From Tubulanus polymorphus (taxonomy: Eukaryota; Animalia; Nemertea): a stretch of 64,000 bases of DNA. This document shows positions 1 to 64,000 of the stretch, piece by piece (the first letter of the stretch is position 1; each line of letters begins with the position of its first letter). The position numbers and the translations under genes are program-made. The notes under the pieces are model-generated. The model was not told the origin of the DNA, searched no databases, and saw only the letters and a list, made by a program, of their open reading frames with translations. Location: assembly GCF_964204645.1 (NCBI RefSeq), contig NC_134031.1, positions 10,354,001 to 10,418,000 of the forward strand, given 5' to 3'.

Positions 1-964
1 AGCTACAACTTTGCTGCAATTGATCATGGTAACAAAATATGCCTAGGTACCACTATAATAAGGAAATACTAAGTTATTCGACTATTCAATGCCCCCTAGT
101 GACCATATGGAATAACAAATGTACTTGAAACTCACCACAATCATAGACCGTGTCATGAGCTACAACTTTCCAATTGATTGTGGTAACAAAATATGCATAG
201 GTACGAATATAATATAGAAATACTAAGTTATTGTATTGTTCAACGCCCCCTGATGGTCATATACAAAAACCAATGACCTTGAAACTCACCACGGTCATAG
301 ACCATGTGATGAGCTACATTTTTTCAATTGATTGTGGAAACAAAATATGCTTAAGTATCAATATAATGAGGGAAAACTTTTTTCCACCTACGAATGAGTA
401 CTGATGACACCAAAATGGCCGCCAATTGCATCATAATTGCCTGATCAAATATACCTGTTTCGGGTATAAGAGATCCCTTTCAAAGAATACCAATCACAAA
501 TTGCAATGAAAAATGGCAAACCATTAGGAAGCTACAGGACTCACAATTCAGGCAAAATTGACATTTTTGGGCATAAAAAAGGTCACAAGACAACCATCTT
601 GAGTCCGATCGACCCAATTTTTCTCATGCTCATGGGCCATTGGGGGATAAAAGTAAATACAAACGATCAAGGTAATTGATAAGAGCGTCATCAAAATTTC
701 CCTCAAAAACTTCGAATATGTGTAAAAAAAGTGCTGATTTTGGCGAACAACAATGCTGCCAGTCGGCCATCTTGAATCTGACAGGGCCAGTTTTTGGGCT
801 GAAGATGTGTCTAGGGTAGATACATGTTTAAACTAAATATCAGGACATCACCTTGAAACGTCTTCAAAACTTGCCAAAATAACTGGATTCCATCTACGGA
901 CGGACTGACGACGGATGGAAAGTGAACACAATAGCCCGCTTGGACTAAAGTCCCAAGTGGGCTA
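1..964 (+). mobile_element. HINE family A copy (non-autonomous Helentron/DINE-1-like), 5' end outside window
   Basis: 154-bp tandem units, (GGAC)n-like microsatellite, 3' palindrome tagcccgcttggact-aa-agtcccaagtgggcta. Confidence 0.8.
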
Positions 965-2789
965 AAAAGAGGTATTATTGTTTATGAGTTTTAGCCAGTA
1001 TTTTATAGCTCTTAGCTGAAAATGAAAATAAGGGGGGAATCTCCCCAAATCACCATATATACATCCTATAGGTGTACTTTCCTTTACCTTTAATATATCT
1101 CGACATAAGTCTAAGTGTATCTTCTCGATAAAAGGTATTTCCTTTGTACCCCATACCTCATACTCATAACTTAAGATGGGCACTACTAGTGAGTCAAAAA
1201 GATACATAATAGTTTCTATTTTTAGATATCTAAAATTGTCAGTGTATTGTTTTACCACAAACAGTGCACGCTTTGCTTTATTAATTATATATTCATGTTG
1301 TCTCCCAGTTTTACCGTTACCTCGCATGATATAGCCCAAATAGTTGTGCTGGGTCACTACTTCTATTTCTTTTCCATAGGGCCGGATAAATTCCAGTATT
1401 GAGTATTATGTTGAAAATTTTGGTGAAATGTGGAGTCAGGATATCAATTCCATTCAACAAAAATTCAGAGATAACATCATCATCACATCCCAGAGATTTT
1501 CCTTATTTTATACCTAGATCAACCTCTTCCTTTGTAATTGGAAATTCTGTTTCCGTGACAACAACATTGACATTATTCTCAACAAGTTATTAATTGTTTG
1601 CGTTAATTCTGAGGCAGGAAAATCTGGGTTATATAAACTTTGAAAATAATCTCTGAACTCATCTGTTGCAATGGAATTATTTACGCCTGGTTTTCTATTA
1701 ATCCTTTTTAACTGTTTCCATTATCACTCCTTAAATTTGATATTTCTATAGATTTCCTCCTGTTGGCACTGAGACGCTTGATTCTAAGTAATTTTTTATA
1801 TTCCCCCTTTTATTAACATACTAATACCTATTAATTTCTGATGGCAATAGTCTATAAGTTTCATAAATATTACTAAATTCTCTTCGCATTTCAACACACT
1901 CACTATCAAACCAAGCATTGGCTGCTGGTTTTACATCATAGGTGTCCCTTACAATAAATGTTTTACGAAATAGTGGATTAGTTATGTGAGTTAGGGCTGA
2001 TGTCTAATTGGATACAGCCTCATTCACATCCTCTTTGCTTTGCTTTGAACTTACTTAATTACTCACTATATCTTGGAGTGCTGTATCTGCAATATGCAGA
2101 GCGTTCCTATAGTCATTTAATTTATGCTCATCCCACTTTATTGAAGATATTCTTTTAGCTGGAGTTCTACCATTATCTTTGCAGTTCATTTGGATTGAGG
2201 CATGAATTAGAGTGGTCAGAAAATGCCGTTGGGCATGACACATCAAATACACTTTAAACTTTCAGTGCCTGTTCATTAACATTAATATAGTCGACTACAC
2301 TTTTGCCATTAGCATTTAAGCAGGTTACCCTACCGCGCCCTCTATCATCGAATGCTCTACCGTTCATAATACAAAGTCCACTTAACTGGCAAAGTTCAAT
2401 AAGCTTGCGACCATACGAGTTGGCCTTTTTATCTTCAGACACTCTTTGCTTAACTATACTATGATAATCGAATAATATATCTGTGTTTTTATATTGATAT
2501 ATTCAACAAGGTCTGTCTCAATTTGTACTACATCCTCACATAGGTCTTTTGTTCTACTGTTCAAATCTCCCCAGTTCCACACTAGTGCATTAGGGTCACT
2601 ACTGTAGATCTCAGCCATATTATTTTCCAGCACCCTGAACATATCTATATCATCGACGTTGCGCCTAGATGTGCCTTCGGGCATAATATAAACATTGCAT
2701 ATATACATATCAGCTTTAAGTAGAACAAGAGATCCACAGATCTTTATATCCCGGGCGCAATAAGTCAAATGAAAAAATTGAGCGACCAT
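962..2789 (-). mobile_element. Degenerate non-LTR retrotransposon (L2/CR1-group) ORF2: AP-endonuclease plus RT with the catalytic core deleted
   Basis: GDLNSRT, NSYGRKLIELCQLSGLCIMNGR, SVVDYI (endonuclease); LFDSLVVPILSY.YEVWG, IYGDLGRFP (post-RT region); stops and frameshifts. Confidence 0.88.
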
Positions 2790-3129
2790 TTAGACGTTGA
2801 ACTAATCAGATGTGGGCCCTTTGGGATGTGGAATGAATTGTGGGGCTAATGAACAGATGATATAGGAACAGTGTAAATAAGTAGTTGCGTACACATCGTT
2901 GGCAATATGGCAGTAATGTCATCGCCACATGCACCAGAGTTTGCTATGCTCGGTTCGCGCACACAACTTCCTGATTTCTGTGCTATTGACCCAAGTAGAA
3001 GATAAACATAGTTGTGTCAAAATGCAAGCTCATACACGCAGCTTTAATCACAAAATCCCAGGGCAGTGAAGAAACAGATGAAGCATCTACAATAAGTACA
3101 GAAGACAGCGTAACAATAATAAGTTCAAA

Positions 3130-3610
3130 GCATGACATTTTGAACAAAAAGTGGGTCATAAGTCAGCCATCTTGAATTGGAGAAATTCCGAGAACAAAAC
3201 AGTTCCTTTTCATATTATCATACACATACCATAAAAATGTCATTAATTTATCCCAAACGGTTTTTGAGTTATCGTATATACGGAAAGTTCCTGTGTCAAA
3301 AGTAGATGGTGTCGGCCACCTTGAATCAGAGAAGTCCCCAAAACAATAAGGTTTTACATCATACTATCATACATATCTAATATAAATTTCATGAAATTTT
3401 CTCAAACGATTTTTTAGTTATCACGTACACGTGTCAAAATAGGTCATAATTCGGCCATCATGAATCATAGATTCCCCAAGAGTTCCCCACCATACCACCA
3501 TACATGCACATACCATAACAATTTCATGAAATCATGTCAAACTGTTTTTGATTTTTCGTGTACAAGGAGAGTTCCTGTGTCAAAAGTAAGTCATAAGTCG
3601 GCCATGTGGA
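3130..3610 (+). repeat. Degenerate ~150-bp tandem repeat (HINE-type internal array)
   Basis: Recurrent gtcataagtcggccatcttgaat ... aatttcatgaa ... gttcctgtgtcaaaagt units. Confidence 0.6.
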
Positions 3611-4639
3611 AAGAGGTCCACAGTAAATTGGAAATGGAAAGCAGTATGAATCGTTGACGCATAAAACAGGCAAGGGACGCTTAACCTGGTCACAATTGTA
3701 AACATACTAAGACAAGTGAAACCTATAGTGAATGCCGATTACGCAGCCTTTAAAAGATTTTATTGTGCACTGGTACAAATTTGGATAACAAAACGATTGT
3801 CAACCCCAAACCCTATCACTGTTTTCCGTTCTTTTGATATTAAAATAGGTATTGGCCATTATTTATTCGGTTGGTAAATTTCGTTTTATTTTTTTATAAA
3901 CCCACCACCCCAGTTTGATTAAAAGTTGCAGACAAAGAAATAGCAGTTGCAAAATCTTCTCCGACCACTGACACAAAGCTTTTTTCACAGCAATATTTTG
4001 CTATCTCATAATTAGTTATCTTGAGGTTACAAAAACTTATTTATTGAAATTTCATGGACATGCTGAAATCAGATTCTCTATCTAAAAAAGCCCAATAATA
4101 GTGATAATAGCCAGGAATCAAGAATAGTGTATACATGAAATTGCATATTTTGATTTTTAAAAATATCTAATAAATTGATTTGCTAGTGTAATTGACTGCA
4201 GTGATGGCAATTAGTAACTGTTGCTTGGTTAAGCAGCCAGCTTAAGAGCACATTGATGCTATTAGGCTACCCAAACTAATTGCCTCTGCGAGTGTCTCTG
4301 TGAGTTCACCGAACAAAGTTTTCACCTTGTGCATCTATGCTCAAAATGAGACAATTCATCGAATAGACTCTACTCCTTAAACACAGTTGTTTAGGGGTTT
4401 ATAGGGGTATATTTGAGGCTTCATAAAATAGTTACCAAGGTATCTGACACTGAAAAATCATAAAGCATGTTGTTGATAACTTTTGGGCCAACTTTTTCTG
4501 CTGAATAATGAAAACAAAAACAGAACAATTTTTCTGAATGCAAAATACTCGGGTGCATAATAGGTACCGGTAAATCAACCGGACAAAACGTCGCACAGAG
4601 AGTGATGCCGGCAATGGTGTCATTACTGAGGCAGGCTGA

Positions 4640-4846
4640 TGATTGCTTGTTTGTCTTTTTGATTACATCGTTCGGACCTTGATATTCAACCCTATTGGAT
4701 TGTTCATTTAACCTCATGACGGGACAGCCTTTGAAGTGTTGCCGGCATACTGTAAGCAGTAAGCAGGACTCGAACCCACTTGTCACTCAGCACTGATAGT
4801 GGATGCAACAGCATCATGCCTTATCTCACTGAGCTACCGAAGCCGC
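4640..4846 (-). mobile_element. tRNA-derived SINE
   Basis: Minus strand: A box TAGCTCAGTGAG, B box GGTTCGAGTCC, ~200 nt body, CAAA-like tail; no intact cloverleaf. Confidence 0.65.
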
Positions 4847-4887
4847 TCAATTCAAATCCAAAAAACTACAGTAGCAGCAAACAACCA

Positions 4888-7333
4888 ATCTAGCTTTCTT
4901 ACGGGCACGATTTAAAAAGTGTGTAGGGTAAGCTAATTTAGTCAAAGATTCAAATATATGTTTAATTTCATCTTGCAAGAATTCATCACTACATGTTTTA
5001 TAGGCTCTCAATAAGAGATTTGAAGCGACCCCAAGTTTGATATTTAATTCAGTAAATGAGAAGGAATGAAGATATGATTCAGCATGAGATGGTTTCGATA
5101 GACGGAAAATCTTAACACGTTTTGGCAATTGTGGATTAGAACATCAAGAAAAGGGATTTTTACATCAACTTCTAATTCAAATGTGAATTTCACACTGGGA
5201 TATAAGGAGTTCAGATAATATAGGAAGGAATCTATGTTAAAATTCTCATCAAGGCATAATTTGTCATCGACATATCGAAACCAAAAATGTGGTAAAATAT
5301 CAGATTCAACATGTTCAAGGAGGAAAAGGCACGATAAAATAGGTGAAAGTGGGTTTCCCATACTCATGCCATATATTTGTTTGAAAAATGTTTCATCAAA
5401 TTGGAAGAAAGAACTTCCGACACATAAGTCAATCAATTCAAAAATACAATCAACTGGCATATCTTAACTGCTAGAAATATCAGGTAATTTCCGTTTTAGA
5501 AAATCCATAGTGGGTCCAATAGGTACATTAGTAAATAAAGATTTCGCATCCACCGAAATGAATTTACAGCCCTGAGGATTATAATCTTTAAGTCTGTCCA
5601 TAAGATCAGCACTATGTTTAAGATGTGATTCAGAAAACGAACCGAGTAATGGTGATAATAGTTTAGAGAGGTATTTGGATAGTTTATATGACGGCGAGTT
5701 CCGTGTAGAAACAATGGGTCTCAGAGGGGTCCCTTCTTTATGAATCTTAGGTAAACCATAAATATAAGGGAGTGATGGTAATTTCGAATTGAATTTAGAA
5801 AGTTTGTCTATTACATCGGGATATCGATCAATGATGTTATTAAGCTGGCAATTGTAGGTAGATTGAAAATGGTTAAAAGGATTTTTATCACGTCTTTAAT
5901 AGATAGAGGAATCGCTGAGTAAAGTTTCCATTTTCTGTTTATATGTAACAACGTCTTGCATGCCTATTTTTCCGACTTTATCAGCTTTAGAAATACGGAT
6001 ATTAGTTAATCTCTTTAATTCACTAATAGCTATTATAAACCGTCTGGGAAGATAATTATTAATATCATTAGAAAGATGGTTAAATATATCACCAATGTTC
6101 ATAAAGATGAAGTTCCGTTCAATGCTTTTATCAGTTAATTGGTCCATAGTAGAAATAAAGTCAAAGAAATCATGGAGAAGATCAATCCATATCCTAAAAC
6201 TTGCATTTGATGTTCTGTCAATTTAGTGGAGGATAAGTAAATCACATTTTCCGAGTTGCTAAATTTGGTCCAATAACTTTTCTTGATGAGGTTCGCGAGC
6301 AGATTTTCATAATGTGATGCCTTTTTGTTTCTTTGAAATTTTTGAACTGAGTCTAATACACTAAAACATTGTGTATTCTACCTTTAAGAGTGGTAGCTGC
6401 TTCTGGAAATGGATCATAAGCACTGCTTCTACTTATCCAATTCAACGATCTTGGTATTACCTTTTCTTGTAGACAATTCTTCAAGAAATCTACTCTGTCT
6501 TTAGAAATCTACTCTGAATAGTAGCATGTTCCAACTTTCAGTAAAAATGAACAAGTCCAGGATATAATACGAACAAAAATTGTGGAAAAAATCCAAAGTT
6601 CGTGGGTGTCATGTTGGTTTCGATAGACAAGTGGCCGTCCAATATCAATTAGTCGACAAAAACCCACAATAAAAAAGAAAAACTATCTGATAGTTTGACG
6701 TTTCGACTCAAAGCTATGAGCCATTTTCAAAAACTGATTATTGTACAGTTATAACAATACAAAATATAGCACCAAGGTAACGAAGTGATCCCTATAGCTG
6801 TTAGTGTATAGCGACTAAGGAGTTTATTTTGGGGGGAGAAACCTAAATTGGAATTGACTTTTAGTTTTTTAGAATAATAGCTGACTCAAGGATTCGACGT
6901 TTATATAAATCAGAACAAGGGTATATCAACTGGCTAGATGAGAAGTCAAAAATATGGCCATTTTCAAATGTGTGTGAAAAATAGCACTCTGTGGTTTGGC
7001 ATTTACAACTTTTTTTTGTGTTCTTTTTTACGTATATTCAATGATCGTCCTGTTTCACCTAATTAGTATTCATCACATTTCCCACAAGGTATAAACCCTG
7101 CAGTCAATAATATTATCTTTAGGTTTATTGGACCTTAAGTTGTTGATAAGTTTATTATTATATTTGAAAACTACTCCAATATCACACGCGCCAAGAGGTT
7201 TTTTAAACCGACTAAGGGAAGGAATAAATGGGACAACTAAGCATTTTCCTAACTTGTGGGAACGGGAAGCCTCATTATTTCTGGAAATACCGAAAAATCT
7301 TAATCTAGCTTTCTTATGGGCACGATTTAAAAA
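4888..7333 (-). mobile_element. Penelope-like retroelement (RT + GIY-YIG), degenerate, in permuted/partial-tandem (pLTR) arrangement
   Basis: RT motifs GMSMGNPLSP, WFRYVDD, IPFLDVLI; GIY-YIG remnant GETGRSLNIRKKEH near 7000-7070 placed upstream of the ORF start; ~31-bp terminal direct repeat. Confidence 0.9.
6692..6735 (-). ncRNA. Minimal type I hammerhead ribozyme, U3-A8 core variant, in Penelope pLTR
   Basis: AGUUU-UUGAAAA-U-GGCUCA(UAGCUU)UGAGUC-GAAA-CGUC-AAACU: stems I and II pair, GUC cleavage triplet. Confidence 0.75.
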
Positions 7334-7669
7334 AATCACAAATCCAAGCCAGGACCCTATTAACATTGCCATACGTACTATTTCAGATACTAAGCTAAAT
7401 AGCTCACTTGATTATATTCGTAACCATCAAAAGTACAAGGGAACCACATACGGTAAGTCGAATGAAATGATCACCAGTTTGTTTTTCGATTGAGGCTTTC
7501 CCACAATATTGATATTGGTTTTCCCATTACATCAGAAGACACGGAATTTTCCGGTATTTCCTGTATATCCGAAATCACAATCTCTTATAGAGACGATGAA
7601 GCCTTCGAAAGATTGATCATGGAAATTTTAGACTCACCAAATGTTCATAATACTAATACATCTCGCGAA

Positions 7670-8220
7670 TGACATGAAAAAACAACTAAAACTAAGCGAA
7701 GTATAAGTGACCTGTTATAACATGGTCCCCGGTACAAACTTGCTGAGAGCCTGGTCTCATCAGAGGTTTTTCATTAATCATACGGACAGTAGTACGTGTA
7801 AAACCAATCAGGAAAGAAGCTCCTCAAACTGTAGGGCAGTGCTGGTTACTGACGAAATGAAGTTTATCAACTGACATGGTGTTTAATAGTTTCATGATAC
7901 GATTGTTTTTAGTAGGCGCATGCATAGGCAAGGTGGGCTAAGCTTAAAAACAATGTAACTCAAGCATCATTGTTGTACGCAGCACGTGCGACCCACACTG
8001 TGGCGCGCGTTATCTATTACTGATAAATACACACAGTGAACGCGAGAGTATAAGGCGATATTGCCGACGCGACTGTACCACACGGGCACTACTCGCTGTG
8101 CCGCAGTTAACAAACTTAGGCAGATGAACATGCTCTAAAACGGATCGCCAACCGAACGTCCATAAAATTACTTCAATTAATGACGATAAAACAAGTATTC
8201 CGGTCATGCTAATATCAGAC
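7670..8220 (+). repeat. Diverged interspersed repeat, second copy at ~41770-42200
   Basis: Shared blocks gacat.aaaaaac.aaaact, ggttactg..gaaat.aagtt, aatagtttcat, gcgttatctattact. Confidence 0.6.
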
Positions 8221-8637
8221 TATCAATAAAAATTTGATGGTATCAATCAATAAGCCGTGCCCGTGTGGCGAACACGGATTTACATTTCCGCATTTTGAAC
8301 CCACATTTTCAGATACCTTGATGCCACATGATGCATGGGATATGAAAATTAGATGAATCATTTAACACATTTCACACAATAGATTGTTGCATGATATGCC
8401 TTGAGTATCAGTAATTGTGCTAGCAATGATATCAACCTATTCAATTGTGCCGCCATTTTATGTAACGCATAACGCGTACCTGGCTATGACGCCATGAGGG
8501 ATGTCAAACCTGGGGACCACATATTGCTGAAGACGACTGATGCCCCCACATCAGGTGAAATGCCTGAGAGTAAAGTACACCTTGAGGAGAGCAAGCTCTA
8601 TGGGTACTTCTGATGTATTGAAGCAGCTTAGGTATTC

Positions 8638-8757
8638 AATAGTGAACAAATACATCATCAGCAAAAATAGAGTAAAGTAACTCAATAGGAATAGTCGAAT
8701 AGTGAACAAATATTTGATCAGCAAAAATAGAGTAAATTAACTCAACAGGAATAGTTT
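8638..8757 (+). repeat. 60-bp direct tandem duplication
   Basis: aatagtgaacaaata...cagcaaaaatagagtaaa.taactcaa.aggaatagt occurs twice. Confidence 0.85.
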
Positions 8758-8879
8758 GAATAAGGAAATTGTTTGACAATTCTGGAAATATGCAACCATT
8801 AAAATTATTGAAGGCATATCATATAGTCACTAACATTAATGCTTGCCTGTAAACTCGATCAGGACTTATATCAGTTACT

Positions 8880-9345
8880 CACTTCTTCGAGTTGTGACAT
8901 TGAACTTTGACCTACACTACTCAAAATTGAATCAGTTAGACCTACTTATAGTCACAAGATTAATTCATTAATTATTTTACATAGTAATCGTAAACAATCA
9001 TCAATGAATTAGAGCCCGGAAATGAAAATTCCAAAACAACTTCTGGTGACCTTGACCTTTGACCTACAGGACCCAACATCTAATCAGTTATCTATTTGCT
9101 CTAGGACAATCCATCCAATTAATTTCACCAAGTTATCTTAAACCATTTATGAGTTATAGCCCAGAAATGAAAATAGCAAAATAACTTCTGGTGACCTTGA
9201 CCTTAGACCTACAGGACCCGATATCTTAGCAGTCACTGAAGGTCTCTAGGGTAACCCATCCATAAAACTTCGGCAAGTTATCTTAAATCGTTCATGAGTT
9301 ATGGCCCGGAAATTAAAAATACAAAACAGGTCCTGGTAACTTAAA
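8880..9345 (+). repeat. ~150-bp tandem array with TGACCTTGACCT motif (HINE-type)
   Basis: Repeated aacttctggtgaccttgacct..gacctacaggaccc units. Confidence 0.7.
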
Positions 9346-9474
9346 GTCAATTCTTTTAAATTTTTGTACCACTTTATTCAGTTTAGGCCTATGTTTTTAC
9401 ATGAACATGATATACAGACAGGAAAAGACAAAAACATCCGAGACGAAGAAAAACTTGTGTCATAAAGCTATTAC

Positions 9475-9639
9475 CTCTTTTTTGATTAAGTGGAGGCCTC
9501 ATCTGGGAAACTGGCCTTGACAACTGTTGAGATTGGTGTCTAGGCATATCACTTCGCTTTGCAGTCACTCCTTCAGTCACCGATTTCAGAGTCATACCAT
9601 GATATGTGCCCATGGTGTCAATCTTAAAACCCTCAGTTT
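9475..9639 (-). CDS. CDC73: CDC73 internal exon (165 nt)
   Basis: ttccag|AAACTG...AAAGAG|gtaata; [24 protein letters not shown]...RPPLNQKR (ORF 9389..9703). Confidence 0.96.
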
Positions 9640-12600
9640 CTGGAAAAAAATGATATGCTACAATACATCCATTTGACCCTGCATGTGCTTGGTTAATGCT
9701 CAACTAAGACACTTAGCCCATAATATCTTAACAAATTACACAACAAATGAAAAGAAAAGTATCAAAAGGTCTACAGAGCTCGTATCAACACAGCAGTCCG
9801 TAGAATGATATAGGTCCACTGTGTTTACTATTCTTCAATTATCTAATTGCCCATTGCTAAAGGTTCCCTGAGAAGAATAATTAACAAATCATAGAAATAT
9901 GAGTTTGGTAGAGCAACCCAAGCTGTCGAATCCAAAAAACAAGGGGTCTATATATCATTGAAGTCTTTCACCCAGATAGAACATCAAGAGAAAATGTAGA
10001 AGATATCCAGCCAGATCTTTAGACACCAAGCCTTATATTGATCCGATAACTAGCGAACCAGGGACACCATACCCACTTGGAAAGGGCTTCAAATGCTTAA
10101 CAATCTAACAATTTCAATATTCAAAGCCACCTGGTGACCATATGGAAAATCAATGAATTCCGGGTTTTTTTTTTCTTATGTCACACACGCGAACAAGCTG
10201 ATGGGGCAATGCTGGGAGGTTCGGGGTCCTCCCCCAAGAAAATCTTAGAAATTAAAAGCGTTTTCCGAGCACTTAGAGCGATCTTGAACCCATGAACGAC
10301 TATTATATTTTGGAAGGAAATGGCTATTTCCAATGTGGCACATCCCCATAACAATCAGCATCTCATGCATTACGGGTAGAGCTCTGAATTATTGCAGTTG
10401 AAATGCGCCGATAAATGCTCACTAAAAATCATCACAGTGTATATAATATCTGAAGGCATTCGGCCCAACAGTAGTAATAGGACTACTACTGTTGCCGCGC
10501 ACGTGTCTGCAACCGATCGATAAAATACAGAGATATCGTAGTAGATACAAAATCAGTGTTGCAATGCAATACGCAACGATAAGTAAAACAGGCGCTGAAC
10601 GCTTTCACAGTTCACCCGATTACCAAACGCGCTGGACCAGTAGAGTGAGAGCATCATCACCCCCCTATACTTTTACATCATTTTTGGACTATTTGGAAAA
10701 ATGTCATTTTTCAATACCGAAATCCGCGGAGAATTCCCATCTCTGGATAAACCAAGCTGCACCATCTAGGCCTACACCAAGTACAGAATATAGGAGTTAT
10801 TTATGAGATATAAAAAATTATGAGATATATATACAATCCAGAGAACAAATAACAAATAATCAAAGGGGAATGAAGGGGAATCAAAATTCTAACAACGTTG
10901 TAAACCTAAACAATGGTTTTTCACCCCATAATAAACTTATATCTAAATTCCACTGTAAACTGGTTAAACTCAACACTTGATTCCCCTTTGATTATTTGTT
11001 ATTTGTTCTCTCATCTATGTAAGTCTCTCAACTTGAATTCACCATTGTTTTAATTTAAGTGTCTTTTTACTACTGATTTCAAGTTCTTATTTATATTTAT
11101 ACTCACTATTGCTGTTTATAATTACCCCTTAGTTTGCTTCCCTTTAATCTATTTTAGCGTGTAACTGTTTCTAGGTTAATTTTCCTTTAGTTTGTATCAT
11201 CTCTGATTACTTGAATTAGTCTCTTTGTCTCTGGATTGTATATATATCTCATAATTTTTGTAGTTTCTCATTATTCCTCAAGATGACTATTAGGATATAG
11301 TCGAAACGTTGAAATAAACTACTATCTCGAAGTTTCATTTTCGGACTTTTTCGTTATAATTGTGGGATTCTCTCTACATTAAAGATTCCTTTCCATAGAA
11401 TAACCACCACAAATTTCAATGCCCCCGGCCTGAAATTCACCGCCACGTGAAGTTACAGGGTTTGTGGTAAATGCGTTAAAAATATCATGGCCACAATTAT
11501 TTCTTTAAGAATGATATTAGAGAACATGTGTACAAAGTGTAAAAAAATTGATCAACAGTTACAGCCTCTAGGCAGTTTTCTCCTGATGGCCAAAATTTGA
11601 AGCAGTCAGCAATTGCGGCCTCTAGGCCGTCAACATTGTTTTTCATGTCGGCCCCCTGGTAGCCATAATTTAAATCGAATCGACCCAATTTTAAATAGGG
11701 TTTTGGCCCAAGTGATACCCAACTTGTGTGCCAAGTTTGAAATAAATCGGTCAACATTTGCGGCCTCCAGGCTATAAATGTCATTTTTCATGTCGGCACC
11801 GAGGTGGCAATTATTCAAATCGACCCAATTTTACGTAAATAGGACTCGGAGCCAAGTGATACCCTACTTGTGTACCAAGTTTGAAAACAATTGGTCAACA
11901 ATTGCGGCCTCTAGGCTGTTAACGTCACTTGCGGCGGCGATGCGGCGTATTCAGATGGGGGTAAATCTATATGCCCCCTCTCAACTTGAGCCAGGGGCAT
12001 AAAAATGACAAACCATTAGGAAGCTACAGGACTCACAATTCGGGCCAAATTGACATTTTTGGGCACAAAAAAGGCCATAGGACCGCCATCTTGAGTCCGA
12101 TCGACCTAATTTTACAAATGCAGATGGACGCTTGGGGGATACGAATACATAAGAAAGATCAAGATAATTGATCAAATTGTCTCAAATATTTCCCTCCAAA
12201 ATTTGAAAAATGTAAAAAAAGTGCTGATTTTGGCGAACAACGATGGCTGCCAGTTGGCCATCTTGAATCTGAAAGGGCCAAGCGTTGGGTGTGTTTAGGG
12301 TAGATACATGTATGACTCAAATATTAAGACATTACATTGAAGTTTCTTTAAAACATCCCAAAAAAACTGAATTCCGTCTACAGACAAACGGAAGGATGGA
12401 CGGACAACGGACATAGTGAACACAATAGCCAGCTGGGACTTAAGTCCCAAGTGGGCTAAATTAGGGGTCCAGGGACACCATGCCCACTTGGGAAGTGGTT
12501 TCAAATGCTCAACAATCTATTCAATATTCAACGCCCCCTGGTGACCATATACAAAAACCAATGACCTTGAAACTCACCACAATCATAGAACATGTCATAT

Positions 12601-15600
12601 GCTACGATTTTGTAATTGATTGTGATAACAAAATATGCCTCGTTACCAATTTAATATGGAAATACTAACTTATTCTACAATTCAACGCCCCCTGGTGACC
12701 ATATTCAAAACCCAACTACCTCGAAACTCGCCACAATCATAGAACATGTCATGAACTACAACTTCGCAATTGATCACGTTAACAAAATATGCCTCGGCAC
12801 CAATATAATAAGGAAATACTAAGTTATTCTACTATTCAATGCCCCCTGGTGACCATATAGAATAACTAATGTCCTTATAACAGACCACAATCATAGGCGA
12901 TGTCATGAGCTACAACTTTGCAATTGATTGTGGTAACAAAATATGCATTGGTACACATATAATATACAAATACTAAGATATTATATTATTCAACGCCCCC
13001 AGGTGGCCATATACAAAAACTAATGACCTTGAAACTCACCACAATCATAGATCACCTTATAAGCTACAACTTTCTAACTCATTGTGGTAACAAAATATGC
13101 TTAGGTATCAATATAATGTCGAAAAACTTTTTCCCACCCATGAATGAGTACCGATAACACCAAGATGGCCGCCAATTGTGTCATAATTGGCTGAACAAAA
13201 ATACCTATCTCAGGTATAAAACATCCCTTTTCAAAGAATACCCATCAGAAATCGCAATGAGAAATGGCAAACCAGCAGGAAGCTACAGGACTCAGAATTC
13301 GGGCCAAAATTGACATTTTTGGGCACTAAAAAGGTCATATGACGGCCATCTTGAGTCCGATCGACCCAATTTTTGTTATGCTCATGGGCCCTGGGGGGAT
13401 TCAAATATATACGAAAGATCAAGCTAATAAATCAAAGCGTCTTCAAAATTTCCCTCAAAAAGTTAAAGGGCCAGTTTTTGGGCTGAAGATGTGTCTACGG
13501 TAGATACATGTGTAACCCAAATATAAAGACATTACATTGAAGCGTCTTCAAAACTTCACAAAATAACTGGATTCTGTCTACGGACGGACGAAAAGTGAAT
13601 GCAATAGCCCGCTGGGACTAAAGTCCCAAGTGGGCTAAAAAGTAAGACTAGTAGCAATTCATGGAAGTTTCCAGGCCCTAGGGGACCCCCTGGGAGTCAT
13701 ATTCCAAAAAACAGCTCCATATTGCATTATGGCTTAGGCCAAAGATCATTTGTACCAAGTATCATATTGATCTGATCTGTAGCAAGTCACAGAATTAAGG
13801 TCCCCAGGCTCTACCCCCAAGGCCCCTGGGGGTCAAATCCGAAAAATGGCACTATATTGTTTCACGCCTTGGCTCAAGTTTTATCTTAATCCAACAAAAA
13901 AAGAGGACTAGTAGCAATTCATACTAGGGTCCAGGGACACCATGCTTACTTGGGAAGTGGTTTCAAATGCTCAACAATCTAACAATTTCAATATTCAATG
14001 CCCCCTGGTGACCATATACAAAAACCAATGACCTTGAAACTCATCACAATCATAGAACACGTTATAAATAACAACTTTCTAATTCAATGTGGTGACAAAA
14101 TAAGCTTACATATCAATATAATGTTGAAAAACTTTTTCCTACCTACGAATCAGTACTAATGACACCAAGATGGCCGACAATTGCGTCATTATTGGCTGAT
14201 CAAACATACCTGTCTCAGGCATAAAACATCCCTTTCCAAAGAATACCGGTCAGCAATTGCAATGAGAAATGGCAAACCATTTCTAAGGAAGCTACAGGAC
14301 TCAGAATTTGGGCCAAAATTGACATTTTTGGGCACTAAGAAGGTCATAGGACAGCCATCTTTAGTCCGATCGACCCACTTTTTGTTAAGCTGATGGGCCG
14401 TGGGGGATTCAAACATGTAAGAAAGATCGAGGTAATTGATCAAAGTGTCTTCAAAATTTCCCTCAAAAAGTTCAAAAACATGTAAAAAGTGCTGATTTTG
14501 GCGAACAACAATGGCTGCCAGTCGGCCATCTTGATTTTGACAGGGCCAGTTTTTGGGCTGGAGATGTGTCTAGGGTAGATACATGTGTAACCTAAATATC
14601 AAGACATTACCTTGAAGCGTCTTCAAAACGTCGCATAATAACTGGATTCCGTTTAAGGACGGATGGACGACGGACAAAAAGTGAACGCAACAGCCCGCTT
14701 GGACTTAAGTCCCAAGTGGGCTAAAAAGCATGGACCCAACCCTGGGGGTAAAATCCTAACAAGAAATGAAATTCTTAATATTCTTTGATGACTGTTGTAA
14801 TAAAATATGCAGCCAGAGGTACCAATATGATGTACAAATAATAGTAATTATAATTTGTTAAGCCTAAATTCCATTTAAAACAATATGCTCATCGGCTTTA
14901 CATTCAACTGATGGGAGAGAACTAACATTCTACAGACAACTAGATCAAAAATAAAGAAAGAAAATATCAAGAAAAATATTTTTTTTTTCAAATTATGAAT
15001 GGAAACGCATACCTATCTTCAGCATGAAGTTTTTGGTAGAATTTCAGAGAATCCGTGCTCCAAGTAATCAAAAAATAGTGAAAGATTTCATTGCAATGAA
15101 ACATAAGGATGTATACCTAAGAATTTACATACCCTCTTTGTCAGTTGTAAATCTCTCTTGATCATATCTGTTATAAGCTGCTTGAATTGGCCTTGGAACC
15201 TAAAAAGTAAATAACAAAATATATCTTATAGTGACCAATTGCAACAACATACGTAGATTACTTCTTCCAATGGACAGATAGGCAGATGGCCGAACGAATG
15301 GACCGACAAAAAATGACTCCAATCGGAATCCCAAGTGGGCTAAAAATAATGAGATCATTTAGGAGAACTTACAGTGATTGGTGTGACTGTGATTTGACTT
15401 GTGAGTTGACTATGCCTATGTCCCCCATCTTCTCTTGCTTTAATTGATTGTAAGATGCCAAAGACATTTCGTGCAAATAGCTGAAATATTGAAGTATAAG
15501 TAAACAATTAGTAGCCATATCTGCTAAATGATAAAAGAAAGTATGGAGATGTTTTAGCAGTGGCAGGGAATTCTTCAATTCCATACAGTCACCAAAAAGC

Positions 15601-18600
15601 CATCTTGATAGTCACATGTCCTGAAAAAGGGGTCTGGGGACACAATGCCGACTTCTTGAAATCTAACCCTGGTTTCACTTGATTTTGGTAAAACATTTAA
15701 CTACTACATCAATAAAATTCCAACTTCAGTGATCTGTGAACAAAGTTGAAAAGTTGACCTGAAATAGGAAAATTTTCCTTTTAAAGAAAACTAGAAGTTA
15801 ACACTCAAACTCCAAACATGCAGACTGCGAGTTAAATGCCATTTTTGGCTAAAAAACCTCATGGTCTGTGGAAGGCAGAAGTTCTCCGATTATCTCCTCA
15901 CCGGTTTTACTGGGTGGTTGTGGTTTTTATATTGTGGTGCCACCACCGCAAGGTGGCAGGTTTCCAGTTAAAACAAGAGGTCCATGGACCTTGAGAATAA
16001 GAAGTTCCAGTTTGGGAAAAGGAACAAGTTCCGCCTCGCCAGGCAGGATGGATCAATGTATCTAAACATATCAATTACAAATATAGCTGCAAAGCAGCGA
16101 TAACGGGTTTTCTGCACAGTCTTAGAATCCTGTTCAACGGTGGATTTTGACGAAGCATTTGATAAGGCACAACATCAGCCATTACTAAACAGGCTATTAG
16201 GAAACAGTATCAATGATAGGTCGCCCAAATGGCTCAGCAGTTATCTCTGAACGAAAACTTGTAGCTGAAATCAACGGAACGCCTCATCTTGGAATAAGTC
16301 GGTCAAACTAGTGGAGTTGCGCAAGGTAGTATCCTAAGTTGTCTTCTGTTTAATGTCCTGACAAATGGCATACACAGTAATCCAAAATATACCAGACCGA
16401 GTAAATTTCCAAATCGACCTTAACACGGTGTTCGAACAAAAAACTTCATGTTCCAACAAGAAAATCTTGTTCGAATGAAAATAATTCTGTTTGATCGAAC
16501 AATACGCTTTTTGCTTGAACCAAAAATTTTCATCATACTGACAAAAAATGTGTTCGAATAAAAAGCTATGTTATTGTTGAAATGAAAAAAAATTTGGTTG
16601 AGCGAAAACAATTGTTTTCGAACAATATTTGAATGAAAACAATTCTGTTCGATTGAACGAAATACTTAATACTTTCGGTTCGAAGAAAAAACTTTTTTCA
16701 ATATACTTGTTCGAAAGAAAGACTTAATGTTCTGACAAGAAATTTCTGTTCAAATTAAAACGATTCTGTTCAATTGAATGATTGTTCGAACGAAAAACCT
16801 TTCGTTTGGACAGAAAAAAAGTTTGTTCAACTTTGTTCTAACGATTTTTTCAAATTGGTTCAATTGTATAGAATATAATTGGTTCGAACGAAATAAATTT
16901 TGTTCCGACGAAAGAATTTTCAATCGAAAGGTCTTTTGAACGAAAAAAAAGATATTTCTGGGGCTCCGCAGTAACTTAAAGCCAGGCGTAGGTTGTTCTT
17001 GTGACACGATGCGATCCTCGCGTTGCATCGCAAGTTTCGATGTAAGTCGCTTGCAATACGATTGTGTGCGACTAGTTTCTGCCAGTCGCAAGAGCGCGTC
17101 GGTTGGTTGTGACAGTCGTGTCACGTCGCAGAAAGTAGAACACGTACGACTCCATGTGACTGGCGTTGCTGAAAGATGAGGACGCCAGTGATATGACGAC
17201 TGAGTTTCAAGTCGTCAAAACGTCACGATATGTCGACATATTCATGTCGAATTGATATATCGCGTCAAGTCGACATGAATATGTCGATATATCGTGACGT
17301 TTTGACGACATATTTCGTTTTCTCAACCATTTTCCTCGCGACAAGTCGACATATTCATGATGACTTGAAACTCAGTCGTCATATTACTGGCGTCCTCATC
17401 TTATATTTGGACATGTCTTCAAATTACGGCTTGTCCCGTGGAAAATGAGCAAATAAGCAAAATTTGTCGTGAAAACGTCACGATATGTAGACATATTCAT
17501 GTCGACTTGACACGATATATCGCGATATATCGACATAAATATGGCGACTTGTCGAGTTTGAACGCGACAACTCGAGGCCCTTTATCGCTTCCGTACTATA
17601 TCAGATTAATCGACTTCAAAATAGGCGAAAGCATAAGTCTTTATTACGTTTTTAATTGGCCTAATTATTCAAAAGCTAATAATGTGGGCGACAAAACCAA
17701 AAAAATTAATTGTCGCAGACGATAAACCCAAAATAATCAATTGTCGCGGGCGATAAAACCAAAATAATCAATTGTCGCTGGCGATAAAACCAAAATATTG
17801 AATTGTCGCGGGCGACAAAACCAAAAAAAATGAATTGTCGCGGGCGATAAAACCAAAATAATGAATTGTCGCGGGCGACAAAACCAAAATATTCAATTGT
17901 CGCGGGCAACAAAACCAAACTAATGAATTGTCGCGGGCGATAAAACCAAAAAAATGAATTGTCGCGGGGGATAAAACCAAAATCATGAATTGTCGCGGAC
18001 GACAAAACCAAAATATTCAATTGTCGCGGGCGACAAAACCAAACTAATGAATTGTCGCGGGCGATAAAACCAAAATAATGAATTGTCGCAGGCGATAAAA
18101 CCAAAATATTAAAGTGTCGCAGGCGATAAAACGGCGACAAAAAGAAAAAAAAATTGTCGCGGGCGATAAAACCAAAATAATGAATTGTCGCGGGCGACAA
18201 ATCCAAAAAATGAATTGTCGCGGGCGATAAAACCAAAATCTTGAATTGTCGCCATTGTCGCGTGCGACAAAACCAAAATAATAAATTGTCGCAGGCGATT
18301 AAACCAAAATAATGAATTGTCGCGGGCGATAAAACCAAAATAATGAATTGTCGCGGTCGATAAAACCAAAATATTGAATTGTCATGGGCGACAAAACCAA
18401 AATATTGATTTGTCGCGGGTGACAAAACCAAATTAATGAATTGTCGCAGGCGATAAAACCAAAATAATGAATTGTCGCGGGCGATAAAACCAAAATAATG
18501 AATTGTCGCGGGCGACAAAACCAAAATTATTGTTTTGTCGCGTTATTTTAGTTTTGTCGTTTTGTCATAATGTCGCCCTCATTTGCATATACGTGTTTTT

Positions 18601-21600
18601 TACGCATGGCCCTTATCAGCCGCCATACTAAAGCCTTAAGGTCGCGTAAAACTCGATAAACACTTCAAGCGACACAGCGAACGATCTCCTTTCCCCCACA
18701 GCGAACGCTTAACCTAGTAGAGGCTACTAACCTATGAAGGCCTATGTATATGCGTAGGCCTAACATCCGGACAGATTGGTCGTAGGCCTATTGAATTTAA
18801 CAACCCACCTAAATATCGTAAATTTTGTTTTGAAGTTCAATCCAATGAGTCCGTTAATAAACGCAACAATTGTACTGTGTTTGTTTGAGACAGTAAAGCT
18901 CAGTACCCGTAGGCCAAAAGCCGCGTCAAACTCGATAAACACTTCAAGCGACACAGCGAACGATACCTTTCCCCCACAGCGAACGCTTACTCCGAATGTC
19001 AAGTGTGAGTCCAGCATACGGAAAGGATTATGTGTTATATACTTGTATTTAGTACATACCTTGTGCATTTGACAATGATCGGTATGTACTGTAGGAAATA
19101 TAGAGTATTGATGGTATTGATATAGAGGTTGAAGCCCGCGGCCGAATAAAGTAATATATTCTTTTATTTTGATACCTCGTCCACATACGTCTTTTCTCCG
19201 CTATATCTCTTCGGCGTGTTTAGTTTAGGCCTACGATTCCCCGGTACACCAAAGATTTATCTTAGTAAATACACGGTTAATTCGGTAAAGAAAAATAGGT
19301 ATTGTTATACTAACTCCTTGAAACCCGCAGCCAAATCACTGGTAGTAATAAATTAATTTGTACTCGATTTGATTCTCATGATGAGGAGAAACTCGCAGCT
19401 GATCCCCGGAACGACGATGTAGTAACACACGTCGATTCGTCGATGTTTACGGCTCGACAGTGCTTTTAAAATCTAAAGTAGTAAATTTCCAGTGTATCGG
19501 TAATATGATTTGATGAGGAAAATGGGCTATTGTTAAAATCACTGTTTGAAGACCGCGACTGAATTTGAAGTCTGCGGCAATAAATTAGTTCATTTATACT
19601 TGAATTGATAATCGAAGTGACAGTCGGCCTGCGGGTTGATTTCGGGATGACGACTCGAAAAACATGTCGCCCCATTGAATGGGGCTAAATTTTCGATGTT
19701 TACGGCCCGACAGCGCTTTTGTAACGATGATTCGTGAAAAAACACGCGGGCTATTTGTAGATCTCAGTGAGCTGAACGATATTATATGGATTGTATATGA
19801 AACAGCGGTAAGGTAACAAAGCCTATGTTCTTTTGGTAAAAATAGTGTGGAAGAAAATAATAATAATAATAATCACGCGGATATCAATAGGGTTTTCTGT
19901 GAAATAACAGAAAACCCTAATTACATGTATAACAAATATATATGTAACCACTTATGCTGAAATTTAATTTAGAATTCAATACTGCCTTGATTTTACTTAA
20001 GTTATGCCTGTTTTCTGGGGTTATTTTCTCAAAGATCCCCATGAGCTGAAACTTTTCGCCGGTAATTCCTTTTGAGGTTGTTTGATGATCTATCCAACCA
20101 TTCCAGTTTCAAACTGCACATCACTGAATACCTCTTAAAAGCAGTTGAAAAACAGCCACAGCTTAACTTCACAGAGAAGGCAAAAAATGGTTGTCCAACT
20201 AAATCAAACTTTATTAAAAATATTTTCAACAAGAAACGAAATTCTTAATATGGACTTTCCTAAATTTACATAAGTGTATGTTTAATTAAAAATTAAACAT
20301 TGGTAGTCTAAGCAGATCAAATGAAAAATAGGGAAAACTATTGGATTGAATTCAAATGATGGGAGAAGACTAACTTTTTACAGACAACTAGATCGAAAAT
20401 AAGGACGGAAAATATCAAGAAAAAAATGTCTTTTTTGAATTATGAATGGAAACGCATACTACCTATCTTCGCCATGAAGTTTTTGGCAGAATTTTCAGAG
20501 AATCCATGCTCCAAGTAATCAAAAAAGCCTAAGATATCCCCTTTGACTGAATCCAGAAGTTTCCATGAAAATCTGTCTATTGATACAATCTCCATCACAC
20601 ACAACTGCATGATGATTCATCTGATGAATATACATGGTAGTGGGTTTCTCCACTGACTCAAATAGAAACTCACCACGTTCATAGTGTGACAATTTCTAAA
20701 CACTATGTACGAAGTTTGTTAGACAAGACAATCTATTTTTGTAAATTGAACAATTTCCAAGATTCACTCCCCTCTTTCCCAATTTTACTGCCCTTCTATA
20801 AAATTCACTGCTTTCCGAACACCTGGCAGTAGGCGCGAGACGCGCTTTTGCGCTGATCAATACACCACATAGCAGCGAGTCTGTAACGTACACGTGTGTG
20901 AAGCGTGAATATACGTAAAAGGGCATGTGTTTTTCCGAAACGAAATGTAGTTCTAACAACAAGTAAATAACTTAATTAATAAATAAGCAACGGATTCCAA
21001 TGAAATTCAATAGGGGTTGGAAGTGAAGATATTTTTCTGAATAAAACATGTGATTAGATCAAAATCGACCTGCTTCTCGATATTTTTGAAAACGCACACC
21101 AGTCTGATAACCAACAACTTTTTGATGAACAGAAGAGTCTGTTGAGACTTCAATTGTATTAACTTCAACTTTTTTTTAAATGTGCGGTCTGAGGGAAATT
21201 CAATGTACATCACATCCGATCTACCATACTGCATGTCCTGGTACCACAAGGTTGTTTCAGATAGGAAATGCCTTTACTCTAGTGGAGTATCGATTTTGAA
21301 GCGAGGAAAGCGGTGTTTGCTGTAGTATAGCCGAATAGAAACCACTGTCTAGTGTAGATAGAGATTGTATGTATCATTCAACATCCATTTGACTAAATCT
21401 GAAACAATAAAAAATTTACCAATTCAGTTCCTTCCTAATCAAAACACAAATAAAAAGTATTCAATACACTGTCAGAGCTTGTCAAGTTAGGATATCTAAG
21501 GCTGGCCATGGAAAATCCCATCTAGTTACTGTTGGCATTGCTTGCGAAAAAATCTAAGAAAAATTTGGGCAGACGCTCCCCCGGCCAAGCCATTTTCATT

Positions 21601-24600
21601 CATCCCCCAACCCCATGCAAGTCTTCAACAACTGTCACAATAACTTGCCCCGTCCCATATTGAAATGACAGAAATACTGACAAAAACTCACCTAAGCAGG
21701 AATCCCGAAGCAGAGATTGAGAACAATGAATCTGAAAAAAATGGAAATATTTTATTCATTTTATTCATGGTTACAAAGGCCCATACGCAGCTAAGAGCAG
21801 ATCATCTCCAAGGCGAAATAAGTTGACATTTGAATTTGATAATTAATAATCATTAGAAGGGCACACAAATGCGGTTGAAAACAAATCACTTGCAACTATG
21901 AATTATTTGGATACTTTGATATCAATGCAATGTAGCTCTGTTAATCATTAGCCTAGGTAAATGACGGTCCGTCGCTAGAAATCGACAGAAAACACCAGCT
22001 AACATCACAGTTGTTTAACCCTTTCAATACCACAGAGTGTCTCCGCTGATGTACAGGAGCGAATTTAGGGGTTTATAGGGGTATATTTGAGGCTTCATAG
22101 AATAGTTACCAAGGTATCTGACACAGAAAAATCATATAGCATGTTGTTGATTGTTTTGGGCCAACAAAGTAGACATAATTTGGATATAAGTGAACTTGAG
22201 GTCAAGGTCACATACTCCAAGATGGCTGCCATGAAAAAAATTCACAAAAAAGTTTCAAATAAACTGCTCAGTCTCCCAGGAAAATGCACTGATTTATTCA
22301 ATTTCAACTGAAATTGTATGCCATATATCCTTACTTTATGTAGTAAATATTTCAAAGCAATAGAACAACTCAAAAGTTTATTTTTCCACTCATTTACCCA
22401 CTTTTGCACTATATGTCGGAAGGCTGGACATAAGGGGTTTCATTGGGGTATAATTGCAGGCCTCAGAAAATTGTTACCTATGTATTTGACACTGATATAT
22501 TATATACCATGGTGTTGATAACCTTTGGGCTAACTAATTAGAAAAATAATTTGGATATATGTCACCTTAAGGATGGACAGTTTCTGGTTCTTCATTATTG
22601 TTATTGGTGTCCATTGCCATGACAACCGGATCAACAGGGTCTAAAAAATTGTCACTGATTTTATTTTCATCATCATCATCAAAATCATTGCTGGCACTAA
22701 ACCAATTTTCTGACTAAGTCTCATCATCTTACATGCACTCTCATATTCGTTGTCACTCAATTTGTTCACTACCAAATTCCAAGTCACCAGCATCACTGTC
22801 AGCATCATATACGAGCTGCTGAACCATTTAATCCAGCCAAATTGTTTTTTCCTGGCTGCTGCCATCTTGGATTTTATGCAGATAGCAGCACCAGCTGATA
22901 CTGATAGATATGCCCTTCTAGAAGAAGGGTTAAGCGATACTGTATCACATACGGTACGGGTATGCTAGCTTGCCAATTTGTACCGTATGCCATACGGTAG
23001 TGGTATTGTAAATGTTAAAGGGGAACTGCAGTCAAAAATTTATAATTGGCCATTCATTTCTACTCTCGTTGTTGTTTCGCATAACGCTAGTTGAAATGTC
23101 CAATACTTCTTAATTAACTCGTGTACAACGATTTTAATACTGTTATCAGCAGAATTTATGGCAGATGAGAGCCGCCATATTCAAATTCCAAAGTGAGGCA
23201 TGTAAACATTGATGAAGTATCCCGGCCCCTCACACACTCCAGTGTGTACACAAATAGATATATTCATTGAAGATCTCAGTTGAAAGTTACAATTAAAATA
23301 CTCCTGCTGGGCTGCCAGTGGGGTCTACTTTTGTTTATCCACTCACTGTGTGAAACACATCCAAATAATTGCTGATGTGGCATTATGCTGCAGTCTAGAA
23401 CTGTTATTGGACTTGAAAGTGATGAAAACGCTATGAATAGTAGCAGTAACACTTAGAGAGAAAAGCGTCTGCTACATGAAGAAAATGGCGGGAGCCAGGC
23501 ACTCCGCAAGTATTAGATGAAATGTTTTTTCTGCTGTTGTGAAAATGTATTTGTAAAGGTTTCTAACACATATAGATACAAAAAAATTGTCACTGCAGTT
23601 CCCCTTTAATTTGTTTTTCTCTTGAATTTTGCATGCTTAAGATATCAACGGAATATATCAAAGTCAGAATTCCATCAACATAGGAACCAGCATTGCCATA
23701 CTTAACTGGGTTTTTACACTACTTTAGATCATTCTATCATATTCAGCTAACAAGGAGCCTATCGGCTTATATAGCTCTGCTGTTTGATTCGAAGAAATAG
23801 AAGCTGCATACCTAGGGGTGCCCCCTTTTGGCCGAAAAAGGGCTCCGTACTTTGTGGGTATTGGTCCATAGAACATTCATACCAAATTTGGACTTGATCT
23901 GATTCAAACTGTAGGACTAATAGCAATTCAAAAAAATAGAAACTCCACCCCAGGTGGACGAATGAAAAAATGGCTCTGTAACTTTATAGGCCTTGGTCCA
24001 TAGAACATTCAAACCAAATTTGGAATTGATCTGATTAAAACTGTAGGACAAGTAGCGATTTGAAGATATAGAAACTCCACCCCAGGGGTGCCTTCAGGTG
24101 GACGAATAAAAAAATGGCTCTGTACCTTTATAGGCCTTGGTCCATAGAACATTCATACTAAAATCAATCTGATTAAAACTGTAGGACTAGTAGCGATTCG
24201 AAGAAAAAGATACTCCACCCCCAGGAGTGCCCCCTGGGGGAGGAATATAAAAATGGCACTGTAACTTTATAGTCCTTAGTCCATAGAACATTCATTTCCA
24301 AATTTGTAATTGATCTGATTAAAACAGTAGCACTAGTAGCGATTTGAAGAAATAGAAACTCCACCCCCAGGGGCGCCTCCTTGGGGACAAACCCAAACAA
24401 GAGTCCAAAGGGGCACTATGGCCAGCCTATCAGCTTTTCCTAAAATGGCAAATGATGCATTCTGTGGCTTATATTTGTCCAAATACACTCCCAGCTCATA
24501 GACTAGCCAATCACAAGCTAATTATTTACACAATTCAATTGTGTTTTCAGCAGTAGCACAGACAGCGACTGGAGCTGACAGGAACAAATACCTCAGATAA

Positions 24601-27600
24601 ATCTTTTCCCTTGGTCTTATTGATTTGAATGCTAATAGAATTGGATTTTCTGAAATTTGCTCAAAAAAATTGAATTGGATTGCTGCTTTACCTTGTTCAA
24701 TAAATAAAAATCGAATTGGATTTGATTTTTTTTTTTCAGAATAAAATTTGATTGAAATTGCAGTTTGAGCACATGGCTAATTGGCATATCAAGGAATTCC
24801 ATCTGATTTGAGAAAAAAGCTATTTTTCCCGGACTTTGCACAATTGTCAATGATATTTTCTGTAGTGCAAATAAAAATATTCCTCCCAAAACCCAAATCA
24901 ACTAAAGATAACGATATTGAAATACAATTTTAGATCTTAAAATAAAACCCAGAAGTAAAACGGTAGACGATACCGGGGGTTCACGTGAACACCTGCTGAT
25001 CTCTGCGGCTAAGCCAATCATAGAGGAGTCTTTGCTTTCTGATTGGCTTTTCAAAACACATATTTTTGCAATCAGAATTTCGTGAAAAAGCTCATATAAA
25101 TTTTAACGAGGTGTAGCCCTCTTTTAGAATTCAGCTTCATAATGATTTGTATGAATATATGCTCAGTTGCACAGTCAAAGAGCCTTTACTGTGGAAACCA
25201 TGTCATTTAAATTCACTCCATTTGTATAGTTATAGGCTCAGCCTAAGGCTGGCCTAAAACTGGCTCTGTAACTTTATAGGCCTTGGTCCATAAAACATTA
25301 AAACCAAATTTGGAATCGATTTAATTAAAACTGTAGGACTAGTAGCGATTTGAAGAAAAAATTGACAGATGCACGAACGAATCAACAAACTGACGACGGC
25401 TCCGCATAACCCATTAGCTCCGCTGACCTTCGGTCACAGCAGAGATAAAAAGAAACTTCACTTACCCAAGACGTCAAAATGGCGTGTATCCCTTGCGCAA
25501 TTTCTTGTTCAGCTAAACTGGTTGTTTGGGGAATACCCGAACTGCTAAGGGTATTCCCTAAACAACCAATCAGAGCGAAGCTTTCTCACAATAACGTCTA
25601 AGGCGCGATTATGTTATATTTGTCAAAATGCACTCCCTACTCATTACAATTTCAGCTGTACAATAGTATTTTCTTTAGCAGCACAGACAGGGAGCTGGCA
25701 GGAACAAATATCTCAGATAAATCTTTGCCATTGGTCTTACTGACTGCAGAATGGCATAGAATTTCATGAGAATTTGATAATATAAAATTGAATTTGATGC
25801 TTTATTTGTTCAAGAAAGTAAAATTGAAATAGATTTGATTTTTTTTGCAGAGTAAAATTTGATTGAATTTAACATTTTCAGCACGAGATCATCCATCCGA
25901 CTTGAGAAAAAGCTATTTTTACTGGACTTTGCATAATTTTCAATGATATTTTCTGTAGTGCTAATTAAAAGATTTCTCCCAAAAACTAAATCAACTAAAG
26001 ATTTCACAGAAATCTTGAAAATATAGCTGCAAAGCAGCGATAACGGGTTTTCTTGACAGCCTTGTTCGTATTCTTGTCTGGATACTGTGTCTACCACGAT
26101 CGCATGTATGCAGATGCAGCCGCATCATGCTATTGAAAATGAAGGGAATTAAGAATCCCATTCAACGGTCAACACAGTTTTATAAGAAAAAGGTATTCAA
26201 ACAGCTAATTAGGCCTGCTTGAAACCATGGATGACTGGACCAGTTGGTTATAAGACTCTGGAAAACTGACTCTTAAGCCTTAATTGGTCTTTATGGATTT
26301 TGAAAAAGCATTTGATAAGGTACTACATCAGCAATTACTACACAAGCAATTAGGAAATTCAAACACTATGATATTCAAACACTATGATATCTATAAATCG
26401 GAGGTTCATAATTTTATGTTATTCTATTCAGAAGAGGCCGTTCCCCATTCATTACTGCCAATGTCAATGCGGACATATCACTACGCGATTGCTTAACCCC
26501 CTCTCATCCACAAGATAAATAACGAGAACTAGGGGTCCAGGGACACCATGCTGACTTGGGAAGTGGTTTCAAATGCTCAACAATCTAACAATTTCAATAT
26601 TCAACGCCCCATCCAATGACCTTGAAAAAATCCAATGCCCTTGATACTCACCACATTCAAAGCAATGTCATAAGCTACAACTTTCCAATTGATTGTGGTA
26701 ACAAAATATACATAGGTACTAATATAATATAGAAATACTAAGTTATTGCATTCAATGCCCCCTGGTGGCCATATACAAAAACCAATGGCCTTAAAACTCA
26801 CCATGATCATAGAGCATGTCATGAGCTACAACTTTCCAATTGATTGTGGTAGCAAAATACACATACCGTATTTTCCGGCCAATAAGCTGATTTTCTAGCC
26901 TCAGATTTTTACCCAAAATATCGTGATCGGCTTATTGGGCGGATACGATCTGACATAAAAAATCACTTCCCGATCTATGCCACTCTAATGCTCTCAATGA
27001 TCGCCAAAATCAAGAAAAGTGGTCGATATTTCTTTGAGGTCATTATTTACTACCAATTATAATCTATTTTGAACTATTTTATTTTTACTTTGATTGTTCC
27101 ATCACCGCACAGCGGCAATGGTATACATTTATATAACGCGCGAGTTCATCGTACTACCACGTGTCAGTTCATACATTAGTATATATGCAAATCTGCAGTG
27201 AGCCGCGAACTGCGTGTATGGCTGTGTGTATAGTAATCAGCTGAGTGAGTCTATATATAGCACTGTCACTCGGCGATGATAGTATACACAGCACTCTCAC
27301 ACATCGGCGGGCGCTACTGTCAGCCTCTTAAATCATCAATTAAGACGAACTAATTGACAAATCAGTGAATTAAAATCTCTGATGAAGGGCCTCGGCTTAT
27401 TGGGCGAAGCTTTATGAAATCCATGTATTTTAGGCTAAAAAACTGCCCTTGGCTTATTGGCCGAGTCGGCTTATTGGCCGGAAAATACGGTAGGTACGAA
27501 TATAATAAAGAAATACTAAGTTATTCTACTATTCAACGCCCCCTGGTGACCATATAGCATAAATAATGTCCTTAAAACTCACCAGAATCATAGACCATGT

Positions 27601-30600
27601 CATGAGCTACAACTTTCCAATAGATTGTGGTAACAAAATATGCTTAAGTATCGATATAATGTGGAAAAACTTTTTTCCACCTACAAATGAGTACTGATGA
27701 CACCAAGATGGCCGCCAATTGGTCATAATTGCCTGATCAAAAATGCCTGTCTCAGGTATAAAAGATCCCTTTCCAAGGAATACCCATAAGCAATTGCAAT
27801 GAAAAATGGCAAACCATTAGGAAGCTGAAGCTACAGGACGCAGAATCCAGGCCAAAATTGATATTTTTGGGCACAAAACAGGTCACAGGACAGCCATCTT
27901 GAGTCTGATCGACCCAATTTTTCTCATGCTGATGGGCCCTTGGGGGGTACAAATATATACAAAATATCAGGGTAATTGATAAAACTCTTCAAAATTACCC
28001 TCGAAAACTTCAAAAATGTGTAAAAGTGCTAATTTTGGCTAAAAACAATGGCTGCCAGTCGGCCATCTTGAATCTGACAGGGCCAGTTTTTGGGCTGAAT
28101 ATGTGCCTAGGGTAGATATATGCATTAACCAAATATCAAGACATTACCTTGAAGCGTCTTCAAAACTTCCCAAAATAACTGGATTCCGTCTACTGACGGA
28201 CGGACGGACGGACGATGGACGAAAAGTGAACACAATAGCCCGCTAGGACTTAAGTCCCAAGTGGGCTAAAAATGCGATGGAATAACTTTTTGGGCCATTA
28301 AATCAGAAATCTGGCGACGCTATCTTGTAGGGAATAATTGAATTATTTTGAGTCATTTTCAGCTGTGTCTAATGTTTTACGAGAACGGAGTTACAATTTG
28401 AAGTTACTATGAAAATGAGAAGAGTCGAATATTTTTTTTCGACTAGGACTTTCGGTCCATTTTACTAGCATTCGCATTACGTCACATACATCAACCAATG
28501 CAAACAAGAGCCCCAAGGGGCACAATGGCCAGCCTGTCAGATTTGCTTTTTATAAATGATGTAATCTGTGGGTTATATTTATCAATATACACTCCCTGCT
28601 CAATATCATTTACATAGTAAAATCGTGTGTTAACACAGACAGCAGGAACGAATGTAATATAGAAATACTAAGTTATTGTATTGTTCAACGCCCCCTGGTG
28701 GCCATTAAAAAAACCAATGAGCTTGAAACTCACCTCGATCATAGAACATGTCATGAGCTACAACTTTCCAATTGATTATAGTAGCAAAATATGCTTAAGT
28801 ATCAATTATGATGTGGAAAAACTTTTTTTCCACCTACGAATGAGTACTGATGACCCCAAGATGGCTGCCAAGTGCGTCATAATTGCCTGGTCAAAAATAC
28901 CCTCTCGGATATAAAAGATCCCTTTCCAAAGAATACCAATTACAAATTGCAATGAAACATGGCGCACCATTAGAAAGCTACAGTACTCAGAATTCAGGCC
29001 AAAATTGACATTTTTGGGAACAAAAAAGCTCACAGTACGGCCATCTTGAGTCCGATCGACTCAATTTTTCTCATGCCGATGGGCCCTCGGGGGATACAAA
29101 TATATTCGAATGATCAAGGTTATTGATAAAAGTGTCTTCAAAATTTCCCTCGAACACTTCAAAAATGTGTAAAAAGTGCTGATTTTGGCGAACAACAATG
29201 GCTGCCAGTCGGCCATCTTGAATCTGACAGGGCCAGTTTTTGGCCTGAAGATGTGTCTAGGGTAGATACACGTATAAAACAAATATCAAGACATTACCTT
29301 GAAGCGTCTTCAAAACTTTGGAACTCTCACGAACTATCTAGATGGTTATCTCTCGACCTCAATAGCTTCAAGACCCATCTCAAAACAACTTTGTTCCATG
29401 CAGCATACCATTAACTCTCGGAAAGCGAATTGTATTTAACATTTTTTTGCAGAATAAAATTTGATTGAATTTGCAATTCGGGCACATGGCTAATTAGCAT
29501 ATCAAGGTCATACACCCGATTTGGTAAAACCTTTTTTTCGCGAACCTTGCGCAATTGTCAAGGATGAATTTTCTGTAGAGCAAATAAAAATTCCTCCCAA
29601 ACACCAAATCAACTAAAGATTTCATAGAAATCGATCTTGAAATACAATTTTAAATCTTAAAATAAAACCCGGAAGTAAAACAGTAGACGATACCGCGGAT
29701 TCACGTGAACACCTGATTTCTGTAAACGAAATGTTGGTTGTGACAAAATTGTTCAGACGGTTCTAGGTGGTAATAAGTACGGAAACGTAACGACCATGGT
29801 CGACTTATTCGATGAAATCAGGCCTATGTGATATCCAAATTTTGACTTTTTTATTCTCCAGACCTCCCTGATATAGAAATAAAAAAGTTTGGTGGTACGA
29901 AAGTGCAATCACAGCGCCGACGGGGACAGAGCCGATTCAGAGATCGGCGGAGTGAAAATTGAGGTGGACGAACACGAAGAAGTAGGCTATTGCGCTACTT
30001 GAATCACGAAAACTCCTGGCGCGGCCCCGACGCTTTTCGTTGATTAAGTAATACAAATATCATGCAATGGGTTTTCACAATCTACCGCTGGTATTTACCG
30101 GATTTCAATATCACTCCAAAATTCAAAGAAACCTCGAAATATCGAACCGGAACACTTCCGGTAGATATCCGCGGCTGCCCAACCGGGAAACTTATTTGTT
30201 TCAATAGATATTGATAGGATCCATCATCTTCACCCGTCAAGGGATTCGAACCCACTAAGCTAAAGCCATGCCAGAATCGGGTCGGGCCAATCACAGCGCT
30301 TGTTACAAACCACATTAGGCTTCTGTGGAATTTCCCAGTAAATGGGCCAATCAGCGAACACGTAGCGAACGCGGAAGTATTGTCGCGTGTTGATACATGA
30401 CGTCATGCGCAAAAGCGCCAGTAATGAAATCGCGATAATTCACGTGAACAGCTGCTGATATTTTCAGATAAACCAATCACAGGGAAGACACAACTTCCTG
30501 ATTGGCTGATAAAAATTGAAATTTTCCCGATTTAACTTTCGTGAAAAATGCAGAAAACATTTTTATGAGACCCTATTTCAAAATTCTGCTCGCTACGATT

Positions 30601-33600
30601 CCGAGAATGGATTACGCTTAAATACGTGATTTGTTCGAATATGCCCTCACTTGGCAAGCAAAAGAGCCTTTTGTGTGGAAACCATGTCATTTAAATTCGC
30701 TCCATTTGTATAGTAATAGGCTCAGCCTACGGCTGGCCTAATAAAATTAGTTCTACTTATGTTATCAACCAGAGTTGACTGAAGGAAGAGGGTTAGTCAG
30801 CCACCACAGCTGTTTAGAGTTCTGTAGTACAACAAGCTCATCGACTTAATTCTCTTTTCTACTTAATCTGGTCAATTCTGTGATAGTGTCTGCCATATAC
30901 AGTGTTTAAATTTAATCTGCACACTCACAGACCGTTTTATCGACAACTATCAGAAAAGCATCAAGACTGCAAACTGTCTACCAACATAAACATGGCATAT
31001 GTGCAGCTAGGTTTATATTCCATGCTCAAGAAACTGATGCACTAAGGTTAAGTCATTTGACTTATAATAGGCCTATAACTTGCAATGGATATCAAAAATC
31101 CCCTGAAATATCCATTCCTTGATAAAAATGAAGTGTCAAAATAATTTACTATCTCAAGTTGGCTTATGGCTACAGTGCATGTCAGTAAGCAACTATCAGC
31201 AGTTGTGTACCTGCTGCCATATTTTTGGAGGAAAATGAAATGTGTAGATTTTGCTCCACAACACCGGTGCATTCTATCGTTGATAAGCAGGTATAAATTT
31301 AACTTTGAAATCTTTTTCATGAATAAAACATGTAGCAAACCTTTCCAGAACTCTGTAAGATAGAAGTCCTTGTGCGCCATATTCTCTCTCTACTGACAAT
31401 ATCACGAGTAACATCCATCTCTGCATCTATGAAACTGCGTTGTCCACCAGAAGAGACCTCATCATCACCTTTTATCGTTGCACGTTTTTTTGTCAAAAAT
31501 TTAGCTTTAATTGCAGCAATCTTTTCAAGAGGCATAGCTTCAAAAAGAGAGGATGATTTGCTTTGATCAGGTAGTACTGATGATTCCTTTGGCGCATCTA
31601 ATTTGAGAGCAAGTCGCTGTTTATCAATAAGAACCTGTTTCTCCTAAATATCAAACAGAAACAATAGATTCATATGAAAAATGTAGTTTGAATATTCATA
31701 TATTCTTCATTCATTGACATCACTCACCTCAAGTTTTGGCTTCTTTTTCTCAAGTTCAGATGCCTCTTCAAAAGCCCTTTTAACTATATATTTAAAAAAT
31801 GAAAATAACATAAGTCCAAAAAAGAGATACTTTGCATGGAACTTGAGTTGATATCAGAAAACAAGAAGCCTAAGGACTTTGGCACTGCATCTATAAATAC
31901 TAGAATGTGGCAAAGCCATGTATCTTTCCCTAGAGAAAGCAGTTTTAAACTGGCAGCCATATTTGATGACCGAAGTTCGGTATTTTTAAGGCCCTTTTTA
32001 TAAGTTGGATAATGGATTTGATTGACTTGAAATGATTGCGGAGGCAGGAAAAAAATCAAACTCGACAAGAAAATATAGCTGCAAAGCAGTGATAACGGGT
32101 TTTCTGCAGAGCCATTCAGGGTATCAGGAACTGTAGAAAATGTGAATACCGATACATAGAATAAAATGTATTGACAGATTCGAACCTAATATGCAACCAC
32201 TGTGTAAAACGTCAAATGTGATTCAGCTTTGAGACCGAACTTATGCGGACATACAATCAACAAATATGAATTTATTCGACCAGGCATACATATTGGCATT
32301 AAAACTTATGATACTGTACTATCAACACGCTTAAAAAATGGATCTGTTCTTAAGAACTCATCTTAAGAATCTGATGAGTCGATAGGTTGAGTAAATTTAC
32401 AGATAGGAACGTATTATGATTTGGAATAGATTTAAGGGGTTAATCTTTTTATTGAAATATTTGAATAAATACATATATTGTAGTGTAGATTCAATCAATA
32501 AATTATGATTTGATTTGGTCTGGTTTTCGCGCCGATGTTGATTTAGGGTTTTATGGATTACAAATTCTATACTGATAAAAAATTTATACCTGCATCATGT
32601 TAGTAAATATCAAACCTACTTGACTAGTTACGTGTGTTTCCAAATAAACGGGACAGTCACTTATTAGAAAAATAAAAGACCAATGGTCTAGCTCACCTGA
32701 CCATTAACTAATAGGCAGTTAAAGACTTGTTATATCCCATGTCTAAAATGGATTAGACGCTGGTCTTATTGCAAGGGCAAGATGGGAAGAGCAAAATCGA
32801 TACACACATTGCCTTTCAGACCTTCAAAGGAGTGATCAAAATCAAACGGCAACTCTTGTTTAAATAACCATATTTATTTTGAGATAATAATTTTCATATC
32901 AAAAGGAAATGGGCGGTAGTGCGCGGTGTCTCTAGTGTACGGAGACGCATCGGGGTCATTCACAAATATGATCAGAGAAACCGAAACTGTTAAAAGACAA
33001 CGTCAACATTGCGACTGTAATATTATGAAATAAAATTTAACCTTGATCTCGATTGATTCGAATTTAAAATAAAAATCAACCATTCGGCTAATTCTGTCCA
33101 CGCTTGAATTTTAAAAATGTTCCTAATAGGCTACCATATTTCTTGGATCTATCCAAGAAACGATAGTTCATAGGTCGAGCCACGTTATTAGAGAGTTAGG
33201 CGAGAGTCAGACCCCTGCGTTTAGACCGGCCTGGAAATAAATCTAGACGTTTTTCCAGCTAAAATTATGTGAAAATGTTTGAACAACACCCAAAACTTTA
33301 TAGTACTAGCAGTCCGGGTCTATTTTGATTTCACAGAAACGCATGTATACAAAAAGAACGGCAATTTGCTTCGATTTTGGTATATTTTCGATTATTTCAC
33401 AAAAACACGAGTTCAGAATTCTATGAAATTTTCAGATTGTAAAATAGATACTATATGACACCTCCGTGAAAGAAATCAGATCTCACGACCATCTAGATAA
33501 AAAGTGTGCAACCGATTTTACTGAAATTTTTCGCGATAGGCAAATGCATTGGAAGCATGACGTCATCAGCTAGTGATAGCAAAAGCGAAGCACTAATAAT

Positions 33601-36265
33601 GTTCATTTCGTTATAGATATTCATTACCTTTTTGAAAAATCTATAATAATATTTGTTCTGTCCTACTAATTTCAATTACTGTATGAACCAATGATATGCT
33701 TTGTAAATATGATGTAATAAAATTAATTAGATTTTGAATTAAATTTGAATATGAGAATCAAGCATAACTTGTGTTCTTTCCACTTGTCATACGTGTCTCT
33801 CGATAACAGTTCCAAAGTTTCAATTACAACCAAATCCAAATCAGCTAAAAAGTACATAGGACTAAATAAAATGAACTGTTAGTCACTGCAAACCTATTCC
33901 AGTGTTATGTCGATCATGTTGAATCACTTTGCTTGAGTTGAAAGAATCACATCTTCTATCATATGATGCAACATCGGTCAAAGAGAGTTCTTGGTGTTAT
34001 TTTTTTTATATCTTAAGTTCATTTGCCGTAAAAGCTGAGCGGCCGGTTGTAGAAAGCTCCATAACAAACTAAATCACACCCACTGGAGTAAGGTGGGGGA
34101 TTGATCAGTTTCGAAAATAGAATATTTGAAATAACAGGATAAGAAACATAATATAGAAATCTCCAAGCTCCGCTTCAATAGATCTGTTAAGACATCTCAC
34201 GACTGAGGAGCATTCAAAACATTAAATTTTGCTTCAAGCACTGTCCTTATTCTTAGTTGTTTGAGGTATCAAAGTTATAGATACATACATGTACATAAGA
34301 TATAGAAAAAAAAATTAATTATTTGCACATATGAACTTTTATGTAATTTTTGGAACTAACCTTGGATCTTTTTTTGTAGATTTTTTTTTATACAAGTATA
34401 AAATTTATACAAGATATACATACAAGATTTTATTTATACATAGTATATAACAGTCAAAAAGCAATAAAATAGAAAAAGGAAAAATACATACAAAATTTAC
34501 AACTTACAAAAAAATTTACAGCTTAACAATAAAAGGATATAAGATTATTTTTACATAAAAATCTCGATATACTTCCAATATTTACATTTTTACATATTTC
34601 CTTTTATCCGGAATAAATTATTTCAAAGTCTATCTATACTGTTTAGAGATTAATTGTTTATTTTGTATTCATCCCCCGCAGATTTTGATCAATGTTTCAT
34701 TTTTTTCCACCTTTTAATATTTTCAAAATGAGTTAGCTCTTGATATAATCTGTTTTTTATAAAGTTTCTTGAGTAATTTTTTAGATCAATCGCATTTTCG
34801 CCTGTACATAAATTTCGGTGGTTTTTATATGAAGTCCATTTTAGGACAGTTAAAGTGTCATTACATATATCTCAATTTATTTGATCTTTCACAATGTCTT
34901 TTGGAATACCGAGATAGATTAATCTTTTTGTCAAAGTGATCGATTGTTCTGCTACCCCATCTATGATGGTTTGATATCTCCTAAAGAGATCAACCGCAAC
35001 GGGACATTACTACATGCGAATTCGTAGAGGCTCGGCCACATACTTTACACCTAGGATCGTTTGATAGGTTCCACGTTTTTGTGCAGTGGCTTAGCTATCG
35101 TGGAGTAGTCTCCATTGCATATCACCTCGTTTTTTGTCTAGGATTGAGTTATATACATCTTTCCATGTTTGGGACCAGTTGATTTCGGGCCCATTCAGCA
35201 CATCGTTTATTTTGGTTTCGCCAACCGGGGTCATATGACCGAAACTTTTTGCTATGATTAAGTTATAAATCTGTTGTATTTGTGCATTGACAACAGGTTT
35301 TCGGTTATTTCCAAAAAAGAAGGTATATCCAGATTTATTTGTATCTTCCAACGATCTATCGCTCATAGTGGCATGCCAATCATGTGGTATTGCCAAAAAT
35401 ATGGGATCATGTTTAGTGGCATTATTTAGAATGGGGTTAAAAGCATCAATTTCTAGAAAGTTTCCAAAATTATCAAATAGATCTTTTACAGTTGTAATCA
35501 TGAGCACGATGTAATCAGGGTAATTTAAACTTCTTCCGTTTATAGTTATTGATGGATTGTTGAAAATGGGTTGGTTCTTAATATCATGTTTCGAGAAGCC
35601 TGGTTCGGCTAGTTCTATTACATATTTCCAAGCTGCCAGTAGATTTGTGTAAAATACATCACCTGTAGCTTTGATTTGAAAGTTTTGCAAATTAGTGAAT
35701 GAGCAGTCCACCCATTTCTTAAGACATGAAAGTAGGTCAACAGGGGTAAGTCAACCAATTTGAATCGGAGAATTCCCCAAAATATTAAGGTTCATCTTCA
35801 TACTCTCATACACGTAAAAAAAACTCTAAAAACTCCATGAAGTTATCTCAAAACGGTTTTCGAGTTATCACATACATAGGAAATTCATATGGAACCAGAT
35901 GTGAATAAGGACACGCCACTGTGAAAAACCAAAACATCCCTGGGTTGCAGTTCGGGAGATACAATAATAATAATGATAATAAAGGGTTTTCTGTGAAATA
36001 GCAGAAAAGCCTAACAATAATCTGCAGAATTTAAGTAGGGTTTTGTGCAAAAGCAGCAGAAAATGCTTATGAAGCTTGCAATCTCCATCTAAGTCCGTAG
36101 AAATACGTCCACGATGAGAATTTTACACATACCTTGAGTTGGTCTTTGCAATGAAATTTCCAAAGGTGCACTTTTATCTATACTTGCTGAAGTGTTTGTT
36201 TCTCCATTCAAATAAGCTAATAAATCTTTCCGATCGGGACGTCGTACAACAGGAACATTAGCTGC
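9475..36265 (-). CDS. CDC73: Parafibromin/CDC73 (PAF1 complex subunit), partial spliced gene: six internal exons 36265-36133, 31783-31728, 31643-31341, 15480-15373, 15199-15133, 9639-9475; 5' and 3' exons outside window
   Basis: Joined exons read [51 protein letters not shown]...[14 protein letters not shown]...[42 protein letters not shown]...[11 protein letters not shown]...[24 protein letters not shown], matching recalled CDC73; all junctions GT-AG with compatible phases. Confidence 0.97.
10805..11400 (+). mobile_element. Penelope-type inverted pLTR relic with core-mutated hammerhead at 11271-11317
   Basis: Inverted arms 10819-10870 vs 10981-11012 and 11224-11260; ttattc-CTCAAGA-T-GACTAT(tagg)...ATAGTC-GAAA-CGTT-gaaataa. 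Confidence 0.7.
11400..12004 (+). mobile_element. HINE-like element 3' part with internal tandem units and terminal hairpin
   Basis: Repeated caattgcggcctctaggc units; terminal tatgccccct...aggggcata hairpin followed by A run. Confidence 0.6.
12001..12458 (+). mobile_element. HINE family A 3' fragment
   Basis: Same 3' half and terminal palindrome as the full copies. Confidence 0.8.
12459..13637 (+). mobile_element. HINE family A full-length copy (four 154-bp units)
   Basis: 5' taggggtccagggacaccatgcccacttggga; subTIR gcccacttggga / tcccaagtgggc; units start 12529, 12683, 12837, 12991; GGAC microsatellite; 3' palindrome; no TSD, A/T-run target. Confidence 0.85.
13922..14723 (+). mobile_element. 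HINE family A copy with a single repeat unit
   Basis: Both termini present; one 154-bp unit. Confidence 0.85.
15133..15199 (-). CDS. CDC73: CDC73 internal exon (67 nt)
   Basis: ttttag|GTTCCA...AAAGAGG|gtatgt; [22 protein letters not shown]. Confidence 0.95.
15373..15480 (-). CDS. CDC73: CDC73 internal exon (108 nt)
   Basis: tttcag|CTATTT...ATCACT|gtaagt; [36 protein letters not shown]. Confidence 0.93.
16140..16425 (+). pseudogene. CR1/L2-type reverse transcriptase fragment
   Basis: [36 protein letters not shown] motifs with frameshifts; also at 26220-26360 and 37710-38760. Confidence 0.8.
17175..17401. repeat. ~225-bp near-perfect palindrome
   Basis: agatgaggacgccagtgatatgacgactgagtttcaagtc vs gacttgaaactcagtcgtcatattactggcgtcctcatct, with inner GTCGAC-rich arms. 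Confidence 0.85.
17686..18540 (+). repeat. ~29-bp minisatellite, about 28-29 units
   Basis: Unit aaaaccaaaataatgaattgtcgcgggcgat; explains spurious ORFs 17706..18524 etc. Confidence 0.95.
20230..20527 (+). repeat. Intronic direct duplication of 14759-15075
   Basis: aacaagaaa.gaaattcttaata...gatgggaga...acagacaactagatc...gctccaagtaatcaaaaaa in both. Confidence 0.8.
22019..23014 (-). mobile_element. piggyBac-like non-autonomous element
   Basis: TTAA flanks, imperfect TIR ccctttcaataccac / gtggtattgtaaatg; decayed acidic N-terminal coding remnant 22640-22865; related fragment at 4380-4490. Confidence 0.55.
23019..23605. mobile_element. Kolobok-like MITE
   Basis: TTAA TSD (23015-18, 23606-09); TIR aggggaactgcagt / actgcagttcccct. 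Confidence 0.8.
23749..25450 (+). mobile_element. HINE family D with ~120-bp tandem array, interrupted by a family C copy
   Basis: 5' aacaaggagcctatcggcttatatagctctgctg; repeats ggccttggtccatagaacattca...; 3' hairpin tagctccgctgaccttcggtcacagcagagata. Confidence 0.7.
24395..25256 (+). mobile_element. HINE family C copy
   Basis: 5' aacaagagtccaaaggggcactatggccagcct; 3' taggctcagcctaaggctggccta; subTIR ggccagcct/aggctggcc. Confidence 0.8.
26527..28267 (+). mobile_element. HINE family A copy interrupted by a pogo-like MITE
   Basis: Both termini present; consensus resumes after 27492. Confidence 0.85.
26866..27490. mobile_element. Tc1/mariner (pogo/Tc2-like) MITE
   Basis: TIR ccgtattttccggccaataagc / gcttattggccggaaaatacgg; TA TSD confirmed by the uninterrupted HINE consensus cataggtacg. 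Confidence 0.9.
28502..30741 (+). mobile_element. HINE family C copy with nested family A fragment (28653-29319) and ~700-bp insert (29725-30437)
   Basis: Family C termini at both ends; internal homology to 24395-25256 interrupted twice. Confidence 0.75.
31341..31643 (-). CDS. CDC73: CDC73 internal exon (303 nt)
   Basis: tttag|GAGAAA...GGAAAG|gtttgc; contains EKIAAIKAK and [22 protein letters not shown] (ORF 31317..31535). Confidence 0.96.
31728..31783 (-). CDS. CDC73: CDC73 internal exon (56 nt)
   Basis: atatag|TTAAAAGG...CTTGAG|gtgagt; (V)[18 protein letters not shown]. Confidence 0.92.
32675..33590 (+). repeat. Interspersed repeat family E, near-identical copy at 52357-53640
   Basis: aaagaccaatggtc...gctcac.tgaccattaact start, and long shared block ending gacgtcatcagc.agtgatagcaaaagcga. 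Confidence 0.85.
34290..35735 (-). mobile_element. 5'-truncated L1/Tx1-like LINE (ORF2 C-terminal zf-RVT region and AT-rich 3' tail)
   Basis: ORF 35091..35711: [33 protein letters not shown]...DMQWRLLH typical of Tx1/L1 ORF2 C-terminus. Confidence 0.8.
36133..36265 (-). CDS. CDC73: CDC73 internal exon (133 nt)
   Basis: ttttcag|GCAGCT...ACTCAAG|gtatgt; [44 protein letters not shown]. Confidence 0.96.
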
Positions 36266-37522
36266 CTGAAAAGAGAAGCCACAAAGAAATTGCTAAAAAG
36301 GATTGCCCCAGTTGTTGATTCTTTGCCTGATTCCATTTACTCAAAATGGGCATACTTTGCAGCAATTAAATAATTGGATTGGCACATTCGACATAGTAAC
36401 ATTCATTTTCAATGCAACCAAGAAAAGGTTACCATAAGATATTTAAAATGAATGAGGGTCCATTTTGAAACTAGCGGTCCAGGGACCACTTGGGAATTGG
36501 TTTGAAAATTTCAATATTCAATGCCCCTGTGAACATATTAAAAAAGCAATGAGCTTAAAAATCATAGAACATGTCACTAGCTAAAACTTTGTAATTTATT
36601 GTGGTTACAACATGAAAAAACAAAGTGGTTCAGCTATTCACGTCCCCTGGTGAATATAAACTAGAGGCCCATGGGCCTTAGGTGAAGTCCTTTACATAGC
36701 CAAGACATTTTAAAATGACTTTGAGCACGGATTCTCCCTCCCCCCATTCTGCAAAATTCATTAAATTCCAAAAAAAATCTTTTAGTCCTTCATGTTTTCA
36801 TCAGAAAAACATTTTGTGCCCGACTTACATTCAGGTACCTCTATCAGTTATTCAATTTGGGATTCAACAAATGCAAGAGTTTTTTTCATTTCTCGTATAA
36901 TTGCTCACAATATCCACCCGTTGTCGATATATCCACCTCACTACCATTAATATAAAGACATTACTCACTGCCGTTAGGAGCCGCATAGGCAAGCGTCTCT
37001 AGTCTGTCCACCTCACGGCATCAACTTTAGGTCCGACCAGCGAGCGCCGGTCGCCGAATGAACATCCGGAGAACAGGCAAGGTCATAAACTGCAGAGCCC
37101 GCAGCGCTAAAGGCGTTATTGAAGCCATACATTTTATGTTTATATGCTTAAGAAATCTGGTTTATATAATCGGTATTCAATGCAAATTAGTATAGCGCAG
37201 CAATGGTCCGCACATCATCAAAAAAACCACTGGCTTGCAAAAAATGAGTATAAAACTTTCAAATACGTTGGAATACGTTGGAATAGATTTATATTTGATT
37301 CGATTATCCATAATACTGACAAATTTAATTAAAATTGTCTCTTTTTAGTTTCGACATCTTCGATAGTACACTAAACGCAGCACCACTAGTGCTAGTGACT
37401 CATTCATAGATCCGAGCAATATAAAATTTCCCATGCCCCAGCCCACAAAAATGAGGGCATAATAAAAAATCCGCCACTTTTAACAAAAACTGTGTGGAAA
37501 AGGGAATTAAAAGAATAATAGT

Positions 37523-40500
37523 AAATATTGCTGCAAAGCAGCGATAACGGATTTTCTGCACAGCCTTGTTCGCGTCGAACACGAATGCGTGTATGCTGAC
37601 GCGGCCCCACCAGGCTATGAAAGTGAAGGGAATTTAGAATCCTGTTCAACGGTCAACACAGTTCTATAAAATGAAGGTCTATAAAAGTCAATTGGGCTTA
37701 CTTGGCTAGGTAACCATTGATGATAGGACCAGGAGGTTATTTGACTCTGGAAAATCGATTGTTAAGCCTTATTTAGTCTTTAATCTTTCCATGCGACTTC
37801 CCTAAAAACCAGATCCTGAGATTTTGCGAACTTTATTTCGAAAAAAAAATTTTTTCAAAAAATATTGGGTTCTCAAACTTCTAGACGGTCTAATACGCTT
37901 CCCTACACTAAAATATGATGATTCAGCTTGTTTCTGATGATCTAGCTATTCTGGGGTCATTAGGGGCCCCCAAAAAGTCAACAAAAAAAATTTGACCTAC
38001 TTTCGGGTCATTCGGGTACCCCTACCCCATTATAACCACTGCGTCATGTATAGACACCGTATACCAGCCGCTGTGTCTATTTATAAAGCTTTCAATTTTG
38101 CCCTACTTTGTTTACACAACTTGACCTCAATTCACCGATAATGACTTTCATGACCTACATAGATTTTATTCATACACCCGCCAGCGAACTCGAACAAAAA
38201 CAAGTCCCTGGGGTTGCCAGGACTACCAGGCATACATACAAGCCGTATAAGCTTTATACATTGCCATTTAGACAGTAAGGGGATAAGTAGGTCAAACACC
38301 TGTGACGTGGCGCCACACCGCGCAAAAACAAAGCGTTCTGGAGACTGTGTCGTCCGGTCACAGTTAGCATGGAAAGAGTTTTAAGGATTTCGAAAAGCAT
38401 TTGATAAGGCACTACAACAGCGATTACTACACAAGCTTTTAGGAAATGGTATCAATGATGGGTCGTTAAATGGCTCAGTTGTACTCCGATCGAAAACAGG
38501 GGGCCAAAATCAACAGAACTGTCTATTCTTGGAAATAAGTAGATCTAACTAGTGGAGTCACTCAAGGTAGTATCCTAAGTGGTATTCTCTTCACAGTCCT
38601 GATAAATGATTTACAGAGTAACCTGAAATGTACAGGACCGAGTAAATTTCCAAAACGACCTTAACAGGTTTATTCCATACATGGTCAGAAACATGGAAGA
38701 TAAACTTCAACCTAAGAAGGTATAATATGGATATTGGATACAATGAAAACCCAGGGGCATATTATACCTATGTGTTCGAGTGAAAAGATTATTTTGATCT
38801 AATGAAGATTACTCATTTCAACGAAAAGACTATTTAGTTCCACGAACATCTTTTTCTTTGGAATGAAAATCTAATCGATGGTACAATATACTTGTTCGAA
38901 CGAAAAAACTTAATGTTCCGAGAAAATTTAGTTCAAATGAAAACAATTCTGTTCAATCGAACAATATACTTTTAGTCAAACGAAAAACTGTTTGTCCCGG
39001 CAAACAAATTTGTTGAGCGAAAACAATTTTGTTCAAACGAATTTTTCAAAAAATGTTTTGTTCGAACGAAATCCATTTTGTTCGATTGAACAAAACATTT
39101 TTGATTTTTGGTTCGAACGAAAAAATTATTGTCCTGAGAAAGAACATTTTTTTTTATACTAACACTCGTTCAATCAAATAATAGAGGCCTATTTCTTGTT
39201 CGCATGGAAAACCTTTTGTTCTGACATAAACAATTTGTTCGAATGAAAAGCTTTGTTATTGTTCGAACGAAAAACTTTTTGTCCTGACATAAAGAATTGT
39301 TGAGCAAATACAAATTCGAATGAAAACAATTCTGTTCGATCGAACAACATATTTTTGTTTGAACGAAAAGCCTTTCGAATTTTTCAAAAAAAGTTTTGTT
39401 CAAACAAAATCAATTTTGTCGACCAAATAAAAAATTGTACGAAAAAGTTCTGACACAAAAATTTGACACGAAAAGATGCTCGAACGAAAAAGAGATCTTG
39501 TCATCCAGGGCTTTGTAGAAACTTAACTCACCAGGAATTAATAAAATACAAGTTTCATTAATGATGGAAAGCTTCAAATGAAAAACTGGTTGATAAAGCT
39601 TGCCCAGACAAATGCAAATAGCTTTTCAAAAGAAATCTTCATTTTAGCCTATGTAGGCCTACATATGCGCGTAGGCCTAGCATCCCGACAGAGGAGGCTT
39701 AGGCCTAGTGCGCTTTAAACCTCCTAAATATCGTATTCCTACACCTTTATTTAATAGGGTTAGGTCTCATGGTGTATTCGATTTGAAAAATCAATTTCAT
39801 TTCGGATGAAGAAACATATCTTTTGTACTCTTGCCGAATTTTCTATTGCAAATTTTGTTTGAAGTTCGATTGAACTCGATTTTGTTTTGTTCGAACACAC
39901 TAATTATATTGTGTTTGTTTGAAACAGTAAAGCACGTACACCCAAAGGTCGCAAAGGACCTCAAAAAACACTTCGAGCGGCATTTTTATAAATCTGATTC
40001 CTCCATTACAGAGAACTTCGCTTTAACCTAGTAGAGGCTATAAGCGTAGGCCTGACATCTGCACAGATAGGTCTCTGGGTATTGAATTCATAAAATCGAT
40101 TTCATTTTCTGATTATGAAGAAAGAAATCTTTAGTACATCGCAGCAATGTTGCGGGTTTTTTTATTGAAAATTTTGTTTTGGAGTTCAATCGATGAGTCC
40201 ATTAATTATCACGACAATTATACTGTGTTTGTTTGAGACAGTAAAGCTCGGTAGGTCTAAAGGTCACTTTCAGCTCAATAAACATAGAAGTGACATAGAA
40301 ACGATCCCCTTTCCCCCGCTGCGAACACTTACTCCGAATATCAAGCCTGAGTTCAGCTTACGGATAGGAGTGTGTCATATACCGGTACTTGTATTTAGTA
40401 AATATCTAGTGGATTTGATAAAGATCGGTATGTACTGTAGGAAAAATTAAATATTGATAAATGAAGTCCGCTGCTGAATCAAGTAAGATAATAAATTCTT

Positions 40501-41190
40501 CTTTTTGTTACCTCGTCAACACAAAAGCTTTTCCCCGCTGCATCTGTTCGGCGTTTCAAGTATAGGTCTATGACTCACTGGTACACTAATGATTTATCAT
40601 ATTTTAGTAAATATACCGTAAATTTGGTAAAGAAAAATATATATTGTTAAACTAATTGTTTGATTCGTCGATGTGTACAGCTTGACAGTGCTATTAACAT
40701 TTGGAGGATTAAAAAACCTTCGGACCGGTTATGTGTACTAATGAAGAAAATGGATTATTGTTAAAAGTACTGTTTGAAGACTGCGGCTGGTTGTGCAATT
40801 TTGGGGTAATAAATTTGTTAATTTATGCTTGAATTGAAAATCGACGTGACAAGAAACCTGTGTTAGATTTCGGAACGATGACTTAGAAAAACATGTCGGT
40901 TCATTGAATTGGGGCCCAATTATCGATTTTTATGACTTGACAGTGCTTTTGTAACGTTGATTCATCAAAATACGCACGGAGGATTTGTATATGGAAGTGA
41001 GCTGAAGGATATCATATGGAATGTACGGCAACATCGGTAAGTTAAGAAAGCCTATGTTCTTTTGACAAAAAAGTGTGGAAAAAAATAATAATAATAATAA
41101 TCACGTATATATCAATAGGGTTTTCTGTGAAGTAACAGAAAACTCTAATCACGCGAATCTCAATCGGGTTTTCTGTGAAGAAAACCCTAA
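37523..41190 (+). mobile_element. HINE family B composite element, paralog of 16079-19920
   Basis: Same termini, CR1 RT fragment, TTCGAACGAAA-rich array (38770-39500) and 3' region homologous to 18730-19920; 3' palindrome partly duplicated. Confidence 0.75.
37783..38379. mobile_element. TIR MITE (piggyBac-like) inserted in the CR1 fragment
   Basis: TIR tctttccatgc / gcatggaaaga; TTTA direct flanks; RT sequence resumes at 38380. Confidence 0.65.
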
Positions 41191-42329
41191 ATATGCTAGA
41201 AGGGCATATCTATGAACGGATCAACAGTTCCATGAACATTGAAGAGGGCAAGGTAAATATCCATGCACACAAAACAAGGGTTTAAAAATATGAAATGCAG
41301 TGCAATTTTATACAATTTCTAGGTACTGGTCGTAGCTGTCTCATTAAATGCTGGTAGAAATAGTGCCCTGAAAAATATTGCAGTTGTATTTTCAAAACAG
41401 TATAGGAAAATATACTGCGACAGGAGCACTTGCTCGTTGTGTTCCCATCAGAATCTGCCACTGAGGTCTTTATTTAGGCTGGCTTATATCGACAAGCAAT
41501 GTGACGCCTACCGACGAAACTGAGAGCAACCGCGATCGCAGCCCAGCTTATGTCGACTGCACTCTGATTAGTAAGCCCAGTATACTAGTCACCCAGTGTG
41601 CCAATAGAGGGGAGAGTAATTAGTGCTACGTGTTTTGTACTACGAGGATGTGAATACGCGGCTAGCTAAGCGCTAAATCTGCGTTCACACTACAGAGAAT
41701 ACACGGCCAGCTCAGTTTCGTACCGAGATCGGGTTTTCGGCGCTTGACAATTTCGATCCCACGAGGCAATGACATAAAAAAACTAAAACTTGAACATTAA
41801 CTACTCAGGACAAACAAAATCAGAAGATGTTATATAAGTTTTTCAAATTTCAGGGCAGTACATATTAAACCAGGACGGCCGGTTACTGTTGAAATCAAGT
41901 TCAGCAACTGAGTGAATGTGGCTTTCAATAGTTTCATTCATGATAGCTTTTAATAGTGAAGCAATTTAGGCCCAAGTTTAAAACGTTTTTAAATGTGACA
42001 CCATGTCTTCGCATGACCATTCGACAATTAAAATGTGGGTGTGTTGATGCGCGTCTGTGTGCACTCGGTAAAAAACTAATCTTCTCTGTGGGAAGCGTTA
42101 TCTATTACTACACGTAAGTGAAACATAAATGGTTAACGCGTTATAGCTGACAATGCAATCAACCCGCATTGTGCATTAAGTATCAAAAATATCAAAATCA
42201 TCAGTGTTGCAAACTCAATTTTAGATAGCCGGGCTCCAACGATTGCTAACGTAAGGGCATAAAAATGACGGGTTCAATTGATGACACTTAATACCATCTT
42301 TAATTACTTAAGATTAGTTCTCAGCGTTG

Positions 42330-43690
42330 ATCAAAACACGGATCTTGGGTGTGTGGTGTTATCACTGCGGAAAATAGTGGATGCACGCTATCTGCTGTGG
42401 TGTGCTGATAATATTTCGGTGCTATTCATCAAAGTGCCTCGTTTTTTTTAGAAGTGTTCATTTTATGTAACGCGGTCACTTTAAGGTTACAGATGGTGTG
42501 GTTCGGAAGATTGAAATGTTCGCCGATGGGTTTATCCATTTTCTTGTGTCTGATATCAAATTTGTGACCGTTCAAGCGTTGACGTATTGTTTGTCCAGTT
42601 TCTCCGATGTATATGGTTCCAGGGCAGATATCGCATGTGATGGCATAAACAACGTTGGTGGAGTCGCATGTGAAGGGTCCAGTGACTTTGAGTTGAGGAG
42701 TTGATGAGGATTTTTCTTAGGTTTGCTGGTTGACGGTACGCGATGACTGGTCTTAGTGGTAGTATGTCGCGTAGATGATCATCCTCTTCGATTATGGGTT
42801 GGAGATCTGATATGATTCGTTGGATTCTGCGTAGGCGCGGACTGTAGGTGACTGCGATGGGGATTTTTTCAGTTTCTTCAGACGTGGGCGGGTTGTATTA
42901 GAGTGTTCTTTCTCTGGGTATGTGAGAAGCGCGAGTGATTTGTTGGTCGATGGTTTCAGGGTCGTACTGGAGTTAGTGGAACGCATTTTTCAGTTGTTGT
43001 AGGCGTTGGTTGCGGTCTTGAGTGTTCGAGCAGATTCTGTGGTAGTGAATGGCCTGACTAAAGACAATGGATCTCGTGGTGTGTGGTGGGTGAAAGCTGG
43101 TGCCATGAAGGTAGCTGTAGGTGTCAGTAGGTTTTCTGTAGAGCAATGTTTCAAGTGGGCCGTTGATGATTTTGACTAGAGGGTCTAAAAGAGGAATTTG
43201 AAGAGGCGAGTGTTCGAGGCTGAATTCGATGGCTGGATGAAAGTTGGTGAAGTTTCTTTGGAATTCAAGTAGTTTTTCAAGCCCATGCGTCTAAATGATG
43301 AAGACATCATCGATGAAGCGATTGTATAAAAGTGATGAGTGCTGCTGTGTTTGGAGGAAGTCTTCTTCAAGGACAGACATGAATATGTTGGCGTATTGGG
43401 GGGCCATTCGGGTGCCCATAGTTGTACCCTTTGTCTGGATGTAGAGCAATCCGTTGAATTTGAAGTAGTTGTGTTTAAGTATGAACTTGGTGAGATCGAT
43501 GATGGTCTGTGAGTTTTCGTTGTTAGGTAAGGTTCTGGAAATCGCGGTGAGTCCATCTTCATGGGGTATGCTGGTGTAGAGAGCTGTGACGTCCATAGTG
43601 ACGAGTAGAGTGTCTGCTGGGAGGTCTTTGATGTTTGCGAGTTTGTTGATGAAATCTGTGGTGACTTGTACGTAGCTTGGTGTGTTGATT
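42330..43690 (-). mobile_element. Penelope-like retroelement (Neptune-type) RT + GIY-YIG, 5'-truncated, degenerate
   Basis: MDVTALYTSIPH, GTTMGTRMAPQYANIFM, YNRFIDDVF; TCDSTNVVYAITCDICPGTIYIGETGQTIRQRLNGH in 42480-42690. Confidence 0.92.
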
Positions 43691-44224
43691 CAATGAATAT
43701 AAGAAACAAGTGCATAATAAACAAATTAACTATTCATCGAATTGTTGCTTTGATATTATGAATTACAGCAAACTAACTCATCGAGAAATTGATTTTAATT
43801 ATCATACCTATTATTCTACCTAGAAATATGCTTTATCGGACCTCTGCATTCAATATTTAAACTCTATGCATTCACTTGTTAATATTCATTAATGTAGAAA
43901 TGTGTTGTATAATCATCACTATGTTCCCTTTTTATTTCAATTGTATGAGAATATGTGCATTAATTTTCTAATTTCCAACGATTTTAAAACATCATCTTTT
44001 GCAAATAAGAATATCAATAATTTTGATGAATTTCTTGCTTATGTCAGACTTTACTTTGTAAATTTGTGATTCTCTTTATTTTATTAATTTGTCATTTCTT
44101 TTTTATTTTTATTATCATTGGAATATGTTATGTATATGTAAACTGTGCATTCACGAAAATTCTAGTGTAAATAAGAATATCAGGTCCAATGTTAATAAAC
44201 TCTTCCGCTTAATTTCCTCATATT

Positions 44225-44325
44225 TCTAGCATTCTAACCTCTGGCATATTTACCTATGGTGTGATTTTTCCTCTGGCATTTTTACCTCTGGCATTTTTAC
44301 TTCTGGCATTATTACCTGGATTCCT
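44225..44325 (+). repeat. 15-bp tandem repeat ending GGATTCC (MuDR-type MITE end)
   Basis: ctctggcatttttac x5 followed by ctggattcc. Confidence 0.6.
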
Positions 44326-45943
44326 CCGTAGTGTTACAATACAGCATGCATGTTCTTTATTGATAACTAGTACAGCTGGCAGTACAGTATAGCGACTTAT
44401 AAGCGTGTCTGTGTGTGTAGACTATTTTTAGCAATTACATCATTGAGCTCTCAGCGCTGTGGAGCTAATAAACAGGGGCCAGTTTCATAGACATGGAATA
44501 ATTTGGTGCAAGCAATAAGGGTTATTCTGGGTATTAAATACATTCCCTGGGAACAGTTAGTGCTAGCACCAAATTTCTGTTTCATAGACAAACTTTGTTG
44601 CTAGCAATAACTATTCCCAGGGAATACATTTGATCCTAGCAATAAGATATGCTAATTAGGTTCGATGTCATGGAAACTCAGATCCTCACATAATTTATCC
44701 GATAATTCATTTTGTTGCTATGAGACAAAAGAAACAACAACAACCATTCCAGAAGAAAATTCAGAATGAATGAAAAGATGGATAATGAAAATGAAGCTCT
44801 TCTCCCTGCAAAATCGAGGAAGAGAGGCACAAATTTCTCTCAGAAACAAATCAGCATAATTTTGGAGCTGTGTTCCGAGAATGCCTCATTATTACGATCA
44901 ACGTTGAATAATGATGTAACGATTAAATCAAAGCAAGAGGTCTGGAGAAGAATTACTGATGCAGTAAAAAGTATTGGGGATTGTCGGAGGGAGGTGAACG
45001 ATATCAAATTAAAATGGAAAACTATGCAAGCAGAGGCTCAAATTAAAATGGAAAACTATGCAAGCAGAGGCTAAGAAAAAGTCAATTACGCACGCGAAAG
45101 ATAGCAAACAGACAGGAGATGGACCGCAACCCAATAATATCTCAGAGACGGATGAGAGAATCATAGAATCTTTTCAGTGGAAATCCCTCTTGGAATGGTA
45201 TCCCCGGTGGTGGTGTGGAAAGCCAGGCACCAGTGATACTAGATGATTCTCTAGTTGGTAAGTTTTCATTTTCTTAGTTTATCAATTGCCGAATTTTCAC
45301 TCAAAATAGGCCCAAACCATATTAGGCTAATGCATTTCTAAATTTAATTGTAGGCCCTTGGCTATTGCTTTTTAAAGTCGAGATTATTGGGAGAACGAAT
45401 GAAAACCCACGGTAGATTTGTAGAAACAATTTATTTCCTGACGGTTTCGAGGTTAAAACCCTTTCAGTGTCAACAAGAAGGACCCCCAAATTGATGAAAT
45501 TTGTGAAAATTATGCAAAAAATTGAGAAGTAAATGGTTTTGAAAAATAGAAAATTTCCCTAGAATGAATAGAGGAACAATTTCTTGTTCCTCTGAAGATG
45601 ATGCTTTCCTTGATTGAACCAAACGCCAGCCAAGAGTCAGTCATGTTTTCCCAAAATCTGACCAAGATAATCCAAAGAATCCAAAAGTATCGCTTTAGGT
45701 CTACATCACACAGGTTTAGACTTAAAATGATGATCTGTTTGAAGAGTTCATGGCTGTTTTCACACCCATCTCATTCATCTTTATAAACCAAAAGGTCCAA
45801 CAAAGTAGATTGGAATGCTCAAATGATCAGATATAGGCCTAATCAGTCCTTCGCAGGCTTTTACTTTACTGCATGCAGGCCTCACATGGATCATTTAATT
45901 GATCCATTCCTCTGCACTAGATTACATATGGTTTTGAATAAAT

Positions 45944-48476
45944 GAAAGGCTGAATCCAAGAACATGTCTATCGCACTTTTGAGCCCAAATGTCTACTTTT
46001 ACTTAGTAGCCACTTGAGAACAATAAGCAATTAACGATATCAGCTACTTTTCCAGTAGTATACATTTCAAAACAGTCACTCTGAAATAGTATTCCTTTCA
46101 ATTCGGTTGGTTTTCTAAAGTAACTGTTTCGAAGAGTCTACTATTGAAAAGTGACCATTTTAAAACATCTGGTTTCGATAGTGCACACTAGCAGTAGAGG
46201 TGACTGTTAAACCACCTGCCTGTAAAGAGTGACTTTGTGATAGTAACTCTTACCGTAACAGCTACTCTCAAAACACATCGTTTCTAAAAGTTAACTATTG
46301 AATAGTGACCATTTTGAGATCATTTGCCAGATTCCCTGTTATAAATACACTGTAGCAACATATGCTTCAGATTTGCAGTGATACGTGACAATATAAACAT
46401 ACTGAAAACTCTACTCATGCTATAGTTTGGGGTATAGTTCTATTTAGAGTAGATACTCTTTGAGGGTGTGAAATGTGATGATCGATTCCCAACCCTTACC
46501 AATAAAAGTCGAGATTGGAGTTAAATTTGTTTACAAATTGTCAATAGTTATGTAGTGTTAAAACAAATCGAAATTTCCTTCTTTTCATGGCAATATGATT
46601 TAATGCCGACAAATGCAGCTATTTTCAAGCATAGGTCTGCATTTATTTTTGGTATATTCTTAGATTAAAAGCGCAATCATAAATTCAGGCTATAACCTCT
46701 CATTATTGAAATGGTGGTTTATTTTCAATGGGGGCCTGGATGTCTCTGCATCTTAAGATGTGCATTTCGGAGTGTTCGAATTTCCCTGAAATCATTGATT
46801 CTTTTTTTTAAACAAAATATGCTATATCCGTGTGGATTTTAAAAATTCTAAAGAAATCATCTAAATTGAGCCCATATTTGATCAAATCTTTTAAAAGAAA
46901 CTTTGCGTGGTATTCAAGATTTCATTTGGATTACGGTAACGGCCTTAGGGTGATCGTCACCGGGGTCATGAATGAAGAAATCCCGTAATCGAATTTTAAA
47001 TATGATATAATTTGTTAAAGGTGAAACCGCAACGTTTCGACTGTTGACTAACAGCCATCATCAGGTAGAATGTAGACATTCCTAGTGATAAGGGCTTTTA
47101 GTCAGATGGCTGTCAGTCAACAGCGTCAGTCAAAAACGTTGTGGTTCAACTTTACTAAATTTCATGATACAAAATTCTATTGTGGAATTTCTTCATTTAT
47201 CTACAGTTTTAACGCGGTTTAGAGTATTTTATTCGACTTCTTCGGGTCCTGTAGCCGTTAAGATCGAAAATTATTTACTTTTCGGCACAGAAGGGATATA
47301 CAACCGTGTTGGTCCCTATGAGAGGGATTCCCTCTATATCTGCACCATAAACTGGTACCTTTGTTGGTTCTAGCCCGCATTCGCTTCCAAATTCAAGTAT
47401 TGGTAACATTGGTTTACGATAATTTGAGAAAAAGAGTTTAGTTGGAGGAAACTGATGATTACCTTATAATTCAGCGATTCTTTGGTTCACCGATTCAGAA
47501 AAATAAAACAAAGTCTCATAGAGATATTGCGGTGCTAAGTTTATTACTATTAAGAGGTAATTACTTTTGGTTCGTAGTCTTTTGGTGGTTAGTGCAGTTA
47601 GTTCATTCGTTCATCAATCACTGTCTAGTTAGCCAGTGTCAACAAAGTAGGAAAGTATGTGAAACTGAAATTACAGCCTATCACATTTCTTTCACTTTTT
47701 AAGCCAAACGAAGTATTCTCTATCAAATGAAATTGCTGATTTCAAAATTACGTGAACATCTCAACACTCAACTCTTATACACTAATCCTTTGGTCTTTTA
47801 TAATAAGTTGGTAATTTCATTTCAACCAAACCGTATAACATAAGATTTTGATTAGGGTATCACTTCTAGCAAGCGATAAAACGATTCAATATTCATTAAT
47901 GAACAAGCAGAGAACAGCGTGACAAAGTGAACATCACATGGATTACTTAAAAATCGTTTGTATCGAAATAAACAATAAATTCAAGGTTAATTCTAAGTAT
48001 TTTAGATACATTTTTTTCATAATCAATAATATGAACATATGATTTTATTTGTATATTCCTCTCTCATATACCCTCAAAAACAAATTAAGCCTTAAAGACA
48101 AATTTATTTTTTGTCTTTCTTTTCTACAAAATCAAAGATTTATGAACGCACCAGAATGTTTTATAATCGCAAATGTAAAACAAAAAGTCACTGTTTACAG
48201 GCGGGTGGTTTTACAGTCTCCTCTACTGCTTGTGTGCACTATCGAAACCAGATGTTTTAAAATGGTCATTTTTCAATAGTAGACTCTTCGAAACAGTTAC
48301 TATAGAAAACCAACCGAATTGAAAGGAATACTATTTCAGAGTGACTGTTTTGAAATGTATACTACTAGAAAAGTAGCTGATATCGTTAATTGCTTATTGT
48401 TCTCAAGTGGCTACAAAGTAAAAGTAGACGTTTGGGCTCAAAATTGTGATAGACATGTTCTTGGATTCAGCCTTTC
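45944..48476. mobile_element. Long-TIR non-autonomous DNA transposon (Sola1-like) nested in the Harbinger intron
   Basis: ~290-bp TIRs (45944-46235 / 48185-48476) starting gaaaggctgaatccaag; 4-bp AAAT TSD. Confidence 0.8.
47020..47150. ncRNA. Divergent pair of hammerhead-like cassettes (minus copy has intact core; plus copy decayed)
   Basis: Minus: CTGATGA-T-GGCTGTT(agtc)AACAGTC-GAAA-CGTT at 47064-47031; plus: cagatggctgtcagtcaacag...aaaaacgtt at 47103-47140; stem I weak. Confidence 0.6.
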
Positions 48477-49598
48477 AAATGTATCATAGGCTCGATCAAT
48501 TATTGTAACTGTTGTGGAATTGGTGGAATTTATCATCATCAAGTTTTAAAGTTATTTCCAACGAATTATTATTCATTCCGTGATCAGACTTTTTTTTTAA
48601 ATTTCAAATTGAACAAATTTAATAGTTTTCATGGCAAACTTTTTCATTTGTCACTAGCATGCGACAAAAATATAAAAAAATAATGGATATTAGTAAGATT
48701 CCTGCCATTGAGAAATAAATCTGTTTCTTTTATCATTTTAGAAATCGATCTGAATAAACTCATGCTTGGACTGAGTGCAGACAAGCAGATTATATCAGTG
48801 GATGATCAGTTTATCGTTCCGAGTACATCCACTGCTGATCAACTGACGGAACAAACCTCAATCGACACAGCAAACAAGCCACCATCAGAACCCGTTGCTT
48901 CTTCATCTTCATCTATTAAAGGTAACTTTCATTTTGAATCCAGTAGTAACTACACATGACTATTGACAGTTCTTGATTATTATTAAGTTCGAATTAATAT
49001 AGTTATGGGCTCGTTAAGGCAGTTGCTCAAAGATATATTGAAGTTCATTTCAAAATCTCAGGTTAGATCTTAGTGTACAACTGTTGGTTTCATAAGAGGC
49101 AACAATGTATTGAAAGTAAAACAAATATTGAATGCAAAAAAGTACACTCCCTGTACTAGGGGATTCACCTGCACTTTCCATGTCCAATAAAATTAAATCG
49201 TTTGGTTTAATGGAAACAGACAATAAACTGTTAGCGTAATCTTGATGCATATCGGTATCATCTTATTTCAGGGAGGATACGAAGTGCTCGAAAAGGGAGA
49301 AAACGGAAAGCGTTTACACAACAAGACGTTTATCAACGCCAGTGCATGTGTCTAGATAAAAAAATTGAAAAGTTGGACGTGGAAATGAACAAGAGGACCA
49401 TTAGGTCCATATGGTCGAGGAATAAGCTACTTATTGCTAGGGAATAAAAACATCCGAGTCTATGAAACAGAAATTTCATTAGTACTAAATTTGATCCCTG
49501 GGATTAGTGATTTGATACCAGGGAATAACCTTATTCCATGTCTATGAAACCAGCCCCCCCCCCCCCCCCCGTGTTTTAAAGACGAAACAATACTTACA

Positions 49599-50804
49599 CA
49601 GGGCTGCCAACCTTTCAAAATTCCATTTAGGGATGAATGGCAGATTAATTAGGAATATTGAAGGTTTCAATAGGAATATATCGAAACCGAAGAAATTGTG
49701 ACTTTTCCAAGTAGGAATATTTTGCTTTCAATTAGGAATACCTTTCACGTGTAATATATAAAAGCTGGATATGAAAATATGGAATTATTAGCAAAATAAA
49801 AAATCAGCAAATTCTACAGAATGTATTTTTTCTTTATTATTTTATGAAAGATAAAAATCAACAGTGTTTATCAAAAATATACAATAGACTAAAAAATAAG
49901 AACATAAAACTGGCATAAATTGTCAAACGAATTACATAACACTATACAGCTGTCATGCGAATATATCCATTTCCAGCATCAATTCCACGATACTGTCCAA
50001 GAGAGACTCCACGTACAGAACTGAAAGATACAAACAGTAAAAAGTCTCTAAATCTACATGCTACTCGATGGTGCTGCCATCTGCCAAATATGCGAACTAA
50101 AAGTTTACTTTGAGATGCACTGCTCAAAAGCATCTTAAATTATCTTTTTAAATCAAACTAACACAAGAGTGACAACATTAAGGTTCAAACTAGCAAAGCA
50201 ATTGCTTACCGAAACATTTCAAAGAGTCCACACGTTGAAATCTAACCCGGATCTTCGAATGCTAATCGCGCTGCGAAAACGAGCTAATTACCGCAGTAAA
50301 CCGATTCTTCTCCGAAACGATGCGGAGCAATTTGAAAATAACAATCACATTTTGCCACATGTCATAATATTTTCACAAAAATGATTGAAAACAACGTATT
50401 TTAAAACGAATGAACTTTATTTTTATTCTTGAAACAAATTAAAAAGCTGCTCTCCTACTACGAAATAATCGTACGCCATGCGTAGATAAAATCAATAACA
50501 CAGCTACTCTCATACACACACACGCACGCACGCGCGCGCTAGTAAGCGCTGTTTATCGCCTGACCCACGTACAAAGTATATAGCCACGCACTCATCCACC
50601 GCGGGCGTGCATATAAATTCCCCACCTATTCAATTCTGTTCTACCAAATCATCATATTGTGTTACAACGCGCTGGCGGGTGGAAAATCGGACATCGCCGA
50701 AAAAGAAAAAAAAAGTCGGAATTTTGTATACCCGATCGTATCGTCGGAATTTCTTCACGCAAATCGGGAGGATTCCGAATAATTCGGGAGGGTTGGCAGC
50801 CCTG
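49599..50804. mobile_element. hAT-like non-autonomous element with 6-bp TSD
   Basis: TIR cagggctgccaacc / ggttggcagccctg; CTTACA direct repeat at both flanks. Confidence 0.8.
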
Positions 50805-51461
50805 CTTACAAAATCATGAACACAATGCGACTGTTGATAAGATGAATAGCTAATAGCAGTGTAGGCCCCCTATTGACTATTGAGTTAAAAATTTTTATCG
50901 CGGCTCAAAATTCTATTCAAGACCGTACTAAATAGAGGGTGACCGTAACACCGTACACAAAAGCCCACAGCCATATGAAAATACGGAGAAACCGTTGGCA
51001 GGTGCATATGTTACAAGATAAAAACCACTTGCGGCGAAAAGACCGCTATTTTTGCTAATTTTGAGAAATGCATAAATGCGGCTTATCAATCGATATTATC
51101 GATTTTGGTCAAAACTTTTTTGTCGGAAGATTTAAAGGACTAGGATTTGAAGGCTAAGAAAGATGGGGACTCTCTTATGTTACGGGGTAGTTCATTCCAA
51201 AGAGAGGGAGCAGAATAGCAAAATGACATGCTTCCAATAACCTTTTTTAACATCAGTTTAACTAAAATCGTGGAATCACATATATAGGCTACCGGTACCA
51301 AAGCTGCTGTTAGGCTTCGTCTGAAATCTTAATTTTCTATTCATTGAAATCCTGACTTTAAGTAGAACAGGCGGTACAATGTTGTCCTACAGGAGATTCG
51401 TTTGTCTGATGCTCTTTAACTTTTGTAGCTGTATGTTGTTACAAATGGCCAATTGTTTCTT

Positions 51462-52354
51462 TACAAGAGCCCCAAGGGGCACTATGGCCAGCCTGTCAGC
51501 TTTCCATAAAATGGCAAATGATGATGCATTCTGTGGGTTAGATTTGTCAAAATACACTCCCAGCTCAGAGTCAATACCTAATAATTTACACAATACAATC
51601 TTAGAATACAAAAGTAGCACGGACAACGACTGGATCTGGCAGAAACAAACACCTCAGATAAATCTGTTCCCTTGGTCTTATTGATTTTAATGCGGAATAG
51701 AATTGAATTTTCTGAAATTCGCTCAATAAAACAAAATATAATTGGATTTGATGTTATTATTTGTTCAATAAAGTAAAATTGAATTGGATTTGACATTTTT
51801 TGGCGGAATAAAATTTGATTGAATTTGTAGTTTGAGCACATGGCTAATTAGCATAGCAAGGTCATCTATCCGATTTACGAAAAAACTATTTTTCCCGGAC
51901 TTTGCACAATGGTCAATGATATTTTCTGTAGTGCTAATAAAAATATTCCTCCCAAAAACCAATTCAACTAAACCTTTCACAGAAATCGATCTTGAAATAC
52001 AATTTTAGATCTTAAAACAAAACCCGGAAGTAAAACGGTAGACGATACCGCGGGTTCACGTGAACACCTGCTGATTTCTGTGGCTAAGCCAATCATAGAG
52101 GAGTCTGCTTTCTGATTGGCTTTTCAAAACCAATATTTTTGCGATCAGATATTCGCGAAAAAGCTCATATTAATTGTAACGAGGCCCTCTTTCAAAATTC
52201 AGCTACGTAGAGTTTTGAGAATGGATAATGCTTTAATGAATGATTTGTATGATTATATGCTCAGTTGCACAGTAAAAGAGCCTTTGCTCTGGAAACCATG
52301 TCATTTAAATTCGTTCCATTTGTATAGTAATAGGCTCAGCCAACGGCTAGCCTA
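51462..52354 (+). mobile_element. HINE family C copy
   Basis: acaagagccccaaggggcactatggccagcct ... taggctcagccaacggctagccta. Confidence 0.8.
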
Positions 52355-54786
52355 ATAAAAGACCAATGGTCTTGTAGCTCACTTGACCATTAACTAATAG
52401 GCAGTTTAAAGACTTGTTATATCACATGTCTAAAATGGATTAGATGCTGGTCTTATTGCAAGGGCTGGTGATGGGAAGAGGAAAATCGATATACACATTG
52501 CCTTTCAAACCTTCAAAGGAGCGATCAAAATCAAACGGCAACTCTTGTTTTAATAACCATATTTATTTTCAGATAACAATCAAAAGATAGGATAGGAGCT
52601 AGGCCTAATCATATCAGAAGTTTTGTCTTAAAATATTGGTTGAAACGTGTTTTTTGAAAAATCTATAATTCCTGCTTCAATGAGTCGAGGTGGTGATTCA
52701 TTCTTGGGGTACCGGTGTCTGTAAAACATTGCGCAAGATCAATAGAAATAAAGTGAAAATTAAAAATTGCATTGAATTGAATTCATAGTGTAATACTAGA
52801 CAAGAGGATTGATATCCTGTCCGTCGGTCCCGTACTAACATCTTGCTGTTGTAGTAGACATTTTCAGGGCACTAAGGACCAATGACAATCATTATTCATA
52901 GAATATCTTACCTTCAATGAGCAGAAATACTGTGGAAATACACGTGTGAATAAACCAGGAAATGCGGTAGCGCGCGGTGTCTAGTGTACGGAGACGCATC
53001 GGGGTCATTCGCAAATATAATCAAAGAAACCGAAACTTTGATCTGTTGAAACAAAATGTCAACATTGCGACTGAAATATTATGAAATAACATTTAACCTT
53101 GATCTCGATTGATTCGAATTTAAAATAAAAATCCACCATTCGGCGAATTCTGTCCACACTGGAATTTTAAAAATGTTCCTAATAGGCTACCATATTTCTT
53201 GGATCTACCCAAGAAACGATAGTTCATAGGTTGAGCTTATTAGAGAGCTAGGCGGGAGCCAGACCCCTGCGTTTAGACCAGCCTGGAAATAAATCCAGAC
53301 GTTTTTCCAGCTAAAATTATGTGAAAATGTTGGAACAACACCCAAAACTTTATAGTACTAGCAGTCCGGGTCTATTTTGATTTCACAGAAATGCATGTAT
53401 ACAAAAAGAACAGCAATTTGCTTCGATTTTGGTATATTTTCGATTATTTCACAAAAACACGAGTTCAGAATTCTATGAAATTTTCAGATTGTAAAATAGA
53501 TACTATATTACACCTCTGATAAAAAAATCAGATCTCAGGACCATCTAGATAAAAAGTGTACCACCCGTTTTACTGAAATTTTTCGCGATAGGCAAATGCA
53601 TTGGAAGCATGACGTCATCAGCGAGTGATAGCAAAAGCGAACCATAGGTTTGCTAAAAATTACATCTTAGTGTAATTTTTGCATTATTTGTGACTTGTCT
53701 TTAGAAGGGGTATATGATAACCTAAAAATTGCCAACTTTTTTCAATTCAGCATGTTCGGCTACTGCAACCACACATATAATTTGTTTTGGCCTCATGCAT
53801 TCTTTACAATAAATATTTGCACTTACTGCTGCCTGACGAACATAGAGTGGGTGTGCCAATTGGACATTTTTCAATAAAAATAAAATACAGTCCAATGTGT
53901 AATATTCCTTCGCTATGCCATCTTTACCAGTTCTGAATTAAAGATTTAACAAGTTATTAACAAGATAATTAATTACAAATTATTTGACGTTGATAACAAA
54001 ATATGAATGCATCCAGGAAGAAAGACACTCTAAATATTTGGATGGATATATTAAAGCTGTGGGTACTGGAGTGTGTAATGGGTAGTGTAGTGCATTTGTG
54101 GCCAGCACACAGATCACATCGTTCAATGGGGTTTGGTCCAGGACTCGCGAGATTTTCAACAACACGGAAGTAACGTGTAATAAATGATGACTTGAATTGC
54201 ATGACCACCTACCACCCCTCATTATTGTTGGAAAACTAAACGTTCGGCACGGACTAAAAATTAGTAATAACATTTTAGAAATGGCCAGAATTTTAACTTA
54301 GGTTCTATCTCATTTTTATTTTACAATTGCGATTGGTATAATTTTTTTAATAATGGCCGTTAAGGCTTCATGTTTCGTCTGCAATTCACTGCAAATAGTT
54401 ACGCAACTACGCACATTTCAGTGTTTTTGGCAGCTGTACACTCAATCGGCACCGTTCGTGACTAGCTTCACTGCGGAATTATCATTAATTAACATCGCCA
54501 TATCACATCATCAACTTATATTGTGCCTTAAAACCCTAACGAAATAATTGAAATGCACACTCGATTTCGATCATTGAAAATTGAGAGAGTGGCCATGTTT
54601 GTGTTTGCTGCTTCGCGTAAATCCCGCCGGGTGGCGCAATCGCGCGGAGTGGGGCCGATACGTCTAGTCCAGCTTTGTCAATGCTATGTTATAATAAAAA
54701 ATGGTACAGGGACTTTGTGACTTTGTCTAGAAACTTGGAAGTTCCAGACAATTAGGGAAAATGAACTAAGACCCAAGGAAAGATCA

Positions 54787-55058
54787 GAGTCTTTAAAATT
54801 TCCTTCAAAAACCTCAAAAATGTGTAAAAAAATGCTGATTTTGGTGAACAACAATGGCTGCCAGTCGGCCATCTTGATTCGGACAGGGCCAGTTTTTGGG
54901 CTGAAGATGTGTCTAGGGTAGATATATGTGTTACCCAAATATCAAGACATTGAAGCGTCTCAAAAACTTCCCAAAATAACTGGATTCCGTCTACGAACGG
55001 ACGACGGACGAAAAATAAATGCAATAGCCTGCTGGGACTTAAGTCCCCAAGTGGGCTA
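54787..55058 (+). mobile_element. HINE family A 3' fragment
   Basis: 3' half with GGAC repeat and terminal palindrome. Confidence 0.8.
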
Positions 55059-55416
55059 AAAAGTCCCTAATAAAAGATAAAAAGCCAAATGCGCTCACCC
55101 GCATCGGCAAAGCATCAATCATCTTATAGTGTATGGCAGTGGTTTTTTCTGGAGACGTTTATATGCTCATCCTGTACCTACTGGTAATCCACATTGTCAT
55201 TATACAGTGACAACAACAGAGGCAGAGTTCGTTTCATCTTCCATCATTTCGAGGAAGCATGAAAATCATTGTCTCAGTTTCGATTAAATGTGACTATATA
55301 GTTTGATCTTATAGGTCTAGGGAGCTTCTAAATTCTAATTAAGTGTTTTGCATATGTTGCATTACCGGTGTTGGTTTGGCATTGGTAAAAAAAGACTTCC
55401 CTCCCTCACATAAGCC

Positions 55417-57580
55417 TCAGGTTGAGCTTTTTATTTCACCTTTTTTATTTAAACTCTTACTCTTGTCAATGAAAGGATTTCCCATGACTACTATTGTAGT
55501 TTTCAACGATGAAACGTCTCTACGAAATGCGAGCTGTAAGTGTTTTGTCTGCTCATGATGAGGAGTTTCAACCCTATCTGTCTTGGAGGTTGATTCATCC
55601 TCTCCGACAATCCGTGAAATTTCTGGTCCATTAACCAGCCAGCGACGCAGTGCTGCAGGGTTTTCTGTAAGGCCGACTGCGCCGCCATCGCTTTTCGCCA
55701 GTGCATTACTCTGTTCATGAGCTTGGTCAATAGCCATGTTGGAGATGAAGCGTTGTGTCTTTTTCACTGTGAAGTACCCAGCTCGAAACTCTTCAGACTT
55801 CAGGATGTTTCCTCTGGAGTGTTACGATATCTCTCAGATGTACAGGGATCCACTGTGCGTAGTTCGGGTGGTCGAGAACGAAGAACCAAGGCACAATCTT
55901 GCTCAGGGACTCGATGTATAGTAAGAAATCAGCTGCTCTTATGGATCGAATGAATAAGAAAACAAATAACTCTAGATCTAGGATGAGCTACCAAAATTTG
56001 AACTGTGGACTTTCTGTAGACCTAACAACTCGCCATTCATCTAATGACATTTGTTTCTGGTTCGTTCCATCTTTGAAATCTGTACAATATTGACTATATG
56101 TATCGAGCATGAACAGGTACAATGCACTAGTAGTAACCTGGTGAGCCCATCTAGTTCGGGTCACTTGTGATCCCTTCAAACATGAATCTGCATGACCAGA
56201 TGAAGCAACACCTGCTTCAACAAGAGAGCCAATCCAACCACTGCCTTCAAGCAGGTCTCCAAGAACCTTATCCGCTGCCATTTCAATATGCAAACCACCA
56301 AACATCACTACCATGGGATTGTCACAATACATGTCAGGCCAGCACCACTGAATCAGTTTGGCAAGTGTATATAATGGTTGGTCAGCGGTAAGCACATGAA
56401 CCTGGCCAGGATTCAAACAGTCAACAGCTGTTTTCACGACGGTCATCACATGACAAATCATCGCTACCGAGTGTGCCTTGTCATAGAATAGAGGTAGAAG
56501 GGATGTGACTACCGCGCTACCACAAGCTGGTTTCAACTCTCTGGCATGATATGCCGCCCATGATACATTACGACTTAGCTGATAGTAGACTTATCTTTAC
56601 TCAACATATCACAAGTGTGATCTAACCATCTGAAACATATACAATAATGTGACATAATTAATTGATATGCAAATTAGGAAAATCAATGAGCATGGATATG
56701 GGCAACAGGCTGTAAATTTTCGCTAGCCATGCTGGAGATTGTGAATAACTAAATGTGAGCGACTTTAGTGCAGCGTGGATCTTGTATGAATTACTATCGG
56801 TAACCAACTAATTAAAGAAGTAAACACATGCATGATTTTTTCATCGATACGTGTGTTTGATATTCGAGTAGGGAGGAGTTGAAACGTAATTTTGGTCAAA
56901 AATAGTTCCGAGTAGATGAAATTTACATGTATGTTTTGACATAGGAGACGGGAAAAAAACTTTAAAATATGCTAAATTTAACGGACTTTCGACTAAGTAG
57001 GATTTGAGTTGAGAGGAGTCTACGGTAGTAACTGAATGTGAATGGTTTAGAATATCGTGCATATATTGTGTGTAGTTGATAATGATAGGGTAATGTGATA
57101 CACACCGGTACTCTACTTCCAAAGGTTGAGGAATTGAGATACACTAAACATTTATTCAAACCGTCAATCGGTGGCACTTCTGAATCCTCTTTGAAACCAG
57201 ACACTGGGAGAACCCTGCCATATTCATCAGGAACATTTGAAAGTCAGGCTTTTTAATGACTGTTGCTGGCTGCTCGAAGTCAACTTGCGACCGATTGCTA
57301 TTTTCATTAAGAGGATGTTGAAACAATGATATTCCTGTACCATGGAACGAATCATGGACACTTGTGCTGTTTGGGTTATGGTCGATATTATCAACAGCAG
57401 CTGTCGTGAATAGACCGGCTCTGAGATTCAGGGGACAAACAGCAATGTCACATTCGTACCTGTCACATAGTTTATTTCCCAGCTCAGTAGAAATACTCAG
57501 AACACGATAATAAGAGATTGATAATCCCAGGTTATAAAACGTATCAACAAGCTTTCGCTTACGGGTGTTTGTGTGGAGCA
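55417..57580 (-). mobile_element. Academ-type DNA transposase fragments (degenerate)
   Basis: LGLSISYYRV, TTAAVDNIDHNP...SFHGTGISLFQHP, TADQPLY, MFGGLHIEMA, WFFVLDHPNYA, AIDQAHEQSN, GLTENPAALRRW. Confidence 0.85.
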
Positions 57581-58536
57581 ACATCTTCATCACAGCTTTT
57601 AAAACTCTCTTGTAATCTTTCTTTCTCTTCCCAGACATTAATACGAATACAAGAGGGATCTGTTTGGTGTATTCCCCAGATCTGACAAATGAATGAATGC
57701 TAAAAAGCTGGGTAAATGGCCGTCTGACGACTTTGAATGTTGCATCCATGTACCAACGTTTGGTGCCCTTCACAATATCGACCTGCTTCTGTGTTGCAAA
57801 TATGAGGTGTCTCCTGTCATCTGAAAAAAGTATATTATATATGATGAAAGCAGTAGAAAATACTCTGACTTGCTTGATTTTTTGAAAGCCGATTGTGTTT
57901 ATTTTTCAATATTAAAGTTTGTTTGTTTCAGTTATTTACTCAAATTAATGATTGAGCGAGAATGCTAATAGATCGATACTTACCGACCGAAATAACTTTT
58001 CTGAAAAACCTGTTGGCAATGAAATCAGTTCCCAACTGAAAATGCAAGTCATTCGGGTGATCAGGTCGCTGGCCTTGTTGCGCTCTGTTGCCCTGTCTCG
58101 CCAAATTATCGGGAGCTGGTACAGAATCAATGGCCATGTTTTCGTCGGTGACCTGTTCACGCATCACCTGCTCTACGATTGTCGCAGCTGAGCGAAAGAC
58201 CTTTTCTTTCGCCCGTTTTTTCACTTCTGTGCTAATCCTAGCAGCTACTGCGACACCGGCACCTAAAAGAACAAAAGTTAATTCTTCAAAGATCATTTCA
58301 ATTACAATTAGGGTCAGAAAACTGCATTCATTTGTGTTTTCCATAGCGTTTCAAAAACTTTCACTTTCTGTGTGCCGCCCTCAAAATATCAAACTGATTC
58401 GATAAATCTAATGAACTACCTGGAGGATGATTGTGCTCCGAAAGTCTTGAGTATTCCGTGGCATTCTGTATCAAAGATGCTTTGCAATTTATGAGCTTAT
58501 TTCTTACAGAGCACCTCCAATGAACTGTTGAATTAA

Positions 58537-59234
58537 GGCTGGCTTATGTCGACAAGCAACGCGACGCCTACCAATGCAACTGAGAGCAACCGCGATCGCA
58601 GCTTAGCTTATGTCGACTGCGCTCCGATTCGCAGCATCTGAGGCCGACTAGTGGGATATGAGATCCTCCCAGTTGCTTCCCTGCTTATTTCGGTTGCGAT
58701 TACTAGCAACTGCAACGGCTCAAATGGTCACGCGATAAGCATTTTGAGAATAAATTTGAATTATTAGGAAATATATTTCTATTAGAAAAGCTATTTCTTT
58801 AATAGATTTCTTTCTGATTCTGTTTTGAATACAACGTACCATAATTCTACCAATTTCGTTTCTAGATCTTCAGTCCAGTCCTTTGCCATGCTGAAGGTTT
58901 GGTTTACGTTTTGAACTATTTGAAAGTTTATGACTAATTACGAATGACGCTAACTAGCGGTAATAATTTGTACTATGTATATGCGGTCTCTCATTGGCTG
59001 GAACCCCTTGGCTCAGTTCCGTTGCGTCGCAGATAAGCTTATGTCAGCTGCGATCGAAAGCAACTGTCCGCCTACCGTAGGCCGGAGTAGAACATGGGCA
59101 ACTAGCCGGATACGGCTTGCGACGAGTCGGTAGGCGTCGGGTTGCCGTTGCAAGCCGGCTTATGTCGAACCGAAAGAGCAGCAACTGGCGGCCTCTCGTA
59201 GGCCGCTAATAATCGGCAATAACATAAGCCAGCC
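58537..59234. mobile_element. TIR MITE (Harbinger- or Kolobok-like) inside the FLYWCH exon; partial copy at 41477-41570
   Basis: TIR ggctggcttatgt / acataagccagcc; TTAA on both flanks; internal gcttatgtcg repeats. Confidence 0.85.
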
Positions 59235-59319
59235 TTAAGTTGCACGTTTTTTTGTGAATGAGAAGCCCAGTGAATCGAACAATTTGTCTTGTCCTCTCTG
59301 CGAAGAAGATGATACCTGA

Positions 59320-60941
59320 AACTAGGGGACAAGGGACACCATGTCCACTAAGGAAGTGGTTTCAAATGCTCAACAATCTTACAATTTCAATATTCAACGC
59401 TCCCCATATACAACTAACAATTAATCAAAGTGTCTTCAAAATTTCCCTAAAAAAATTCAAAAACATATAAAAAGTGCTGATTTTGGCAAACAACAATGGC
59501 TGCCAGTCGGCCATCTTGATTCTGACAGGGCCAGTTTTTGGGCTGAAGATGTGTCAAGGGTAGATACATGTTTAACCCAAATATCAAGACATTACATTGA
59601 AGCGTCTTCAAAACTTCCCAAAATAACTGGATTCGGTCTACGGACGGACTGATGTACGGACGAAAAATGAACGCAAATAAAAAACTAGGGGTCCAGGGAC
59701 ACCATGCCCACTTGGGAAGTGCTTTCAAATGCTCAACAATCTAACAATTTCAATATTCAACGCCCTCTGGTGACCATATACAAAAACCAATGACCTTGAA
59801 ACTCAATACAATCATAAAACATGTCAGCAGCTACGATTTTGTAATTGATTGTGATAACAAAAAATGCCTCGTTACTAATTTAATATGGAAATACTAAGTT
59901 AATCTACTATTCAACGCCCCCTGGTGACCATATTCAAAACCCAATAACCTTGTAACTCACCATATTCATAGAACATGTCATGAACTACAACTTTGCAATT
60001 GATCATGGTAACAAAATATGCCTAGGTACCAATATAATAAGGAAATACCAGGTTATACTACTATTCAACGCCCCCTGGTGACAATATAGAATAACTAATT
60101 TCCTTAAAACTCACCACAATCATAGATGATGTCATGAGCTACAACTTTGCAATTGATTGCGGTAACAAAATATGTATTGGTACAAATATAATATAGAAAT
60201 ACTAAGATATTGTATTATTCAACGCCCCCTGGTGGCCATATACAAAAAACAATGAACTTGAAACTCACCCCAATCATAGAACACGTTATGCGCTACAACT
60301 TTCTAATTCATTGTTGTAACAAAATATGCTTAGGTAACAATATAATGTCGAAAAACTTTTTCCCACCTACGAATGAGTACTAATGACACCAAGATGGCCA
60401 CCAATTGCGTCATAATTGGTGGATCAAAAATACCTATCTCAGGTATAAAACATCCCTTTACAAAGAATACCCAACACAAATTGCAATGAGAAATGGCAAA
60501 CCAGTAGGAAGCTACAGGACCTAGAATTCTGGCCAAAATTGACATTTTTGGGCACTAAAAAGGTCATAGGACGGCCATCTTGAGTCAGATGGACCCAATT
60601 TTTCTTATGCTGATGGGCCCTTGGTAGATTCAAATATATTCGAAAGATCAAGGTAATTGATCATATCGTCTTCAAAATTTCCCTCGTAAACTTCGAAAAT
60701 GTGTAAAAAGTGCTGATTTTGGCGAACAACAATGGCTGCCAGTCGGCCATCTTGATTCTGATAGGGCCAGTTTTTGGGCTGAAGATGTGTCTAGGGTAGA
60801 TACATGTATAAACCAAATATCAAGACATTACCTTGAAGCGTCTTCAAAACTTACCAAAATAACTGGATTCTGTCTACGGACGGACGGACGGACGAAAAGT
60901 GAACGCAATAGCCCGCTGGGACTAAAGTCCCAAGTGGGCTA
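59320..60941 (+). mobile_element. Head-to-tail HINE family A pair: internally deleted copy (59320-59682) and full copy (59683-60941), inside a MULE intron
   Basis: Two 5' termini; units at 59758, 59912, 60066, 60220; 3' palindrome at 60909-60941. Confidence 0.85.
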
Positions 60942-61836
60942 ATAAATAAAAATTGAAATACTAATCTTTTTTCAACGTTATATAGATGAAACAATTTATG
61001 AGTAATTTTGACAAAATACCTTCGTGTATGTAATTTCTTCCTCGTCTTCGACCTCTCTGGGTACAGGGTCACTGATCGAAGATTCATCAAAATCCATTGG
61101 CTCTTCAACCTCTATTGGTACAGGGTCCATGATTGAAGATTCATCGAAATCCATCGGTTCTAATATCGATGGTTCTCGGACTAGTGGAAAGGCATCATCA
61201 GTTGACAAGCAAAGGCTCGCCCTCTCTGTGCAGCTCCAGTCCCCAACGATAACTGTGTACTTTTTGGCTGGGGTATCGCTGGTAAGGTCCCCTGTAGACG
61301 ACAAGGAATGCACTTCCACGGAATGTCCTTGCCACTTTTCACTGCTTCCCTGTCTTCAGACATTGTATTTAATGATCAAAGACATCAAGAGTAAGAAATG
61401 ATCCAAACTAAACCAAAATCTAAATCCATCAGGACAAAAATGACACTTTTCGTTTGTTGCCAGTCATAGAATTACGTGGAAATACCAAGAACACAAAATA
61501 ATGACGGCCGAGTGATCAATTACACAAATCGTGAATCCATACGGCCGAAAATAATACTGTTCTTCCTTATGGCAAGTGATTTATTGTTACAGATAAAGAA
61601 AATACATTAGAGAGCAAATAAATAAGAAGGATGGGAACGTTAACGATCTTTTTGTTCCTTGAATAGGAGTACCAGTATCAGTACCAATAAACTTTTTAAA
61701 ATGTTCCATCCCACCATGAGGTTTAACAAAAAGTTTAGACGAGAAGATACACAATACCCGTGTATGATGATAACGAGAGAAATCCCACAATAATGAAGCC
61801 CAGATTGAAAAATTCCATATCAGAATGATTATATTT

Positions 61837-61880
61837 GAGGAGCGACGTTTCGGCTAACAACTGTTAGCCATCATCAGGCG
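61837..61880 (-). ncRNA. Minimal hammerhead ribozyme motif with canonical core (Penelope-type)
   Basis: gc-CUGAUGA-U-GGCUAAC(aguu)GUUAGCC-GAAA-CGUC-gcuccuc. Confidence 0.7.
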
Positions 61881-62565
61881 TACTGAACGGTACCTAGGCT
61901 ATAAAAACAGTTCAGATGCGCTCCTCCGATAAAATAATTCCTCTAGTAATTATAACATGAACGCATTTATAGATTACACATCCATGATTATATAATTGAC
62001 TTAGTTGTCAGTACCACTCGGAGTAAGTGCTGACTAATTTTCTAAATTCCATTAGTTCAACTGTGTTTCTAGATTGAAGAAACAATGTGAATTAGTTCAA
62101 GCGAACTGAAATCAGTCTTGACTAATTAAATAATTTCTTGATTTAAGAAACAATGCAAATTAGTTCTCCAAGTGAACTGAAATCAATCACAACAACTAAC
62201 AAACTAACAATTTCCTTTGGCGTTACAATAATGATTAAGTTTATTTTCAAAAGAAATTTACAAAATACAAAAATATCACGTTAAGATTTTATGACGATAA
62301 AATTTTGTCCGTATTAAACCATCCTCCCCGGCAGGGATTCGAAATCGAGATTAGCGATATGTATTCTGTATTTAAACTGCGCGGGAAATGGGCCGAGTTG
62401 GTTGGGACAAAAAGGACTAGTTGGCAGTGGGCCGACTTGACCGTACTCCATTTTGAATGTATTCACAGTTCATATTAGCGCCATTCTCGCGAGATTATCA
62501 ACAACCCGGAAATAAAATCCAAGCCCATCGCCAAACCCCTACGTACATTACCTACAACTCTGATG

Positions 62566-63042
62566 CACAGGGACTTGACACAAAAGGATTTTGACCCCAG
62601 TATCCTAGGTACTATAGGCCTATATAAAAAGACAAGGGAGCCAACTCTCCGTCAGATCGGTCGATAGGTATGTCACCTCAACAGTTCGTAACTTTGTTAT
62701 TAATAATCCAATTCGCTTCAAGTAAGATAACAAATTTCTGCCTAGACCGATTTTTTTGGATTAATCGCACGATTTAACAATCTCAAAGCACTCAAATCCT
62801 TCTCAAACCAACCAGTCTAACGCAGAAATTTGTTATCTTTAAGAATAATCTTACTTGAAGCGCTAATTTGTTATCTTTAAGAATAATCTTACTTGAAGCG
62901 GATTGGATTATCAATAACGAAGTTACGAACTGTTAGATTGACATACCTATCAACCGATCTGACGGAGAGTTGGCTCCCTTGTCTTTTTATATATAGTACC
63001 TAGGATACTGGGGTCAAAATCCTTTTGTGTAAAGTCCCTGTG
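62566..63042. mobile_element. Foldback MITE with 8-bp TSD (P-element- or hAT-like)
   Basis: ~165-bp TIRs starting cacagggactt; exact TSD CTCTGATG at 62558-65 and 63043-50; internal 39-bp tandem duplication. Confidence 0.9.
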
Positions 63043-63249
63043 CTCTGATGCGAGCCCCTGGGCTATGCATCAATCCTGCATCAAATCGCTGTGGCTACTC
63101 GTACGGACCCGTACGGATTACTATGGAGGCTATTCGTACGGAACTAGGATCTGTACGCTAATAACTGTCGCTGATTGGCTGAATAACGCCGCGCATGCGT
63201 ACAGAGTTGCGCGAATTCAAGGAAAGTGTGGAGAATAGAGTTAGAGAAA

Positions 63250-63332
63250 AATAGAGCGGATCGAGCGAGACTCAACCCCGGGACAGTAAATTACTAGCGC
63301 AGCATCATACCACTAGACCACCGAGCTCGCTG
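63250..63332 (-). other. tRNA-like Pol III head (SINE/pseudo-tRNA) inside a CGTACG-rich repeat
   Basis: Minus: TGGTCTAGTGG (A box) ... GGTTGAGTCTC (degenerate B box). Confidence 0.45.
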
Positions 63333-64000
63333 AGAGTAGGCCCAATGTTTCAAATACATAGGGCCTACAGCCTCACCTTACCCTAACCCTATCCCTTCCC
63401 GTACGAACATTCCAGAGTAATCCGTATGGGTGCGTACGAATAGCCTACGAAATTATTCGTACGTGTCCGTACGAATAGCTACTTCGCTATCAAATTGTGA
63501 CAAAACAAGCCCTACTATTACTAAGTAGTTAGGTATGTTCATGTCCGCGCGGGGTGCCACTATCGATTGTTACGACCATTATTGATTAGGAAAAGTGTGA
63601 TGCGCGTTTTTACTACGCGTTTTGACATCGCGTAGTAAAATCATTCATAAAACCTGTCTATCAATGCAAATGAGCTAAAATCTTTTGGAACCAACCAATA
63701 AGATCGATCTTTATCACTTGGGGGTTGGTTTAGTGTATAAATCCGCATCTTAGTCGAAGAAAATAGAAATCGAAATATACCCTTTTTCAAGAGCAAAATT
63801 AGTCAGCTTAGGACCCGGAATAAGCGACGAATCATCAGGAATCGGAAGGTTTAGGATCTTAAAATTCAAATACTGAAGACCGCATGATTTTATTTCGTGT
63901 CGGGGCTGAGCGATCGCTGCCGGAATAGTCGATGTCTAAGTTTCGCGTTGAAGCGAGCGATACAAAATGGCGGCCGGCACTTGTTATTGAATGACGACGC

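Follow-up and report, generated by a model that had tools for sequence, protein, structure and literature searches.

CTCF-type words in the 154-bp tandem arrays of a non-autonomous Helentron family of the nemertean Tubulanus polymorphus

One transposon family supplies approximately four fifths of the perfect CTCF-type words in the genome of T. polymorphus. The carrier is a non-coding HINE (non-autonomous Helentron) of ~1.26 kb, an assignment made by the anatomy of the element, and several copies are present in the window, i.e. the whole stretch of 64,000 nucleotides analysed here. On balance, it is probable that the CTCF-type arrays of this rolling-circle element are kept in its source lineage and decay after insertion.

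Arrays with a period of 154 bp were detected by Tandem Repeats Finder (TRF) in the focal copy (Table 1) and at 59754-60357 (3.9 copies) and 1-367 (2.4 copies). The pattern CAACGCCCCCTGGTGRCCA, searched with up to two mismatches, matched 15 times in the window (at 10122 and at the motif positions given in Table 1), every time on the plus strand, compared to 0.00 matches expected from 100 shuffles. Within arrays, the motifs are spaced by exactly 154. The original prediction of a Helentron-type element with 154-bp arrays and more than a dozen motifs of the same orientation was thus borne out at all positions it had named, the motif expected at 88 lying at 87. It had also read periodicity and co-orientation as chromatin architecture, which is dispensable. 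The spacing is 154 bp because the monomer (repeat unit) has this length, and the co-orientation is due to the tandem structure together with strand-specific insertion into T-runs; a tandem monomer and T-rich, strand-specific insertion suffice. In the flanks, the antisense strand of the element has an AT skew of +0.05 (p=0.0009). Orientation agrees in 21 of 25 cases between neighbouring copies separated by less than 20 kb, but in only ~60% at greater distances.

Table 1. Features of the HINE copies, their motifs and related repeats in the window
Feature	Position	Strand	Basis
Focal copy of HINE family A, almost full-length	12459..13641	-	blastn to consensus, end motifs
Central array of four 154-bp tandem units (4.0 copies, 80% matches)	12518..13128	.	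TRF, monomer comparison
CTCF-type 19-mer TGGTCACCAGGGGGCGTTG, monomer 1, 22.1 bits	12529..12547	-	pattern search, vertebrate matrix
CTCF-type 19-mer, monomer 2, 22.1 bits	12683..12701	-	pattern search, vertebrate matrix
CTCF-type 19-mer, monomer 3, CpG to CpA on motif strand, 20.7 bits	12837..12855	-	
CTCF-type 19-mer TGGCCACCTGGGGGCGTTG, monomer 4, 22.0 bits	12991..13009	-	
YY1-type word CAAGATGGCCG, adjoining a 7-bp-stem palindrome (GCCAATT...AATTGGC)	13161..13171	+	
YY1-type word CAAGATGGCCG	13343..13353	-	
5′ subTIR and complementary repeat, forming a hairpin immediately internal to the terminal T-run (element strand)	13605..13637	-	DNA fold
3′ subTIR TCCCAAGTGGGC (element strand), complementary to 5′ subTIR	12482..12493	-	sequence
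Short (GTCC)n microsatellite (element strand)	13580..13590	-	sequence; compared with PMC7492417
Second full-length family-A copy; motifs 59758, 59912, 60066, 60220	59684..60949	-	blastn, TRF
Family-A copy beginning ~300 bases ahead of the window; decayed motifs 87, 241	1..966	-	
Single-monomer family-A copy; motif 13996	13923..14728	-	
Three partial family-A copies (26528-26859, 27482-28272, 28644-29318); motifs 26753, 27534, 28686	26528..29318	-	
Sister repeat C, two ~145-bp units	11590..11930	.	
Sister repeat B, tandem units of 132-146 bp, distantly homologous to the family-A monomer	23800..24400	.	

The anatomy of the carrier comprises subterminal inverted repeats (subTIRs), a microsatellite, central repeats and T-rich insertion. 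A consensus of 1,262 bp was made from 29 genomic copies and used to locate the copies in the window by blastn. The element's own strand is the minus strand of the window. The focal copy covers consensus positions 1-1013 and 1080-1262 with ~92% identity and adjoins the end of another copy, head to tail, at 12457-12463. On the element strand, the 5′ end consists of TTTTT followed by AGCCCACTTGGGAC...GTCCCAGCGGGCT, which folds into a hairpin (-9.9 kcal/mol, z -3.9), and this subTIR region holds the most conserved 15-mer of the element. The (GTCC)n stretch occupies consensus positions 1201-1213. The flanks are A/T runs, with A at -1 in 28 of 29 copies and AA at +1,+2 in 15 of 16, and no target duplication was found in the nested copy L025 compared to an uninterrupted monomer. 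Thirty genomic copies align from AACTAGGGG through GGGCTAAAAA; loose ends of reads fall at the same two points, and the A-rich loose ends are diverse (1,251 reads). The 268-Mb genome contains ~1,670 element ends (control: 0), the read depth of the element is ~100 times that of its flanks (at least 97% identity), and the number of central repeats varies among copies. Of the listed sequencing runs that contain the stretch, none is recorded as RNA or carries a ChIP or ATAC label, and most have no description of the library. Within 12-14.7 kb, no ORF of at least 110 aa is present, and ORFs of this size elsewhere revealed only weak transposon domains, no host exon being identified. In the genome, 58 Helitron_like_N matches were obtained, the longest frame measuring 2,009 aa.

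Cg_HINE elements, dispersed non-autonomous Helentrons of the Pacific oyster (Vojvoda Zeljko et al. 2020, PMC7492417), share this organization: a 5′ subTIR with complementary repeat, a GTCY-type microsatellite and a variable stretch, then a short satellite-like central array of ~160-bp repeats, followed by the 3′ subTIR and, in the oyster, a palindrome. By contrast, the oyster CL1 monomers (165-167 bp) have CCCCTGGGGATCAT at the G+C-rich box. Since 'CACCAGGGG' occurs just twice in the supplement of that paper, they lack the CTCF-type core, which is present here in every monomer. The DINE-1/HINE elements of Drosophila, mosquito and mite (Thomas et al. 2014, PMC4067079) likewise possess subTIRs, a palindromic 5′ subTIR region and central repeats or a microsatellite, and show T-rich insertion with variable terminal Ts and without target duplication; the GTCY type of the microsatellite is common to DINE-1, the oyster HINEs and the element described here. 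They differ in the distance of the 3′ subTIR from the end (38-60 nt in the mite HINE, ~22-34 nt here) and in the 3′ palindrome, which is weak here, with short stems alone (CCACTT/AAGTGG and GTCC/GGAC) and a fold energy like that of shuffled sequence (z = 0.00).

For the words in the arrays, scores were calculated with a vertebrate CTCF matrix (JASPAR MA0139-like), which may not equal the specificity of a putative host CTCF. Tested against the core consensus CCASYAGRKGGCRSY, TGGTCACC... scored 22.1 bits and TGGCCACC... 27.5 bits of a maximum of 33.1 (p ~3e-8 or below). On this matrix the word scores between 22 and 27 bits, and the family-consensus word of monomer 4, TGGCCACCAGGGGGCGTTG, reaches 27.5. 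All four consensus monomers, which are 75-88% identical to each other, carry the motif. In 264 kb, 65 matches of at least 12 bits were counted (4.5 expected on the vertebrate matrix). In the whole genome there are 4,686 exact CACCAGGGGGCG cores, compared to 4 in the control, and 3,682 of them (79%) lie in monomer context. The word is a strong match to the CTCF core, as had been proposed. The origin of CTCF has been placed in the bilaterian ancestor (PMC10658181).

Similar words were detected in two sister repeats. In repeat C, the motif-plus-flank region is alignable to monomer 4 of family A and one unit retains TGGCTACCAGGGGGCCGAC at 11647 on the minus strand (14.8 bits, vertebrate matrix), where a motif of a different family had been announced at ~11648. 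Repeat B is ~50% identical to family A in an alignment read by eye. It contains four CTCF-type words on the minus strand (17.1-23.5 bits, vertebrate matrix), i.e. words of at least 17 bits in four units, a score which under simulated neutral divergence of 40-50% survives in 1-4% of cases. The boxes CATAGAACAT and AATTGAT are common to families A and B.

It is conceivable that the word is a pure hitch-hiker, present by chance in the ancestral monomer, amplified along with it and without a role for either element or host. Its seeming conservation would then result from recent amplification and array homogenisation. This explanation has a limited chance of being correct, and the divergence data bear on it from both sides. 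In the test that the original prediction had set for its own refutation, the motif changes at close to the flank rate. Genome-wide, it was intact in 412 of 640 cases (64.4%), while two flanking blocks were intact in 510 of 810 (63.0%) and 400 of 724 (55.2%). The motif differs from the latter block (p=6e-4) but not from the former, an AT-rich neighbour (p=0.58), as a hitch-hiker would. Per-site loss was 0.023 in the motif and 0.026 and 0.033 in the flanking blocks. Raw non-CpG differences amounted to 6.8% vs 10.9% (p=5e-4) but to 6.2% vs 6.2% when the motif was compared to monomer-invariant columns. Among the four monomers, the motif is the longest invariant block (21 of 22 positions), though the run was not significant by permutation (p=0.07-0.09), and this value (~0.08) again suits a chance origin. 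The motif is one of several conserved boxes in the monomer, without being clearly better preserved than the others. Changes private to single inserted copies occurred at the rate of the neighbourhood (OR 0.85 in old and 0.80 in young copies against other invariant columns, both not significant), and in young copies substitutions were placed at random relative to the matrix (P=0.31); both results are in line with hitch-hiking. In older copies, substitutions were found at positions tolerated by the matrix (mean loss 2.96 vs 5.35 bits, P=0.0007). This placement signal leans largely on two positions, which are possibly subfamily markers and not independent events.

On the other hand, a G+C-rich, CpG-bearing hitch-hiker should decay faster than AT-rich flanks, and this is not the case; in this genome with 34% GC, control change rates were 10.8% for G and 8.5% for C vs 4.5% for A and 6.1% for T. 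In young copies, shared variants were depleted also when the comparison was made with the other invariant columns (OR 0.22, p=0.002), a depletion that was gone in old copies when invariant columns alone were considered (OR 0.91). Strong words survive in the distant sister family B, and it is improbable that a founding monomer contained by chance a 19-mer matching at p ~3e-8. A constraint on the motif in the element lineage is moderately supported.

YY1-type motifs, which had been predicted for the 3′ half, were found in the non-array half of the element. CAAGATGGCSG matched 14 times in the window (0.05 expected), in all cases within family-A copies. The candidate word CAAGATGGCCG agrees with the YY1 consensus AAGATGGCGGC (core GCCAT) at 10 of 11 positions, C replacing G after GGC, and occurs 5,249 times genome-wide (control: 28). 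Three such words are present per consensus, in both orientations, beside small palindromes of the subterminal half; the third falls in the stretch missing from the focal copy. In local copies, the words changed at 2.0% vs 9.3%, and shared variants reached 0.6% vs 5.8% (p=1e-6). Among the first 100 genome-wide matches listed, counted by eye, the YY1 core and the adjacent block decayed nearly equally (~2.1% and 2.3% per site). The YY1-like words look constrained in the element lineage when local copies are considered, but not in comparison with the adjacent block genome-wide.

Three words in both orientations near palindromes are reminiscent of many transposase-binding repeats. The words might therefore be cis sites of the Helentron itself, used for Rep/helicase binding or single-strand structures, with a merely coincidental likeness to CTCF and YY1 sites. 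The conservation of the motif in the element lineage alongside the boxes common to A and B fits this explanation, as does the strong depletion of shared variants in the YY1-like words. We nevertheless consider it quite improbable. Outside the monomer context, ~1,000 exact CTCF cores occur in the genome (control: 4), and the canonical YY1 word CAAGATGGCGG is present 651 times, 20-fold over the control (33), and scattered singly, so that host factors of these specificities appear to exist. Moreover, a variable number of central repeats is unusual for essential transposition sites, and a coincidental match of 27.5 bits is improbable.

Least probable of all is that the host selected many arrays as insulators or loop anchors, co-opted for chromatin domains or looping of resident genes: strong matrix matches, directional arrays, the dominance of the family among the perfect cores of the genome, a trend to less CpG decay inside the motif (15% vs 26%, p=0.03) and the 31 of 34 ungapped motifs of older local copies with at least 17 bits (20.6 expected by an empirical neutral model) point in this direction, but the last excess hinges on a set of control columns in which subfamily differences are contained, private changes after insertion are not depleted, per-site loss is merely 10-30% below that of the flanks genome-wide, and the mechanics of insertion account for the co-orientation.

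According to the reading preferred here, retention in the source lineage followed by decay, the source copies would keep the predicted CTCF-type words along with several further conserved boxes, probably because host architectural factors bound to them keep these copies accessible or shield them from silencing. After insertion, the words would no longer be maintained and would decay. The arrays would then be transposon cargo flooding the genome with potential CTCF sites and not a host-selected insulator set. As the decay of inserted copies hardly differs from that of ordinary DNA, they look like cargo and not like proven insulators. A more far-reaching proposal, by which the lineage depends on host CTCF/YY1-type factors, its source copies needing functional sites to remain accessible or unsilenced, and has contributed approximately four fifths of the perfect CTCF cores of a spiralian genome as co-oriented four-site arrays, a subset of them acting as directional barriers in genes, is tentative and must be regarded as unlikely.

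Waves of CTCF sites driven by transposons are a textbook theme in the evolution of mammalian genomes, rodent SINE B2 being an example. There, as here, the core is part of a repeat-family consensus and accounts for a large share of the motifs of the genome. However, SINE B2 is a retroposon, while the family described here is a rolling-circle DNA element with four co-oriented sites per copy, spaced by 154 bp, in an invertebrate host. To our knowledge, such waves are little known from invertebrates, in which the function of CTCF is debated and loop anchoring by CTCF is not established. The CTCF-binding macrosatellites DXZ4/D4Z4 (PMC6985041) also have one co-oriented CTCF-type site per unit, but they are single-locus arrays of kilobase units, in contrast to ~1,700 dispersed mini-arrays of 154-bp units. 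In C. elegans, CTCF has been lost. For this species, a preprint describes Helitron minisatellites giving rise to chromatin barriers (PATCs; bioRxiv 10.64898/2026.08.08.743475). Tandem repeats carried by rolling-circle elements are there, too, proposed to counteract silencing, possibly for the benefit of the element. PATCs are reported to act by DNA mechanics (10-bp periodicity) instead of short protein-binding motifs and to arise through mutational bias after insertion, whereas here a word of protein-binding type is already contained in the consensus. Surveys of CTCF motif counts in genomes like that of T. polymorphus mostly tally one transposon. Four phased, co-oriented candidate sites per copy in ~1,700 copies represent a natural experiment, which bears on possible binding of such arrays by an invertebrate CTCF, on any insulation by them and on a benefit to either the element or its host.

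The carrier of the motifs, described as Helentron-type in the original prediction, is a real and well-defined HINE family with strong CTCF-type words in its central repeats. HINEs are non-autonomous Helentrons, which belong to the rolling-circle transposons (PMC4067079; oyster study PMC7492417), and the anatomy of this family, called family A, matches theirs when it is read on the minus strand of the window. A self-comparison of the window revealed about 13 pieces of one repeat in a single orientation. Thirty copies from the whole 268-Mb genome gave an alignment with sharp limits at AACTAGGGG and GGGCTAAAAA, beyond which the flanks are unrelated, and the consensus derived from genomic copies is 1,262 bp long. 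Raw reads of another sample showed a pile-up of about 100-fold that coincided exactly with this stretch, and at both of its boundaries they broke into loose ends that were diverse and A-rich. On the window minus strand, the element starts with a terminal T-run, followed by a subterminal inverted repeat and its complement that form a hairpin (-9.9 kcal/mol, z -3.9), a short (GTCC)n microsatellite, a unique sequence of about 560 bp, four central repeats of 154 bp each (monomers), the partner subterminal repeat and a T-run. The 3' palindrome was weak on folding. In the flanks, position -1 is A for 28 of 29 copies, and positions +1 and +2 are AA for 15 of 16. A copy nested within a monomer of another copy (L025) showed no target duplication when compared with the intact monomer. 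It is these ends, the hairpin, the microsatellite, the central repeats and the T-run flanks that bear out the assignment of the carrier as a HINE. The element end was found 1,670 times genome-wide, compared to 0 for the control. For the young copy L012, no empty-site allele was detected among the read joints listed. The genome also yielded 58 matches to a Rep domain, in part within frames as long as 2,009 aa.

Arrays with a period of 154 bp were detected in the window by Tandem Repeats Finder and are compiled in the table together with neighboring features. The CTCF-type 19-mer CAACGCCCCCTGGTGRCCA, with at most two mismatches, had 15 matches in the window, all 15 on the plus strand, while none was expected from shuffles. 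The YY1-type word CAAGATGGCSG occurred 14 times (0.05 expected), in all cases within family-A copies. All motif places named in the original prediction were found again by the pattern search of the window, and the claimed spacing of 154 bp is exact within the arrays. An Rfam search of the window gave zero matches and a Pfam search of its long ORFs revealed no host gene, nor was any host exon recognised. Other transposons are abundant in the window.

Positions of arrays, repeats and related features (window coordinates unless a contig is given)
Feature	Position	Details
Period-154 array	12518-13128	4.0 copies
Period-154 array	59754-60357	3.9 copies
Period-154 array	1-367	2.4 copies
Sister repeat B	23800-24400	units of 132-146 bp
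Sister repeat C	11590-11930	two units
Fragment of B repeat	13642-13925	between two family-A copies
Head-to-tail family-A joins	12457-12463 and 59676-59684	common terminal A/T run
145-bp tandem repeat	9004-9328	2.2 copies; contains CAACTTCTGGTGACC
31-bp satellite	17686-18542	27 copies
Weak MULE transposase and reverse-transcriptase domain matches	57156-57773 and 5044-5460	long minus-strand ORFs
Duplicated unit (L048)	G000:C7 ~10,327,480-10,330,470	~1.8 kb; 23.5-26.5 kb before the window
Motif-element junction (L027)	G000:C6:10332025	example of CTGGTGGCCATATACAACTAGGGGTCC

Match strength was assessed with a JASPAR MA0139-like vertebrate CTCF matrix of 19 columns, which is a lead and not a standard. 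On this matrix, TGGTCACCAGGGGGCGTTG reached 22.1 bits and the monomer-4 form TGGCCACCAGGGGGCGTTG 27.5 of possible 33.1 bits (p ~3e-8 or below). Across 264 contiguous kb, 65 matches of at least 12 bits were counted, compared to 4.5 expected. The exact core CACCAGGGGGCG is present 4,686 times genome-wide, its reversed control 4 times. The monomer context, in which the core is followed by TTGAA, accounts for 3,682 of the 4,686 (79%). Some 1,000 exact cores are located outside this context, which suggests that the genome uses the word independently of family A. According to a preprint (10.64898/2026.10.19.760054), a core motif is common to bilaterian CTCFs, while for invertebrates loop anchoring has yet to be established. 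Presence of the same word in the oyster HINE repeats was ruled out, as these repeats are without it. The CAACTTCTGGTGACC of the 145-bp tandem repeat is like the family-A word minus its C-run. The duplicated unit L048, which is unrelated to the 154-bp arrays, harbors CTCF-type words on the plus strand only, four in number, each different and scoring 14-22 bits.

Whether the motif diverges more slowly than its flanks, the comparison proposed in the original prediction, depends on the control: the motif is better kept than the downstream block and level with the upstream AT-rich block. Intact blocks were counted genome-wide, conditional on 8-nt anchors flanking each block. The 19-mer was intact in 412 of 640 monomer-2 copies (64.4%), the downstream block in 400 of 724 (55.2%) and the upstream AT-rich block in 510 of 810 (63.0%), with per-site losses of 0.023, 0.033 and 0.026, respectively. 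An earlier downstream control mixing two monomer types and older subfamilies is not comparable and was superseded. The motif is G+C-rich with one CpG, and in this genome the rate of change at G/C positions is about double that at A/T positions. That such a motif is as intact as an AT-rich block is a hint of mild constraint, nothing stronger. The four consensus monomers are 75-88% identical, and the motif is their longest invariant block (17 consecutive positions, 21/22), which is not significant by permutation (p=0.07-0.09). Differences from the consensus amounted to 6.8% in the motif vs 10.9% in all array columns for older local copies and to 1.1% vs 2.9% for young copies. This contrast exaggerates the conservation, since the value of the remaining columns is raised by mis-assigned monomers and by differences between subfamilies; redone on monomer-invariant columns, it gave 6.2% vs 6.2% in older copies.

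Changes were further divided into private ones, found in one copy and mostly arisen after insertion, and shared ones, attributed to the element lineage. Private changes were not depleted in the motif (OR 0.85 in old and 0.80 in young copies, neither significant). Shared changes were depleted in young copies (OR 0.22, p=0.002) and, in old copies, only at G/C positions (OR 0.38, p=0.013). Substitutions in older local copies avoided the critical positions of the vertebrate matrix (mean loss 2.96 vs 5.35 bits, P=0.0007), a signal resting largely on two tolerated positions which are possibly subfamily markers; young copies revealed no such bias (P=0.31). A neutral simulation (31 vs 20.6 motifs of at least 17 bits) was set aside, since its control columns include subfamily differences. 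Strand-asymmetric CpG decay in the motif was also rejected: the ratio was 11:0 in old local copies but 3:3 genome-wide (hand count of the first 100 listed), and the asymmetry probably reflects a shared subfamily variant.

The sister repeats B and C are distantly homologous to the family-A monomer (z of 6.9 and 3.8 for the alignments), which rules out an independent or convergent origin of their motifs. The boxes CATAGAACAT and AATTGAT are common to B and A, and CTCF-type words of 17.1-23.5 bits on the vertebrate matrix were found in four units of B. At a simulated neutral divergence of 40-50%, 17 bits or more were retained in only 1-4% of cases. The retention in B and the depletion of shared variants are the best evidence that the propagating lineage has kept the word, alongside other conserved boxes.

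The YY1-type word CAAGATGGCCG is present three times, in both orientations, in the non-array half of the family-A consensus. It occurs 5,249 times genome-wide (28 for the control), mostly within family A. The canonical CAAGATGGCGG was found 651 times (33 for the control) and is singly dispersed, as expected of a host motif. In local copies, the YY1-type words differed at 2.0% of positions, compared to 9.3% in their 30-nt neighbours; shared changes accounted for 0.6% vs 5.8% (p=1e-6) and private changes for 1.4% vs 3.5% (p=0.036). A hand count of the first 100 listed in two genome-wide searches showed the core decaying about like the adjacent block (~2.1% vs ~2.3% per site). The words can be read as another lineage-level conserved box, which may represent either a YY1-type site or one used by the transposition machinery.

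In the original prediction, the periodic, co-oriented sites were taken as arrays of chromatin-architecture sites for self-insulation or host looping. Monomer length and insertion mechanics are sufficient to account for them and a chromatin function is not needed. The 154-bp spacing is the monomer length, and co-orientation inside one array is automatic. A monomer of this size is ordinary beside HINE central repeats, the oyster arrays having 165-167 bp. Between copies, the own strand of family A is the locally T-rich strand. On the antisense strand, an AT skew of +0.05 was measured in the 1-kb flanks (p=0.0009 and p=0.015). After masking of the copies, the AT skew of the window is +0.03 overall and positive in every 12-kb bin; in the unmasked profile, most 4-kb bins are positive. 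Within 200 kb upstream of the window, three minus-oriented copies lie in surroundings with zero or negative skew. On contig 1, neighbours less than 20 kb apart have the same orientation in 21 of 25 cases, those farther apart in about 60%. The head-to-tail joins are as expected for new copies entering the terminal T-run of a resident copy. From the flank skew, the short-range concordance and the shared-run joins it therefore follows that co-orientation is explained by strand-specific targeting of T-runs, including those ending resident copies. Megabase-scale orientation domains were dismissed, as the signal of the runs test (z = -3.3) came from pairs less than 20 kb apart.

An insertion hot spot directly after the motif (3 of 30 loci and 15 junctions genome-wide) was dropped; the rough expectation for random A-runs is about 8. 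Eleven of the 15 junctions are identical, the other ones being variants. In this junction, CTGGTGGCCATATACAACTAGGGGTCC, a monomer-4-type motif is joined directly to a new element start, and it looks like a composite element that has itself been amplified. Family A has landed repeatedly in the 31-bp satellite: 2 of 30 loci (L005, L014) fall within it, and one and the same element-satellite junction is present in 274 reads of run X5. On contig 1 (at least 31.8 Mb), the family-A copies among the matches listed are located at ~6.3-24.4 Mb, plus a single copy at 28.8 Mb. Among these matches, family A is nearly absent from the distal arms, and the canonical YY1 word occurs along the whole contig.

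Added by this analysis are the anatomy of the element on its own strand, the 79% share of the cores, the distinction between private and shared changes, the homology of the sister repeats and the account of co-orientation by insertion mechanics. Judged from sequence comparison, the most likely account is that source copies of the element retain the words together with the other boxes, and that after insertion these would decay at close to the neutral rate. Such upkeep in source copies and near-neutral decay would make the arrays most likely transposon cargo that dominates the perfect CTCF motifs of the genome, rather than demonstrated host insulators.
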